From Sulfolobus acidocaldarius DSM 639 (GTDB lineage Archaea > Thermoproteota > Thermoprotei_A > Sulfolobales > Sulfolobaceae), in contig NC_007181.1 in assembly GCF_000012285.1 (NCBI RefSeq), forward strand, positions 390,001 to 422,000: a stretch of DNA of 32,000 bases, given 5' to 3'. The notes below the pieces were generated by a model. It was not told where the DNA came from. It saw only the letters and a list, made by a program, of their open reading frames with translations, and ran no database searches. Every line of letters starts with the position of its first letter. The stretch's first letter is position 1. Of the stretch, positions 1 to 32,000 are shown piece after piece. The position numbers were made by a program, and so were the translations under genes.

Positions 1-845
1 TTATCGCCATAAAGAACACCCAGTTCGTGAATAGCTATACCTACTGCAACTATATCTGCCGTAGAGCCAGGATTATATCCCCTAGAGACCAAATATTCAT
101 CTAAAATACTCACCAATTTTTCATTACTCAAACATTGGCAAGCCAGTTTTGATACTTCCATTGCTATTCTTCCACCGTTTCTCCTAAATATTAACCCATC
201 TGGTAATTCACATAAAACCTTTAAAAATCCCAATAGAATCCCTCTATCATACCCCTCCTGCTCAACAAGTTTTGCAACCCATAGAGAATATTTGTAGCCA
301 TCCAACATATTTCTAACTGCACTATCAAAGGCTGATATCTTGAGAATTTCAAATAGGGAAAGATTATCATCTTGCTCTCTATAATCATATGCCCTATCTA
401 ATTTACCCAAATAGCTTGGTTGCAATGTTTCCAGAGTCATCTTAAAATACCTAGATTCAATACTATCCAATGACCTAATTAGCTGTGTTGCTCTAAAAAT
501 AAGTTGACCAATGGAGTCAGCTGAAGAGGAAGAATATGCTAAGGGTAGAAGTTGCATAGCAGTACCTAATATGGAAAAATTAACTTGCAGTGTTTTACTA
601 ATTTTAGCCATCATGTACAAAAGATCATACAATGGCTTTTCCTGTGAGCTACCCCTTATACAAGCGGTTTTATAATAATTTGTTGAAAGTAATGCAGACT
701 GTACAAGGTCCGAGAACTTGACACCTTTAATATCTCTTGTTCTTGAAGCGTTTCCAGGTTTGTAATATGATGCTTCTAAGACAGTGGCGTTAGAAAGGAT
801 AAATGCTACTTTCTCACAATATTCTCCTAACTCTCCCTCCAACAT
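1..845 (-). CDS. Triphosphoribosyl-dephospho-CoA synthase (CitG)-like protein; 3' end runs off the window
   Basis: Not in the ORF track because it is incomplete. Hand translation of the minus strand from ATG 845..843 gives MLEGELGEYCEKVAFILSNATVLEAS..., a mid-section ...IRSLDSIESRYFKMTLETLQ..., and at the window edge ...KLVSILDEYLVSRGYNPGSTADIVAVGIAIHELGVLYGD. The NPG(S/T)TAD motif is recalled from the CitG/MdcB family. The start overlaps the upstream gene by 32 nt, which suggests an operon. Confidence 0.5.
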   Translation of the reverse strand, partial: MLEGELGEYCEKVAFILSNATVLEASYYKPGNASRTRDIKGVKFSDLVQSALLSTNYYKTACIRGSSQEKPLYDLLYMMAKISKTLQVNFSILGTAMQLLPLAYSSSSADSIGQLIFRATQLIRSLDSIESRYFKMTLETLQPSYLGKLDRAYDYREQDDNLSLFEILKISAFDSAVRNMLDGYKYSLWVAKLVEQEGYDRGILLGFLKVLCELPDGLIFRRNGGRIAMEVSKLACQCLSNEKLVSILDEYLVSRGYNPGSTADIVAVGIAIHELGVLYGD

Positions 846-1728
846 TTCTATCGCCCACTATTACTTGACTGGAATTTTCACATTTCACAAGTAAGCCATC
901 AACTTCTATTTTTCTCGAGGAGTATAATAGATAAGAATATATGCCCTCATATGAAACTAAATTGTCTACTTTTTCATCGCCTTCCACATGATACAGACTC
1001 ACTTTAGAAGGGTAAAATAATGCTTTACAATCAGGTTCTATTTCAGCCTTAATTTTAACTCTTTTATGAGTAGGAATGCACACATCTTCACAATATCTTT
1101 GAGGTTTATCATCTACAAATAAAATAGAATATTTTACGTTATTGTAATATTTGCCCCTAATTTTTCTAGTATATAATTTTTTAACTAAGTCTAATTCTAA
1201 GCCGTAATTCTTACTGGTTTCATAGATCCATTCCTCATCGTCATTGAAACCTTCAAAACTCTCAATCACATTCAATGATTCTTTGCATCCATATATTACG
1301 ATATCTAGATCAGAGAGTTCATGATAGGTGTTTGTAAGTAAACTGCCAGAGACTCCTAACCTAGATGTATGAATGTACTGAATTATTTCGAGGAGTGTAA
1401 GCTCTTGCTTACTCTGTGAGGGATGCTTTATTATTTCCCTTATTTTCTCTTCAGGCTTGAGGTGATTAGAAATTGCTGATTTTCTTAGTACGGGAAAGCT
1501 AACACCATAACAGCACTCATGGATAAACTCCTGCTTTACTTTTAGGACGTTATGAATCCCATAATATTTTAAAGCTCTCTCATATCCTTTCCATAATCCC
1601 TTACCAGTAAAAACGTACTTTAATATCGCGTAAATATATCCAAAGGGATTAATATTACTGTACACGTAGTATATGTTGTTATCCCTGTCTAGTACTAGAT
1701 CCTTGTCAAGGAAATAATCTCTTCCCAT
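814..1728 (-). CDS. Minimal nucleotidyltransferase (Pol-beta superfamily) protein with a C-terminal beta-rich (OB-like?) region
   Basis: 304-aa ORF. GVSGSLLTNTYHELSDLDIVIYG fits the G[SG]-x(9-12)-DxD nucleotidyltransferase signature. It overlaps both neighbouring genes. Confidence 0.6.
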   Translation of the reverse strand: MGRDYFLDKDLVLDRDNNIYYVYSNINPFGYIYAILKYVFTGKGLWKGYERALKYYGIHNVLKVKQEFIHECCYGVSFPVLRKSAISNHLKPEEKIREIIKHPSQSKQELTLLEIIQYIHTSRLGVSGSLLTNTYHELSDLDIVIYGCKESLNVIESFEGFNDDEEWIYETSKNYGLELDLVKKLYTRKIRGKYYNNVKYSILFVDDKPQRYCEDVCIPTHKRVKIKAEIEPDCKALFYPSKVSLYHVEGDEKVDNLVSYEGIYSYLLYSSRKIEVDGLLVKCENSSQVIVGDRNVGGRVRRIL

Positions 1729-2597
1729 CCCTTTAGCCTCACATGTGATAATGGAGTACCTGCACTTTTAAGGAAATCTATATATTTCCTGTAGATTCCA
1801 CCATAGAGAGAATTTGCTATATAAGCTGAACCTATGGCTGATTCTTTGAAAGGGAAAGAAAATTTCTTACCAAAATCTACATCCCACTTTCTCCTGCCAG
1901 AAACTATTATTGGGAGATCATATTTAGATGAATACCATTCAGAAATTATCCTGATTATTTCTACTCCTCTTTCCCAGTTACCTCCTGAATAAATTGTCTC
2001 CTTAGAAATTTTAGCGTACTTGCATAATAAGTATGCAATTTCTCCATCTAAGAAACCAGCAGAGGAGAAACCAGGTAGTATAGTCCCACCAAACCCATCT
2101 GTAATCTCGCCATTTTGAACTACCAGTATAGAGGAGAAATTAGAACCAATTTCTACTAGCACAAAATTATCGTACATTGTCCTGTAAAAAAACGCTGAGG
2201 CTACCTTATCTGCTGTTCCCATATCTATTACGTTTATCTTTCTATACACGGGTACTGAGTCTAGCTCTATTACTCCTGGAATTGTGAACCCATTGAAAAT
2301 ATATGCTTTTGAGGATCTTATAAAGTTCCTTAAGTGTCCCTCTTTCTCAGGGTCAGCAAGTGTTAATAGAAAAATTTCCTTTTCAGAGAGATCGGTAATT
2401 TTCTTAAACGGTAAGCCATGACCCGATGGCATTGCAACGGCTACAGGTCTTTCGTCTAACAAATATCTAAGTAAAGAATAAGAAGCTTGCTTCACTAGGT
2501 CTGTAGGTATCTCAATTTTCCTGGAAATATTTCCGGTTTCGGTTACAGATATGGCTTCATAAGTCCTACTCCCGGGGTCAATTCCAGTAAAAATCAT
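1695..2597 (-). CDS. ASKHA-fold (acetate/sugar kinase-Hsp70-actin) protein, DUF1464/predicted butyrate-kinase-like
   Basis: 300-aa ORF. The N-terminal MIFTGIDPGSRT resembles phosphate-1 (DxG) and VLVEIGSNFSSILVVQNGEI resembles phosphate-2. The family name is from memory only. Confidence 0.5.
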   Translation of the reverse strand: MIFTGIDPGSRTYEAISVTETGNISRKIEIPTDLVKQASYSLLRYLLDERPVAVAMPSGHGLPFKKITDLSEKEIFLLTLADPEKEGHLRNFIRSSKAYIFNGFTIPGVIELDSVPVYRKINVIDMGTADKVASAFFYRTMYDNFVLVEIGSNFSSILVVQNGEITDGFGGTILPGFSSAGFLDGEIAYLLCKYAKISKETIYSGGNWERGVEIIRIISEWYSSKYDLPIIVSGRRKWDVDFGKKFSFPFKESAIGSAYIANSLYGGIYRKYIDFLKSAGTPLSHVRLKGWEEIISLTRI

Positions 2598-3118
2598 GAT
2601 ACTTCTTGTATTTTTACCACCAACACGTCCTTAATAATCCTTAGTTTCAAATTAAGTTCCGATGCCACAATGTTAAATAGTTGTTCAAAATATTTTGCTT
2701 GCTCTTCACTGTTAAACATCACATTAACCAGCTCAGGGTCTTTACCATGAAGATTTAGGAAAACCACCTTACCATCTAGCAGTTTCGCTATAATATTAAG
2801 TATAAAGATGAATTCTGGTCTCTTTGAATCTACAATTCCCTCCGATTTAAGGTAATTGGAAATACTAATTCCTATTAACTTAGGATCATATTTCTGGAAC
2901 TCTATTTTTATAAAATCCCTGATGATAACATAAAATTTAATCTCTTCCATGAAGAAATTCATATTATCTATTCCTATTTTTTCGTAAACTTTCTCCAATA
3001 GATCAATTGAATAGTTAGTAAGTTCATAAATAGATTTACCTGTAACTGTTGATAAATTTCTAATAAATTGATATTTCTCGTCAGACATAAAGCAAGGTCG
3101 TCTACCCATTATATACAT
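2594..3118 (-). CDS. Hypothetical protein (operon member)
   Basis: 174-aa ORF with a 4-nt overlap with the downstream gene. No motif recognised. Confidence 0.6.
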   Translation of the reverse strand: MYIMGRRPCFMSDEKYQFIRNLSTVTGKSIYELTNYSIDLLEKVYEKIGIDNMNFFMEEIKFYVIIRDFIKIEFQKYDPKLIGISISNYLKSEGIVDSKRPEFIFILNIIAKLLDGKVVFLNLHGKDPELVNVMFNSEEQAKYFEQLFNIVASELNLKLRIIKDVLVVKIQEVS

Positions 3119-3158
3119 TACGGTTAATTCAATTATAAAAGATTTATCAATATAGAAC

Positions 3159-3815
3159 TTATATTCTTTTTACTACTATCTTAATCAATTGTTCACTAGC
3201 AGATTTACCAATTATCTCAAAATTTAATTGGTAGAAAAAGCTTTCTAAAGCATCTAATAATATATCATTCAAGTCCTTCGTCGCCCCCTGAATACTTATA
3301 GCCAAATCAAAGTTTGAACCATTTTTTGACACAATAACAATGGGATTGAGCCTAGATATGTAAGGACCAAATTTTATAATAGTTTCTAAATCCTTCTCAG
3401 TTTCTATAACGTAATTCATGTTCTTTAGTATCCTCGAGTAGTTAAGAATCGACAGCTTCATCGATTGATGTATATAATCTCTCAACTGTTGGTTACTCTT
3501 CAATAACTCATTTACAGAAGTCAAAGGTATTGGAATATTACCGCCTGGTGCATTTTCAGACGTGTAGGAAAAGTAAACTAAGGATATGAAATTAAACACT
3601 TCCGCGTCCTTAGATATTTTTAGAATGTCTACTACGTTCCATAAAATTTCCTCTAGTCCTTCTTTCCACCTATCCTCTGCCCTAAAATTTCCATCCAAAG
3701 AAGTTGATCTAATAATCATCAATCTCAATAACTCAGATCTCAAAGTATCTATCAATTCCTCTGATAACGGAACAACTTTCTTACTCTTTTTTCTCTCTTC
3801 CGCTCTCTTTACCAC
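3159..3815 (-). CDS. Hypothetical protein (first gene of the minus-strand operon)
   Basis: 218-aa ORF with normal composition. An AT-rich promoter region lies upstream (3816-4100). Confidence 0.6.
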   Translation of the reverse strand: MVKRAEERKKSKKVVPLSEELIDTLRSELLRLMIIRSTSLDGNFRAEDRWKEGLEEILWNVVDILKISKDAEVFNFISLVYFSYTSENAPGGNIPIPLTSVNELLKSNQQLRDYIHQSMKLSILNYSRILKNMNYVIETEKDLETIIKFGPYISRLNPIVIVSKNGSNFDLAISIQGATKDLNDILLDALESFFYQLNFEIIGKSASEQLIKIVVKRI

Positions 3816-4109
3816 AAAAATAGATTCGGGTTATGATATATATGTTCTCTATCAGTGGCTGCCCACAAAATTAGATGTCACTAATCCATTCGGCTCTTTG
3901 TCATCATCAAGCATATATCATCACAAAATTATTTAAATTAAACCTAGTAGGCAGAACAAACTAAAATTACCTGATAAATTCGAAGTTCCCATACTTAATT
4001 AAGATAATGATTGATACAAATTGTAACAACACTATAATGTAGAAGAAAACCTACATTTGAATACTTATACGACTATTACGTAAGAAATACTACTATCGAA
4101 TACATAATA

Positions 4110-4484
4110 CTATAATGTTATAATATTTATTCCAATAATTTTCTTTATATCCTCAAAGTCTTTATCATAGGTTATCAAAACCTCATTATTAGACTTGACA
4201 ATAGAAGCTATTAGAACATCGATATCTTCCTTTATTTTGCCCCGTGAAGCGAGTTCTCGATATATATCTGATGCAATTGAAGCTTCTCTAGCTGTGAAAG
4301 GATATATAACCATTTTTTCAATATGCTCTCTAACCTTATATCCAAACTTAGATCTTAGAATCTCATAGACGTTAAATACCGTTGTAGCTATCGTATCTTC
4401 GAACTCCTCAACTACTTTAAATGTGTTTTTGTCTCCTCTCATTACTCTTATTATCACATTGGAGTCAAGTATCACCATTTTCAA
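4110..4484 (-). CDS. vapC: PIN-domain ribonuclease toxin VapC
   Basis: MKMVILDSNVII (first acidic residue), YEIL (Glu), DVLIAS and TYDKDF (third and fourth Asp). Typical length of 124 aa. Confidence 0.85.
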   Translation of the reverse strand: MKMVILDSNVIIRVMRGDKNTFKVVEEFEDTIATTVFNVYEILRSKFGYKVREHIEKMVIYPFTAREASIASDIYRELASRGKIKEDIDVLIASIVKSNNEVLITYDKDFEDIKKIIGINIITL

Positions 4485-4713
4485 CAGCCCTAAACCTAAA
4501 ACTCTTTCTGATATTCAGTGTCTCACTAGCCATCTCCGTAGCCTCCTCTTCATTAAGAATTCCAAACATTTGGAGTAAAACATCCTTATTCCCCTTTCTA
4601 TTCTTGTTATAGAACTCAATTAGCTCATTTATAGTTTCACTGAATGACCTACCCTTCTTTAATTTCGATAATTTATCATAAACATCATCTGATATTGTAA
4701 TGACTTTAGGCAT
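4465..4713 (-). CDS. vapB: VapB-type antitoxin (DUF217-like)
   Basis: MPKVITISDDVYDKLSKLKKGRSFSETINELI matches the recalled archaeal VapB/DUF217 N-terminus. I start it at the internal Met (4713), not at the track start 4737. It overlaps vapC by 20 nt. Confidence 0.75.
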   Translation of the reverse strand: MPKVITISDDVYDKLSKLKKGRSFSETINELIEFYNKNRKGNKDVLLQMFGILNEEEATEMASETLNIRKSFRFRAVENGDT

Positions 4714-4869
4714 AAATATATTTATGCATGCATACATATATTAGCTTTCGCCTAAAGTAAACTACGGCCACTCTACTGTGTAGCAACAAAATTCTCTACT
4801 AGAGAGGGATTAATAGCAATACATATTTATCAACGTATTTATGAGAAAAGTTTTAGAGCTTATTATTAC

Positions 4870-4913
4870 CTGACTTCCTCTCCCGCCTTGAAAGGCGAGG
4901 CTTTCCTCATCTT
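4870..4913 (-). repeat. Hairpin unit of the IS200/IS605 (tnpB) end family (PATE/REP-like)
   Basis: ctgacttcctctcccgccttgaaaggcgaggctttcctcatctt. The LE side is followed by gtaa (TTAC on the unit strand). Confidence 0.7.
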
Positions 4914-5063
4914 GTAAACAGGCTAAAGGAAGCCTTTGCTCGATATACTGGTTAGAACTATTTCAGATCATTAAACGTCAATCTTAATTGGTAGTTTAAG
5001 AGTCGAATTTATTAATGAAATGTTTGGCCTACAATAAATTTATGAAGAGAATGTACAACTTAT

Positions 5064-5393
5064 TTATATCCAAACCTTTAACATAGCTTTAAATATCCCT
5101 TCTGAAATTTTATGATTTAGATTACGCCGCGGTAGTATAGCCCGGTCAAGTGTAATGCGCCGATAGTATGCGGGCCTTTCGAGCCCGTGACCCGGGTTCA
5201 AATCCCGGCCGCGGCACTTTAAGGTTATGAGGTTTCCCCCTAATACCCCCATATACGTTTCTATGATCTTTTCTAAAGGACCTATGTAATTGTGCCTTTC
5301 CTTACCATCTTGGCCCTTCTCTATATTATAGACATAATACTTTCCCTTAATCTCTTTAATATAGAATTTAGAACTAATGTAAAAGTTAGGCAT
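5064..5393 (-). pseudogene. N-terminal fragment Int(N) of a partitioned SSV-type integrase, reading antisense through the tRNA
   Basis: MPNFYISSKFYIKEIKGKYYVYNIEKGQDGKERHNYIGPLEKIIETYMG resembles the recalled SSV1 integrase N-terminus (RKGRYYVYK...ERYVGPLADVVESY). Beyond residue ~60 the ORF is just the antisense translation of the tRNA (RDLNPGHGLERP). A TATA-like tttataa at 5420-5426 sits ~27-33 nt upstream of the ATG. Confidence 0.65.
5126..5216 (+). tRNA. tRNA-Glu (anticodon UUC) with a 16-nt insert (putative non-canonical intron) in the D-arm
   Basis: The acceptor stem GCCGCGG/CCGCGGC is perfect. The T-arm is CCGGG-TTCAAAT-CCCGG. The anticodon arm is CGGGC-CTTTCGA-GCCCG, with anticodon TTC at 5178-5180. 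Removing 5150-5165 (gtgtaatgcgccgata) leaves a 75-nt cloverleaf. A TATA-like tttaaata lies ~35 nt upstream. Confidence 0.85.
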
Positions 5394-5531
5394 CCTATTA
5401 CGATATTTTTCACCAAAATTTATAAGCTATTCTAACTAGAGGATCTTCTCTAGAATTGAAACAACACGTAAAGGATTCCTCGTTAGTAATACTAATAAAA
5501 TGGTATTATCAACATTACAATTTTTATTAAG

Positions 5532-5547
5532 TTAACTGGGGAGTTAA
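5532..5547. repeat. Solo copy of the MITE terminal motif TTAACTGGGGAGTTAA
   Basis: Same core as the termini of the MITEs at 13484-13809 and 20773-21165. Confidence 0.5.
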
Positions 5548-5688
5548 TTGAAAAATTTGTGTATAGTAGATGAGCCTCATTTTATGAAGAATGGAGGAGG
5601 CTGCATTTTGGTGTTACCACAATATTGCATGTAAAAAATTAATTGTAGGTTTTGACTAAGGATAATAGAAGGGGGTAAGAGGAAGACT

Positions 5689-7623
5689 ATGTCTGCTAAA
5701 AATGATTCGGAAAGTAGGGTAAATAAAAGTTTCGATTCAACTCAACAACCTAACATATCCGAACAAGCTGGAAGTATTGCGCCTCAGCAAACTTCTGATT
5801 CATCTGCACCTCAGCAAGCTCAACAGAGTAATATTCCTTCACAGCCTTCTAATCAAGCCTCAGTTCAACAGGTGAGCCAGTCTCAACAACAAACTTACTA
5901 TATCGGAAAGGTCATAATTTCAAAAGATACTCCAGCGAAACATAACGAGTTTTGGGTATGGACAAAATCCCATATAGACATTGAGGTAGGCTCATCCTTC
6001 GTAATAGTTGAGGATCCTTCAGCTAGCAATAGAAAATATATTGTGGGTTTAGTAGTTGACTCAATGACAATGTCTACTTCTGAGAACGGTATTGCAGAAT
6101 ATTTTAGTAGTGGAGTTGGGGAACCTTTAATTAACCCGCCCATTGAACCAAGAGTGATTACTTTTTATAAGGTCAGAGTCATAAGTAGGGAACCTTCTAT
6201 AACTAAACCAGCAGAATCTAGAATGTTAGTGAGATTAGCTAGTCAAAATGACATAGATAGATTAAATTCCATCATAAAGCCTGAATATAGAGTTTTAGCA
6301 GGGTTTTTATACAATTTCACTAATCCATTAGATTCAAACAGCTGGATACCTATTTACTTTGACTCAACTTATCTTGCGGGTAAGCAAGGGGCTCATGTTA
6401 TGATAACAGGTAAAACAGGCTTAGCTACCAAAACCAGCTACGCGTTATTTTTAATACCTAATTTCCTACAACATGCCAAAATGAATAATAAAAGAGTCGC
6501 GGCAGTTCTTTTCAACGTAAAACAATGCGACCTATTTAACTTACACAATCTATTATTGTATAAAGATTGGGACTCATTATATAGTACAATCAAAAATTTG
6601 TTCGGTAATAGAACTGATCTTGCTGAATATAATATTGGAATGTGGAAAAGAATCAAAGAATTATATAATTTAAGTAAACCCAGTGATCTTATTCCAAAGG
6701 ATTCCAGTGGAAGACCTATGTTATATTATTATACTTATGCTGGTGATAATATATGCAGTTCTCAAATCTCTAATGCTGCGAATATACTTTTACAACAAAC
6801 AATTCCGACTTATTCCTATGGCCTAATGGACTTAGGAATACCTGAATTAATTACCGCTCTTTCGAACGGAAAATACGATACTATGAGTGAGCCACAAAGG
6901 GTCGCTATAAGTCTTTTAGCTAGGAAGGTAATTCCAGAATTGAAAGAAGAAATAAGCTTTGATAAATTATTAAATGATGCAAACAAGCAGCGTAGTATTT
7001 TTATGAAACTACTTACTAATAATGTAGATGAACGCACTGTTCCCGTTATAATAAGGTATCTAATAGATTTTGTAGGAACAAACAGAAATATAGGATTAGA
7101 ATTACAAAATGCTCATGGAAACCCAATAAAAGATACGAATATTCATGAAGGTATTAACATAATTCAGTTAAATGGCTTGTCCGACACAATGCAAAATATA
7201 GTGTTCAGCTCGGTACTGCGAACTTTAATGAACATTCAACAAGATCAAAATAATAATAGAAGATTCGACTATATCATCGTATTTGTAGATGAACTAAACA
7301 AGTTCGCTCCTAAAAGAGGCGAATCGCCTATTAAAGATCTTATAGTTGATATCGCAGCAAGAGCTAGAAGTCTAAATATAGGTTTGATCGGAGCGCAGCA
7401 GTTTGCGTCACGGATAGAAACACAGGTATATGGAAATGCGTCGACTTATGTAGTAGGAAATACAGATGCAGCAGAACTTAAAGAAGATGAATACAAAGCA
7501 TTTTCAGACTTTAAGGACATGATTTACCAATTACAGAAAGGCCAAATGGTCATTTATCAGCCGTCAACCTTTATCTCACCTATTAAGATAAGGTTTCCAG
7601 TAATTCCCTATGATGTAAGCTAA
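5689..7623 (+). CDS. HerA/DUF87-like (FtsK-HerA clade) ATPase with a Q/S-rich disordered N-terminus
   Basis: 644 aa. Walker B is IIVFVDELNKF. A P-loop-like ITGKTGLATKTS deviates from GxxxxGK[ST]. A barrel-like segment YIGKVIISKD...IVGLVVD lies N-terminal to the ATPase, as HerA HAS-barrels do. Residues 1-70 are S/Q/P-rich. Confidence 0.6.
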   Translation: MSAKNDSESRVNKSFDSTQQPNISEQAGSIAPQQTSDSSAPQQAQQSNIPSQPSNQASVQQVSQSQQQTYYIGKVIISKDTPAKHNEFWVWTKSHIDIEVGSSFVIVEDPSASNRKYIVGLVVDSMTMSTSENGIAEYFSSGVGEPLINPPIEPRVITFYKVRVISREPSITKPAESRMLVRLASQNDIDRLNSIIKPEYRVLAGFLYNFTNPLDSNSWIPIYFDSTYLAGKQGAHVMITGKTGLATKTSYALFLIPNFLQHAKMNNKRVAAVLFNVKQCDLFNLHNLLLYKDWDSLYSTIKNLFGNRTDLAEYNIGMWKRIKELYNLSKPSDLIPKDSSGRPMLYYYTYAGDNICSSQISNAANILLQQTIPTYSYGLMDLGIPELITALSNGKYDTMSEPQRVAISLLARKVIPELKEEISFDKLLNDANKQRSIFMKLLTNNVDERTVPVIIRYLIDFVGTNRNIGLELQNAHGNPIKDTNIHEGINIIQLNGLSDTMQNIVFSSVLRTLMNIQQDQNNNRRFDYIIVFVDELNKFAPKRGESPIKDLIVDIAARARSLNIGLIGAQQFASRIETQVYGNASTYVVGNTDAAELKEDEYKAFSDFKDMIYQLQKGQMVIYQPSTFISPIKIRFPVIPYDVS

Positions 7624-7637
7624 CATTAGGTGAAAGA

Positions 7638-9005
7638 ATGAGTGAGAATGAAAACGATCTGAAAGAATGGTTAAAGGGAAACCAAAGTGTTAAGCTCTCA
7701 GTTCAAGGATTTTCGGATGATGATCCCGAAGAAGAGATAGTAGGTACCGAAAACGTATCTTTAGATGACAGCGACTCCTTAAATCTTCAAATTCAGCTAA
7801 AATATCCTCTACCTCAAGCGACTAATAATGATCTAATATTTATCGATGGTACTAGTAGATATAGAGTGATAGGAAGTTTTAAGGCTAATAATGTCTTAGT
7901 TCCTATCGTATTCGGGAATATTATCGCGGGTGCAATGAGATTAGATGCTGGAAATAAAACATTAAGACCCTTAAAAGTGAAAATATTAAAAGTTGTTCTC
8001 TTCCCTAAGAAGACTATAGAAGACTACCAGTCAGCTATAATACCGCTACCGCCCAATATACCGATAATAGAAGATAATAGTTCTACGAAGTTCATGAATT
8101 TTAGTAATAATCTTGTTGATACATTTATACGAATTTCAGATATATCATATACACTTGGTGAAAATGAAAGCGGACAACACAGACAACTAATTTATAGAGA
8201 AGATTTGATTTCATCAGGGAAGATAAGACAAGTCGCCAGAAATAGAGTTAAAGAATTAATGAGGGTCTTAGAGTTATCATTATTATATGAATTAAGGCAG
8301 CTTTACAAAGACAGCCTAATTTTAATGGACGGTCCTATAGGTCCTTTAATTAAGTATGCTGGACTCGTAGATATTTATCTTAGAGAAGTAGTGAGGTTAA
8401 GAGATAATGACTCTAATAATATAGAGAAGGCATATGATCTGCTTCATAATGTTATAGGTGTAGTTAAGAAGGTGGTCAAAGTTCCTGTATCATTAATTGA
8501 TGCTATTTCTAGTGGTAATTTGCCTAAAATATATAGATGGAATAAAGTTATAGACGATGGTATAGACGCCGAAGGGAAGGAAGACTCCTATTTAACTAGT
8601 TATATACTTAGTGCTTTTTTAAAACTAAGAGAAGAGTTACAAAACGAGAACTTTCCCGCGTTCTCAAATTTATCTGGATTAATAAGAGTCGATATTCCTT
8701 TAGCATCTATCATAGATAAAAGTGAGTGGATTAGTTTCTTCAGCTACACTCAAATAAAGGATAGCGATGATAAGGGGAATATTATACTTACTGATTATGG
8801 TAGGCAAAAAATATACGACTTAGTTGTAAAAGGTGGCAAAAAACTAGAGGAGCTATTAAATATAGTATACAGTTTCAAATATCCGATACCAAGCTCCTCC
8901 CCATACAGAAATTTAGTAGAACTTTATCCAATAAAGGAAGTAGAAGACTGGATGAAATCTCATTTAATGAGCAAATATGAGATGGCATCATATGTATATT
9001 CTTAA
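7638..9005 (+). CDS. NurA-like nuclease domain protein
   Basis: 455 aa, beginning 14 nt after the ATPase stop. LIFIDGTSRY, LILMDGPIGPLI and VIGVVKKVVKV resemble the recalled NurA motifs (xDGS, xDGSL, GvsK). Confidence 0.5.
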   Translation: MSENENDLKEWLKGNQSVKLSVQGFSDDDPEEEIVGTENVSLDDSDSLNLQIQLKYPLPQATNNDLIFIDGTSRYRVIGSFKANNVLVPIVFGNIIAGAMRLDAGNKTLRPLKVKILKVVLFPKKTIEDYQSAIIPLPPNIPIIEDNSSTKFMNFSNNLVDTFIRISDISYTLGENESGQHRQLIYREDLISSGKIRQVARNRVKELMRVLELSLLYELRQLYKDSLILMDGPIGPLIKYAGLVDIYLREVVRLRDNDSNNIEKAYDLLHNVIGVVKKVVKVPVSLIDAISSGNLPKIYRWNKVIDDGIDAEGKEDSYLTSYILSAFLKLREELQNENFPAFSNLSGLIRVDIPLASIIDKSEWISFFSYTQIKDSDDKGNIILTDYGRQKIYDLVVKGGKKLEELLNIVYSFKYPIPSSSPYRNLVELYPIKEVEDWMKSHLMSKYEMASYVYS

Positions 9006-9027
9006 CCTCCCGTTTGTCCCCACACTG

Positions 9028-9954
9028 TCATTCTTCTATCACTTTTTCTAACTTCTCTCTCAGTTCTTTGGTATCATAGCCGAAAGCCTCAGGCTCTTTT
9101 TCTAATACCCCTATGAAAACTTTAGCAACCTCTTTCCTCCCCTCCTCATTTAAGCTTCTTGGTTTTCCATTTTTATCGATTATCCTATACCTAAGATCTC
9201 TGCTGATGTCCATTATCATCTTCCTCGCCTCCTTTAAGGTATCACTTACTGGCATTTTGTCGTTTTTGACTACAGTGCAGACCCAACAGCCAAACCTAAC
9301 GTCAGTGGTTAACGCACAACCACAACCGTCATTGTCTTCTTTCACTTCATATAAGTTCAGTAAATAGTCGAATTCCCTACCGTCCCACCTCCTCTCGCTA
9401 CGTAGGTACCTAAACACGTCCTCAGTAGTCCAGTCGAGTATGGGCATAATAATCGGATTACCTAACCTTATTATTTTTTCATGCTTTCCGTTATACGCAG
9501 TCTGTTTAGCCCTTTCACTACTTTCCGTCATCCTTACACCAGAAAGTTGGACAAATTTTCCCAATTGCTCCATAAACCTCTTCATCGGTCTTAGCTTCAG
9601 TCTTTCCATGCACCACCTAAACCTGTGAGATGGTGCAGGATAGCCTCTTTCGACCATCATTGAGATGAAATCCTCTATGGGAGTTAATCTAATAGGCTTA
9701 ACATTAGGATAAACCTTTAAGCTCTCTAAAGCGTCTAAAGCCTCTTTTCTCAAGATCGGGTGCTCTAGCAAAGTGTCTGCGTAAACTACGTACAGCGTCT
9801 TAATCATAGCACCTCTTTCCATAGCTTTCAGAGTTAAACTTAGAACTGTAGTAGAATCCTTTCCTCCACTAAAACCTAATTCCCATGGTAAGTTTGATAA
9901 TTCTTCGCTAGCATTAATAATAAGTTCAATTGCCTCCTCTACTCTTGTTTCCAT
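9028..9954 (-). CDS. DndC-like PP-loop ATP pyrophosphatase (PAPS-reductase superfamily)
   Basis: FSGGKDSTTV (SGGKDS PP-loop), HRFRWCMERLKLRP and RFGCWVCTVV match recalled DndC/SspD-type signatures. It is the last gene of a 7-gene overlapping operon. Confidence 0.7.
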   Translation of the reverse strand: METRVEEAIELIINASEELSNLPWELGFSGGKDSTTVLSLTLKAMERGAMIKTLYVVYADTLLEHPILRKEALDALESLKVYPNVKPIRLTPIEDFISMMVERGYPAPSHRFRWCMERLKLRPMKRFMEQLGKFVQLSGVRMTESSERAKQTAYNGKHEKIIRLGNPIIMPILDWTTEDVFRYLRSERRWDGREFDYLLNLYEVKEDNDGCGCALTTDVRFGCWVCTVVKNDKMPVSDTLKEARKMIMDISRDLRYRIIDKNGKPRSLNEEGRKEVAKVFIGVLEKEPEAFGYDTKELREKLEKVIEE

Positions 9955-9955
9955 A

Positions 9956-10609
9956 TTATTTACACCTCACCCTTGCAAGATATTCTACGAACGATTGATA
10001 ATACCCCTTTATTATAACTCTGAGTTCAGTGATATTTTTCCAAAACTTGACAGGTATGATATAGTACTGACTTTTCGCACCATATTCGTACTCATTTAAT
10101 CTAATCTTATTCTGCCCATAGAGATTAAGGATAGAGAGTGCTACGATTAATTTCAATTTATCTTCTCTATCGTTATAGTGGATAAAAATTGTTCTTCCCA
10201 ACACATCAAATTCTTGCGCAACCCAAACTTTGGTAGATAATACTGCATAGATAGGTTCACCATATCTTTGCTCTGACTGTTCTTCAGTCCATGAAGATCC
10301 TGTTGTGTCAATAAACAGCCCAGGCCAGTATCTGTCTTCCCCGTTCTCTTTATAGTGATAATAAATCGTGAAGTCGTATTTGTCTAAGACGTCTTTGTAG
10401 TAGTCGTGATTAATAACGCTCGTCAGCGTACCTATACCAGTCCTCCTAAGGTAAATATTATCTGGAATTAGGCCCTTTTCCTTCCACTGTTTTAACTTAA
10501 TGTGAAGTAGCCCGTAGATTAGGTACTCCCTACCTAGGTGCTCGTTTGGGACCTCAAAGCCGTCAAAGTTAGAGTTGGCCCAGTACCTTTGCTTGAAATC
10601 AGTTGACAT
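9956..10609 (-). CDS. Hypothetical protein (217 aa), immediately upstream partner of the DndC-like gene
   Basis: The ORF ends 1 nt before the DndC-like start codon. No motif recognised. Confidence 0.65.
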   Translation of the reverse strand: MSTDFKQRYWANSNFDGFEVPNEHLGREYLIYGLLHIKLKQWKEKGLIPDNIYLRRTGIGTLTSVINHDYYKDVLDKYDFTIYYHYKENGEDRYWPGLFIDTTGSSWTEEQSEQRYGEPIYAVLSTKVWVAQEFDVLGRTIFIHYNDREDKLKLIVALSILNLYGQNKIRLNEYEYGAKSQYYIIPVKFWKNITELRVIIKGYYQSFVEYLARVRCK

Positions 10610-10754
10610 TCCTTTCAGCCTCCTTGAAGTAGATGCACTTCGAGTATGAGGTAAGGCAGTAGATCAGTTGTGGTATGTAGCTCGGGTTAGCCTCGCTCAG
10701 GCACCACACTCTTGTCTGGTCCAGGAACGGGCAGACTTCACTCTTGTCTTTCAT
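10599..10754 (-). CDS. Small 4-Cys protein (51 aa), not in the ORF track
   Basis: Hand translation gives MKDKSEVCPFLDQTRVWCLSEANPSYIPQLIYCLTSYSKCIYFKEAERNVN. It overlaps the upstream gene by 17 nt and the downstream gene by 11 nt. Confidence 0.5.
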   Translation of the reverse strand: MKDKSEVCPFLDQTRVWCLSEANPSYIPQLIYCLTSYSKCIYFKEAERNVN

Positions 10755-10947
10755 TTAGCTCAGCCTCCAGCTCATTCAACAAAGATGAGATTTCTGATAC
10801 GACGCGCTTTGCCTTCTGGACCTTCCTATAGCCCTCCGCCCTTTGTTTCAGCCTTAAGTCTAGCTTAGCGTCCTTTGCCAGTCTCTGGAGTAGCAGTATC
10901 TGGTCTTCTAGTTCCAATAGCAAATCATTTAGGTCCACTTGCTCCAT
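10738..10947 (-). CDS. Small coiled-coil protein (69 aa)
   Basis: ORF with heptad-like, charged composition. It overlaps both neighbours. Confidence 0.6.
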   Translation of the reverse strand: MEQVDLNDLLLELEDQILLLQRLAKDAKLDLRLKQRAEGYRKVQKAKRVVSEISSLLNELEAELNERQE

Positions 10948-11078
10948 CCTTCCTCAGCCTCCAAGAACTTCTGCAGAGCCTCCCTTATTATTTCGCTCCT
11001 TGAGACCCTCTTGTTAATGGCGTACAAGTCTAGCTTACTGACCAAATCTTCCTCCGCCTTAAAATTGATCACTCGCAT
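10929..11078 (-). CDS. Ribbon-helix-helix (CopG/Arc/MetJ-like) DNA-binding protein (49 aa), not in the ORF track
   Basis: Hand translation gives MRVINFKAEEDLVSKLDLYAINKRVSRSEIIREALQKFLEAEEGWSKWT. This is the classic beta-strand then helix-helix pattern with the SRSEIIREAL helix. Confidence 0.65.
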   Translation of the reverse strand: MRVINFKAEEDLVSKLDLYAINKRVSRSEIIREALQKFLEAEEGWSKWT

Positions 11079-11099
11079 GGTCCTCAGTCCTCTAGATTG

Positions 11100-11420
11100 T
11101 TACTCATCTGGCTCACCCCATCCGTCAAACGTTATACCCTGATTCTCTTCTTCCCTTAGTAGTTCTCTTCTATGTCTCTGATAGTAGTTATATAGCTTCA
11201 AAACATGTTTGCAGAGCATCCCATATGAAGATGCCTCACAAGAGCACGAAAACCTTAACCAAGAACCGTTAAGTATGAGCATAGTATGATGATATAGGCC
11301 GTCTCTACTTTCACTCCTTATATCAGCACTTATCTCTATAACGCCCTGCTGGTCCTTCATCACTTTTAAGATATTAATGTCTTTATGTGGTTGGGTCCTT
11401 ATCGTAAGTTGATTGCTCAC
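11100..11420 (-). CDS. SWIM-type zinc-finger protein (106 aa)
   Basis: FSCSCEASSYGMLCKHVLKLY fits the CxCx(n)CxH SWIM signature. Confidence 0.65.
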   Translation of the reverse strand: MSNQLTIRTQPHKDINILKVMKDQQGVIEISADIRSESRDGLYHHTMLILNGSWLRFSCSCEASSYGMLCKHVLKLYNYYQRHRRELLREEENQGITFDGWGEPDE

Positions 11421-11770
11421 TCTTCCTCACCCTCAGCCTTAGCCTCCTTTTCTAATTCTGCTGAAACTTCTAACAGCTTCTTTGCCTTCTCTTTCAAGAG
11501 CTTTGCTAAGAATTTCTTCGCCTGGGTGTTATCGTTTACCAGCTCTAATACCCTGTCATCAGATAAATGAATAGCCCCAGAGGCTAACTTGTAGTAGGCT
11601 GGCTTACTTAATTCCCCAGCCTCGATCAAGCTCCAGAAGTAGTCCTCAAATGCTGTAAAGATCTCTTCCCTTTCCTCCTTAGTCAAGCTCGAAATCGCAT
11701 ATAAAAAAAGATCAGAACTTTGCTCCCCTTGGAACTGGGGAGTTTTCCTCTCAACTACTTGGGTGGACAT
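11417..11770 (-). CDS. Acidic helical protein, first gene of the operon (start revised to the internal Met)
   Basis: The track ORF runs 11417..11848, but its first 26 codons cover the TATA box and both operators. The ATG at 11770 is preceded by gaggt (SD-like) about 10 nt upstream. Confidence 0.55.
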   Translation of the reverse strand: MSTQVVERKTPQFQGEQSSDLFLYAISSLTKEEREEIFTAFEDYFWSLIEAGELSKPAYYKLASGAIHLSDDRVLELVNDNTQAKKFLAKLLKEKAKKLLEVSAELEKEAKAEGEEE

Positions 11771-11787
11771 TTTTGTATTACCTCTAT

Positions 11788-11837
11788 CTTCTATTGTAGA
11801 AGGTGGCTTATAAATCTTTTGTCTTCTATTATAGAAG
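11788..11837 (-). promoter_or_regulatory. Promoter with two palindromic operator-like sites flanking a TATA box
   Basis: CTTCTAttgTAGAAG (11788-11802) and CTTCTAttaTAGAAG (11823-11837) flank cttataaatc (11807-11816). Confidence 0.55.
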
Positions 11838-11889
11838 GTAGATTTCACTTTCAGTTAAGCGTCTTATGTCTTTAATCCTTTTGTATAAT

Positions 11890-12024
11890 ATGGTGACGAA
11901 GGACTACTACTTGGGGGCGAAGTATGTTATCCTAAGATTAAGGGAAAGCCTAGCAACAAAATTAGACGATAAGACTTATATGATTCTGGAAGAAGAGTTG
12001 ACTAAAATTGGAAAAAGAGCTTGA
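11890..12024 (+). CDS. Small ORF (44 aa), possibly RHH-like, divergent from the operon
   Basis: Hand translation gives MVTKDYYLGAKYVILRLRESLATKLDDKTYMILEEELTKIGKRA. No strong motif. Confidence 0.3.
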   Translation: MVTKDYYLGAKYVILRLRESLATKLDDKTYMILEEELTKIGKRA

Positions 12025-12057
12025 CTTGAAGTTTTACTTTTCTGAAAAACATTATGA

Positions 12058-12366
12058 TTAACGGATTTGGGTAAGCTTTTCAAATCCTATCTCTTTCATG
12101 AGCTCTAGTAACTTCTTTCCCTTGTCTGTGAGAGACACGAGCGTGCTCCTCCCTTTCTCTTCGTACTTTATTAGGCCCAGCGCTAGCAAGTTCTTCTCGA
12201 TCGTATTGTAATATATTCCAGTGCTGACATTCGCCGCCTCCCACAGCTCACTGAGGGTTCTCGGCTCTTCTAACGCTAGTAGTACCCTGTACAAATGTTC
12301 ACACCTTAAGGGGTTTGAAAGATCCCTAGGCATATTTCCTCTACTATTTACTAATGTGTAACTCAT
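12058..12366 (-). CDS. Small winged-helix (wHTH) regulator, paralog A
   Basis: 102 aa. ...LSELWEAANVSTGIYYNTIEKNLLALGLIKYEEKGRSTLVSLTDKGKKLLELM shows the HTH, wing and TxKG pattern. Confidence 0.7.
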   Translation of the reverse strand: MSYTLVNSRGNMPRDLSNPLRCEHLYRVLLALEEPRTLSELWEAANVSTGIYYNTIEKNLLALGLIKYEEKGRSTLVSLTDKGKKLLELMKEIGFEKLTQIR

Positions 12367-12461
12367 AGTTCAGATACTTTTTCATACGCCATAAAAAGTT
12401 TTGAGTATATCATGTATTATAAAATTTTTATAATATTGCTTCTATAGTAGAAAATAAGGAA

Positions 12462-12758
12462 GTGAAAATGAGAGAGTTGAGTAACCCAGTGAGATGTGTT
12501 CACCTATACCTTATCTTGAAACATGTTCAAAGCGAAATATCGTTAAATGAACTCTATACGAAGACGAGGATCGCGTCTAGTGCTTTCTATTACACTGTCA
12601 TACCAACAATGCTAAAATTAGGCTTAATTGAAATAAGCTACGAGAATAGGAAGAAAATCATAAGGCTCACCGAGAAAGGAAGAAAGCTCCTGGAGGTCCT
12701 TAACGATATTGAGTTCGAGAAGGTAATAGCAAAAGAGGCTTTGGTTGTAACGCCATGA
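12462..12758 (+). CDS. Small wHTH regulator, paralog B (GTG start), divergent from A
   Basis: 98 aa, colinear with A (LSNPxRCxHLY...LGLI...LTxKGxKLLEx...FEK). Confidence 0.7.
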   Translation: MKMRELSNPVRCVHLYLILKHVQSEISLNELYTKTRIASSAFYYTVIPTMLKLGLIEISYENRKKIIRLTEKGRKLLEVLNDIEFEKVIAKEALVVTP

Positions 12759-13321
12759 CGCCCCCTACTCCTTCTTCTTCTAATAATAATATTATGAATA
12801 GTATACTAGTTAGGTCAGAGAAGATAGCGAAGATGTTGCTCAGGCTAGTTCAAGGGCCTGCATTAGCTAGAGAGTTAGCACAACTGATAAACACAACGTC
12901 AAACGAGGTCTACCCCAGGCTGGAAAGGTACATCTTTAAGGGGCTAATACAAAAGGCCAGGACAATCAACAGGCTCAACATTTATTCTTTGACTGAAAAA
13001 GGGAAGCAGCTGCTATTTCTTAGCAAGGGGTCTGACTTTGAGGAGGTAGTAAAGAAGGCTGAGAAGAAATTAGGAAGGAACCTGGACGAGGAAGAGAAAG
13101 AGGTTCTAAGAGTATTTTACGAAGAGAAAGGGTACATTGAGGCATCATCGACTGAGAGCGTTGCAGAGAAGGTCTACTATAAACTGAAAGGAAAGGTCAA
13201 GCTGTACAGGATTGAGCAGATACTAGACGATCTGACCAGCAATCACATTATTTTCGGGTTCAGGCCTAACAAGAGAAGCCTTGTGATGAAGGCCAAACTC
13301 GATAGGGATCTCTTGCACTAG
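12755..13321 (+). CDS. wHTH protein with a C-terminal extension (188 aa)
   Basis: LARELAQLINTTSNEVYPRLERYIFKGLIQKA...SLTEKGKQLL. It overlaps paralog B by 4 nt. Confidence 0.65.
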   Translation: MTPPTPSSSNNNIMNSILVRSEKIAKMLLRLVQGPALARELAQLINTTSNEVYPRLERYIFKGLIQKARTINRLNIYSLTEKGKQLLFLSKGSDFEEVVKKAEKKLGRNLDEEEKEVLRVFYEEKGYIEASSTESVAEKVYYKLKGKVKLYRIEQILDDLTSNHIIFGFRPNKRSLVMKAKLDRDLLH

Positions 13322-13416
13322 TTCTTTTACGTTAAACAAACACCTAATTCTATGCACTCTTTTTCTCACTTTTGTAATAAAAATTCAAAGTACGTCATTC
13401 TTTCTCGCTAATTCAG

Positions 13417-13431
13417 TTAACTCCCCAGTTT
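13417..13431. repeat. Solo MITE terminus (ttaactccccagttt)
   Basis: Lies about 65 bp left of the complete MITE, in the same orientation as its left end. Confidence 0.45.
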
Positions 13432-13483
13432 ATATGAAAGAAATAAATTGAATAAAAGTGACATAGATCCTATCTTTTTTGTA

Positions 13484-13809
13484 AAAACTCCCCAGTTAAA
13501 TGAGAAAAATTATAACTGAAACAAATACAACTACTATTATTACTACTACTAACTGAAAAACAAACAAAACTCAAACAAACAAACACAAACTTTTACACTC
13601 ATTTTTACGCTTGCTAATTTACTATAATTATTAGACTAATTCAATTTTTTACATTTTTTAGAAATTTTTTAATGACGTTAAGATGACGTTAGGGCTCCGT
13701 CAAGCCTTAGAGAGCCTGGGCCCAAGGCTACTTAACTGTGCCAATGGCCAAACTGTGAGTAGTAGTTAATAATGCTAGCTGAATTTCTCTCAGTAAACTG
13801 GGGAGTTTT
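13484..13809. mobile_element. Non-autonomous MITE-like element (~325 bp) with long terminal inverted repeats
   Basis: The left end is aaaactccccagttaaatgagaaaaatt...actactattattactactact. The right end is gagtagtagttaataatg...gaatttctctcagtaaactggggagtttt. It has no ORF and a CAAA-rich interior. Confidence 0.7.
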
Positions 13810-13916
13810 CCTTAGGGCTTGAACCACAGATGTGACCATTTTCTCTGCCCTCGGTAGATATGGCCTAAACTTTAAGATTTATTAACATTATATGTATTAT
13901 GTAGAGTGGAACATCC

Positions 13917-14216
13917 ATGGAAATCAAGATTAATGAACAGCTCTTCGAGTTGTTATCAACAGAAATGAAGTTCGTCTTGTACGTAGGGCTGTTGAAAGAG
14001 CCCACCTTAAGCGAGCTTAGGGATGCTACTAGGGCGAGCTGGAGTACAGTGCACAACATTGTCCCTAAGCTACAAGGCTTGGGCCTGATAGAGGTCCAGG
14101 AAGAGAAGACGAGGGTAAAGAGCGTAAAGAAAATAGCCAAACTAACAGACAAGGGCCGCATGGTCTTTGAGAAGATTCTAGAGTTAAACCAGCTCCTCTC
14201 AGAAGACAAAGCATGA
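13917..14216 (+). CDS. Small wHTH regulator, paralog D
   Basis: 99 aa. TLSELRDATRASWSTVHNIVPKLQGLGLIEVQEEK...KLTDKGRMVFEKI. The antisense ORF 13865..14209 is low-complexity and rejected. Confidence 0.7.
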   Translation: MEIKINEQLFELLSTEMKFVLYVGLLKEPTLSELRDATRASWSTVHNIVPKLQGLGLIEVQEEKTRVKSVKKIAKLTDKGRMVFEKILELNQLLSEDKA

Positions 14217-14225
14217 ATAGGCGTC

Positions 14226-14513
14226 TTACGAGCTCGATAAAGACTTCGAGGCTTTTTTCATTTCGACGATCCTTTCAATCTCAACTAATAATTGAGCGAC
14301 CTCTTTCCCGCTCTCTGTCAATATTACGAACCTGCGGCGTGGGAACGAGTGCTCTCTTTCTTCATTAACGAGGCCTAACTTAATCAAATGTTCTAATGAG
14401 GGGTTAAGCACAGAAGTGGACGAGTGTGAGGCGTCAACCAGCTCTCTAGCTGTCATCTTGTCCTTCTTTAATAATGCCTTGAGAATCCTCTGCTCTACTT
14501 CTGACAGCTCCAT
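14226..14513 (-). CDS. Small wHTH regulator, paralog E
   Basis: 95 aa. LSEVEQRILKALLKKDKMTARELVD...LIKLGLVNEEREHSFPRRRFVILTESGKEVA. It is a close paralog of 17482..17775. Confidence 0.7.
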   Translation of the reverse strand: MELSEVEQRILKALLKKDKMTARELVDASHSSTSVLNPSLEHLIKLGLVNEEREHSFPRRRFVILTESGKEVAQLLVEIERIVEMKKASKSLSSS

Positions 14514-14609
14514 GTATTATGTATTGGTAATCGTTACTTTTGAAAATATGTAAGTAGTTTCGTTAACCGTTAAACGAAACATTTCTAATTAGTACCGGCC
14601 GATCCTGGA

Positions 14610-14711
14610 TTAGGACTGAAGCAACTCATTGATCATTAATATGTGCTTTATGATGTCTACTCCTTTCTTGGTGACCTTAACTAGTTTCTTCTCTGTCCCT
14701 ACCGAAGTTTT
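14610..14711 (-). pseudogene. C-terminal part of a split wHTH gene (paralog F)
   Basis: Translates as KTSVGTEKKLVKVTKKGVDIIKHILMINELLQS*. It joins in frame to 17430..17242. Confidence 0.75.
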
Positions 14712-14762
14712 GGTGACAAAAAGACGACAAGCCTCGCCCTTTTAAGGCGGGGAGGAGGTCAG
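14712..14762 (+). repeat. Hairpin unit (PATE/REP-like) forming the left end of the composite block
   Basis: ggtgacaaaaagacgacaagcctcgcccttttaaggcggggaggaggtcag. Confidence 0.7.
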
Positions 14763-14865
14763 CTTGAATGTCAATAAAATGACAGGGATGACAGTGTAGG
14801 GACAAACGGAAAGGACGAAGTTAAGGAAACAGAAACAATCAAAATCCTTTAATTGAATATAAGAT

Positions 14866-15324
14866 GTGATAGTAATGGTAGAACAAATAATTGAGTTTCC
14901 GGACGTCATGAAACAACACGAGACATATACATTACCAGATGTCATCACGGATCCTGACGGCAAGCCAATAATGTACCCTAAGGAAGAGATAGGTAAAAAC
15001 CCAATAGTGGTCAATAGGAAGAACTGGAGGCTATTTGCAAACTTCGACCTTGTACGGAGTAAAGGCAAAGAGATAGTGGTCAGAATCAAGACGACCGGGC
15101 AATTAGTGAGAATACGTGACATGGATGCGGCGACTGTAATGTACTACGTCGAAAGGATAAAGCCTGGTGCAACAGTGCATGAGGCTATAACTTATGATAT
15201 CCAAAAAACTATCGAGGAAACTGGTGATTTTGAAGAAGACGGCGAGTTTATGTTCTATATGTGGCAGTTGTTCGTCGTTCTCTCATACCTCATCCAATAC
15301 GGCGTCCTCATCCTCGTCAAGTGA
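14866..15324 (+). CDS. Hypothetical protein with a hydrophobic C-terminal tail (passenger gene)
   Basis: 152 aa with normal charged composition and C-terminus FMFYMWQLFVVLSYLIQYGVLILVK. The antisense ORF 14742..15122 is rejected. Confidence 0.55.
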   Translation: MIVMVEQIIEFPDVMKQHETYTLPDVITDPDGKPIMYPKEEIGKNPIVVNRKNWRLFANFDLVRSKGKEIVVRIKTTGQLVRIRDMDAATVMYYVERIKPGATVHEAITYDIQKTIEETGDFEEDGEFMFYMWQLFVVLSYLIQYGVLILVK

Positions 15325-15326
15325 TT

Positions 15327-15494
15327 TCATCCTTTTTTTACTCTCTTATAACATAGCATAACGTCACCATCCTTATTCTCTACGCTTAGGACAAACTCGT
15401 CGTTTTCAGAGATACCTAATGCCCTCACTACATCTATTGGCACATTTAAGTAATAGGTCACGTGGTTTCCACTTTTGTATACTCTGATTTTCAT
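15327..15494 (-). CDS. AbrB/SpoVT-like small DNA-binding protein (55 aa), not in the ORF track
   Basis: Hand translation gives MKIRVYKSGNHVTYYLNVPIDVVRALGISENDEFVLSVENKDGDVMLCYKRVKKG. The pattern (xxVxIPxxxxxxLGIxxGDxV) is typical of swapped-hairpin AbrB/MazE-like folds. Confidence 0.6.
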   Translation of the reverse strand: MKIRVYKSGNHVTYYLNVPIDVVRALGISENDEFVLSVENKDGDVMLCYKRVKKG

Positions 15495-15502
15495 AAGTCA
15501 AA

Positions 15503-15560
15503 TGTGTACACAAAATTATATAAGTTTTATCACCGAAAGCTTTTTATTTGTGTACACAAA
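15503..15560. promoter_or_regulatory. Divergent promoter with two copies of the palindrome TGTGTACACA
   Basis: The cores are at 15503-15512 and 15549-15558, and the second extends to the perfect 14-mer TTTGTGTACACAAA (15547-15560). ttatataa (15516-15523) lies ~25 nt upstream of the minus-strand ATG at 15494. tttttattt (15541-15549) lies upstream of the ATG at 15583. Confidence 0.55.
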
Positions 15561-15582
15561 GTAGAATTTTGGTGAACACGGA

Positions 15583-15888
15583 ATGTCCGTAGAGTTCAAC
15601 TTAACCCTTAACCAAGTTAAGGTAAAGGGAAGTGTCTTTTCTCTAAACCCCTACTCTTTTGAAGCGATAAAGAGGTGGTATGACAAGTTCCTAAAGTGGT
15701 GTGAGAACTATGACGTCATGACGTACTGCCAGAAGGACATGGAAGAGGAGGTAGAGTACTTAGCTGAGGCTTTCAGACTGTTAGCCCCTAAGAGCTTAGA
15801 GGAGGCTGAAGAATATTTCGCCGTCTTGGAAAGGGCTTACGACTCTACTGAGGGTAAGATAAAGGAAGTGTTTGTTAGGGCTATGTAA
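15583..15888 (+). CDS. Hypothetical acidic protein (101 aa, passenger gene)
   Basis: ORF with normal composition. Its stop lies inside the conserved gtaaaggtttttt motif that marks the tnpB element's left end. Confidence 0.55.
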   Translation: MSVEFNLTLNQVKVKGSVFSLNPYSFEAIKRWYDKFLKWCENYDVMTYCQKDMEEEVEYLAEAFRLLAPKSLEEAEEYFAVLERAYDSTEGKIKEVFVRAM

Positions 15889-17224
15889 AGGTTTTTTGAG
15901 GAGTAATGGGCGAAGGAAAGTGAAGAGGAGTAATATAGTTAGACTAGTTGTCTCGAAGGACGTGGGCAAGAAGTTGAGGGAGCTAGCAACATGGACTGCC
16001 AAGTGTTGGAACGAGGTTAACTGGTTGAGGATGCAACAGTTCAAGGAAGGGAAGATGGTGGACTTTAACGACACTGAGAAAGTAGTGTACGCTAAATACA
16101 AGGAGTACTTAAAGGTAAATGCCCAACAAGTGTGTAGGAAGAACGCCGAGGCATGGCGTTCCTTCTTCTCGCTAATGAAGGACAAGAAAGACGGTAAGTT
16201 GCCTAGCTGGTTTAAGCCTAGACCACCAGGGTATTGGAAGGATAAACGTGGTAGCTACAAACTGTTAATACTAATCAGAAATGATAGGTATACAGTAGAC
16301 GAGAACGCTAGAACAATTTATCTGAAGGACTTTGGGTTAACACTTCACTTCAAAGGCAAGCTTAAGTGGAAGGGCAAACAAGGAAGGTTAGAGATATTCC
16401 ATAATGGACTACATTGGTGTGCATCTATACCAGTTGAGGTGGAGGTTAACGCTAAGCCCAAAGGTAATGGTATAGCTGGAGTAGATTTAGGTATTGTTAA
16501 CTTGGCTACTGTAGTGTTCGATGATAGCTCGTGGGTGTTGTTCAAAGGTGGTTCTGTACTATCAGAGTATGAGAACTACTCTAGAAAGATTGCAATTACG
16601 CAGAAAAAGTTGTCATTGCATAAGCAAGAGAGGAGTAAGAGGTTGAAGGCGTTGTTTCTAAAGAGGAAGAGGTTCTTAAAACACGTGTTGAACTCTATGG
16701 CTAGGAAGACTGTAGAGACTGCTTACGAGAAAGGAGTATCGATAATTAAGGTCGGGTATCCCAAGGAAATATCAAAACACCACGGGAATAAGCTCACTGT
16801 AAACTTCTGGAACTACAACTACGTTATTAGGAGGATGCAAGAGGTCTCAGAGGAGTACGGCATCAAAGTCGAAACGGTGAACGAGGCTTATACTTCAATT
16901 GTGTGTTCCCTATGTGGGGAAGCCCATGAAAATGGGCGTATACACCGTGGTTTGTTTAAGTGTCCCCACATAGGGAAAGTCGTTAACGCAGACTTGAACG
17001 GGGCGATAAACATCCTACATATCCCCAAGTCCCGAGGAGGGTGGAGTGAGGGTAACTCCACCAAAGGGATAGGGGTAAAATGGCTGAAGACCCAGCCAGT
17101 GGTCTACCACTGGACGAGCGGAGCGGGGTGGGTGTTTAAATCACCCACTAGCTGTGAAGCGATGGGAATGAAGGTGGTGAACCACAGACCTGTGAACCGC
17201 CCTAGGGGAACCCTCACCCTTTAG
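15872..17224 (+). CDS. tnpB: TnpB (IS200/IS605-family RuvC-like RNA-guided nuclease), apparently intact
   Basis: GVDLGIVNLATV (RuvC-I Asp), VETVNEAYTS (Glu), the zinc-finger region CSLCG...CPH, and NADLNGAINIL (RuvC-III Asp). The real start may be GTG 15920. The last ~70 codons read through the RE/omega-RNA region. Confidence 0.85.
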   Translation: MLGLCKGFLRSNGRRKVKRSNIVRLVVSKDVGKKLRELATWTAKCWNEVNWLRMQQFKEGKMVDFNDTEKVVYAKYKEYLKVNAQQVCRKNAEAWRSFFSLMKDKKDGKLPSWFKPRPPGYWKDKRGSYKLLILIRNDRYTVDENARTIYLKDFGLTLHFKGKLKWKGKQGRLEIFHNGLHWCASIPVEVEVNAKPKGNGIAGVDLGIVNLATVVFDDSSWVLFKGGSVLSEYENYSRKIAITQKKLSLHKQERSKRLKALFLKRKRFLKHVLNSMARKTVETAYEKGVSIIKVGYPKEISKHHGNKLTVNFWNYNYVIRRMQEVSEEYGIKVETVNEAYTSIVCSLCGEAHENGRIHRGLFKCPHIGKVVNADLNGAINILHIPKSRGGWSEGNSTKGIGVKWLKTQPVVYHWTSGAGWVFKSPTSCEAMGMKVVNHRPVNRPRGTLTL

Positions 17225-17241
17225 GGCGGGGAGGAGGTCAG
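16995..17241 (+). ncRNA. Predicted omega (re)RNA scaffold of TnpB, overlapping the tnpB 3' end and the RE hairpin
   Basis: Placed by analogy with characterised TnpB systems. The same ~230 nt are conserved in the tnpB-less derivative at 28875-29110, which supports a non-protein function. The 5' limit is approximate. Confidence 0.45.
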
Positions 17242-17430
17242 CTCCACACTAACTAACCCCAACCCCTCTAACTGTCTGACGTATTTTGTTATTGTGCTAG
17301 CACTCATCCCGCCACTCTCTTTAATTAGCTGCGAGACCGTGGCTTCGCCAAGCGAATATATGAGCAGTAATAGCCTCAACGGGGGTGAGAGTAACAAGTC
17401 GAGGTTCTTGCCAATTTTGGTTCGTTCCAT
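17242..17430 (-). pseudogene. N-terminal part of the split wHTH gene (paralog F)
   Basis: MERTKIGKNLDLLLSPPLRLLLLIYSLGEATVSQLIKESGGMSASTITKYVRQLEGLGLVSVE. The track ORF (17221..17430) then reads into the RE hairpin and ends in LTSSPP*. Confidence 0.75.
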
Positions 17431-17481
17431 ACTATTTACTGTTTATGTACCATGTTAAAAGTGTTTACTCTTCTCTGTTCC

Positions 17482-17775
17482 TTAATTTTCTAGGAGGCTA
17501 TATATCTCGTCTAGCTTCTTCGCAACTACCTTTCCCTTTCCTGTAAGATATAGGAAGCGCCTCCTTGGGAACACTTCTTCCCTCCTCTCTTCTACAAGTC
17601 CAACCTCGATTAATTCACGTAGAGCGGAAGTGACAGAATTTGGACTAGAACGTGTCTTCTCAATGATATCGCTCAGGGCGGTCCCGTCGTTTTTCAGCAG
17701 AAACCTTAGAACCCTCTGTTCTATCTCACTTAGTTCCTTATGCCTTATACTCATTTCAATTACTAATCTACTCAT
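17482..17775 (-). CDS. Small wHTH regulator, paralog G
   Basis: 97 aa. LSEIEQRVLRFLLKNDGTALSDIIE...LIEVGLVEERREEVFPRRRFLYLTGKGKVVA. Confidence 0.7.
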   Translation of the reverse strand: MSRLVIEMSIRHKELSEIEQRVLRFLLKNDGTALSDIIEKTRSSPNSVTSALRELIEVGLVEERREEVFPRRRFLYLTGKGKVVAKKLDEIYSLLEN

Positions 17776-17847
17776 AATACCTTAAAAGCTTTATGCTTTA
17801 CGTAAAACATTTTTACATAATACATAAATTGAAATGTTTAAAAACTC

Positions 17848-18144
17848 GTGTTCGATAAAGCTCCTATGGATCTATATAAGCATAAAATTATATTTGTAAC
17901 TATTTATTCGCTACTAGAATCTATAGTTGCTTGTATACTTTTAGGACAACAATTTCTTCATTTCGTAACGTCTGTCCTTAACCCAATAGCGATATCAGTA
18001 GAAACTTATGCTAATATCGTCGTTTTCTACGCTCTAATTATCGGTGGCCTATTTATCCTTTTTTGGCCTATTAATTTCATCTTTCTTGAGATAGGCTTTA
18101 AAATAGCAGATTGGATCCAAGACCGATACCCATGGTTTTTTTAA
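17848..18144 (+). CDS. Small integral membrane protein (98 aa, GTG start)
   Basis: Three hydrophobic segments. No motif recognised. Confidence 0.45.
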   Translation: MFDKAPMDLYKHKIIFVTIYSLLESIVACILLGQQFLHFVTSVLNPIAISVETYANIVVFYALIIGGLFILFWPINFIFLEIGFKIADWIQDRYPWFF

Positions 18145-18514
18145 ATAGAGAAAAATCATAATCACCAACGTTTCTAAGGAGTTTAGCTAGCTACAGTCTT
18201 CTAGAGAAATTAGAGGGCATAATTTATGAAAAACAACTTTACAGTTTATATTTGATTTTTAACTTAAAGAATATTAGAGGTGAGTTTTCATTGGTAGCAG
18301 TAATCCAGATCCTCCTAGGATAGTCAGAAGGGCAGTAATTAGGAAGATTATAGATACTTTTCTACCAAACTTTCTACAGGATATTCTAAAGCAGTCAAAC
18401 GGCCAACTGGCTTACATTAGAATAAATAATCGTAGTAAAAATGATGATTATACTGCAGAGTTTATCAAAGATCGTAATCTAGGCATAGAAAAAGTAAAAA
18501 TAAAGCGGTCAGTT

Positions 18515-19345
18515 GTGGACGATCTCTCAAAAGGTATACAAGGAGTGCAAGTAGCTCAACTAAGTATCGTATATAATAATGGAAGCCTTACTAAAGTTAC
18601 TAATTGTAATAATCAACCTAATTGTAACAACATTGAAATCAAACTTGAAGATATCGAGAATTATGTTACTGAGGACTTCTTCTTGAACTTGCATCACCTG
18701 AATTATGAACTTGACATGTTAGTAAACTTGATCTTTAATCCGAATGTTCAAAAGTATTATGACATTCCATACGTTGGAAATGCGATGGTAGAATCTTACA
18801 GAACACATTTAAGAATGTTCTTTACGTTTTTTGGATATGATTTACAAGCACAAAGTCAACAGCAAATCCAGGGAGGACATTTTGATGAAGCTAGATGTGT
18901 TGATTATGTAGATTATCTTAACAGCTATAGGAATGTCTCACCTCAAATACCTATAGACATATGCGACATAACAACGAATACCAATTTAACTAGAGACCAA
19001 GTAGAACTGTTAAAGGCTAAATTAAACTTAGCAACTGAACATTTGTCTTACATTAGGTCAGAAATCGATAAAGACATTAGGGAGCCTGGACCGTACGAAA
19101 TATTAATTGCAATAAAAAGTATATGTAAGAAGATGGACGTGTTTTATAATAATATTTTAAATAATTACATAAATACTCTCATTAACGTGAACTCATTAAT
19201 AGTGAAGTGGCAGGCGTTATTGCAGAGAGCCACAGGTTTGCCAACTGACCCTCCACAATCACCTAACCAATGGATTCTTACTACCTTAGAGGGCAATATT
19301 AATATCCTTAGGGGCTACATACAAAAGCTAGGCGGAAATTGTTAG
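18515..19345 (+). CDS. Hypothetical Asn-rich protein; the 5' end is uncertain
   Basis: 276 aa from GTG 18515. The same frame is open, with protein-like composition, from 18284 but has no canonical start codon there. Confidence 0.5.
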   Translation: MDDLSKGIQGVQVAQLSIVYNNGSLTKVTNCNNQPNCNNIEIKLEDIENYVTEDFFLNLHHLNYELDMLVNLIFNPNVQKYYDIPYVGNAMVESYRTHLRMFFTFFGYDLQAQSQQQIQGGHFDEARCVDYVDYLNSYRNVSPQIPIDICDITTNTNLTRDQVELLKAKLNLATEHLSYIRSEIDKDIREPGPYEILIAIKSICKKMDVFYNNILNNYINTLINVNSLIVKWQALLQRATGLPTDPPQSPNQWILTTLEGNINILRGYIQKLGGNC

Positions 19346-19514
19346 CTTTTCACTATATCCTTGCTCCTCTATACCCTTAAAAATTAGCATTTTTGGCTTT
19401 AAACACTTCTCGCATTGGGGTTAATGGGTTACTTAATTTACAGGCTTACCCAAGGCAAGCTTTGATAATTTCAGACAGCCCATCTATAAGTCTACGTCCT
19501 TAAATTTATGTTAC

Positions 19515-19557
19515 AAAGTGACGAAAGCCTCGTCCTTTAGGGCGGGGAGGAAGTCAG
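19515..19557 (+). repeat. Hairpin unit (PATE/REP-like)
   Basis: aaagtgacgaaagcctcgtcctttagggcggggaggaagtcag, preceded by ttac (19511-19514). It lies between convergent genes. Confidence 0.7.
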
Positions 19558-19590
19558 GCTATAGAAATTAGGATAATATGAAAAAGGTAT

Positions 19591-20127
19591 CTATTTCCAT
19601 GAGATTCTACATAAGACGAAATTTCTATTGTCAATAAACGAGATAAATTTTTCTTTTCCCCATGTGAATAGAACATCGTGACCCTTAACATTATTTATGT
19701 TTATCGGTATTGACCAACCAGGATCAAATATGATTCCATGGGCCACAACTGTATTATTTTTTAAATCTTTTCCTCTTATCTCAAATTTTGCTAAACAACC
19801 CAAAATTAAAGTTTTACCTATTTTACTGACAATGTTTTTTGATATGATCATATCTTCCATAGTGACTATGTCTACGTGATCGAATGACAAGCAGTAGCTT
19901 GACGCAATCAATCTTAGATTCTCTGGAACCCTGAATTCTGTTTTTACTTTTTCAGTTTCAGTAAAAGGAAGTAAATAGAAAGTAAAATTTATCTTTTCCT
20001 TTGGCGGTAGTGATTTTAAAAGTGATGTTAGGAAGGAATCCTTACTTATAATTAATCTATCTATGGCTGTGTTGAGAATAGAAAGCCATTCCTCATTTTT
20101 TTCTGTTATTTCATCCAAGGTTTCCAT
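19591..20127 (-). CDS. Hypothetical protein (178 aa)
   Basis: ORF with normal composition, downstream of 20152..20490 on the same strand. Confidence 0.55.
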   Translation of the reverse strand: METLDEITEKNEEWLSILNTAIDRLIISKDSFLTSLLKSLPPKEKINFTFYLLPFTETEKVKTEFRVPENLRLIASSYCLSFDHVDIVTMEDMIISKNIVSKIGKTLILGCLAKFEIRGKDLKNNTVVAHGIIFDPGWSIPININNVKGHDVLFTWGKEKFISFIDNRNFVLCRISWK

Positions 20128-20151
20128 ATTACATCCCTATTCCACATAGTG

Positions 20152-20490
20152 CTAAACAACCAGGAGCTGCTCCAAACCTGACTTCCGCTCTTGCCCAAGG
20201 TACTTTACCCTCATTCTTTTGCAACTGTTCGATAGCGGAACCTTTTCTGATGGGTAATATCTGTTATCTGTATCTATACAGCGTAAATGGAAACCTTCTT
20301 CCTTTAGGCTATCAGGTAATTTAAAGCCGTATATTTCAGCAACCTTTAGTGGATCTTTTACGAATTCAGACCTTAGACTCGGATTAGCTGACAATTGTCT
20401 ATCCAGTTCAAACAATGGGGTGAAGTCGATTTTACTCATTTGCACAAACATCATCCTAACTTTTTCCTTTATATTTTCCTCTTGTTCCAT
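20152..20490 (-). CDS. Hypothetical protein (start moved to MEQEEN)
   Basis: The track ORF runs 20152..20511. The first seven codons (MLLRLFF) look like a promoter read-through. Confidence 0.5.
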   Translation of the reverse strand: MEQEENIKEKVRMMFVQMSKIDFTPLFELDRQLSANPSLRSEFVKDPLKVAEIYGFKLPDSLKEEGFHLRCIDTDNRYYPSEKVPLSNSCKRMRVKYLGQERKSGLEQLLVV

Positions 20491-20772
20491 AAAGAATAAT
20501 CTCAATAACATATATTAAATTATCGTAGGTGTCATCCCTACCATAGACAACCAGCTTAATGAATATCATTAATCTGTAACGGAGTCCTCCTTCTCGAAGT
20601 ATTCGCCTTTCTGGTCTTGCTCCCAGAAGCTAACCAACTCCAACTTTCTCACCTTCATCCCTTCACATGCGTATTACTTTCAACTCACGAAGAGATAGGG
20701 AACACCTACGCTTCCGCTACACTTTGCATGCCCTCTCTTCTCTACATTAAGACGACATAATATAGAGTATAG

Positions 20773-21165
20773 TTAACTCCCCAGTTAACTGAGAAAAATA
20801 AAATGTAAAAGTCTGCTTTGGTCCTGTCCTATATTCAATTAACTTATCAGTTTCTGTAAAAGTAACTGTAAACTGAAACAAATATAACTAACACTATTAC
20901 TACTACTTAATCTAAAACTCTAAAACAAAAACTCAAACTTTTACACTCTTTTACATTTAGGCTAAAGATTTGCTAAAGTCTTGCTAAATTGCACTTTTAG
21001 ATTTATTTTTGAGAAAAAGTTTAGAAAAAGCGATAAGAAGGAGGCTCACAAAAAGGCATTTGGACCCAGCTAGAGGAGTATAGGCTATGGGTAAAATCTG
21101 CTACTTGTGCATGAGTAGTAGTAAATAATAGTAGTTGAATTTCTCTCATTTAACTGGGGAGTTTA
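20773..21165. mobile_element. Second copy of the MITE-like element (~393 bp)
   Basis: The termini are ttaactccccagttaactgagaaaaat and gaatttctctcatttaactggggagttta. The interior shares aaactgaaacaaata..actattactactact and aaactcaaac..ttttacactc with the copy at 13484-13809. Confidence 0.7.
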
Positions 21166-21378
21166 TTCAGTTTATCCCACGTCGTCAGTTTGAGGATAGG
21201 ATCCTTCCTTACTTTTACGTCCCATTTTTCAAAATTGTAGCTAAAAAATTAAATTAAGTTTCAGCTGCAGCTGATATGAGTTTAGATTTCTCTCGATTGA
21301 TAAAGAAGTTTTTACAATTATTATTTTTTAAACAAAGCATAAGACATAAATAGTTAGGTTACATCAAGTTAACTTAGA

Positions 21379-22086
21379 ATGTCTTTAACAGTAGAACTTA
21401 GGAATTCTATTGAGCAAGTTTACTTGTTTAAGCCAAGTGGAGTACAATTACGGTCATTGGGGATTCCTCAAGACTATGTAAAAAAGGTAGATGAAGAGAT
21501 AAAGAAGTTACTTGACGATGAGGAGTTAAAGAACGGCACGTTAGAAGTGATGTCTGGTCTGTTTAGCTATTTAACGACACTAGATATTGACGATCTTACT
21601 AAGATAGAGGACTTCATGAAAAAATACCCAGCGAAATTACAACAGCTTGATAATCTTTATAAATTATTAGAGAACCTCCCTGCTGAGGAGTATAAGGAGT
21701 ATTGGCTAGGCAAATATTATGGGCTACTGGACAAGCTTGTGAAGGCGAAAGAGGAGTTCATGAGGACCATTGAAGAGAGGGAGGGGGTTAACACCATAAT
21801 GGAGTTCTACTACAAGGTCTTCCTAGGACTGTTAACTGACCTAGTAGAGAACATTAGGCGTTACGAGACAGTAGAAAGGTTAAAGGCTAGAGATGACGCA
21901 AAGCTGAGAGCTTTAATGTCAACGACAAATACTCTCATATTTGTTCTTTCTTACCCCATAATTGCATACTTGGAGGGGGATAAATTAGATTATGAAATCC
22001 TAACTTACCTGATAACCATTTTTGCTAAACCTTCCACAATTAAGGATAAGTACAGTGAGATTATAGGTGAGGCACTTTTTGGATAA
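21379..22086 (+). CDS. All-helical hypothetical protein (235 aa), upstream partner of the PIN-like gene
   Basis: The ORF overlaps the downstream gene by 20 nt. Confidence 0.55.
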   Translation: MSLTVELRNSIEQVYLFKPSGVQLRSLGIPQDYVKKVDEEIKKLLDDEELKNGTLEVMSGLFSYLTTLDIDDLTKIEDFMKKYPAKLQQLDNLYKLLENLPAEEYKEYWLGKYYGLLDKLVKAKEEFMRTIEEREGVNTIMEFYYKVFLGLLTDLVENIRRYETVERLKARDDAKLRALMSTTNTLIFVLSYPIIAYLEGDKLDYEILTYLITIFAKPSTIKDKYSEIIGEALFG

Positions 22087-22927
22087 ATGTTTTGCATTAG
22101 ACACAAATATACTCCTTGATTACTTCTATGACTTTATGGATAAGAATAGGCATCTACAAGCCGAAAAACTAGTCAAAAGTTTGAAGGGTAGGTCCTCCGA
22201 GATTTACATACCCAATACAGTGAAGACTGAAGTTCTTGAAATAACAGCTGGGTCCTTTGCAATATTAAGAAATTCACTTATATTGGAAATGCAGAAGATT
22301 AATTGGGATAACCTCTCTATAGAAGAACGAGATAAAGCACTAGATAGGATTAGGGATAACTTTGATGAGCTGTTTGAGAATACACGAAAGAAGCTTTATC
22401 CTGATACTACTCCAGGCATCAGGTTGTTCCTCGCAAAGAGGCTTTTCTCTAAACTTCGTAATGAGCTTATAAATAGAAGGCTGTCAGAAATTAAAGATTT
22501 TGTACTTACAGAGAATAGGATAAAAGATTCAGAAGAATATTTAATTCGCAGAATATCTAATGAGTTTTCATTATTTCCTAGTTTAATATCTATCAGTAGT
22601 TCTTCTGAAGAGCTTATGAAGTTGAATATATTTATGCGTGCGTTTGGAAAAGTAAAAAACATAGGCCTTATTGACTCGACACTCTTTTCTGAAATTTTTC
22701 TGGCGTTAAAGGGTGGTGTTTGTGAAAGTATAACTCTTATAAGCAATGACTATGACTTAGCCACAATAAAGGAATCTCTCTTAAATAACTTAAATGATTT
22801 CATAAAATCTAGCAGTAACAACGATCATAGGAATTACGCTGAAGAGATGAGGGACCTAATTCATTCTAATTTGAAAGTTGTAAAGCTAGAAGAAATATTA
22901 AATAAGCTGGCCTCATCACCTACATAA
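22067..22927 (+). CDS. PIN-like nuclease domain protein with a ~130-aa internal insertion (GTG start)
   Basis: The N-terminus has FALDTNILLDY (first Asp) and TEVLEI (Glu). The C-terminus has GLIDSTLF and LISNDYDLA (third and fourth Asp). Confidence 0.55.
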   Translation: MRHFLDKCFALDTNILLDYFYDFMDKNRHLQAEKLVKSLKGRSSEIYIPNTVKTEVLEITAGSFAILRNSLILEMQKINWDNLSIEERDKALDRIRDNFDELFENTRKKLYPDTTPGIRLFLAKRLFSKLRNELINRRLSEIKDFVLTENRIKDSEEYLIRRISNEFSLFPSLISISSSSEELMKLNIFMRAFGKVKNIGLIDSTLFSEIFLALKGGVCESITLISNDYDLATIKESLLNNLNDFIKSSSNNDHRNYAEEMRDLIHSNLKVVKLEEILNKLASSPT

Positions 22928-22965
22928 CTGACCTCCTCCCCACCCTGAGAGGTCTCTTTCATTTC
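22928..22965 (-). repeat. Degenerate hairpin unit directly after the PIN-like stop codon
   Basis: ctgacctcctccccaccctgagaggtctctttcatttc. Confidence 0.5.
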
Positions 22966-22981
22966 TTAAAAATATATCAGG

Positions 22982-23086
22982 TTAATAGTCGTTTTGGCAC
23001 TTTTCATTACAATATGTGAATTTCGGCCAATTATATTCGTCTGCTAGTTTTGTTATGGTCTTTTCCTTTTCATCTTTTGTCTTCAT
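22982..23086 (-). CDS. Possible small ORF (34 aa) coupled by an ATGA overlap to the upstream gene
   Basis: Hand translation gives MKTKDEKEKTITKLADEYNWPKFTYCNEKCQNDY. The only support is the 4-nt start/stop overlap. Confidence 0.25.
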   Translation of the reverse strand: MKTKDEKEKTITKLADEYNWPKFTYCNEKCQNDY

Positions 23087-23667
23087 AAAATTCTCGATAT
23101 CTTTGCATTTTTTATCTCTCTGATTAATTGGCACATCTTCTTCAGGAAACAGAAGTAGTCGCCCTCATTGACCCTACTATATGACTTACGTATGTAATGC
23201 TCAGCTATGCATCTATCCCACATCACAAAGAAGTTTGGAAAAAGTATATGCAGTATTTTCGATGTAGCAGTTGGGCCAACTCCTTCTATATTATCCAGAC
23301 GTCTGTATGCCTTCTTAATTATATCTTCATATTTTTCAAGATTCTCATCTTCGCATAGTCTTTTGTTAGAAAGGTCTTTCAATAAATCGAACTTGATATA
23401 TCTTATCTCACTTGCAAGTTTATCTTCGCTTTCGCTAATGTCACTTGCACTTAAAACGTGCCAGCTCTGCAGGAATTTGATTAACTCCTGCGCTGCTGTT
23501 TTAGAGTTTACTTCATCATTCTCATTTCTAATTTTCTCTACAGCATCTAAGGCTCTAAAATACGCTTTATCATCACGTCTAAAACAACAACGCCATATTT
23601 TAAGATACTCCTTAAACTCTTCACAATTTGGTATATCGACTTTTTCAGAGCATTCCTCATTAGACAT
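23083..23667 (-). CDS. Hypothetical protein (194 aa) with an HhH-like GVGPTATSKILHILFP segment
   Basis: ORF with normal composition. The antisense ORF 23207..23692 is rejected. The motif assignment is weak. Confidence 0.55.
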   Translation of the reverse strand: MSNEECSEKVDIPNCEEFKEYLKIWRCCFRRDDKAYFRALDAVEKIRNENDEVNSKTAAQELIKFLQSWHVLSASDISESEDKLASEIRYIKFDLLKDLSNKRLCEDENLEKYEDIIKKAYRRLDNIEGVGPTATSKILHILFPNFFVMWDRCIAEHYIRKSYSRVNEGDYFCFLKKMCQLIREIKNAKISRIL

Positions 23668-23749
23668 ATATATAATTACAAAACTGAATTAATAAAATAT
23701 ACTGAGATGACTGACCTAAAGGTAAGACTCTTGTCCTTTAGAATGACCA

Positions 23750-23785
23750 TAGTTGAATTTTTTCTCAGTCAACCGGGGAGTTAAT
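23750..23785. repeat. Truncated right-end remnant of the MITE family
   Basis: tagttgaattttttctcagtcaaccggggagttaa; compare 21133-21165. Confidence 0.5.
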
Positions 23786-23892
23786 TCAAAATGGTTTTTC
23801 ATCAGGCTAAGGAAGACCAAGACCATGATCTCATAAAAATGGGAAAAGGCTAGTCTGAGACTAGATTTTTAAGGGTAATGTTAAGCCTCAGC

Positions 23893-24879
23893 CTATTTTT
23901 CTTTTTCCTCAGCTTGGTTGGTCTCTAACAGAGATCTGACCTTTTCTTCTACCTCAGAAATATATTCGTCAAACTCGTCCGACTTATAGAGCTTACTTAT
24001 TTCTTTTTTAAGCTCTACCAAGTTTTCTAATATTTCCTTCTGATGATCTTTTACATCTTTCAAATACTCCCAATCTTCATCAGTTCTACCCTTAGTAAAC
24101 CTCTTTATGTAAGCGTTTGTCAAAAACGCTGTATAAAGAAGGTAATCAAACAACTTTTGATTACCAAGGTCTAGCATGCTCAGTATTTGGTCTAGTAGGT
24201 AAGGTTCATCTATGAGTGTAGAGATTATCAGTTTTTGCTCATCAGACAATTGCTTACAGTATCCCTCAGCCTCCTCTGGTGGTGAAAGTAAGCACAATCT
24301 CATCAAGTTAAGTATTCTATCGTTTAGATTCCTCAGACTGAAACTATTTACTAAATCCTTTCTAATATTAAGCAATTCGTCATATCTTCTTTTCTCAGGT
24401 GGTTTAGTTATATATTCCTTTACTCTTCTATATAACCTTCCTAGTTCTCGTTGTTTTAGCTCAAACATCAGCTTGCTAGTCGTAGATAGAAGTTCAGCTA
24501 TATGGGACTTCCCTATAGGGTCATGTTTAAGTTTTTCCGCAATTTTCTCTTCATTTACAGCGTCCTTTACTAAGTTGGTAAAGCTGTTTATGACATTCTG
24601 AACTAGCCTAGGGAACCTTAAGTGGGCTTTATTACTAACAGAGATAATAGAGACGGGGAGTAGTATTAATACCCCATAGCCGGCCAAAAAAGCCTTAGAG
24701 AAATTCTCATAGGAAGACGCTATGTCCTCTATCTTTTTTTCCTCCAAAGCTTCAACATCTGTTATCTCGCTGGCCTTGGTTTTAAGGTACTCATAAGTGG
24801 CTATCGCACCTTCTGCGTTCTTAATTGCATCCCTAATATAACTGTAAAACAGAGACTTCTTCCTGCTAGGCTGACTCAG
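23893..24879 (-). CDS. Helical protein with one TM segment, cassette 1 partner; the canonical start is lost
   Basis: The track ORF starts at TTG 24747. Homology to the paralog 25699..26682 continues in frame up to 24879, where CTG replaces the paralog's TTG start. The TM-like segment is FLAGYGVLILLPVSIISV. Confidence 0.55.
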   Translation of the reverse strand: MSQPSRKKSLFYSYIRDAIKNAEGAIATYEYLKTKASEITDVEALEEKKIEDIASSYENFSKAFLAGYGVLILLPVSIISVSNKAHLRFPRLVQNVINSFTNLVKDAVNEEKIAEKLKHDPIGKSHIAELLSTTSKLMFELKQRELGRLYRRVKEYITKPPEKRRYDELLNIRKDLVNSFSLRNLNDRILNLMRLCLLSPPEEAEGYCKQLSDEQKLIISTLIDEPYLLDQILSMLDLGNQKLFDYLLYTAFLTNAYIKRFTKGRTDEDWEYLKDVKDHQKEILENLVELKKEISKLYKSDEFDEYISEVEEKVRSLLETNQAEEKEK

Positions 24880-24881
24880 CC

Positions 24882-25328
24882 TTATTTCCCTCTCAATATC
24901 TTATCCCGTATAATGGAGTAACTGGTATACTCAGGATAACGATAATAGACGTATTTTAAAATCTCGCTCCTACTTTTCCTTACCCACTCCCTAAAGAAGT
25001 CCAATACTTTTTTGTCTACTCCCTTTATTTCCATGTCTTTAGCTAATACATATTTCCTCCTCACTCCTACCACAAAGCCAGTTATCATATCCTCCACCGG
25101 GTCTTCCTCCACGCTCACTATTCCTGCGTCAATAAGCTTGTTTATTTTATTTTGCAGATACTCAGAGTAAGGGCCAAAATAAAAAGGCTCAAATCCTAAT
25201 CCTAAATCAACACCTCCTTCCTTTTCTAACAAAAAGAATATCTTCTGGAGCTTTGTAGCAGTTACCTCAGCATTTTCCTCCTTTGCCACCTTAAGGAGGG
25301 CAAGGATGTAATTGTCAACAGTGTCCAT
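24882..25328 (-). CDS. Panacea/SocA (DUF4065)-like putative antitoxin, cassette 1
   Basis: TATKLQKIFFLLEKEGG...FEPFYFGPYSEYL resembles the recalled DUF4065 pattern (KLQKLLYy...f.aw.yGPv). The start is set at MDTVDN, as in the paralog. Confidence 0.55.
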   Translation of the reverse strand: MDTVDNYILALLKVAKEENAEVTATKLQKIFFLLEKEGGVDLGLGFEPFYFGPYSEYLQNKINKLIDAGIVSVEEDPVEDMITGFVVGVRRKYVLAKDMEIKGVDKKVLDFFREWVRKSRSEILKYVYYRYPEYTSYSIIRDKILRGK

Positions 25329-25472
25329 AAATGCCACCAACTAAAATATAGTTTACACTTTAAGCATTTATTTTTTAATACGGGGTCTTCATCGAAACTA
25401 AATAGAAAACTATGGAGTTAATTTAACACCTCATCCAAATCCTTTTTATACACTCCCAATGAGTTTACACAT

Positions 25473-25625
25473 ATGAAGATTGAGAAGAGAGAGGGTGAAG
25501 AGGAAGTAGACATAATCTTTGAGAGCAAGGAAGATCTAGAGGAGTTTAGACAACTACTTATTAAGAAGTATTATGAGCTTAATCCCGACCGCAAACCTCC
25601 TTATGGGACCCAATCCTCCAGATAA
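25473..25625 (+). CDS. Small acidic ORF (50 aa) divergent from cassette 1, not in the ORF track
   Basis: MKIEKREGEEEVDIIFESKEDLEEFRQLLIKKYYELNPDRKPPYGTQSSR. It is conserved with 27271..27429. Confidence 0.45.
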   Translation: MKIEKREGEEEVDIIFESKEDLEEFRQLLIKKYYELNPDRKPPYGTQSSR

Positions 25626-25642
25626 TCATGAACAGTTTTCGT

Positions 25643-25690
25643 CTGGCTTCCTGCCCGCCCTGAGGGGCGAGGCTTGTCTCATCTTTGTCA
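25643..25690 (-). repeat. Hairpin unit (PATE/REP-like) at the junction of the two cassettes
   Basis: ctggcttcctgcccgccctgaggggcgaggcttgtctcatctttgtca. Confidence 0.65.
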
Positions 25691-25698
25691 GAAGCTTC

Positions 25699-26682
25699 CT
25701 ATTTTTCCTCATCTTGGTCAGTCTTTAGCAAAGACCTAGCCTTTTCCTCAATATCAGCTAAGACTTCGTCAAACTCATCGTTGTACGCTATTTCATATAA
25801 GGCATCACTAACGTGTTTTAGGTTATCAAGCATCTCTTTTTGGTGATCCCTAAGTTCTTCTAAGTATTTTTCGTCCACATCTTCCCTACCTTCGGAATAC
25901 GCAGCAATCCCGCTTGCGGCATGCGCTAAATATGCCGTATATAGTAGAGTGTCGAGGAGCTCATATACGCCTAAATCCATTATGCTTAGAATTTGATCCA
26001 AAAGGTAAGGTTTATCTAACAAAATTTTCAAAACTTTCTTATCCTTTTCGCTCAGTGCCTGACAGTATTCAGCAGACTCTTCAGGATAGGACAGTAAGCA
26101 TTCTTCCAATAGGGAAGTTACCTCATTGCTTAACTCTCTAAGCGTAAATGAAACTGTAATTTTCTTTCTTAGGTCTTGAAGTTCTTTATAATTTCTATCT
26201 TTGGGAGGCTTCTCTATGAATCTATTTATATCGTCAAACAGTTTCTTTAACTCGGTCTGCCCCAGTTCATTTAACAACTCGCTAGAGGCTCTAAGTAGTT
26301 CCACTATCTTAGATCCTCCTACAGGGTCGTGGCCCAGCTTTTTCTTTATGACCTTAGGCGAAGTTCCCTGCCTAATTAACTCTCTAAAAGAGTTCTCTAT
26401 TCTCTGAAGATGTCTAGGAAACCTCAGATTAGCATTTGAATTCACAGAAAATATTGCAACTGGTATAAGTATAATAGTGCCATAAGTAGAAAGCAAAGCC
26501 TTTGAGAAGGCCTCATAGGCCCTTGCTATACTAAACATCTTTTTCTCTTCGAGAGAACGGACATCCTTTACCTCTTCAGCCTTGTTTTGTAACCTATCAT
26601 ACGCCGCTTGGGCCTCTTCAAAAAAACCTATGCCATCTCTAACAAAGTTGTTAAAGATCGACCTCTTCTTACGCGTTCCCAA
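25699..26682 (-). CDS. Helical protein with one TM segment, cassette 2 partner (TTG start)
   Basis: 327 aa with LLSTYGTIILIPVAIFSV. It overlaps the upstream Panacea-like gene by 14 nt. Confidence 0.6.
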   Translation of the reverse strand: MGTRKKRSIFNNFVRDGIGFFEEAQAAYDRLQNKAEEVKDVRSLEEKKMFSIARAYEAFSKALLSTYGTIILIPVAIFSVNSNANLRFPRHLQRIENSFRELIRQGTSPKVIKKKLGHDPVGGSKIVELLRASSELLNELGQTELKKLFDDINRFIEKPPKDRNYKELQDLRKKITVSFTLRELSNEVTSLLEECLLSYPEESAEYCQALSEKDKKVLKILLDKPYLLDQILSIMDLGVYELLDTLLYTAYLAHAASGIAAYSEGREDVDEKYLEELRDHQKEMLDNLKHVSDALYEIAYNDEFDEVLADIEEKARSLLKTDQDEEK

Positions 26683-27130
26683 TAAGTTTTCCCCTAATCA
26701 CCTTATCCCTTATTACAGAGTATCTAGTGTAGTCAGGGTAACGTCTGTAAACGTAAGTTAGTATTTCCTGTCTGGGCTTGGATACCCACTCCTTGAAGAA
26801 CTGTATGATTTCATTCCTTACATTATCCACTTTGACGTCATTTGCTAGTACATACTTCCTCTTTATGCCTATGGTGAGCCCTGATATGACGTCTTTGACC
26901 TCTTCTTCCTCAACGTCGACCATACCGAGCTCAATCAGACTGTTAATACGGTCTTGGAGTAGCTTTGAGTATGGTCCAAACAACCATGGTTCAAAGTTTA
27001 GACCTAGATTAACTCCTCCCTCCTTTTCTAACAAAAAGAATATCTTCTGGAGCTTTGTAGCAGTTACCTCAGCATTTTCCTCCTTTGCCACCTTAAGGAG
27101 GGCAAGGATGTAATTGTCAACAGTGTCCAT
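26669..27130 (-). CDS. Panacea/SocA (DUF4065)-like putative antitoxin, cassette 2
   Basis: 153 aa. TATKLQKIFFLLEKEGG...FEPWLFGPYSKLL. Confidence 0.55.
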   Translation of the reverse strand: MDTVDNYILALLKVAKEENAEVTATKLQKIFFLLEKEGGVNLGLNFEPWLFGPYSKLLQDRINSLIELGMVDVEEEEVKDVISGLTIGIKRKYVLANDVKVDNVRNEIIQFFKEWVSKPRQEILTYVYRRYPDYTRYSVIRDKVIRGKLIGNA

Positions 27131-27270
27131 GAGTATATCACCAACTAGATGTTTTCATTTTAAGTATTTATTTAAAGATGGAGTCTTCCTCAAAACTAAA
27201 TAGAAAACTATGGAGTTAATTTAACACCTCATCCAAATCCTTTTTATCCACTCCCAATGAGTTTACATAT

Positions 27271-27429
27271 ATGAAAATAGTAAAGAGAGAAGGTGAAGAG
27301 GAAACTGACATAATCTTTGAGAGCAAGGAGGAACTTGACAGATTTTTTGACGAGCTTATTAAGGAAGCTGAGGAAAGGGAAAAGGCTAGAAGTAAACCTT
27401 CTCATGAGGATAATTCGTTAAAGTTTTAA
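27271..27429 (+). CDS. Small acidic ORF (52 aa) divergent from cassette 2, not in the ORF track
   Basis: MKIVKREGEEETDIIFESKEELDRFFDELIKEAEEREKARSKPSHEDNSLKF. Confidence 0.45.
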   Translation: MKIVKREGEEETDIIFESKEELDRFFDELIKEAEEREKARSKPSHEDNSLKF

Positions 27430-27451
27430 GTATAGAAGATAAGAATAATAG

Positions 27452-27524
27452 TGGGGCGGGTCAGCCTAGGTGGACTCTTCATCGGATCTGCGTGTCAGCC
27501 ATTCATCACCAGACCCCGCCCCGC
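27452..27524 (-). ncRNA. Candidate C/D box sRNA (2'-O-methylation guide)
   Basis: The minus strand reads GGGGCGGGGUCUG-GUGAUGA-AUGGCUGACACG-CAGA-UC-CGAUGA-..-CUGA-CCCGCCCC. It has a perfect C box and D box 38 nt apart, degenerate D' and C' boxes, and a GC terminal stem, all inside an AT-rich spacer. Alternatively it is two degenerate RE tails. Confidence 0.4.
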
Positions 27525-27610
27525 CAATTCTACTTCTGTAAAAACACATTTGAAAATCTTTCGCTTTCTTATTTTTATTATCTTTAATATCGTGATTGTA
27601 ATAATATTAC

Positions 27611-29241
<1,631 letters not shown>

Positions 29242-29323
29242 TTCCTAATAATATAACAAGTAATACAAATAGACCTAAGGCTCTCATTTTTACTCAAACT
29301 ATACTATTTTAAAACTGGATAAG

Positions 29324-29875
29324 ATGATGGTAAGTGTTTACTTTACCATATTGATGTCAATTTCTTTAATGGTATTCTATGAGGCTACGATGTATAGGCT
29401 TGTAAAGAATAGTGTATACTTGTATCGTATTAATAATGTAGAGGTACGTTTACTTGATAGGGGCGAAGAGAACGCTATATATGTAAACACTCTACTCCTC
29501 AAGAAGAAAATTATCCTTCTGAAGAGAGACCTCCCTGAAACTATACTTAAGCATGAGTTGGGCCACGTTGAACAAGTCAACATATACTATTTAGGATTAA
29601 TATTAGCGCCGTGGGTGGCGTCATGCAATGTTCTGCTCCTTATTCCACTGGCCTTTACGATTAAGGCCATTGGGGTTTACTTGGAGTATAAAGCAGATAA
29701 AGCGGTGGGTAAGCCCCTTAAGTTCAATGATCCTAAGCCACGACCTAAAAGTAGACTGAAGAGGCTTTACGCATGGATATTAGAAAACCATCCACCTGAT
29801 TGGGTAAGAATGAGGGAAGACTATTTGCAAAAAAACATTGTAACTTTATTTCTGAGAGACATACTTAATGGCTAA
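29324..29875 (+). CDS. Small membrane-bound M48 (HtpX-like) zinc metalloprotease
   Basis: HELGH (HExxH), a downstream EYKADKA (ExxAD) and ENHPPDWVRM (HPPxxxR), plus TM segments. Confidence 0.65.
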   Translation: MMVSVYFTILMSISLMVFYEATMYRLVKNSVYLYRINNVEVRLLDRGEENAIYVNTLLLKKKIILLKRDLPETILKHELGHVEQVNIYYLGLILAPWVASCNVLLLIPLAFTIKAIGVYLEYKADKAVGKPLKFNDPKPRPKSRLKRLYAWILENHPPDWVRMREDYLQKNIVTLFLRDILNG

Positions 29876-30159
29876 CTCCTCCTTAAGCTCCTTACCCTCC
29901 TGTACTCCATTATGCCTCCGACGAGGGCGGCAAACCCAAGTATCCCCAGGAAGTCGCCTATATAGGAAGCGTCGTTGCCCAGTAGCGATTTGAATGAGCT
30001 GTCGAACGTAGATGCTATCGAGCCCCCTAACATCGCTAGGCCTGCCAGTATCCCTCCCATCGCTCCGTCGTGGTTGCCCTTCCTGTACTGGAGCACTGGG
30101 GTTGCTATTTTTATGGCGCCCTTCCTTACTGCCGACACTATTTTGTTTAGTAGCTTCAT
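29872..30159 (-). CDS. Small Gly-rich membrane protein (95 aa)
   Basis: GAMGGILAGLAMLGGSIAS and GILGFAALVGGI hydrophobic segments. The antisense ORF 29975..30211 is rejected. Confidence 0.5.
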   Translation of the reverse strand: MKLLNKIVSAVRKGAIKIATPVLQYRKGNHDGAMGGILAGLAMLGGSIASTFDSSFKSLLGNDASYIGDFLGILGFAALVGGIMEYRRVRSLRRS

Positions 30160-30207
30160 CTTGCTTCAGAATGTATTGTTTTTAAAAGCTGGTAAAGTGG
30201 AAACAGA

Positions 30208-30777
30208 ATGAAAGAAGAGCGGATCGGCTGGATTTATACTATCAGCTCACTCGAAGAGAAGAGCTTCCCGTTGTGGATTAAGCAGGTCAGTCTGAAACAG
30301 TTGGCAGTAATCTTCCCTAGTGCACTGCTTGCGTTAATATTCTTCAGCAAGAGCATACTTATTGCAATGGCTTCGCTGATCCCAGCAATTTACATCATAA
30401 CGTATGACGAAAAGAGTATGGACGAGTTCCAGTATGTCTACCACTTCGTTAAGTTCTATTTGCTAAACCTAATAGCACCTAGCGAGAAGAAAGAGAAGAA
30501 GCTGAAAGAAGAGAAAGAGAAGATCGTAGAGGGGAAGACTACGAAAAAGAGCGTGAGCTTGAGCGAGATAATTGCAAAGTATAAGCAAAAAATGTTGATG
30601 TACAAGAAGAGGGTAATAAGGGCAGGGGTAAGCGGAACGACCCTTGCCGTGTTGCTCATTTTAGTTGCTAGAGACTTCATAACAATAGCAAGTAATCTGA
30701 TGTATTTGGTCGCGGTCTCTATCGTTATCGCCGTTGCAATTATAGAGTTCCTTAGATCCATTTACGGGAAGATCTAG
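30208..30777 (+). CDS. Membrane protein (189 aa) with a Lys/Glu-rich central linker
   Basis: There are TM segments at both ends and a KKEKKLKEEKEK linker. A C-terminal paralog fragment lies at 31591-31689. Confidence 0.55.
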   Translation: MKEERIGWIYTISSLEEKSFPLWIKQVSLKQLAVIFPSALLALIFFSKSILIAMASLIPAIYIITYDEKSMDEFQYVYHFVKFYLLNLIAPSEKKEKKLKEEKEKIVEGKTTKKSVSLSEIIAKYKQKMLMYKKRVIRAGVSGTTLAVLLILVARDFITIASNLMYLVAVSIVIAVAIIEFLRSIYGKI

Positions 30778-30929
30778 TCAGATTTTATGAGCTCTACTTT
30801 TCTTCTTGACTTCAGACCTCCAGCACTCTGCGGGTCGTTAAGATAGATCAATAGCTCCATAGGATATCCTTTATACTTTCTCGCCAGCTCTACTATTTCT
30901 TTAGGGTCTTTCACTTTGATTACATACAT
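30774..30929 (-). CDS. Small conserved ORF (51 aa), not in the ORF track
   Basis: MYVIKVKDPKEIVELARKYKGYPMELLIYLNDPQSAGGLKSRRKVELIKSD. A paralog lies at 31702..31857. Confidence 0.5.
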   Translation of the reverse strand: MYVIKVKDPKEIVELARKYKGYPMELLIYLNDPQSAGGLKSRRKVELIKSD

Positions 30930-31090
30930 ATGCTATTATTAACTTCTCAGTTTTTAACGTTTAACTATCCGTGAGTTAGCCCTAAAATTAAGGGCAACTC
31001 CCCGGGAGTTTAAGGGGGGAGTTAAAGGGAAAAATAACGCCAGCTCAAGAAGAGCTAAACGTTTAAATTTTTTGAATAGAATAGATAATT

Positions 31091-31513
31091 ATGGGAATGG
31101 AAAGAGAATTTAGATACAATGAATTGGTATTTCTGAATCAGCTCCAGACTAGGTATCAATTATTTACTTCGAGAGTGATGCAAGGGCTATACGCAGTAAA
31201 CCAGGAGGGCATTTTCTTAGCGAAGAGAGGCAAGACAGCGAAGCAGAGGTTCCTAGGAAAAGGTGGTGATATAGTAGTAGCTGAGAAAGTCGCTGACTGG
31301 GGCGAAGTTAAGTCAGTCATCGTTATGAATGTAAGGCAAGAAAACGTAGCCAATAGGCCTAGTCTAACTTTGAATATCTTATCGCCAGTCTACAAAGAGA
31401 TCGGCGACTGGCGAGTAATCTTGAAAGACGGCAGAGAAATAGTAATACCTAATGTTGATGACCCGTACAATAAACTAAATTATGTAAAAACAAGGTTTAA
31501 CTTGATGTTTTGA
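31091..31513 (+). CDS. Hypothetical protein (140 aa)
   Basis: ORF with normal composition. The antisense ORF 31156..31353 is rejected. Confidence 0.55.
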   Translation: MGMEREFRYNELVFLNQLQTRYQLFTSRVMQGLYAVNQEGIFLAKRGKTAKQRFLGKGGDIVVAEKVADWGEVKSVIVMNVRQENVANRPSLTLNILSPVYKEIGDWRVILKDGREIVIPNVDDPYNKLNYVKTRFNLMF

Positions 31514-31550
31514 GCTTTTTTACATGTAGTTGCGTCTTCTTTCTTCTTCA

Positions 31551-31590
<40 letters not shown>

Positions 31591-31593
<3 letters not shown>

Positions 31594-31689
31594 GTAATAG
31601 CAAGTAACGTTGCACTTTTACTCATAATCTCTCTGGTTATCGGTATAACAATAGTAGAATTGTTGAGAAGCATTTACGGAAAACTGTGA
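31591..31689 (+). pseudogene. C-terminal fragment of a paralog of the 30208..30777 membrane protein
   Basis: SVIASNVALLLIISLVIGITIVELLRSIYGKL* aligns with ...TIASNLMYLVAVSIVIAVAIIEFLRSIYGKI*. There is no matching upstream coding sequence left of the hairpin. Confidence 0.65.
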
Positions 31690-31701
31690 TCAATCCTCTG
31701 A

Positions 31702-31857
31702 TCAATCAGCTCTTATTATTTCAACTTTCCTTTTTAGCCTTAAGCCCCCTATGACCCGAGGGTTATTTATGTATAAAATCAGCTCCATCGGGTAGTCGCT
31801 GTACTGCTTAGCCAATTTTATTATATCTTTTGGGTCTTTTGCTTTTACGACAAACAT
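31702..31857 (-). CDS. Small conserved ORF (51 aa), paralog of 30774..30929
   Basis: MFVVKAKDPKDIIKLAKQYSDYPMELILYINNPRVIGGLRLKRKVEIIRAD. Confidence 0.5.
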   Translation of the reverse strand: MFVVKAKDPKDIIKLAKQYSDYPMELILYINNPRVIGGLRLKRKVEIIRAD

Positions 31858-32000
31858 AAGCTAATTATTGTGTTGCAAAATTTAAACGTTTAGCTGGCGT
31901 TGAGCTAGCCCTAAGATTTAGGGAAGCTCACCTTGAATTTGAGGGGGAGCTAAAGGGAAAATAAGGTATAGCTCAAGAAGAGCTTAAGGTTTAAATTTCT

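Follow-up and report, generated by a model that had tools for sequence, protein, structure and literature searches.

A HerA-like ATPase, a NurA-like nuclease and a short DndC-like gene as a candidate modification-dependent restriction module on an integrated element of Sulfolobus acidocaldarius

What does a HerA-like ATPase, closely followed by a NurA-like nuclease, do on an integrated element? The question is raised by a stretch of 32,000 nucleotides from S. acidocaldarius DSM 639 (the window), in which Saci_0472 and Saci_0473 form such a pair and a DndC-like gene, Saci_0474, converges on it. The first-pass annotation proposed an undescribed defence or element-maintenance system, and took the DndC-like gene for a mere neighbouring operon. 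Of this, defence stands as the best reading, but the DndC-like gene adjoins the pair in 15 loci, and "undescribed" is doubtful because TdpABC, with a similar architecture of a one-gene DndC, a HerA-type ATPase and a B component reported to be a nuclease, was published in 2025.

The pair lies just inside the left border of the element, which is marked by:

5126 to 5217, plus strand: tRNA-Ser(CGA), integration target and left element border (ARAGORN; overlapped by the int(N) fragment)
5064 to 5393, minus strand: N-terminal fragment, int(N), of an SSV-type (partitioning) integrase, running outward through the tRNA (Pfam PF07935 SSV1_ORF_D-335, 3.9e-11)

This border is supported, and with it the annotated placement of the pair inside an integrated element. 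The int(N) is 55% identical to that of an S. islandicus HVE10/4 element, and genes in common with other Sulfolobales elements reach to about 27 kb of the window. Neither an att repeat nor int(C) was found within the window. The element also contains IS605-type TnpB genes and duplications, and the window holds no conjugation genes.

The first gene of the pair encodes the ATPase:

5689 to 7623, plus strand: Saci_0472, HerA-like ATPase of 644 aa, predicted hexameric dsDNA translocase (Pfam DUF87, PDB 7f6d, Foldseek)
5689 to 5898, plus strand: Q/S-rich disordered head, aa 1-70 (composition, predicted disorder)
about aa 72-225, plus strand: HAS-barrel-like beta domain
6409 to 6435, plus strand: Walker A/P-loop GKTGLATKT, aa 241-249
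7273 to 7305, plus strand: Walker B IIVFVDELNKF, aa 529-539
7357 to 7401, plus strand: region of R558, R560 and Q571

Saci_0472 matches Pfam DUF87 with 26.2 bits, over the cut-off, and D. radiodurans HerA (DrHerA, PDB 7f6d) at 2e-31 with phmmer and 2e-65 with a profile. The AF2 model (pLDDT 82.6) has DrHerA as best Foldseek match (E about 1e-33, TM 0.64-0.72), followed by other HerAs. The best 50 matches are all HerA-type ATPases, with TdpA and HerAs of other defence systems in the list but no VirB4, TrwB or FtsK, which bears out the choice of HerA over VirB4/TrbE. The Walker B and the low-complexity head of about 70 residues are likewise present as described; Q makes up 24% and S 23% of the first 70 residues, and residues 1-66 (pLDDT <50) are predicted to be disordered, a trait of the Sulfolobales subclade. 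In contrast, the P-loop, previously read as an individual deviation, follows a pattern (G-x-[ST]-G-[LV]-A-[TA]-K-T-[ST]-Y-A-L-F-L) that is invariant in 26/26 aligned clade members, Deinococcus and cyanobacterial HerA included; it is a trait of the Deinococcus-type HerA clade and no defect. The catalytic columns (K248/T249, D534/E535, R558/R560, Q571) are intact across the family. Weak matches were found to defence HerA-type models in PADLOC (mad8 at 1e-8, the DndH C-terminal domain, HerA) and to FtsK/SpoIIIE in PHROG.

The second gene encodes the nuclease:

7638 to 9005, plus strand: Saci_0473, NurA-like nuclease of 455 aa, predicted to be dimeric, with an RNase-H fold, and to dock on the ATPase (Foldseek, hhalign)
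7629 to 7633, plus strand: Shine-Dalgarno-like GGTGA before the nuclease gene (sequence inspection)
7845 to 7847, plus strand: invariant D70, in FIDGT (family alignment)
8262 to 8279, plus strand: RVLELS, with invariant E212 (family alignment)
8322 to 8345, plus strand: MDGP, with invariant D231 (family alignment)
8682 to 8699, plus strand: IRVDIP, with invariant D352 (family alignment)

The two genes are indeed 14 nt apart (CATTAGGTGAAAGA), and the GGTGA in this gap fits a putative operon in which they are transcribed together and their translation is coupled. The NurA assignment was upheld as well. Although Saci_0473 scores 19.9 bits against Pfam NurA, slightly under the cut-off of 21, its AF2 model (pLDDT 76, pTM 0.84) matches DrNurA (7f6d_G, 2e-10) and TM1739 (1zup, 9e-9), as well as 9x1n_G and 3tai, and hhalign relates it to bacterial NurA with 99.1% probability (E 9e-19). 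Of the motifs annotated earlier, DGP is found at aa 231-233 and GVVK at aa 274-277, whereas the supposed DGS reads DGT (FIDGTSRY, aa 68-75). The extra length is real; the protein exceeds repair NurAs (330-345 aa) by about 100-120 aa, through insertions. The family is small: in a set of 1.84 billion proteins it has only 83 representatives.

On the opposite strand follow the DndC-like gene and its upstream neighbour:

9028 to 9954, minus strand: Saci_0474, mini-DndC of 308 aa, PAPS-reductase-fold PP-loop ATP pyrophosphatase, predicted DNA-modifying (phosphorothioating) component
9850 to 9870, minus strand: PP-loop SGGKDST, aa 29-35
9610 to 9621, minus strand: FRWC, with invariant C115
9277 to 9291, minus strand: GCWVC, with invariant C223 and C226
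9956 to 10609, minus strand: VirArc_Nuclease-family gene (Pfam PF12187, 2.5e-107; phrog_9634 nuclease, 5e-73)

The stop codons of Saci_0473 (9005) and of the convergent Saci_0474 are separated by 22 nt, as annotated. Saci_0474 matches Pfam PAPS_reduct at 2e-16 and TIGR03183 DndC at 2.8e-41, under the cut-off of the latter model. In the suggested PADLOC check Saci_0474 matches DndC at 1e-44; a model for the nuclease is lacking in PADLOC. By alignment, SGGKDST and the three cysteines are common to canonical DndC, of which the mini-DndC lacks the C-terminal ~150-190 aa. Genes for a cysteine desulfurase, DndD/E or Ssp partners are absent beside it. The VirArc_Nuclease gene lies directly upstream on the same strand, with 1 nt between. 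It may be a local accessory, and it is outside the conserved module, being absent beside the DndC-like genes of the other module loci examined.

The HerA-like and NurA-like genes, in this order and adjoining a short DndC-like gene, were found in 15 independent loci, counting the window. Besides the window, the archaeal loci are from Acidianus (L001), S. islandicus HVE10/4 (L003), M. sedula (L004) and Njordarchaeales (L006), and the bacterial ones from Thermocrinis (L090), Chloroflexia (L010) and Aquificota (L018, cut by the contig end); the others come from hot-spring and other metagenomes (L008, L009, L094, L095, L098, L123, L133). The orientation of the DndC-like gene varies between convergent, divergent and co-directional, yet its adjacency is kept in 15/15, while it is present in 0/78 related bacterial repair-type (NurA-HerA-SbcCD) loci. 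The DndC-like gene is therefore a conserved third component of the module. In several loci, the neighbourhood includes an integrase or int(N), TraG/TrbE, ParM, toxin-antitoxin genes, and PLD or other nucleases; these element genes vary from locus to locus around a constant trio. The pair is patchy and no universal core of the Sulfolobales, among which S. acidocaldarius, one S. islandicus lineage, one M. sedula and Acidianus HS-5 carry it. The Saci_0473 and Saci_0474 protein sequences are found under accessions of several S. acidocaldarius genomes, and neighbouring accessions of these genomes list a HerA-like protein that is nearly identical to Saci_0472 and falls in the same 90% cluster.

We consider it fairly probable that Saci_0472-0474 form a three-gene modification-dependent restriction module on the integrated element. 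The observed basis is the HerA and NurA folds and homology, active sites intact across the family, the tight and specific linkage of the trio together with a separate ATPase clade, and the mobile, patchy distribution; the stand-alone mini-DndC, the Tdp precedent and the weak PADLOC defence matches point the same way. The mini-DndC would use ATP via its PP-loop, and probably an Fe-S cluster bound by the three invariant cysteines, to place a mark on resident DNA, most likely a backbone phosphorothioate. Judging from the homologous HerA-NurA complexes of solved structure, the HerA-like hexameric ring would pump double-stranded DNA, and the NurA-like dimer would sit on it (HerA6-NurA2-type) and degrade the DNA fed through. 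By analogy with TdpABC and Dnd, the self mark would stall or exclude this motor-nuclease, whereas unmarked incoming virus or plasmid DNA would be destroyed. The module might also act against cells that lose the element, and so have an addiction effect.

Some observations speak against this module reading. The ATPase and nuclease genes and the mini-DndC gene of the window are separate, convergent transcription units, and the mini-DndC lacks both the canonical C-terminal region and adjoining partner genes. A literature search on Saci_0472-0474 found only an incidental ChIP-seq peak, and no modification is reported in S. acidocaldarius. Furthermore, transformation of S. acidocaldarius with E. coli-derived plasmids that carry GGCC methylation only is routine, which makes a strong constitutive barrier to circular DNA without the mark unlikely; the module may depend on DNA ends, have low expression, or serve a specialised role.

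The closest architectural precedent is TdpABC, a phosphorothioation-based defence of thermophiles (An et al. 2025, Nat Chem Biol 21:1160, doi 10.1038/s41589-024-01832-w). It is described from extremophilic bacteria, and its tdpC gene is enough on its own to make phosphorothioate (PMC12914056). Both systems are compact, limited to thermophiles, and consist of a short DndC-type gene, a HerA-superfamily ATPase and a B component; the order A to B, with C adjacent, agrees with the published gene names. TdpA, whose structure with DNA (PDB 8wfd/8wet) shows a HerA-fold ATPase, resembles Saci_0472 only at a Foldseek E of about 2e-15 and 12-13% identity (DrHerA 1e-33), is no closer than SIR2- or DUF4297-associated HerAs, and was missed by both the HMMER profile and phmmer from Saci_0472. 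No TdpAB chain is among the best 50 fold matches of the Saci_0473 model, nor does the NurA-like profile find a Tdp chain. With no detectable sequence relation to TdpAB, the analogy is therefore one of architecture, not orthology. The restriction pair of S. acidocaldarius is from the bacterial-type NurA-HerA repair lineage and sits on archaeal integrated elements, in contrast to the extremophilic bacteria in which Tdp is described. This comparison suggests a variant of a known Tdp-type architecture rather than an undescribed class, and the trio most likely forms a restriction-modification-type defence like Tdp.

Other defence systems share single parts. The PAPS-reductase-fold PP-loop enzyme with its FRWC and GCWxC cysteines also occurs in Dnd (DndABCDE-DndFGH), Ssp (SspABCD-SspE/FGH) and BREX type 4, where BrxP likewise makes phosphorothioate; DndH carries a HerA/FtsK-type ATPase domain (PMC10853773). 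The trio differs by lacking DndA/B/D/E, SspA/B/C and Brx partners, by a DndC-like protein that is shorter by about 200 aa, and by having a NurA-HerA pair as restriction arm in place of DndFGH, SspE or PglZ; the Dnd comparative-genomics paper does not mention NurA. SIR2-HerA/Nezha and DUF4297-HerA are defence operons of two genes, in which a HerA hexamer is coupled to an effector enzyme, and match Saci_0472 at the fold level (E about 1e-15 to 1e-17), but their effector and ATPase clade differ and they have no modification gene. To our knowledge, they make no use of a self-DNA mark.

It is unlikely, in our view, that the trio is a modification machine only. The HerA-like and NurA-like proteins would then serve the mini-DndC as translocase and nickase, like SspC and SspB for SspD, without a restriction role, and the system would exist for the sake of the mark, which might for instance shield the element's DNA from other restriction systems or oxidative damage. 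The tight linkage of the trio is compatible with this, as is the lack of Dnd/Ssp-type scanning, nicking or ATPase partners beside the mini-DndC, and the generally known ease of transforming S. acidocaldarius fits a missing restriction arm. However, a short DndC-like gene is found without the pair on two MGE-like contigs (L093 and L097), as expected for a self-sufficient modifier that can stand alone, in line with the sufficiency of tdpC. NurA-HerA are also processive degraders of both strands, not site-specific nickases (T. kodakarensis, PMC12977600), and the acidic nuclease residues are invariant in a protein that evolves faster than its DndC-like partner (45-47% versus 66-69% identity among Sulfolobales).

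Rather improbable, too, is an element-borne helper in end-processing or recombination, a second NurA-HerA resection machine for replication, integration, excision or repair of the element, with the DndC-like gene as unrelated cargo. The D. radiodurans NurA-HerA repair complex (PDB 7F6D/7WRW), together with T. maritima NurA TM1739, is the best sequence and fold match of both proteins, shares the unusual Walker A type (G-x-S-G-V-A-T-K-T) and the C-terminal motifs, and the sister bacterial loci are NurA-HerA-SbcD-SbcC operons. Yet among the 78 bacterial loci NurA, where detected, is upstream of HerA, with SbcD/SbcC downstream in many, whereas the module has the inverse order, a longer nuclease and, in Sulfolobales, the Q/S-rich head. 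No Mre11/Rad50 or SbcCD genes lie beside the pair in the module loci examined (SbcD/SbcC scan and called genes), as the first-pass annotation had observed for the window. The 13 module ATPases are monophyletic in an NJ tree of 91 proteins and form a clade of their own, and chance cargo does not explain a DndC-like gene that adjoins the pair in every module locus but is present in none of the 78 repair-type ones. The trio also stays constant amid changing element genes. The canonical archaeal HerA-NurA-Mre11-Rad50 operon (S. solfataricus HerA 4D2I, T. kodakarensis 9X1L-9X1P) has the same two folds, presumably as hexamer plus dimer, but is a core operon, in contrast to the mobile pair, and only distantly related (profile E 1e-6 to 4e-9, 12-13% identity), with another Walker A type. 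S. acidocaldarius carries this operon elsewhere in its genome. For archaeal HerA-NurA, too, a defence role has been proposed (PMC12977600).

That the genes are an inactive remnant of a decayed element, now without function, is very unlikely: the partitioned integrase, the lack of an int(C) and att repeat within the window, the TnpB genes and the duplications would fit decay, but none of the three ORFs is truncated and their catalytic motifs are intact. The Saci_0473 and Saci_0474 proteins, and a near-identical HerA-like one, also recur in several genomes of S. acidocaldarius, and the trio is found in different phyla. The fold and profile results all but rule out that Saci_0472 is the VirB4/TrbE/TraG-like DNA-transfer ATPase of an integrated conjugative plasmid, despite its weak FtsK/SpoIIIE match, and the TraG/TrbE-type ATPases of the Acidianus and Thermocrinis loci are encoded by genes separate from the HerA-like one, while the window has no conjugation genes at all.

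If the trio is indeed a modification-dependent restriction module, it would represent a rare restriction-modification-type defence of Tdp-like architecture, carried on a mobile element of a model archaeon.

The HerA-like ATPase Saci_0472 and the NurA-like nuclease Saci_0473 of Sulfolobus acidocaldarius DSM 639 form a three-gene unit with the short DndC-like protein Saci_0474 (mini-DndC). The folds, motifs and linkage of this trio are direct observations, and the trio is best read as a modification-dependent restriction module. The two reading frames of the pair are those drawn by the first-pass annotation, and all three identities were obtained by exact look-up. The trio and the landmarks at its left are:

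5064-5393, minus strand: N-terminal fragment of an SSV-type integrase, overlapping tRNA-Ser(CGA)
5126-5217: tRNA-Ser(CGA), overlapped by the integrase fragment
5689-7623, plus strand: Saci_0472, HerA-like ATPase, 644 aa
7638-9005, plus strand: Saci_0473, NurA-like nuclease, 455 aa
9028-9954, minus strand: Saci_0474, DndC-like, 308 aa, convergent to Saci_0473

The 14-nt spacer between Saci_0472 and Saci_0473, in which a GGTGA Shine-Dalgarno-like motif precedes the Saci_0473 ATG by 4 nt, fits co-transcription of the two genes. Between the stop codons of Saci_0473 and Saci_0474 there are 22 nt. Our promoter and terminator scan used bacterial sigma-70 rules and is uninformative for an archaeon. 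Other S. acidocaldarius accessions have the same NurA-like and DndC-like sequences, and near-identical HerA-like sequences (one 90% cluster).

Including the one in the window, 15 loci have a HerA-like gene followed by a NurA-like gene and adjoined by a short (300-400 aa) PAPS-reductase/DndC-like gene. The others are:

Archaeal: Acidianus sp. HS-5 (L001), S. islandicus HVE10/4 (L003), M. sedula (L004) and a Njordarchaeales MAG (L006)
Metagenomic contigs: L008, L009, L094, L095, L098, L123 and L133
Bacterial: Thermocrinis (L090/L091), a Chloroflexia MAG (L010) and an Aquificota MAG (L018, where the contig end cuts the locus)

Depending on the locus, the DndC-like gene is convergent, divergent or co-directional, and its adjacency is constant. 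Because it lies beside the pair in the relatives' loci, the DndC-like gene belongs to the module rather than to a neighbouring operon, and the earlier picture of a DndC-like operon that merely converges on the pair had to be abandoned. As a control, species-representative genomes were scanned, yielding at least 80 bacterial relatives of the ATPase, with only bacterial loci among the matches listed. For 78 of the relatives listed, the NurA gene, where detected, lies upstream of HerA, SbcD and SbcC often follow downstream, and a DndC-like gene is present in none. The same NurA-HerA-SbcD-SbcC repair-operon pattern occurs in Calothrix. Only the Chloroflexia locus, the closest bacterial relative, and the Aquificota locus have a DndC-like gene (2 of the 80 bacterial relatives listed). 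Furthermore, a neighbour-joining tree built from 91 clade members groups the 13 ATPases whose genes adjoin a DndC-like gene into a single clade, to which no repair-type member belongs. Scanning metagenomes with the DndC-like alignment gave matches dominated by canonical DndC and added three further trios. In the plasmid collection, tblastn retrieved only repair-type bacterial relatives with the ATPase, and only canonical dndC with the DndC-like protein; neither search led to published Tdp loci.

Some modules contain additional genes. In S. islandicus HVE10/4 (L003 8172-9983) and M. sedula (L004 6345-8153), a protein of ~602 aa, 92% identical between the two and with no Pfam family on record, is encoded directly upstream of the ATPase; by reading, its N-terminal region appears winged-helix-like. 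The Njordarchaeales locus encodes a 558-aa P-loop protein (GDWGQGKT) and a 353-aa protein (L006 3306-6060), and on one metagenomic contig the nuclease is flanked by two HerA-like paralogues (L008 2088-7204). These extra proteins could act as specificity or sensor subunits. Other genes of nuclease type also recur close to the trio: a PLD-family NgoFVII-like protein is encoded in Acidianus (L001 8512-9552) and S. islandicus (L003 4556-5575; 49% identical to each other), and SfsA in the Njordarchaeales MAG (L006 9372-10064) and on a metagenomic contig (L009 814-1560).

Saci_0472 is a HerA of the Deinococcus type. It scores above the cut-off of Pfam DUF87, the HerA central domain, and its sole significant match among PDB sequences is the HerA of D. 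radiodurans (7f6d; 2e-31 with phmmer, 2e-65 with the family profile). An AF2 model built from 26 homologues (mean pLDDT 82.6) has the HerA fold, with an N-terminal HAS barrel, a RecA-like core and a helical insertion. In Foldseek, this model matched D. radiodurans HerA best (7wrw/7wrx/7f6d; E 1e-33 to 2e-29, TM 0.60-0.73), then the HerAs of T. kodakarensis and S. solfataricus, and thereafter the HerAs of defence systems (SIR2-HerA, DUF4297-HerA and TdpAB). An identity as VirB4/TrbE was rejected by the profile searches and by the lack of VirB4, TrwB or FtsK in the best 50 Foldseek matches; the window has no conjugation genes. The P-loop GKTGLATKT, previously called deviant, is a signature of the clade. 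The Walker A motif G-x-[ST]-G-[LV]-A-[TA]-K-T-[ST]-Y-A-L-F-L is invariant in 26/26 aligned proteins, Deinococcus and cyanobacterial HerA included, and a degenerate, inactive P-loop was thus dismissed. Walker B (hhhhDE; D534/E535), R558/R560 and Q571 are likewise invariant. The Q/S-rich head that had been noticed is real (24% Q, 23% S, pLDDT <50 for residues 1-66). Heads of similar composition and poorly conserved sequence are confined to the Sulfolobales subclade of the ATPases; other subclades are headless or have a helical extension in its place.

For Saci_0473, Pfam NurA (PF09376) reached 19.9 bits, slightly under the cut-off of 21, and phmmer gave no match among PDB sequences. Three other tests agree, despite the sub-threshold Pfam score, that the protein is a NurA, as the first-pass annotation had proposed. 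All PDB matches of its AlphaFold model (pLDDT 76, pTM 0.84) with a Foldseek E <1e-3 were NurAs with the RNase-H-like fold, led by those of D. radiodurans (in complex with HerA, 7f6d_G, 2e-10) and T. maritima (TM1739, 1zup, 9e-9), with weaker matches to the T. kodakarensis and P. furiosus enzymes (9x1n_G, 9x1m_G, 3tai). A comparison by hhalign of the family profile with that of the bacterial repair-operon NurA spanned the whole protein (99.1% probability, E 9e-19, 288 columns). The DG and DGP motifs of the family profile align with TM1739; among the motifs read earlier, DGP is present, and the first is DGT, not DGS. The acidic residues D70, E212, D231 and D352 are invariant in 15 NurA-like sequences; in P. 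furiosus NurA, the fourth ligand is a His. The ~100 residues by which the protein was said to exceed NurA are insertions.

The NurA-like family is small: a search of 1.84 billion 50%-identity clusters gives 83 representatives at E ≤1e-3. Its rarity and patchy distribution led us to reject a core Sulfolobales gene pair, in line with the earlier view. A viral origin of the pair was rejected as well, since there was no DNA match in the phage collection, and neither a PHROG family nor a BFVD fold match for the nuclease.

The third protein, Saci_0474, shares with canonical DndC an invariant PP-loop (SGGKDST), C115 (FRWC) and C223 and C226 (GCWxC). It is not a full-length DndC equivalog, as TIGR03183 gave 141.8 bits against a cut-off of 290.4 and was matched at positions 12-279 of 447. 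The C-terminal ~150-190 aa are absent, with canonical full-length DndC taken as about 450-520 aa including a C-terminal domain. The PADLOC DndC model recognised the DndC-like proteins at 1e-44, yet they fall short of the equivalog cut-off that NCBIfam sets for DndC. The window contains no further dnd or ssp genes, and no sulfur-donor gene adjoins Saci_0474. Compared with the loci of Acidianus, S. islandicus and M. sedula, the DndC-like protein is 66-69% identical, the ATPase 49-53% and the nuclease 45-46%. Within the window's trio, the G+C of the DndC-like gene is 0.41, against 0.33-0.35. Lone short DndC-like genes, 52-55% identical to Saci_0474, lie on two MGE-like contigs (L093 7001-7987 and L097 2842-3717), where they have no HerA-like or NurA-like neighbours; one of the two contigs is archaeal and carries a TraG-like ATPase and DUF932. 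Such genes may be orphan modifiers, carried perhaps as anti-restriction cargo.

On the left side, the integrated-element context previously assigned to the pair is supported by tRNA-Ser(CGA) and the overlapping integrase fragment. For genes lying further right, as far as ~27 kb, homologues occur in S. islandicus HVE10/4, M. sedula and Acidianus, likewise on integrated elements. Neither a second att copy nor the C-terminal integrase fragment was found within the window, and therefore the right end of the element lies beyond it or has decayed. Several further features were seen in and around the element. A VapB (PF02697) and VapC/PIN (PF01850) toxin-antitoxin pair (4110-4737, minus strand) is located beyond the tRNA-Ser border, a few hundred bp outside the element. 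A VirArc_Nuclease gene (PF12187, 2.5e-107; phrog_9634; 9956-10609, minus strand) lies just ahead of the DndC-like gene, with 1 nt between its end and the start of the latter; given this separation the two are probably co-transcribed. It was absent beside the DndC-like gene in every other locus. A G+C-rich palindromic repeat of ~33 nt (…CCCGCCCTAAAGGGCGAGG…; families D3 and D4) is present in eight copies, in both orientations:

Copies 1-4: 14730-14762, 17209-17241, 19525-19557 and 22928-22960
Copies 5-8: 25643-25675, 27621-27653, 28875-28907 and 31551-31583

Several of them are at the ends of IS605-type TnpB/OrfB genes (15872-17224 and 27900-28895), and the repeats resemble IS200/605 ends or derived MITE-like units. 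A segment of ~1.8 kb is duplicated in tandem (23893-25540 and 25699-27338; repeats D1 and D2, 70-89% identity). Each copy encodes one pair of ~150-aa and ~300-aa proteins with homologues in the S. islandicus HVE10/4 element (L003 2732-4173), the smaller matching phrog_14939 (function unknown). An A-rich intergenic repeat of ~120 bp (13486-13604 and 20775-20952, 7.3 kb apart, 83-85% identity; D5, D7 and D8) may delimit parts of the element or represent regulatory regions that are shared within it. In the literature searched, Saci_0472 itself appeared only as the ORF nearest a ChIP-seq peak of the chromatin protein Sul12a, with the enriched region (395,203-396,359 in genome coordinates) inside the gene (PMC9025068).

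Among known systems, TdpABC (An et al. 2025) comes closest. As described in PMC12914056, tdp is a third phosphorothioate system, from extremophilic bacteria, in which tdpC alone suffices for the modification and GpsATC is the consensus. TdpA, solved with DNA (PDB 8wet/8wfd), is an ATPase of the HerA fold. The mark reportedly inhibits both the translocation and the nuclease activity of TdpAB. The window has the hallmark given in PMC12914056, a solitary short DndC homologue adjoining A and B genes without DndA/B/D/E, and the overall architecture is the same. The proteins themselves are distant. TdpA and Saci_0472 share one fold class (Foldseek E about 2e-15) at 12-13% identity, and TdpA is no closer to Saci_0472 than the SIR2- or DUF4297-associated HerAs are. 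Neither the HMMER profile nor phmmer with the Thermocrinis orthologue detected TdpA at E ≤1 to ≤10. No 8wet/8wfd chain was among the best 50 fold matches of the Saci_0473 model, and neither the NurA-like profile nor the Thermocrinis NurA-like protein retrieved a Tdp chain from PDB sequences. More generally, the window proteins, family profiles and Thermocrinis orthologues gave no TdpA or TdpB match there. Saci_0472 and Saci_0473 fall in the Deinococcus-type NurA-HerA lineage and not with the solved TdpAB, and for this reason the module is not a demonstrated Tdp member. The survey of An et al. 2025 may already include the lineage. NurA is absent from the text of a Dnd comparative-genomics paper, and a literature search combining NurA with DndC or PAPS reductase found no paper.

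If the trio is a restriction module, the mini-DndC would mark the resident DNA, and the HerA-like hexamer with the NurA-like dimer would translocate on unmarked DNA and degrade it. We infer the chemistry, the complex and the discrimination from the solved HerA-NurA complexes, from Dnd, Ssp and BREX type 4, and from TdpABC. By this analogy, Saci_0472 would form a hexamer that translocates double-stranded DNA and binds a dimer of the NurA-like protein. In T. kodakarensis, HerA-NurA breaks down both strands and has a possible role in defence (PMC12977600), and PAPS-reductase-type enzymes make phosphorothioate in Dnd, Ssp and BREX type 4 (PMC12914056; PMC10853773). The missing adjacent sulfur-donor gene weakens the restriction-module reading. 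So does the lack of any known DNA modification in S. acidocaldarius. Moreover, this species accepts E. coli plasmids protected solely against SuaI, and therefore the restriction arm cannot be a strong constitutive barrier to circular DNA. It is conceivable, at slightly less than an even chance, that a dedicated offshoot of the bacterial-type NurA-HerA end-resection machine became the restriction arm of a one-gene backbone-modification system, recruited independently of TdpAB and spreading on mobile elements among thermophilic archaea and bacteria. In that case DSM 639, the standard laboratory strain, would carry a phosphorothioate or other DndC-type mark, none being reported for this strain in the literature searched, and would offer a natural case of self/non-self discrimination by a NurA-HerA nuclease.

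The first-pass annotation had suggested an undescribed defence system. A defence role is probable; "undescribed" probably goes too far, the general design having been published in 2025 with TdpABC. The module is rare and clearly delimited, and through it the NurA-HerA machine is tied to DNA modification. If correct, the restriction-module reading would link HerA-NurA, long seen as repair enzymes, to phosphorothioate-type restriction-modification, at a time when the true role of archaeal HerA-NurA is being questioned (PMC12977600). It would also mean that the hypercompact design of one modification gene and a motor-nuclease arose or diversified with different motor-nuclease lineages. Since the model archaeon S. 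acidocaldarius DSM 639 can be manipulated genetically and has known viruses, the system is directly testable, and if a modification or restriction activity has gone unrecognised in this species, it could influence how the host is transformed and its genome engineered.

Follow-up and report, generated by a model that had tools for sequence, protein, structure and literature searches.

A probable Tdp-type DNA-sulfur restriction-modification cassette in the archaeon Sulfolobus acidocaldarius

Three neighboring genes of Sulfolobus acidocaldarius DSM 639 (Saci_0472 to Saci_0474) encode a HerA-type ATPase, a NurA-fold nuclease and a short DndC-like enzyme, all with conserved catalytic motifs, and the three genes are strictly linked across archaea and bacteria. 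We consider it probable that they form a self-contained, phosphorothioation-based restriction-modification cassette of the Tdp type, carried as cargo on a cryptic integrated element. Most likely the trio represents, in an archaeon, the Tdp systems of DNA-sulfur restriction and modification recently described from thermophiles, an identification drawn from architecture, host range and the published description of TdpA, TdpB and TdpC. The locus comprises Saci_0472 to Saci_0475 and their neighbors, which lie in the 32,000-nucleotide stretch of DNA analysed here (the window).

Linkage of the three genes across genomes

The gene for the HerA-like, hexameric-type ATPase (Saci_0472, 644 aa, 5689..7623, plus strand) is a candidate for a TdpA-like DNA translocase. 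The start of the NurA-like nuclease gene (Saci_0473, 455 aa, 7638..9005, plus strand), the proposed TdpB-like restriction nuclease, lies 14 nt past its stop codon. Convergent with the latter is the gene for a short DndC-like PP-loop enzyme (Saci_0474, 308 aa, 9028..9954, minus strand), proposed to be a TdpC-like DNA phosphorothioation enzyme, and 22 nt separate the two stop codons.

In a survey of 24 metagenome contigs anchored on the ATPase gene, the nuclease gene adjoins the ATPase gene in every case (24 of 24), and the DndC-like gene is present in 23, with the remaining contig stopping before this gene could appear. The trio is also found in Acidianus sp. HS-5, Metallosphaera sedula and Thermocrinis sp., and a Njordarchaeales MAG has the enzyme gene beside HerA-like genes. 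Among the named hosts are S. acidocaldarius, Acidianus, Metallosphaera, S. islandicus, Desulfurococcaceae, Njordarchaeales, Thermocrinis and Thermodesulfobium, and these named taxa we take to be thermophiles without exception. Flanking genes vary from locus to locus and the trio occurs in three gene orders (convergent, divergent, and co-directional with overlaps); therefore the adjacency of the trio is what is preserved. The initial annotation regarded the enzyme as an orphan, yet it is linked to a HerA/NurA-like pair in every informative ATPase-anchored locus. The same annotation suggested that the convergent pair could be the effector, which is now the best-supported reading.

Solo copies of the enzyme gene also exist. 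In enzyme-anchored loci of this kind the ATPase and nuclease are absent within 7 kb, and the carriers include Thermus phage Tsatsa, a conjugative-type element (65% identity) and Thaumarchaeota MAG UBA164. The reverse arrangement, an ATPase-nuclease pair lacking the enzyme, was seen on no informative contig. A restriction-modification system would be expected to show just this pattern, a nuclease that never occurs without its modifier and a modifier that sometimes occurs by itself. Moreover, the solo copies on the Thermus phage and on plasmid-like elements suggest that mobile elements mark themselves to evade such systems. For annotation, the linkage implies that “orphan PAPS reductase” genes of Sulfolobales are parts of a defence trio.

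Proteins encoded by the trio

Saci_0472, in which residues 1-67 are a low-complexity, Q/S-rich stretch, resembles HerA. It matches the Pfam DUF87/HerA central domain (E = 1e-5) and the HerA protein of D. radiodurans (PDB 7f6d; E = 2e-31 as a single sequence and 1.2e-40 as a profile). Walker A (GKTGLATKT), Walker B (VDE) and an ARxRS motif are invariant from Sulfolobales to Thermocrinis. The orthologs of Acidianus and Metallosphaera are 49-53% identical to Saci_0472, and the Thermocrinis ortholog is 34-41% identical.

The score of Saci_0473 against the Pfam NurA profile is just below the cut-off (19.9 versus 21; E = 5.6e-4), and the NurA assignment is for this reason based on a fold match. The AF2 model (pLDDT 76, pTM 0.84) is most similar to the NurA subunit of the D. 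radiodurans HerA-NurA complex (7f6d_G, E = 2e-10), followed by TM1739 (9e-9) and T. kodakarensis NurA. The motifs FxDG (D70) and DGP (D231) and residue E212 are invariant in 15 relatives. Saci_0473 has 46% identity to the Acidianus protein (E = 2e-121) and 24% to that of Thermocrinis (E = 7e-10). The closest relative of the pair is a DNA-repair complex, that of D. radiodurans, which calls for caution in reading its role as restriction.

A HerA-type ATPase with both Walker motifs therefore adjoins a NurA-fold nuclease with conserved acidic residues, the composition of a HerA-NurA pair. Folds and motifs of both subunits are shared with the HerA-NurA end-resection complexes (D. radiodurans 7f6d, Thermococcus 9x1n), and by analogy Saci_0472 and Saci_0473 probably work as a ring translocase that feeds a nuclease. 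They differ from those complexes in being linked to a DndC-like gene and in residing on mobile elements. In Sulfolobales the canonical NurA and HerA genes are found together with Mre11 and Rad50, neither of which is present in the window.

Both proteins best match the D. radiodurans repair complex, and the loci belong to elements, integrated or conjugative, that carry integrases and TraG-like ATPases. The pair could accordingly be imagined as an end-resection, repair or element-maintenance machine that neighbors the enzyme simply because both are cargo of the same element. However, the pair stays linked to the enzyme in two domains of life and in three gene orders although all its other neighbors change, and no informative contig showed the pair without the enzyme. 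We therefore judge shared cargo to be a very unlikely explanation, and favor restriction as the function of the pair.

Among defence families, Saci_0474 is closest to DndC as judged from its sequence. PADLOC profiles give E values of 1e-44 for DndC, 1e-14 for BrxP and 1e-10 for SspD; NCBIfam gives 2.8e-41 for DndC (TIGR03183) and 8e-6 for cysH, and the Pfam PAPS_reduct domain is matched at 2.1e-16. The DndC-like identity proposed in the initial annotation is borne out by these comparisons, in which the protein groups with DndC and not with CysH, QueC, SspD or BrxP. Identity to DndC is 31-36% across about 230-300 residues. However, Saci_0474 misses the TIGR03183 equivalog cut-off (141.8 versus 290.4 bits), and at 308 aa it does not have the full-length DndC architecture of about 450-520 aa; the C-terminal extension of about 120-150 residues typical of canonical DndC is absent.

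The motifs that had been pointed out earlier (SGGKDS, FRWCxxRLK and RFGCWVCT, the second reading FRWCMERLK) are all present, and S29-S34, R113-W114-C115, R220, G222, C223 and C226 are invariant in 48 short relatives. The PP-loop SGGKDS and the cysteines of FRWC and GCWxC are also invariant in five canonical DndC proteins. As had been stated, no DndA, DndD or DndE accompanies the enzyme: domain and defence-profile comparisons located none within the window or among the neighboring genes of relatives. Searches of the PDB by sequence, profile and fold returned no Tdp or DndC chain, and the nearest solved folds to the AF2 model (pLDDT 92) are CysH/APS reductases, with FAD synthase, LarE and GMP synthetase also matching. 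Enzymes with the PAPS-reductase fold catalyse several different chemistries, which is a reason for caution about phosphorothioation in particular.

The trio might thus be functional with Saci_0474 making a modification other than a backbone phosphorothioate, such as a base altered by thiolation or in some other way, or a phosphate adduct (an adenylate, for instance) sensed by the motor-nuclease. The many chemistries supported by the PAPS-reductase/PP-loop fold, exemplified by CysH, FAD synthase, LarE and GMP synthetase as nearest folds, would allow this, as would a protein about 200 residues shorter than DndC that scores below the DndC equivalog cut-off and has no sulfur-donor gene nearby. Against this stand DndC as by far the best family match, the invariant cysteine pattern (RWC plus CxxC) and the published ability of tdpC to make phosphorothioate by itself (PMC12914056). 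We consider a different modification unlikely and retain phosphorothioation as the preferred chemistry.

Upstream genes and the carrier element

Six further minus-strand genes precede Saci_0474. In the direction of transcription they encode an acidic helical protein (11417-11848, 143 aa from a GTG, or 11417-11770 from an ATG), a 106-aa SWIM zinc-finger protein (11100-11420), a 49-aa RHH protein of the aCcr1 family (10929-11078), a 69-aa coiled-coil protein (10738-10947), a 51-aa protein with four cysteines (10599-10754) and the fusellovirus-type nuclease Saci_0475 (217 aa, 9956..10609). Of the seven ORFs in this order, the first two overlap by 4 nt, a gap of 21 nt (11079-11099) follows, the next three junctions overlap by 19, 17 and 11 nt, and a single nucleotide separates the last gene. 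This tight, co-directional packing and its junctions, as first described, are reproduced in the ORF list, although the ORFs below 60 aa number two (49 and 51 aa), not three. For the acidic protein the ATG at 11770 is favored, because its homolog in the Acidianus locus aligns only from residue 25 onward. A Shine-Dalgarno-like GGTGAGGTG located 9-17 nt upstream of the Saci_0474 ATG is compatible with internal translation of this gene from a polycistronic mRNA.

Overlapping or abutting genes and the Shine-Dalgarno-like motif ahead of the enzyme gene make co-transcription in this strain plausible. They are also what favors the original proposal that all seven genes constitute a single modification module, with the SWIM, RHH, four-cysteine and 217-aa proteins as partners of the enzyme. 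However, tight packing of small genes is normal in virus and plasmid operons of Sulfolobales, and packing alone does not show shared function. No homologs of the six upstream genes were found in the 24 metagenome loci with the ATPase (23 of which also have the enzyme). None of the six lies beside the enzyme in Acidianus, Metallosphaera, Thermocrinis, the Thermus phage or the other loci fetched, so the supposed link of the enzyme to the 217-aa protein and to small proteins that bind Zn or DNA does not hold in any related locus. In Acidianus and Metallosphaera the enzyme gene is preceded by a gap of about 530-580 nt, bounded in Acidianus by a gene on the opposite strand. A neighborhood survey of orthologs had been named beforehand as one of the checks; in the loci surveyed the enzyme co-occurs with the HerA/NurA-like pair and not with the upstream genes.

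The identity of the 217-aa protein, initially left without a function, also argues against a seven-gene module. Saci_0475 matches PF12187 (VirArc_Nuclease) over the entire profile (1-190 of 190; E = 2.5e-107, 357 bits against a cut-off of 20.1) and phrog_9634 at 5e-73, and all 18 of its matching records are Sulfolobus viruses. With identities of 59.7% to D212 of SSV-RH and 55.5% to D-244 of SSV1, it is by sequence the fusellovirus D212/D-244 nuclease. In SSV1 this core nuclease belongs to the T5 early operon, beside RHH and wHTH genes, and no Saci_0475 homolog is present in any of the related three-gene loci examined. Given this evidence, we regard the seven-gene module as extremely unlikely, and favor the three-gene system.

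The remaining upstream genes vary in how they match. The RHH protein matches aCcr1_fam (NF053762) at 61.5 bits, against a cut-off of 60, and RHH_1 at 1.3e-7; the aCcr1 family is common in Sulfolobales viruses (PMC9976892). Its homologs in Acidianus and Metallosphaera lie apart from the enzyme, about 4 to 6 kb away in a block close to the integrase, and in Acidianus the acidic-protein homolog is in this same block. That homolog, a 112-aa protein 43-44% identical to the S. acidocaldarius protein, adjoins a gene resembling SSV1 D-63. The SWIM protein scores below the Pfam SWIM cut-off (19.1 versus 19.6 bits) and matches phrog_29279 at 3.6e-8. Searches of phage and virus records with tblastn and BLAST found nothing for the SWIM and acidic proteins, and the 51-aa and 69-aa ORFs have no family matches in Pfam, NCBIfam or PHROG.

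The six upstream genes thus belong to the carrier element as an early-operon block of fusellovirus type and lie outside the three-gene system. They share with the SSV1 T5 early operon (F-112 ... E-51 RHH, F-93, D-244 nuclease ... integrase) a string of small overlapping genes that includes a D-244/D212-type nuclease (55-60% identity) and an RHH regulator, but here the nuclease is followed by the DndC-like gene instead of an integrase. Enzyme and block are probably co-transcribed in this strain only through a local rearrangement, and the tight operon packing here unites two unrelated modules.

A tRNA-Ser(CGA) gene of 92 nt (5126..5217, plus strand; ARAGORN) lies 470 nt upstream of the ATPase gene and is a possible integration target at the edge of a mobile element. 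No att-like duplicate of 28 nt or more and no recognizable integrase were found in the window, where IS200/605 TnpB copies surround the cassette. The cryptic nature of the element, the missing integrase and these TnpB copies could mark the cassette as an inactive relic in S. acidocaldarius, where a methylome study saw no second restriction-modification system. However, all three ORFs are full length with intact catalytic motifs, identical proteins are encoded on 132 to 295 S. acidocaldarius contigs, and DSM 639 itself displays an unexplained partial RGATCY signal (see below). We find a relic quite unlikely.

Comparison with known systems and the RGATCY signal

Although the module was initially presented as undescribed, a three-gene phosphorothioation system, tdpABC, was published in 2025; a paper that cites it places it in extremophilic bacteria and states that tdpC alone suffices for phosphorothioate formation, with the consensus GpsATC (PMC12914056). 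The S. acidocaldarius trio likewise has three genes with one compact modification enzyme, lacks DndA, DndD and DndE, uses an ATPase and a nuclease as the restriction part, and has thermophiles as named hosts. The homologous trio of Thermocrinis, a bacterium, adds to this likeness. Unlike the system of extremophilic bacteria, the S. acidocaldarius copy is crenarchaeal, convergent and located on a fusellovirus- or plasmid-like integrated element.

More distant parallels exist with other systems. The DndABCDE-DndFGH systems share homology of Saci_0474 to DndC, including the PP-loop and cysteine motifs, and the logic of a phosphorothioate mark combined with a restriction part. However, the S. acidocaldarius locus is without DndA/IscS, DndB, DndD and DndE, and its restriction part is a HerA/NurA-like pair instead of DndFGH, with a match to DndH that is weak (7.6e-4). 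In SspABCD-SspE and type 4 BREX (BrxP), enzymes of the PAPS-reductase fold also place defensive phosphorothioate marks, but matches of Saci_0474 to these are far weaker than to DndC and their partner genes are all absent.

The chemistry, target motif and restriction activity that we infer for the trio can be framed as follows. The PP-loop of Saci_0474 would adenylate a backbone phosphate at the target motif and then exchange the activated oxygen for sulfur, doing so without a gene for DndA, DndD or DndE in the vicinity. The HerA-like ATPase ring would translocate on duplex DNA and feed it to the NurA-like nuclease, and sulfur marks on host DNA may stall or inhibit this motor-nuclease such that only unmarked incoming DNA is degraded. 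For the Tdp proteins, TdpC reportedly adenylates DNA, TdpA is said to be a hexamer encircling duplex DNA, and TdpAB reportedly degrades DNA that lacks the modification. The literature searched yielded no chemical evidence of phosphorothioate in S. acidocaldarius.

S. acidocaldarius is one of few genetically tractable crenarchaea, and its plasmid DNA is routinely pre-methylated to escape SuaI. A second, phosphorothioate-based barrier would affect transformation and virus-host work in this organism. The organism would also provide a native, thermophilic and genetically accessible setting for minimal one-enzyme phosphorothioation combined with a HerA/NurA-type restriction motor.

A 2018 publication reported a partial SMRT signal at AGATCC/GGATCY (RGATCY) in DSM 639 and called it “m6A”. 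No enzyme has been assigned to this signal since M.SuaII, the candidate that had been cloned, proved to make CCWGG m5C. The trio offers a concrete candidate, and we tentatively suggest, with some doubt, that the RGATCY signal could be wholly or partly phosphorothioate GpsATC made by Saci_0474 instead of adenine methylation alone. If so, an archaeon in wide use as a genetic model would have in Saci_0472 to Saci_0474 a second restriction barrier that has been overlooked, and to our knowledge no phosphorothioate system would have been shown in a crenarchaeon before.

The DndC-like enzyme

The enzyme encoded at 9028-9954 on the minus strand (Saci_0474; AAY79880 / Q4JBE9 by exact-sequence look-up) had been described in the initial annotation as DndC-like, and profile searches against PADLOC, NCBIfam and Pfam bear this out over CysH-, QueC-, SspD- or BrxP-like assignments. 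PADLOC returned E-values of 1e-44 for DndC, 1e-14 for BrxP and 1e-10 for SspD, NCBIfam 2.8e-41 for DndC and 8e-6 for cysH, and Pfam 0.046 for QueC. An assimilatory CysH role was rejected because the DndC match far exceeds the CysH match, a QueC or deazaguanine role was ruled out at E 0.046, and BREX type 4 and Ssp were rejected because their partner genes are missing and the scores are weak. The three motifs previously read in the enzyme were found again, and 48 relatives share their key residues without exception.

The enzyme nevertheless departs from canonical DndC. Its score with the NCBIfam DndC equivalog is 141.8 bits, below the cut-off of 290.4, and it measures 308 aa, whereas canonical DndC proteins have ∼450-520 aa and a C-terminal extension that is absent here. 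It is a member of a distinct family of 300-390-aa proteins, with representatives in Sulfolobales, other archaeal MAGs, Thermocrinis and a Thermus phage. Scanning a genome collection with this family yielded mostly canonical DndC, and the Thaumarchaeota MAG UBA164 held the only short-enzyme locus among the matches listed. The IMG/VR scan with the enzyme gave no close relative, the best match being 35% identical. The AF2 model of the enzyme is confident (pLDDT 92). Among solved structures, CysH and APS reductases come closest to it; a fold search of the PDB with this model found no DndC-type structure.

A three-gene unit with a HerA/NurA-like pair

Convergent with the enzyme gene are genes for a HerA-like ATPase (Saci_0472, AAY79878; 5689-7623, plus strand) and a NurA-like nuclease (Saci_0473, AAY79879; 7638-9005, plus strand), both recognized by the exact-sequence look-up that also locates the window in Sulfolobus acidocaldarius DSM 639, with the numbers Saci_0473-0475 given to AAY79879-AAY79881 by accession order. 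The ATPase matches D. radiodurans HerA with E-values of 2e-31 (single sequence) and 1.2e-40 (profile), and its Walker A, Walker B and arginine motifs do not vary between the archaeal and bacterial proteins. Its residues 1-67 (5689-5889) form a Q/S-rich low-complexity N-terminal extension, and alignments of relatives begin only past it, near residue 70. The nuclease matches Pfam NurA below threshold. Its AF2 model (pLDDT 76, pTM 0.84) best matches NurA of the D. radiodurans HerA-NurA complex (E 2e-10), with further fold matches to TM1739, Thermococcus NurA and Pyrococcus NurA. Residues D70, E212 and D231 are invariant in all 15 relatives aligned and are also kept in more distant ones, bar one doubtful Njordarchaeales protein.

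These three genes remain together in distant hosts. Orthologs of the enzyme from Acidianus sp. HS-5 and Metallosphaera sedula (65-66% identical) are encoded convergently with a pair of ∼445 aa and 607-653 aa, the 3′ end of the enzyme gene overlapping the pair, and these proteins are orthologous to the pair in the window (nuclease 46% identity, E 2e-121; ATPase 49-53% identity). Upstream of the enzyme gene both have a gap of ∼530-580 nt, which in Acidianus ends at a gene on the opposite strand. Bacterial Thermocrinis contigs carry a 343-aa enzyme (33% identity, E 4e-41) divergent from a 648-aa and 388-aa pair that aligns with the ATPase (34-41% identity, E 4e-33) and the nuclease (24% identity, E 7e-10). 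Searching metagenome contigs with the ATPase as anchor gave 24 loci, all with the nuclease gene downstream and 23 with the enzyme gene; the remaining contig stops too early to show it. Three gene orders occur among the loci: ATPase and nuclease convergent with the enzyme, the enzyme divergent from ATPase and nuclease, and enzyme, ATPase and nuclease co-directional with overlaps. That the pair serves in repair or maintenance is very improbable and would leave this strict linkage unexplained.

The initial annotation had instead joined the enzyme to six upstream genes as one putative modification module, with the pair as a possible effector. The seven co-directional minus-strand ORFs (9028-11848) are present as described, neighbours overlapping by 4, 19, 17 or 11 nt or standing 21 nt and 1 nt apart, but the neighbourhoods of relatives contradict the unit. 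Homologs of the six upstream proteins were sought in the 24 ATPase-anchored metagenome loci and none was found, and the RHH homolog in Acidianus and Metallosphaera, likewise the acidic-protein homolog in Acidianus, resides in a separate block near the integrase. The conserved unit is therefore the trio of enzyme, ATPase and nuclease, and a seven-gene module, contradicted by these co-occurrence data, has a scarcely appreciable probability.

Enzyme-anchored loci were also inspected for an ATPase or nuclease within 7 kb. Neither was present within that distance in Thermus phage Tsatsa, a conjugative-type element (L195) whose enzyme copy is 65% identical, the UBA164 MAG, or three further loci (L006, L196 and L197). 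Among the loci seen, the motor-nuclease pair never occurs without the modifier, while the modifier occurs alone on some mobile elements; this asymmetry is the pattern of restriction-modification systems and of orphan or anti-restriction modifiers.

Several of these loci have features of their own. Tsatsa (PQ109078.1), a lytic-type phage of 20.8 kb, carries its solo short DndC-like gene at 1710-2669, directly after a replication gene; the product is 33% identical to the window enzyme and may mark the phage's own DNA to evade host Tdp-type restriction. L197 (7001-12437) encodes a 413-aa relative (35% identical) without the pair, followed by genes for 279-aa, AAA (236 aa), 124-aa and SMC_N (656 aa) proteins, and may represent an intermediate, more Dnd-like arrangement. 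In a Njordarchaeales (Asgard) MAG (JBQSGM010000036.1, 1-7161) the enzyme gene adjoins HerA-like genes: it is divergent from a 558-aa gene, which may be a second HerA-like copy, and 353-, 556- and 432-aa genes follow. The 556-aa product is HerA-like, and the 353-aa protein gave no convincing alignment with NurA-like proteins.

A Tdp-type reading and the RGATCY signal

The trio is likely to be a Tdp-type cassette for restriction-modification based on phosphorothioate. It fits Tdp in gene number (three), in a compact DndC-type enzyme without DndA, DndD and DndE, in the combination of a ring ATPase with a nuclease, and in thermophilic hosts. We infer this membership, since the trio was set beside published Tdp by description only, and PDB sequence, profile and Foldseek searches with the trio returned CysH/APS reductases, FAD synthase and HerA/NurA repair proteins only, with no Tdp chain. 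That the enzyme performs a different chemistry is unlikely. An inactive relic is likewise unlikely, given intact ORFs, intact motifs and the occurrence of identical proteins on many S. acidocaldarius contigs.

The 2025 work of An et al. is reported to have found that TdpC works via an adenylated DNA intermediate, that TdpA is a hexamer encircling duplex DNA, and that sulfur marks inhibit TdpAB, which degrades DNA free of phosphorothioate. Phosphorothioate synthesis by the tdpABC cluster, described in extremophiles in 2025, needs tdpC only, and the consensus observed is GpsATC (PMC12914056). Systems of this kind are already known; the probable instance here belongs to a crenarchaeal model organism, where an integrated virus- or plasmid-like element carries it.

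SMRT sequencing of the same strain, DSM 639, had revealed partial modification, called m6A, at AGATCC/GGATCY with the core GATC. It affected 24%-61% of these sites, yet MboI cut the DNA and DpnI did not (PMC5809426). The authors assigned no methyltransferase to the signal and dismissed a defence role for the reason that modification is partial (PMC5809426). REBASE curators first ascribed RGATCY to M.SuaII, but the cloned enzyme makes CCWGG m5C and they judged the prediction incorrect (PMC10609329), so RGATCY is without an assigned enzyme. Its core, GATC, is the reported Tdp consensus, and phosphorothioate systems typically occupy a short motif only in part (PMC12914056). We tentatively suggest that the RGATCY signal could reflect phosphorothioate GpsATC made by Saci_0474, although an anti-m6A dot blot signal that exceeded the negative control argues against this (PMC5809426). 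The trio in this model organism is possibly linked to an orphan epigenomic motif. Both GATC (80 observed, 110.6 ± 9.5 expected) and RGATCY (27 observed, 41 ± 5.6 expected) are mildly depleted in the window, which counts neither for nor against any reading.

A putative carrier element and its surroundings

The six genes upstream of the enzyme resemble the early or regulatory block of an integrated element, cryptic and fusellovirus- or plasmid-like. The 217-aa protein (Saci_0475, AAY79881 by exact-sequence look-up), formerly listed as unknown, is the fusellovirus D212/D-244 nuclease: it matches PF12187 over the whole profile length (E 2.5e-107), is 55-60% identical to SSV-RH D212 and SSV1 D-244, and has Sulfolobus viruses as 18 of 18 database matches. 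In SSV1 this nuclease gene belongs to the T5 early operon, where RHH and winged-helix genes precede it and the integrase follows, and on this ground the six genes are read as an early or regulatory block. The 49-aa protein is an RHH regulator of the aCcr1 family (above the NCBIfam cut-off), which is frequent in Sulfolobales viruses (PMC9976892), and the 106-aa SWIM zinc-finger protein hits a PHROG whose members are virus zinc-finger proteins.

Family searches (Pfam, NCBIfam, PHROG) gave no match for the 69-aa, 51-aa and acidic proteins, and tblastn gave none for the SWIM and acidic proteins in phage records or for the 217-aa nuclease in plasmid records. Only two ORFs are shorter than 60 aa, against three counted earlier, and for the acidic protein, encoded first, the ATG at 11770 is the probable start, as the alignment with the Acidianus homolog begins only at residue 25. 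A literature search on Saci_0472-0475 found a ChIP-seq peak label as the sole mention. The element carries winged-helix regulators as well, and at least six small genes for such proteins are densely clustered at 12058-14513 and 17482-17775; one is of the SSV1 F-93 type, and several are paralogous to each other and to Metallosphaera element genes.

A tRNA-Ser(CGA) gene (92 nt, 5126-5217), long enough to accommodate an intron and overlapped by an antisense 109-aa ORF (5064-5393, minus strand), precedes the HerA-like gene by 470 nt and may mark where the element integrated; a search of the window for att-type repeats of this tRNA gave none of 28 nt or more. Just beyond it is a VapBC-type toxin-antitoxin pair (PIN domain protein and VapB antitoxin, 4110-4737), which, along with the trio, makes the region look like a defence island.

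A 33-nt G+C-rich palindromic element (CTGACCTCCTCCCCGCCCTAAAGGGCGAGG and its complement) occurs eight times in the window, at 14730-14762, 17209-17241, 19525-19557, 22928-22960, 25643-25675, 27621-27653, 28875-28907 and 31551-31583. Some copies are at the ends of TnpB (IS200/605 OrfB) genes (15872-17224 and 27900-28895), and the palindromes are probably transposon ends or MITE-like relics. Three adjacent direct-repeat families (83-85% identical; 13486-13604 versus 20775-20952, ∼7.3 kb apart) could either border an inserted segment or represent regulatory regions that were duplicated. Farther along, ∼470 nt are duplicated at 24981-25540 and 26783-27338, with 70-89% identity and 1.8 kb between the copies.

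Follow-up and report, generated by a model that had tools for sequence, protein, structure and literature searches.

Closest described systems

Among IS200/IS605 elements, those with tnpB only (IS1341-type), for which IS608 of Helicobacter pylori and ISDra2 of Deinococcus radiodurans serve as paradigms, have subterminal hairpins and no terminal inverted repeats and are inserted 3' of a fixed tetranucleotide (TTAC for IS608) without target duplication. Their tnpB encodes OrfB_IS605 and Zn-ribbon domains, a structured RNA covers the 3' end of tnpB and the right end (RE), and autonomous relatives carry a Y1 tnpA. Gene-less derivatives (PATEs, palindrome-associated transposable elements, or MITEs) keep the left end (LE) and the RE at the family target. 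Cargo is rare in IS200/IS605 elements, but cases have been published from 2023 on (Altae-Tran et al. 2023, PMC10691335). In that study, IS200/IS605/IS607 elements have extra genes (for HTH proteins and proteins with no known domain) beside tnpB between their ends, as conserved associations in particular branches (e.g. Ser-3, of the serine-recombinase type), and archaeal RHH/MazE-TnpB pairs are proposed to be toxin-antitoxin modules. Classical composite transposons such as Tn10 have their cargo between ends that belong to two different IS-type elements.

We analysed a window of 32,000 nucleotides of Sulfolobus acidocaldarius DSM 639 (NC_007181.1, positions 390,001 to 422,000; coordinates below are those of the window). 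The block at 14718-17241 belongs to the IS200/IS605 family, as a non-autonomous element with tnpB only (IS1341 type), and its ends enclose 1.13 kb of extra plasmid DNA. It shares all the features given above for the IS608/ISDra2 type, with TGAC/TTAC as its tetranucleotide. In contrast to IS1341-type elements, however, three genes on 1.13 kb of unrelated DNA separate its left-end hairpin from tnpB, which is without its own LE foot and hairpin, and it is a single fixed copy. Moreover, as the first-pass annotation of this DNA had stated, no tnpA is detectable in the window (best tblastn E-value against a family TnpA, 0.076). The same annotation had called cargo-carrying IS200/IS605 elements rarely documented, and this holds except that such cases are now on record (PMC10691335). 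Compared with those cases, the block belongs to a Y1-type family, its cargo is put together from plasmid backbone pieces and occurs just once, and its left end comes from a separate solo hairpin unit. It resembles Tn10-type transposons in being bounded by ends from two elements, but it has one LE and one RE of the single-strand peel-and-paste kind, and neither a DDE transposase, inverted repeats nor a target duplication. As in the archaeal RHH/MazE-TnpB pairs, an AbrB/MazE-like gene is found close to tnpB, and the catalytic site of TnpB is rearranged.

The interrupted wHTH gene

The block splits a wHTH/MarR-like gene of the minus strand. The 5' fragment (17242..17430, 63 codons) is annotated as a 69-aa MarR-family protein because its frame reads on into the RE, and the 3' fragment (14610..14717, minus strand, 35 codons plus stop) starts VTKTSVGTEKK... 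and ends LLQS*. The best match of the 63 codons was to residues 1-63 of the pNOB8 protein WP_011229441 (40/63 identical, score 213, runner-up 83), and that of the 35 codons was to residues 64-97 of the same protein (score 109, window paralogs at most 64), the two matches being colinear. At the junction, this pNOB8 ortholog reads ...GLIDVEVTRTNVGTEKK. When 17430..17242 was joined to 14717..14610 and aligned as DNA with the pNOB8 and pMGB1 genes, the junction was without a gap. Therefore, 14712-14717 (ggtgac; reverse complement GTC ACC, Val-Thr) is gene sequence and not insert, which leaves 2,524 bp (14718-17241) as the insert. Its removal yields a protein with ...VSVE|VTKTSVG... and the reconstructed empty site GGTGAC|CTC, for which the pNOB8 counterpart is CGTTAC|TTC. 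Thus, the splitting of the gene claimed in the first-pass annotation stands, while its left boundary was 6 nt off. Comparison of the block flanks, ...TTTTGGTGAC| and |CTCCACAC, bore out that there is no target-site duplication.

Ends of the block and hairpin units

The block is delimited by genuine IS200/IS605-type LE and RE, exactly 3' of the TGAC target of the family. This tetranucleotide (14714..14717, plus strand), the predicted TAM, lies directly 5' of the left end. It was found at the matching place upstream of the LE hairpin in 9/12 related loci, and TGAC or TTAC stands before the hairpin units of the window, the homologous position in pNOB8 being TTAC. The left end is a 45-nt solo hairpin unit (14718..14762, plus strand) with an LE foot (14718-14729), a hairpin (~14730-14752, loop TTTTAA) and an RE tail AGGAGGTCAG (14753-14762); it had already been recognized as a hairpin unit, but with a start at 14712 instead of 14718. 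Its terminus TGAC|AAAAAGACGACAAG plus hairpin matches the family LE, TGAC|AAAAAGAACGACAAG plus hairpin (9/12 related loci). The right end (17209-17241) is indeed the RE of the intact tnpB, with its hairpin at 17211-17231 and the tail AGGAGGTCAG at 17232-17241. The family RE, ...GGGCGGGGAGGAGGTCAG, was present in 8/8 relatives whose 3' end was examined, with a terminal C in place of G in a single case.

The pattern of hairpin plus RE tail occurs five times in the window (at most 3 mismatches) against 0.00 expected, and direct hairpin repeats flank the block. In contrast to two-hairpin PATEs, the 43-45-nt units of the window have a single hairpin common to the LE foot and the RE tail, so that they look like 'solo hairpins' from a collapse of LE with RE. 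They differ in the LE/RE crossover point (loops TTTA versus TTTTAA or TTTCAA), which suggests that hairpin-level recombination may be frequent in this DNA. The window also contains a 367-bp deletion derivative (MITE) at 29241-28875, whose LE is 90% identical over 39 nt to that of unit 14718-14762; its RE portion shares 93-94% identity with the 3' end of the intact tnpB. By sharing the LE subtype of the unit and the RE of tnpB, this MITE ties the LE subtype to the intact tnpB.

tnpB, its left-end remnant and omegaRNA

The tnpB gene (15920..17224, plus strand) is intact and encodes 434 aa from a GTG. Its product matches the OrfB_IS605 (7.6e-29) and Cas12f1-like TNB (5.8e-17) profiles as well as TnpB/Cas12f structures. 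The motifs GVDLG, VGYPKE and NADLNGAINI and the Zn-finger cysteines are conserved with relatives. The RuvC-III Asp and the zinc finger are retained, whereas the RuvC-II position is a Gly with a Glu nearby (VGYPKE), as in all relatives, instead of the canonical Glu. An omegaRNA-like scaffold (17002..17241, plus strand) overlaps the 3' end of tnpB and the RE, with 62 predicted pairs of which 10 show compensatory changes (10 sequences). Judging from the conserved motifs and this RNA structure, tnpB looks functional. By analogy with the established TnpB/omegaRNA architecture (PMC8612924), the flank directly 3' of the RE (17242..17257, plus strand; CTCCACACTAACTAAC) is predicted to be the guide portion. 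TnpB with this omegaRNA would recognise TGAC followed by CTCCACACTAAC..., that is exactly the empty wHTH site.

Upstream of tnpB, a remnant of its LE (15886..15919, plus strand) consists of the promoter-like TAAAGGTTTTTT followed by GAGGAGTAATGGGCGAAGG, which is what a deleted tnpA has left of its 3' end (...EEQWGKG); in tnpA-bearing relatives, the sequence immediately ahead of tnpB ends with ATTGAGGAGCAGTGGGG. The foot and the hairpin of this LE are missing and only TAAAGGTTTTTT is left of it, as had been noticed before, and the truncation coincides exactly with the 3' base of this hairpin. Consistently, 15840-15900 is unfolded (-1.1 kcal/mol) compared to the LE at 27611 (-7.2 kcal/mol). Therefore, only the distal unit 14718-14762 could serve as left end. 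Between LE and tnpB, two relatives (L013 and L017) have an intact Y1 tnpA and a third (L021) a frameshifted one, while others have a 50-aa RHH-like gene directly upstream of tnpB, inside the LE. This slot can thus hold other genes, and the TnpB family is transposase-driven, with autonomous relatives carrying a Y1 tnpA.

The enclosed genes

The three passenger genes of the first-pass annotation are all present, but by homology they are pieces of Sulfolobales plasmid backbones and not exotic cargo. The 152-aa protein gene (14866..15324, plus strand; 149 aa from an ATG at 14875), whose product has a C-terminal hydrophobic tail, is a member of a family conserved in pNOB8-type conjugative plasmids (41-42% identity to pNOB8 WP_011229472, 31-33% to the pHGQ25 homolog), and the protein had zero matches in Pfam and PHROG. 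The 55-aa AbrB/MazE-like gene (15327..15494, minus strand) matches PF04014 at E = 7.8e-4, under the gathering score. It is divergent from the gene for a 101-aa acidic protein (15583..15888, plus strand), whose TAA stop is formed by the first three bases of the LE remnant. The AF2 model of the 101-aa protein (pLDDT 81) gave zero PDB fold matches, and a search for its relatives in metagenome contigs found none. On inspection, the intergenic region between the two genes (15495..15582) contains repeated TGTGTACACAAA palindromes, which are likely operators/promoters.

The AbrB-like/101-aa pair is a paralog (74% at the nucleotide level) of a pair at ~1.53 Mb in the same genome. The AbrB-like protein is identical to AbrB2 of this second locus at 33/55 positions (dN/dS 0.10) and the 101-aa protein to a 104-aa paralog at 78/100 (dN/dS 0.22), these ratios indicating that both genes are under purifying selection. 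The counterpart of the intergenic region likewise has TGTACA palindromes. At ~1.53 Mb, the AbrB/104-aa pair heads a plasmid replication-type operon, with neither tnpB nor a hairpin there. In the interior of the block, pieces of two unrelated plasmid backbones meet at 15333/15334, and such a mosaic counts against a co-inherited cargo module.

Origin of the block

The block lies in a plasmid remnant fixed in the S. acidocaldarius chromosome. All S. acidocaldarius contigs examined that encode an identical 101-aa, 149-aa or TnpB protein (24 longest per protein) have the same arrangement, and no second copy at another site was found among contigs with such a protein. We also looked for a donor site and, as the first-pass annotation had proposed, for a close empty allele, and found neither.

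As best explanation, to which we give an even chance, the block moved once as a composite with the LE of the solo unit and the RE of tnpB; the order of events and the movement as a single unit are what we infer. An IS of ~1.39 kb would first have been deprived of its LE foot and hairpin, and the GTAA microhomology where the 101-aa gene stops is compatible with a deletion that spanned this hairpin. The 45-nt solo hairpin unit ~1.1 kb upstream would have supplied the replacement. A Y1 transposase (TnpA) provided in trans, from an earlier host or a co-resident element, would then have cut 3' of TGAC at the solo unit and after ...GGAGGAGGTCAG at the right end of tnpB. The top strand would have left as a single-stranded circle and been pasted 3' of TGAC in the MarR-like wHTH gene of a pNOB8-type plasmid, carrying along the 152-aa gene and the AbrB-like/101-aa pair with tnpB. 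Integration of this plasmid at tRNA-Ser would have been followed by its fixation in S. acidocaldarius, the block now being a fossil. The TGAC target, the family LE and RE, the lack of duplication and the restored gene together form the signature expected of one peel-and-paste insertion. Also, DNA between LE and RE of IS608 and ISDra2 can be moved by TnpA in trans (PMC5027513, PMC8612924), which makes composite transposition mechanistically plausible. However, the single copy, with neither donor nor close empty allele, counts against movement as a unit, the part of the first-pass peel-and-paste proposal that its ends, target and restored gene do not cover. The absence of tnpA from the window also speaks against composite transposition, as does a host reported to be without active IS elements (PMC13584746).

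Alternatively, and with a real though less than even chance, no cargo ever transposed and the extra DNA was acquired in place. The wHTH TGAC would then already have been occupied, by a simple IS (LE-tnpB-RE) or by a solo hairpin unit, when 1,133 bp at 14753-15885 (RE tail, 152-aa gene and AbrB/101-aa pair) came in behind the LE hairpin and ahead of TAAAGG. Similar LE/RE hairpins of different elements could have allowed this through recombination, template switching or gene conversion; another route would be a cointegrate with a further replicon that then underwent internal deletions. Indeed, 14718-14752 joined to 15886 onward makes a perfect LE (foot, hairpin and TAAAGGTTTTTT), that is a perfect IS, in line with the likeness of the MITE to both the unit LE and the tnpB 3' end. 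The extra DNA starts with an RE tail, like DNA once to the right of the RE of another element, and at the right junction there is GTAA microhomology to the sequence around the stop codon of the 104-aa paralog. Repeated hairpin-level recombination is suggested by the variable LE-to-RE switch point of the solo units, and the window contains remnants and duplications from more than one plasmid. On the other hand, the recombination needed for such an acquisition would have had only ~17-33 nt of homology to work with, unless a circle formed and integrated in two steps, the donor RE|CTTGAATG... was not found in the window or the fetched loci, and the outcome is identical to that of a canonical single insertion, which is the simpler reading. 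One-step composite transposition and later entry into a resident IS or solo hairpin cannot be separated.

We consider it improbable that tnpB works together with the AbrB-like and 101-aa genes in an immobilised unit with incidental transposon ends, in which an AbrB-controlled divergent promoter would drive tnpB. Such a unit would resemble the toxin-antitoxin-like RHH/MazE-TnpB systems of archaea. Archaeal TnpBs whose catalytic sites are rearranged do occur downstream of AbrB/MazE or RHH genes (PMC10691335), the RHH-like ORF directly upstream of tnpB in close relatives resembles these pairs, and here an intact TnpB has a rearranged RuvC-II site (Gly), with the 101-aa stop 31 nt from the tnpB start. 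The LE hairpin of tnpB is lost, yet the AbrB-like and 101-aa genes are under purifying selection. But the pair occurs at ~1.53 Mb without tnpB, and therefore the linkage here is a junction and not a co-evolved system. Furthermore, the AbrB-like gene points away from tnpB, with the 101-aa gene in between, instead of being directly upstream and co-directional; TnpB still has the RuvC-III Asp and zinc finger, in which it differs from the published RIIIr-4/MazE branch; and the RE, the omegaRNA scaffold and the promoter-like TAAAGGTTTTTT are kept, as in mobile copies. Far less probable still is that the wHTH fragments come from separate genes united, without any insertion, by recombination between hairpin repeats, which the first-pass annotation had raised against its own reading. 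Several wHTH paralogs adjoin the fragments (13917-14216, 14226-14513 and 17482-17775) and direct hairpin repeats are on both sides of the block, but both fragments match one pNOB8 protein best, and the junction is gap-free against two orthologs.

If the block moved as one piece by composite transposition, its RE-LE circle junction would read GGTCAG|AAAAAGACG. If TnpB and its omegaRNA recognise the empty wHTH site, excision of the whole block would be re-filled by homing. The block is a rare natural case, in a single fixed copy, of an IS200/IS605-type transposon enclosing extra genes.

A 2,524-bp insert splits a regulator gene of an integrated plasmid remnant

On the minus strand, the gene for a MarR-like wHTH protein starts with 63 codons at 17430..17242, and 14711..14610 reads KTSVGTEKK...LLQS*. 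By aligning 17430..17242 joined to 14717..14610 with the corresponding genes of the Sulfolobales plasmids pNOB8 and pMGB1 at the DNA level, we found the junction to be gap-free, so that removal of the block restores a single gene colinear with two orthologs; the in-frame join had been proposed in the first-pass annotation. This alignment, together with the pNOB8 ortholog (WP_011229441), which reads ...GLIDVEVTRTNVGTEKK, shows that ggtgac at 14712-14717 (reverse complement GTC ACC, Val-Thr) is gene sequence. The split gene and the right edge at 17241 were thus correctly placed, while the left edge moves from 14712 to 14718, giving an insert of 2,524 bp (14718-17241). On the plus strand the empty site reads GAAGTTTTGGTGAC|CTCCACAC (GGTGAC|CTC), pNOB8 has CGTTAC|TTC at the homologous place, and the donor joint expected upon removal of the block, with the wHTH gene restored, is GGTGAC|CTCCAC. 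The block is flanked by ...GGTGAC on the left and CTCCACAC... on the right, which bears out the earlier claim that there is no target-site duplication.

The N-terminal fragment matches residues 1-63 of WP_011229441 (40/63 identical, score 213, runner-up 83), and the best match of the C-terminal fragment is the same pNOB8 protein at residues 64-97, colinear with the first. An origin of the two fragments from different paralogs, considered in the first-pass annotation, is thereby ruled out. The only uninterrupted allele found is a 59%-identical ortholog.

The Sulfolobus plasmid pHGQ25 (CP152369.1) offers a second example of a small wHTH regulator gene interrupted by a tnpB element. At 239-306 of the locus fetched from it, a truncated ArsR/wHTH gene adjoins the right end (RE) of another TnpB lineage (…GGGCGGGGAGGAAGTCAG), and the ORF annotated for this gene runs on into that RE.

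Then, we considered the setting of the block. DNA beside tRNA-Ser(CGA) (5126-5217, plus strand; ARAGORN, and Rfam tRNA at 33.7 bits), at about 5149-5426, matches pNOB8 22078-22138, adjoining the pNOB8 integrase, and is probably the attachment border of an integrated plasmid. Scattered genes are common to the window and to the conjugative plasmid pNOB8, and the block-encoded proteins are identical on dozens of S. acidocaldarius contigs (for example CP046615.1 at about 620-641 kb and LPRL01000001.1), with neighbours unchanged throughout. Together, these data indicate that the window is a decayed pNOB8-type plasmid, integrated and fixed in the species. Its synteny with pNOB8 is too mosaic for testing the flanks of the block. 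S. acidocaldarius is reported to have very few IS elements, none of them active (PMC5554439; PMC13584746).

The window also contains a tandem duplication of about 1.8 kb (23893-25690 vs 25699-27340, 70-89% identical) that covers 284/327-aa, 152/153-aa and 50/52-aa genes. The motif TTAACTGGGGAGTT occurs nine times at no more than two mismatches vs 0.43 expected (5532, 11731, 13419, 13486, 13794, 20775, 21150, 23769 and 31010), mostly in intergenic DNA and often as inverted pairs. It is present too in another integrated element of this genome (locus 2, CP046615.1 at about 1.529 Mb) and in intergenic DNA of pHGQ25, and may serve these plasmids as an operator or a promoter element.

The termini of the block match the ends of a TnpB family

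The block has a left-end (LE) hairpin (about 14730-14752) and an RE hairpin (17211-17231), and relatives have the same hairpins. Its termini, AAAAAG... on the left and ...GGTCAG on the right, do not form inverted repeats. The pattern GCCTCGCCC-N4-GGGCGGGGAGGAGGTCAG is found five times in the window at no more than three mismatches (0.00 expected), and four kinds of feature carry this hairpin family: the RE of tnpB, the RE of a MITE, two LEs and short solo units. The RE of the intact tnpB (...AACCCTCACCCTTTAGGGCGGGGAGGAGGTCAG, plus strand) ends at 17241. The same RE is carried by the MITE (29241..28875, minus strand), which is a deletion derivative of 367 bp with its LE at 29241 and a tnpB 3' end plus RE at 29094-28875. 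Both LEs, at 27611 (plus strand) and 29241 (minus strand), consist of a hairpin followed by TAAAGGTTTTT. The LE at 27611 opens a decayed second tnpB copy (27611-28874, plus strand), in which the LE is intact (TTAC|AAAATGAGG...hairpin...TAAAGGTTTTTT) and the reading frame disrupted, and which breaks off at 28874, directly against the RE of the inverted MITE.

The solo units, 43-45 nt long, combine an LE foot, one hairpin and an RE tail. They are located at 4903 (minus), 14718 (plus), 19511 (plus), 25690 (minus) and 31599 (minus), with spans of 4868-4918 (minus), 19511-19557 (plus), 25643-25690 (minus) and 31551-31599 (minus) for those outside the block, and a degenerate one lies near 22926-22960 (minus). 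Every LE or solo unit in the window is preceded by TGAC or TTAC. Since the solo units differ in their loop and in the point at which LE-type sequence switches to RE-type sequence, they resemble independent collapses of an LE onto an RE ("solo hairpins") and not multiple copies of a single MITE. A plasmid BLAST with the 49-nt unit as query returned mostly noise.

By comparing the termini with 22 related tnpB loci from thermophilic archaeal genomes and MAGs, we found that the RE hardly varies among the eight loci with the 3' end read, and that the family LE is TGAC|AAAAAGAACGACAAG-CCTCGCCCC...GGGGCGGGG-TAAAGCTTTTAAAT, TGAC being present in 9 of 12 related loci. The left terminus of the block, GGTGAC|AAAAAGACGACAAG plus hairpin, equals this LE and is thus a genuine family LE at the family target, and the right terminus is the family RE. 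The first-pass annotation had recognised the right end as the RE of the intact tnpB; its hairpin unit at the left end is retained as an LE starting at 14718, ggtgac going to the gene. The junction sequences of the block are GGAGGTCAG|CTTGAATGTCAAT, with an interior junction at 15333/15334, and the predicted RE-LE circle junction is GGTCAG|AAAAAGACG (GGTCAG|AAAAAG).

TnpB keeps its family motifs next to a truncated LE

The tnpB gene (15920-17224, plus strand) encodes 434 aa with OrfB_IS605 (PF01385, 7.6e-29) and zinc-ribbon (PF07282, 5.8e-17) domains, and its product matches solved TnpB and Cas12f structures. GVDLG, VGYPKE, NADLNGAINI and the zinc-finger cysteines are common to this TnpB and all relatives. 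The canonical RuvC-II position is a Gly, with a Glu nearby, which matches the "rearranged" catalytic sites that Altae-Tran et al. 2023 argue to remain active (PMC10691335). The last 240 nt up to the RE have a conserved predicted structure with compensatory changes in 10 of 62 pairs among ten sequences, consistent with an omegaRNA scaffold; no Rfam family matched this structure.

In the established TnpB/omegaRNA architecture, the flanking DNA 3' of the RE supplies the guide, and the TAM is the transposon target. The guide of the block TnpB would thus be CTCCACACTAACTAAC... and its TAM TGAC, so that the TnpB-omegaRNA complex would recognise exactly the empty wHTH site. Such homing would favour re-copying of the whole block after any excision from the LE of the unit to the RE. 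Correcting the target to TGAC/TTAC and defining LE and RE also allows the TAM and the scaffold boundary of this thermophilic TnpB family to be predicted.

Upstream of tnpB, the sole LE remnant is TAAAGGTTTTTT, followed by GAGGAGTAATGGGCGAAGG (15899-15919, plus strand), a relic of a tnpA 3' end; relatives with intact tnpA end in ...IEEQWGKG right before tnpB. The LE foot and hairpin proper to tnpB are absent, as had been noticed at first pass, and the stretch does not fold (hairpin folding with DNA parameters is weak, owing to G-T pairs, and served only to show that this internal LE site has no hairpin). TTAGGGCTATG, upstream of TAAAGG, could be a decayed LE hairpin arm, but it fits the 3' end of a 104-aa paralog at locus 2 equally well or better.

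Apart from the relic, tnpA (Y1) was not detected within the window (best tblastn E = 0.076, window only), again as first reported. Intact TnpA is encoded by two relatives (L013 and L017) and is frameshifted in another (L021). The slot between LE and tnpB in relatives holds tnpA or an RHH-like gene of 50 aa: this conserved ORF (about 50 aa, ...PIRIGKDTKEELKRLKIHPRETYDDVIKRLIEE...) is found in seven loci (L011, L015, L016, L019, L020, L022 and L025), whose TnpBs are 60-67% identical to that of the block, with an LE hairpin upstream of it in all except L022.

The interior of the block is a mosaic of plasmid genes

The interior of the block is a mosaic. A 152-aa gene lies within 14763-15333, and its product, which ends in a hydrophobic tail, shares 41-42% identity with pNOB8 WP_011229472 and has homologs in six other Sulfolobus plasmids. 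The segment 15334-15885 holds a divergent pair, an AbrB-like gene (55 aa; 15327-15494, opposite in strand to tnpB) and a 101-aa gene. A paralogous divergent pair, AbrB2 (58 aa) and a 104-aa gene, occurs at locus 2 (7211-7781 of the fetched locus), where it heads an operon ending in a 684-aa protein, near an SSV-type integrase fragment, and where tnpB and the hairpin unit are absent. The two pairs share about 74% DNA identity from the AbrB stop (15334) to about 15872, and dN/dS values of 0.10 for AbrB and 0.22 for the 101-aa gene indicate that both are real genes. Homology of the 101-aa gene can be traced to the stop codon, allowing two small in-frame gaps, and its TAA stop (15886-15888) is the first three bases of TAAAGG; together, these observations reveal a GTAA microhomology at the right junction.

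Searching Pfam and PHROGs with the passenger proteins returned only a weak AbrB/MazE match, the 101-aa protein matching no family there, and the AF2 model of the latter (pLDDT 81) found no PDB fold match better than E = 0.7. The palindrome-containing TGTGTACACAAA occurs twice in the AbrB/101-aa intergenic region (15495-15582), TGTACA palindromes are found at the same place in the paralogous locus, and on this sequence pattern they are likely binding sites of the AbrB-like protein.

One contig, L007 (Logan SRR8699907_604), was examined as an independent AbrB-101aa-tnpB context and rejected as evidence of mobility. Over its left 1,150 nt the contig matches locus 2 at 99% identity, and its tnpB part is 100% identical to the window, the switch falling inside a long near-identical stretch of the 101/104-aa genes, with a 100-aa protein (P0002) as the resulting hybrid. 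This join of locus 2 to the window tnpB is an assembly chimera or a recombinant.

Origin of the block

With an LE beside TGAC, an RE on the opposite side, no duplication and a gene restored on removal, the block reads as the exact signature of one IS200/IS605 insertion. Work on IS608 and ISDra2 has established that TnpA supplied in trans can move DNA set between an LE and an RE. In the peel-and-paste scenario of the first-pass annotation, which is thus supported in part, a tnpB element that had lost its own LE would have been mobilised as a composite from the upstream solo unit. Given the insertion signature, the action of TnpA in trans and the LE-tnpB slot that holds genes in relatives, we rank this composite mobilisation first and give it an even chance.

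A somewhat less probable course, which nonetheless deserves serious weight, is that a simple IS or solo remnant already resided in the wHTH gene and later received 1,133 bp at the hairpin/TAAAGG boundary. Joining 14718-14752 straight to 15886 recreates a perfect LE, and the truncation of the tnpB LE stops exactly where the LE-type sequence of the unit stops. The LE of the unit shares 90% identity with the MITE LE at 29241, and the RE part of the MITE shares 93-94% with the 3' end of the intact tnpB. Moreover, the LE-to-RE switch point varies among solo units, indicating repeated recombination within hairpins, and the 1,133-bp stretch starts with an RE tail, as if copied from another element's right flank. 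What would decide between the two, a second copy, a donor site or a close empty allele, was not found in our searches. Exact-protein look-ups (101-aa, 149-aa and TnpB) gave only the identical S. acidocaldarius context on the contigs read, so that no LE-cargo-RE unit at two sites and no filled/empty polymorphism was seen among them, and a homolog search with the reconstructed wHTH returned only a truncated 69-aa protein. The exact empty-site 22-mer was not found in viral or metagenome contigs, nor the unit/cargo junction 22-mer in viral contigs, nor relatives of the 101-aa protein in metagenome contigs.

In a broader and rather improbable reading, the similar LE and RE hairpins in these archaeal plasmids act as portable recombination sites: their collapse leaves solo hairpins of 43-45 nt, which become replacement LEs for an immobile tnpB, neighbouring genes are carried along, and TnpB homing protects the package.

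Comparison with known TnpB systems and significance

Among known transposons, IS200/IS605 elements are the simplest, and they are the home of TnpB, from which Cas12 descends. The block belongs with them by its end anatomy, its target, the lack of duplication and its TnpB, the transposase being absent locally. Unlike standard tnpB-only copies and PATEs, it encloses three unrelated genes and has a one-hairpin solo unit as its left end. Altae-Tran et al. note that cargo in IS200/IS605 had been unknown before and report rare cases (PMC10691335), in line with the rarity stated at first pass; the block would be a further, structurally different example beside these.

The block does not belong to the RHH/MazE-TnpB class, a proposed toxin-antitoxin (PMC10691335). 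In that class the small gene is directly upstream of tnpB and co-directional, the two form a conserved pair, and the locus is immobilised without transposon ends. In the block, by contrast, AbrB runs divergently from tnpB with the 101-aa gene between them, locus 2 has the AbrB/104-aa pair but no tnpB, and the RE and an LE remnant are kept. Moreover, while the RIIIr-4 type has the RuvC-III Asp changed to His and lacks a zinc finger, the block TnpB keeps the Asp of NADLN and the CxxC...C motifs.

The block is a lone fossil, fixed in a genome that lacks active IS elements; it serves as a useful illustration and as a substrate ready for testing, and does not show that a cargo transposon is active. 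A natural cargo case would reveal how gene capture by such elements can start: in the block, a tnpB with a dead LE and three plasmid genes are enclosed by a replacement LE and tnpB's own RE, and the homing specificity of TnpB (TGAC plus flank) would then guard the whole package. If the hairpins are portable recombination sites, a minimal insertion sequence would have a natural path to becoming a gene-carrying, RNA-guided mobile element.

Follow-up and report, generated by a model that had tools for sequence, protein, structure and literature searches.

Organization of the duplicated locus

The window, i.e., the whole 32,000-nucleotide stretch of Sulfolobus acidocaldarius DNA that was analysed, contains two tandem minus-strand units, each consisting of a gene A, a gene B and a divergent ORF of about 50 residues (C). 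The features of the locus are listed below.

23893-24747, minus strand: B1 (P0127, AAY79903), 284 aa from TTG in its annotated form, unit 1 paralogue of B2
24748-24879, minus strand: 44 codons upstream of B1 and in frame with it, beginning at CTG and homologous to the N-terminal end of B2
24882-25328, minus strand: A1 (AAY79904), 148 aa from ATG, Panacea/DarG-CTD-like winged-helix protein
25219-25328, minus strand: 110-bp tract of unit 1, identical to 27021-27130, covering A codons 1-36 plus 2 nt (helices 1 and 2)
25329-25472, no strand assigned: A1/C1 intergenic region; the 66 bp next to A have diverged and contain indels, a TATA-like ATTAAAAAATAAAT and a Shine-Dalgarno-like GGTGG
25473-25625, plus strand: C1, 50-aa acidic ORF
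25643-25690, plus strand: copy of a dispersed hairpin repeat of about 45 nt, core CCCGCCCTGAGGGGCGAGGC at 25654-25673, between the convergent C1 and B2
25699-26682, minus strand: B2, 327 aa, all-helical, hydrophobic segment at residues 62-80
26669-27130, minus strand: A2, 153 aa, Panacea/DarG-CTD-like, with a 14-nt overlap with the B2 start
27021-27130, minus strand: 110-bp tract of unit 2, identical to 25219-25328
27131-27270, no strand assigned: A2/C2 intergenic region; TATA-like CTTTAAATAAATAC and GGTGAT Shine-Dalgarno-like motif for A2; includes 27193-27247, identical to 25395-25449
27271-27429, plus strand: C2, 52-aa acidic ORF

The tandem duplicated cassette with exact shared tracts, first noticed in a sequence-only reading of this DNA, is real, as the ORFs, the alignment and independent genomes agree. 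MAFFT alignment of the two units returned an overall nucleotide identity of 59%. The protein identity of the paralogues, originally put at roughly 60%, is not uniform: the two A proteins are identical at 69% of positions (at 57-59% once the converted part is set aside), the two B proteins at 47%. The identical two-unit arrangement recurs in independent complete S. acidocaldarius genomes and in one metagenome contig, thus ruling out an assembly artefact. Since unit 2 is nearer to a Metallosphaera copy than to unit 1, the duplication is old and not a fresh tandem copy, and the two units are old paralogues.

In unit 1 a CTG at 24879-24877, 2 nt beyond the A1 stop, occupies the position of the unit 2 TTG start. 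The homologous B1 frame stays open up to 24900, and no canonical start precedes the upstream stop at 24901-24903. The 44 upstream codons reported as open and homologous were borne out as such, with 17 of 43 residues identical to B2, the remaining protein showing 48% identity. In the ORF listing, the A1 frame reaches further, to a TTG at 25340.

The C ORFs are short, divergent and acidic as described, with pI values of 4.9 (C1) and 4.75 (C2). The 5' half of C2 is 80-86% identical to C1 in 50-bp windows and its 3' half is unrelated. C1 is related to ORF22 of the rudiviruses SIRV8 and SIRV9 (phrog_30262) and the remaining C relatives are rudivirus ORFs. The proposed three-gene cassette holds in this locus only, whereas the other A-B loci lack C, except that Sulfolobales archaeon HS-7 has a copy in a different position. 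C does not belong to the conserved module; it is a mobile-element gene in its own right, sharing the promoter region by chance in S. acidocaldarius. Likewise, the hairpin reported at the cassette junction exists but is not cassette-specific, because it is one of seven copies of the dispersed repeat in the window; in a 73-nt context it folds no better than shuffled sequences (z = -0.3).

Protein A is a divergent relative of Panacea antitoxins

A had been proposed to be a Panacea/SocA-like protein. A2 matched PF13274 (DUF4065) with 13.8 bits and an E-value of 0.11, short of the Pfam gathering threshold of 25.7 bits; A1 gave no PF13274 match in Pfam, and a precomputed Pfam domain is recorded on none of 120 listed A homologues. 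PF13274 is a recurrent weak match within the family, occurring in 23 of 34 members (E<=1) with a best E-value of 4.5e-4. A tblastn search with an A-family member retrieved haloarchaeal plasmid genes named by PGAP 'SocA domain antitoxin' and 'DUF4065', and both encoded proteins pass the PF13274 threshold (26.7 and 29.8 bits). The 152-aa protein of pHSR2-01 is a genuine PF13274 member (26.7 bits), and hhalign matched the A-family profile to it over 128 columns with a probability of 98.1% and an E-value of 9.4e-14. The similarity to DUF4065 is thus present, though Pfam's threshold is not reached.

The C-terminal domain of DarG emerged as the top match in both sequence and fold. NCBIfam models returned DarG (positions 171-297, E 1e-6) and SocA (E 0.02), while PADLOC gave, with PDC-M19A (5e-13), a match to a candidate defence protein, as well as matches to DarG (4e-8) and to a Type I S-subunit C-terminal fusion (2e-8). 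In a profile search of the PDB the best match was DarG in its complex with DarT (DarTG, chain 7yk3_B, E 0.016), the alignment being anchored on QK..YF...F.P..YGPYS. The AF2 model of A (pLDDT 87.6) consists of six helices and a beta-hairpin, and Foldseek with this model again placed 7yk3 at the top (E 7e-4), with the winged helices of PadR, MarR and RTP next; no PanA structure was found among its PDB matches. The Panacea fold itself has a central helix packed among other helices, plus a small beta-sheet. DarG is the nearest structural match, a remote one with a TM-score of 0.36-0.43 and 14-15% identity.

Residues K26, Q28, K29, F31, F32, F51 and G52 are invariant in 34 A sequences, and P53 and Y54 nearly so. 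Panacea domains are described as having a conserved central helix and a GPV signature motif (PMC8832971), whose counterpart in A is FGPYS, with GPY instead of GPV, as in DarG. A was thus shown to be a divergent member of the Panacea/DUF4065 superfamily resembling the toxin-binding C-terminal domain of DarG. We describe it as a divergent relative and not as a PF13274 member because its score lies below Pfam's own threshold; for the same reason Pfam-based surveys, e.g., the Panacea census, probably missed the A-B pair.

Protein B is a lineage-restricted helical protein

The AF2 model, hydropathy and family searches agree with the initial description of the 327-aa partner, which is helical throughout, has a single TM-like segment and contains no motif that could be recognised. 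The single hydrophobic 19-mer (residues 62-80, Kyte-Doolittle 2.0-2.2) is borderline for membrane insertion, with a Hessa sum of +1 to +1.6 kcal/mol in B1 and B2, and the all-helical model is weak there (pLDDT 45-74). The segment could instead be a buried core helix. Residues E57, K61, L64, H118 and L252 are invariant in the family. Relatives outside its own family were not detected, and family, profile and structure searches found neither a DarT or other family match nor any resemblance to a toxin, enzyme or pore former already known. A ClyA-type alpha pore-forming toxin was considered, ClyA, Hbl and Smh being the top Foldseek rows, and was rejected at E-values of 0.1-0.8 and TM-scores of 0.14-0.17. 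These data show that the B proteins form a small all-helical family, restricted to their lineage, in which one hydrophobic segment containing proline is conserved.

A and B are coupled and co-evolving partners

The expected conservation of A and B as neighbours holds across Sulfolobales. B lies directly downstream of A in both window units and in loci L002, L004, L005, L006, L026, L027 and L028, and at L001 and L017 the two are separated only by an IS, so that, insertions aside, the order is maintained in 11/11 loci inspected, even where B identity is 26-29%. The start and stop of the two genes overlap by 14, 4 and 1 nt, and the pair conforms to the type II toxin-antitoxin layout of adjacent, co-directional, usually overlapping and conserved neighbours. 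In two further lineages A and B are fused (P0153, P0154), and three assemblies show the fusion ORFs to be uninterrupted. The tree of A is congruent with that of B, and the pairwise identities correlate (r = 0.73). A and B were thus shown to be translationally coupled neighbours that co-evolve and are fused into one polypeptide in two lineages.

B is split, truncated, IS-disrupted or start-less in 5 of the 11 loci (unit 1, L002, L004, L006 and L001), a sixth, L017, carrying an IS between A and an intact B, while A is intact in every cellular locus. A also occurs without B in AFV3, AFV8, SMV2, SYV1, L003 and L025, the SMV2 and SYV1 copies being truncated or frameshifted, and is far more widespread than B (at least 176 clusters versus 17).

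Plasmids of S. tengchongensis carry homologues, as do integrated plasmid-like elements near traG, and public records name A and B 'conjugal transfer protein' or 'conserved conjugative plasmid protein'. TraG/TrbE-type transfer genes are present near L001 and L003. They are absent from the window and from the surroundings of L026 and L027, so a constant association with the conjugation apparatus fails. At L026 and L027 the intact pairs form isolated two-gene islands, with no conjugation genes nearby, among housekeeping genes (between S-layer/TmcA genes, and among sugar-nucleotide genes). Distant A homologues in Bathyarchaeia lie, by sequence inspection, beside AbiE-like genes, followed by genes for a 2-TM protein and a nuclease-like protein.

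A putative mobile toxin-antitoxin-like module

The explanation that we favour, with moderate confidence, is that A and B of each unit, arranged in this order in a bicistronic operon, make up a mobile toxin-antitoxin or addiction module of a type II-like (Panacea-type) kind. A would bind B directly and keep it inactive, and B would be a growth-inhibiting effector, acting either on the membrane through its hydrophobic helix or as an enzyme with the invariant E57/K61/H118. Modules of this kind would be spread by the conjugative plasmids of Sulfolobales and by integrated elements, and would also exist as stand-alone islands of two genes. With the start codon of B1 lost, unit 1 may be on its way to a state in which only the antitoxin is left, and the solo A of lipothrixviruses and other viruses might serve as decoy antitoxins. 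The location of pairs among housekeeping genes, the repeated loss of B, the solo A genes and the wider spread of A resemble the behaviour of a selfish module and were counted in favour of this reading. Panacea antitoxins pair with many unrelated toxins, membrane disruptors included (PMC8832971), and the CapRel family of toxin-antitoxins comprises fused as well as unfused members (PMC9712102).

Other observations weigh against a toxin-antitoxin function. With 327 aa, B exceeds the size of classical type II toxins; fusion and co-evolution show partnership, not antagonism; the predicted winged-helix part of A would fit a plain DNA-binding regulator equally well; and the degradation of B could simply mirror the decay of integrated elements. 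On the same side stand the lack of any match between B and a known toxin, the sub-threshold PF13274 score of A, the borderline hydrophobic segment of B, and the position of plasmid-borne pairs near traG together with the database names.

Among known systems, the pair resembles PanA-PanT (PF13274; Kurata et al. 2022, PMC8832971) in the antitoxin-type domain of about 150 aa, with its conserved central helix (TKLQKIFFLLE) and GP[VY] motif, in the position of A upstream of and overlapping a non-homologous partner gene, in its carriage on mobile elements and in the membrane-spanning segments of some partner families. It differs in the sub-threshold Pfam score and GPY motif of A, in a partner that belongs to a 327-aa helical family seen nowhere else and is no more than a candidate toxin, and in its Sulfolobales hosts (plasmids, viruses and islands), natural fusions and virus-borne solo A. 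The C-terminal domain of DarG (DarTG; PDB 7YK3), which binds and inhibits its toxin directly, shares the F.P..YGPYS motif with A. A DarTG system was rejected, as A aligns to DarG only at positions ~165-297 in NCBIfam and PADLOC and lacks the N-terminal macrodomain, and B is not a DarT ADP-ribosyltransferase. Like CapRel(SJ46) (PMC9712102), A-B occurs both as a two-gene pair and as a fused polypeptide, but the domain order is reversed, the antitoxin-like A being N-terminal, and the domains are unrelated.

A doubtful but serious alternative is that A and B form a non-toxic complex with an accessory role in conjugative plasmids and viruses. A would then be a winged-helix DNA-binding regulator or adaptor and B its structural or scaffolding partner, serving plasmid transfer, segregation or the control of replication. 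The database names of both genes point to it, as do the PadR, MarR and RTP-like fold of A, the plasmid section-C-like genes at 11-15 kb of the window and the TraG-like genes a few kb from the pair or from A alone in pHGQ25 and a Stygiolobus element; pTC1 ORF142, beside traG, may be a further homologue (PMC4390865), and the fusions are compatible with any obligate complex. However, the 'conjugal transfer' name has no underlying NCBIfam model, and A is carried by viruses, which do not conjugate. The isolated islands, the window devoid of TraG or TrbE and the repeated inactivation of B with retention of A also argue against this alternative, and the specific relatives of A are antitoxin domains, not generic regulators. 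Compared with pNOB8-type Sulfolobales conjugative plasmid backbone genes, with which it shares the plasmid and traG-proximal locations, the pair also occurs without conjugation genes, and a link of either protein to DNA transfer was not found.

Less probable still is a dedicated antiviral abortive-infection system, in which A would act as both B inhibitor and sensor of viral proteins, as in fused CapRel, the viral solo A being counter-defence decoys. It is suggested by the PDC-M19A and DarG matches, by solo A in four archaeal viruses, by the CapRel-like fusions, by the AbiE-like neighbours in Bathyarchaeia and by the abundance of defence-like and mobile genes around the pair in the window (HerA/NurA-like, a viral/archaeal nuclease, a PIN-like protein and TnpB). 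However, PDC-M19 is itself only a candidate system, two of the viral A copies are damaged, and this alternative overlaps with the toxin-antitoxin reading to the point that sequence alone cannot separate the two.

To our knowledge, few toxin-antitoxin or abortive-infection modules have been characterised in Crenarchaeota beyond VapBC-type and HEPN/MNT-type pairs. The A-B pair, currently mislabelled 'conjugal transfer protein', is found widely in Sulfolobales, on plasmids, in viruses and in genomic islands. If B is a toxin, it would represent a new family of effectors, available in a model archaeon that is genetically tractable, and provide a testable case of virus-encoded antitoxin decoys in archaea.

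Gene conversion between the two units

The exact runs shared by the units measure 110, 55, 23 and 19 bp, the 55-bp tract (25395-25449 and 27193-27247) comprising the TATA-like box of C and an imperfect palindrome, AACTAAATAG-N4-CTATGGAGTT. At a background identity of 62-70%, the probability of a 110-bp run is 1e-23 to 1e-17, and uniform high identity therefore does not account for the tract. Between units, synonymous changes in A drop abruptly at the tract boundary from 37/65 codons to 0/36. Among the five closest orthologues, 12-15 of the 27-33 amino-acid-identical codons within codons 1-37 are synonymously changed, and variation between species in this part is on par with the rest of the gene.

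Gene conversion and selection on a cis or RNA element had both been put forward for the identical tract, and only the former stood. Selection on a nucleic-acid element (RNA structure, operator or recombination site) is very improbable, even though the tracts combine the beginning of a winged-helix gene with the region upstream of that gene and the 55-bp tract lies between divergent promoters with its 10-bp imperfect palindrome, because synonymous sites vary freely between species, the within-genome drop is abrupt and the upstream regions of orthologues lack similarity to the 55-bp tract.

A broader and rather unlikely proposal would join these observations: B would found a new archaeal toxin/effector class, silenced by its Panacea-like partner and released onto the membrane or another essential target through E57/K61/H118, the solo A of AFV3 and AFV8 would be counter-defence decoys, and the two paralogous modules would be co-regulated because gene conversion maintains identity in their A N-termini and in the operator region that they share. 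The tracts themselves are an ordinary case of intragenomic gene conversion, a clean example of homogenisation between paralogues.

Organization of the Tandem Cassettes

Each of the two tandem paralogous units contains a Panacea-like gene of about 150 codons (A), a gene for a helical partner (B) and a small, divergent, acidic ORF (C), arranged as follows.

Genes of the two units (window positions)
23893-24747, minus strand: B1, unit 1, 284 aa from TTG
24882-25328, minus strand: A1, unit 1, 148 aa
25473-25625, plus strand: C1, unit 1, 50 aa
25699-26682, minus strand: B2, unit 2, 327 aa
26669-27130, minus strand: A2, unit 2, 153 aa
27271-27429, plus strand: C2, unit 2, 52 aa

The ORF coordinates and the alignment of both units confirmed the duplicated cassette noticed in the sequence-only reading, and the window holds no A or B copies beyond the two units. 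GenBank entries AAY79903-AAY79908 (Sulfolobus acidocaldarius DSM 639) and entries from other strains matched A2, B2, B1, A1, C1 and C2 exactly. The start of B2 overlaps A2 by 14 nt. In unit 1 a CTG, located 2 nt past the A1 stop, occupies the site of the B2 TTG, and the B1 frame past this CTG comprises 44 open codons that are 40% identical to B2, versus 48% in the remaining protein. Motifs resembling TATA boxes and Shine-Dalgarno sequences were identified by visual inspection, a bacterial promoter/terminator scan being set aside because the host is an archaeon.

Protein A Resembles Panacea and DarG Domains

Pfam would give A no PF13274 call: in direct searches A1 had no SocA_Panacea match and A2 reached 13.8 bits, below threshold. 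Across the A family, PF13274 was the sole recurrent Pfam match, occurring in 23 of 34 members. NCBIfam aligned A to DarG positions 171-297 (E 1e-6), the SocA match being weak, and PADLOC returned PDC-M19A (5e-13), DarG (4e-8) and a Type I S-subunit C-terminal fusion (2e-8). The A profile found as its top PDB match the DarG chain of the M. tuberculosis DarTG complex, with the conserved motif aligned; the same chain was the best structural match of the AF2 model (pLDDT 87.6, pTM 0.80), followed by winged helices of the PadR, RTP and MarR types. An A-family member also matched two haloarchaeal plasmid genes, named by PGAP as a SocA-domain antitoxin and a DUF4065 protein. Both haloarchaeal proteins lie above the Pfam PF13274 threshold, and hhalign aligned the A profile with one of them end to end (98.1% probability, E 9e-14). 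The GPV signature of Panacea (PMC8832971) corresponds to the invariant FGPYS of A. We conclude that A belongs to the Panacea superfamily as a divergent lineage whose motif is nearest to that of the DarG C-terminal domain; the earlier description of A as Panacea/SocA-like is thus upheld by the hhalign alignment, the recurrent sub-threshold PF13274 matches and the DarG match in the PDB.

Distant A homologues were found in Bathyarchaeia and a Gammaproteobacteria MAG (contigs L007 395-1548, L009 5920-8650 and L010 3282-6050), each followed by a protein of about 185 aa with C-terminal TM helices and weak STING_TM/SLATT-like matches. In the bathyarchaeal contigs L009 and L010 a protein of about 555 aa with a weak restriction-endonuclease-like N-terminus comes next, L007 ending before this point, and in L009 the genes adjoin others that are AbiE-like by eye. 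This arrangement may be a separate candidate system.

Protein B Defines a Lineage-Restricted Helical Family

Only 41 relatives of B emerged when 1.84 billion representative proteins were exhaustively searched with a profile. The expectation of an all-helical protein with one TM-like segment held: the AF2 model is all-helical (pLDDT 74, pTM 0.77), and residues 62-80 form a single hydrophobic segment, conserved in the family and carrying a nearly invariant proline, with Kyte-Doolittle values of 2.0-2.6 and a borderline predicted insertion energy. Residues E57, K61, L64, H118 and L252 are invariant across 17 diverse members. B had no match in Pfam, NCBIfam, PADLOC or PHROGs, and none was consistent across these 17 members; the sequence-profile search of the PDB gave no match, and Foldseek of the model yielded no significant match in either PDB or BFVD. 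The HEPN-type Rx4-6H motif, sought by eye in the B alignment, was absent. The pore-forming toxins ClyA, Smh and Hbl head the structural list but with E values of 0.1-0.8 and a TM of about 0.15, and were discounted.

Linkage of A and B and Nature of the Module

The survey of the pair in other archaea suggested by the sequence-only reading found an A homologue directly upstream of B in every case with readable context.

Loci with an A-B pair
Window: pair present twice
L001, pHGQ25: B interrupted by a TnpB element (5732-6892)
L002, Sulfolobales archaeon HS-7: B in two pieces
L004, M. javensis: B truncated
L005, Acd1: B intact
L006, M. yellowstonensis: B truncated at an insertion
L017, Metallosphaera tengchongensis: TnpB inserted between A and B (6762-7910)
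L026 and L027/L028, metagenome contigs: A-B pair

The B proteins of L026, L027 and L028 are just 26-29% identical to B2, and in L026 and L027 the pair has S-layer/TmcA and sugar-nucleotide genes as neighbours, conjugation and mobile-element genes being absent from the vicinity. A and B are naturally fused in two family members, P0153 and P0154, which are encoded by uninterrupted ORFs in three assemblies. A is much the commoner gene, with at least 176 clusters versus 17 for B, and stands alone in a plasmid-like element of Stygiolobus (L003), in a metagenomic mobile element (L025) and in the viruses AFV3, AFV8, SMV2 and SYV1, being truncated or frameshifted in the last two.

An antitoxin-type domain encoded upstream of a lineage-specific partner gene, and overlapping it, the stand-alone two-gene islands, the coexistence of fused and unfused forms, the recurrent loss of B where A is kept, and the orphan viral A make a mobile toxin-antitoxin-like module the best fit, a reading to which we give about an even chance. 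Known Panacea antitoxins are paired with many unrelated toxins, membrane disruptors included, and CapRel, like the A-B family, includes both fused and unfused forms. If B is a toxin, it might act on the membrane or as an enzyme. The main rival, a non-toxic complex of a regulator and its partner belonging to conjugative plasmids, is implied by the database names, but the window contains no TraG or TrbE, the pair is also found outside plasmids and A is carried by viruses; we regard this explanation as rather unlikely. A module dedicated to abortive infection against viruses is slightly less probable still; on sequence data, this variant cannot be told apart from the toxin-antitoxin-like module. 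The earlier interpretation was largely on target. The pair is a candidate Panacea-type system whose partner family is new and which a misleading annotation has obscured.

The A-B cassette has a TnpB element (IS200/IS605 OrfB) next to it or within it in three independent genomes, namely the window, pHGQ25 and M. tengchongensis. In the window, the element flanking unit 2 spans 27900-28895 on the plus strand, and a long GC-rich hairpin (27451-27525) is located between C2 and the TnpB gene. The 3' end region (17016-17241) of the first TnpB gene (15872-17224) recurs inverted at about 28874-29093, directly after the second TnpB gene, with about 90% identity.

Age of the Units and Origin of the Identical Tracts

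Neighbour-joining trees of A (residues 38 onward) and B gave the same topology, (unit 1, (unit 2, M. tengchongensis)), and pairwise identities of the two proteins were correlated (r = 0.73, 21 pairs). B2 shares 70% identity with the protein from Metallosphaera but only 47% with B1. Both the topology and the closeness of B2 to Metallosphaera argue that the units are old paralogues or separate acquisitions, homogenised later at one end; a recent tandem duplication was rejected, since unit 2 groups with M. tengchongensis before unit 1.

The MAFFT alignment showed the units to be 59% identical overall in nucleotides, with two exact runs, one of 110 bp (25219-25328 = 27021-27130) and one of 55 bp (25395-25449 = 27193-27247). 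The former begins precisely at the A start codon and spans codons 1-36 plus 2 nt. Compared with each other, A1 and A2 do not differ at all in codons 1-36, while codons 38-148 show synonymous changes in 37 of the 65 amino-acid-identical codons and 46 non-synonymous codons. Over the first 37 codons, the five closest orthologues (M. tengchongensis, HS-7, Stygiolobus, Acd1 and M. yellowstonensis) differ synonymously in 12-15 of 27-33 identical-residue codons, and three more distant ones (pHGQ25, M. javensis and AFV3) in 10-15 of 20-24. These codons are thus free of nucleotide-level constraint between species, and the 55-bp tract has no similarity in the upstream regions of A orthologues. Given this free synonymous variation and the unlike upstream regions, the tracts are products of recent intragenomic gene conversion, an ordinary case. 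Of the two origins first proposed, gene conversion therefore stands, and selection on a cis or RNA element is ruled out by the interspecies synonymous variation. Identity passes from 100% to about 70% with indels, back to 100% and then to 80-86% into the 5' half of C, a mosaic that suggests more than one conversion event.

The 55-bp tract also holds an imperfect palindrome, AACTAAATAG-N4-CTATGGAGTT, which might serve a dimeric winged-helix protein as operator. Its conservation does not extend to other species. In the Logan contigs L019 (1832 bp) and L020 (1828 bp), B2, C1, the A1/C1 intergenic region and A2 are joined into a cycle, which in L019 measures 1,802 bp, one repeat spacing, with a 30-nt terminal overlap. 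The cycle probably arises where the de Bruijn graph loops through the 110-bp tract; an actual circle of unit length, or a triplication, is less likely.

The C ORF and the Dispersed Hairpin Repeat

C is probably a real gene, because gene callers predict it in independent records and C1/C2 substitutions favour third codon positions (9 of 15). C1 matched phrog_30262 (E 5e-12) and is 55% identical to ORF22 of the rudiviruses SIRV8 and SIRV9 (SIRV9 ORF22, L024 2477-2635); a database search with C2 returned itself only. At the other A-B loci no C-like ORF was found upstream of A. The sole clear C homologue beside an A-B pair belongs to HS-7, where it follows B in the same orientation, and M. tengchongensis has a weak C fragment. 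C was consequently rejected as a conserved third member, and the three-gene cassette originally described reduces to a two-gene module.

The hairpin reported at the junction of the units is indeed present, with an unexceptional local fold. It is not cassette-specific, being a copy of a dispersed repeat of about 45 nt, CTGACYTCCTC-CCCGCCCTAAAGGGCGAGGCTTTC, with seven copies in the 32-kb window and none expected by chance.

Copies of the hairpin repeat
4882-4901
17211-17230, minus strand
19527-19546, minus strand
25654-25673
27623-27642, minus strand
28886-28905
31562-31581

At least three copies (19527, 25654 and 31562) closely follow the end of a gene that is oriented like them, and the repeat may be a terminator-like or a MITE/IS-derived element.

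Other Genes of the Window

The interval 5689-10609 encodes a 644-aa HerA-like ATPase (DUF87) and a 455-aa NurA-like protein; on the opposite strand there follow genes for a protein with a PAPS-reductase domain and for a viral/archaeal nuclease (PF12187, E 2.5e-107). This region, beside tRNA-Ser (5126-5217), may be a defence or mobile-element cluster. Several ORFs at 11100-15324, among them a 188-aa PadR-like protein (12755-13321), resemble section-C-type genes of Sulfolobales conjugative plasmids, such as precede A in L001, L003 and L005, and the window appears to contain a rearranged integrated plasmid remnant. Beside unit 1 (21379-22927 and 23083-23667 region) lie an overlapping gene pair for proteins of 235 aa and 286 aa, the latter with a weak PIN-like N-terminus (PIN_12, E 8.5e-4), and a gene for a 194-aa DUF6308-like protein. 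Saci_0478 and Saci_0483 have been described as UV-induced "conserved conjugative plasmid proteins", and YtrA overexpression has been described as having an indirect effect on Saci_0484 (PMC6101591, PMC6746942); all three may be genes of the A-B locus.
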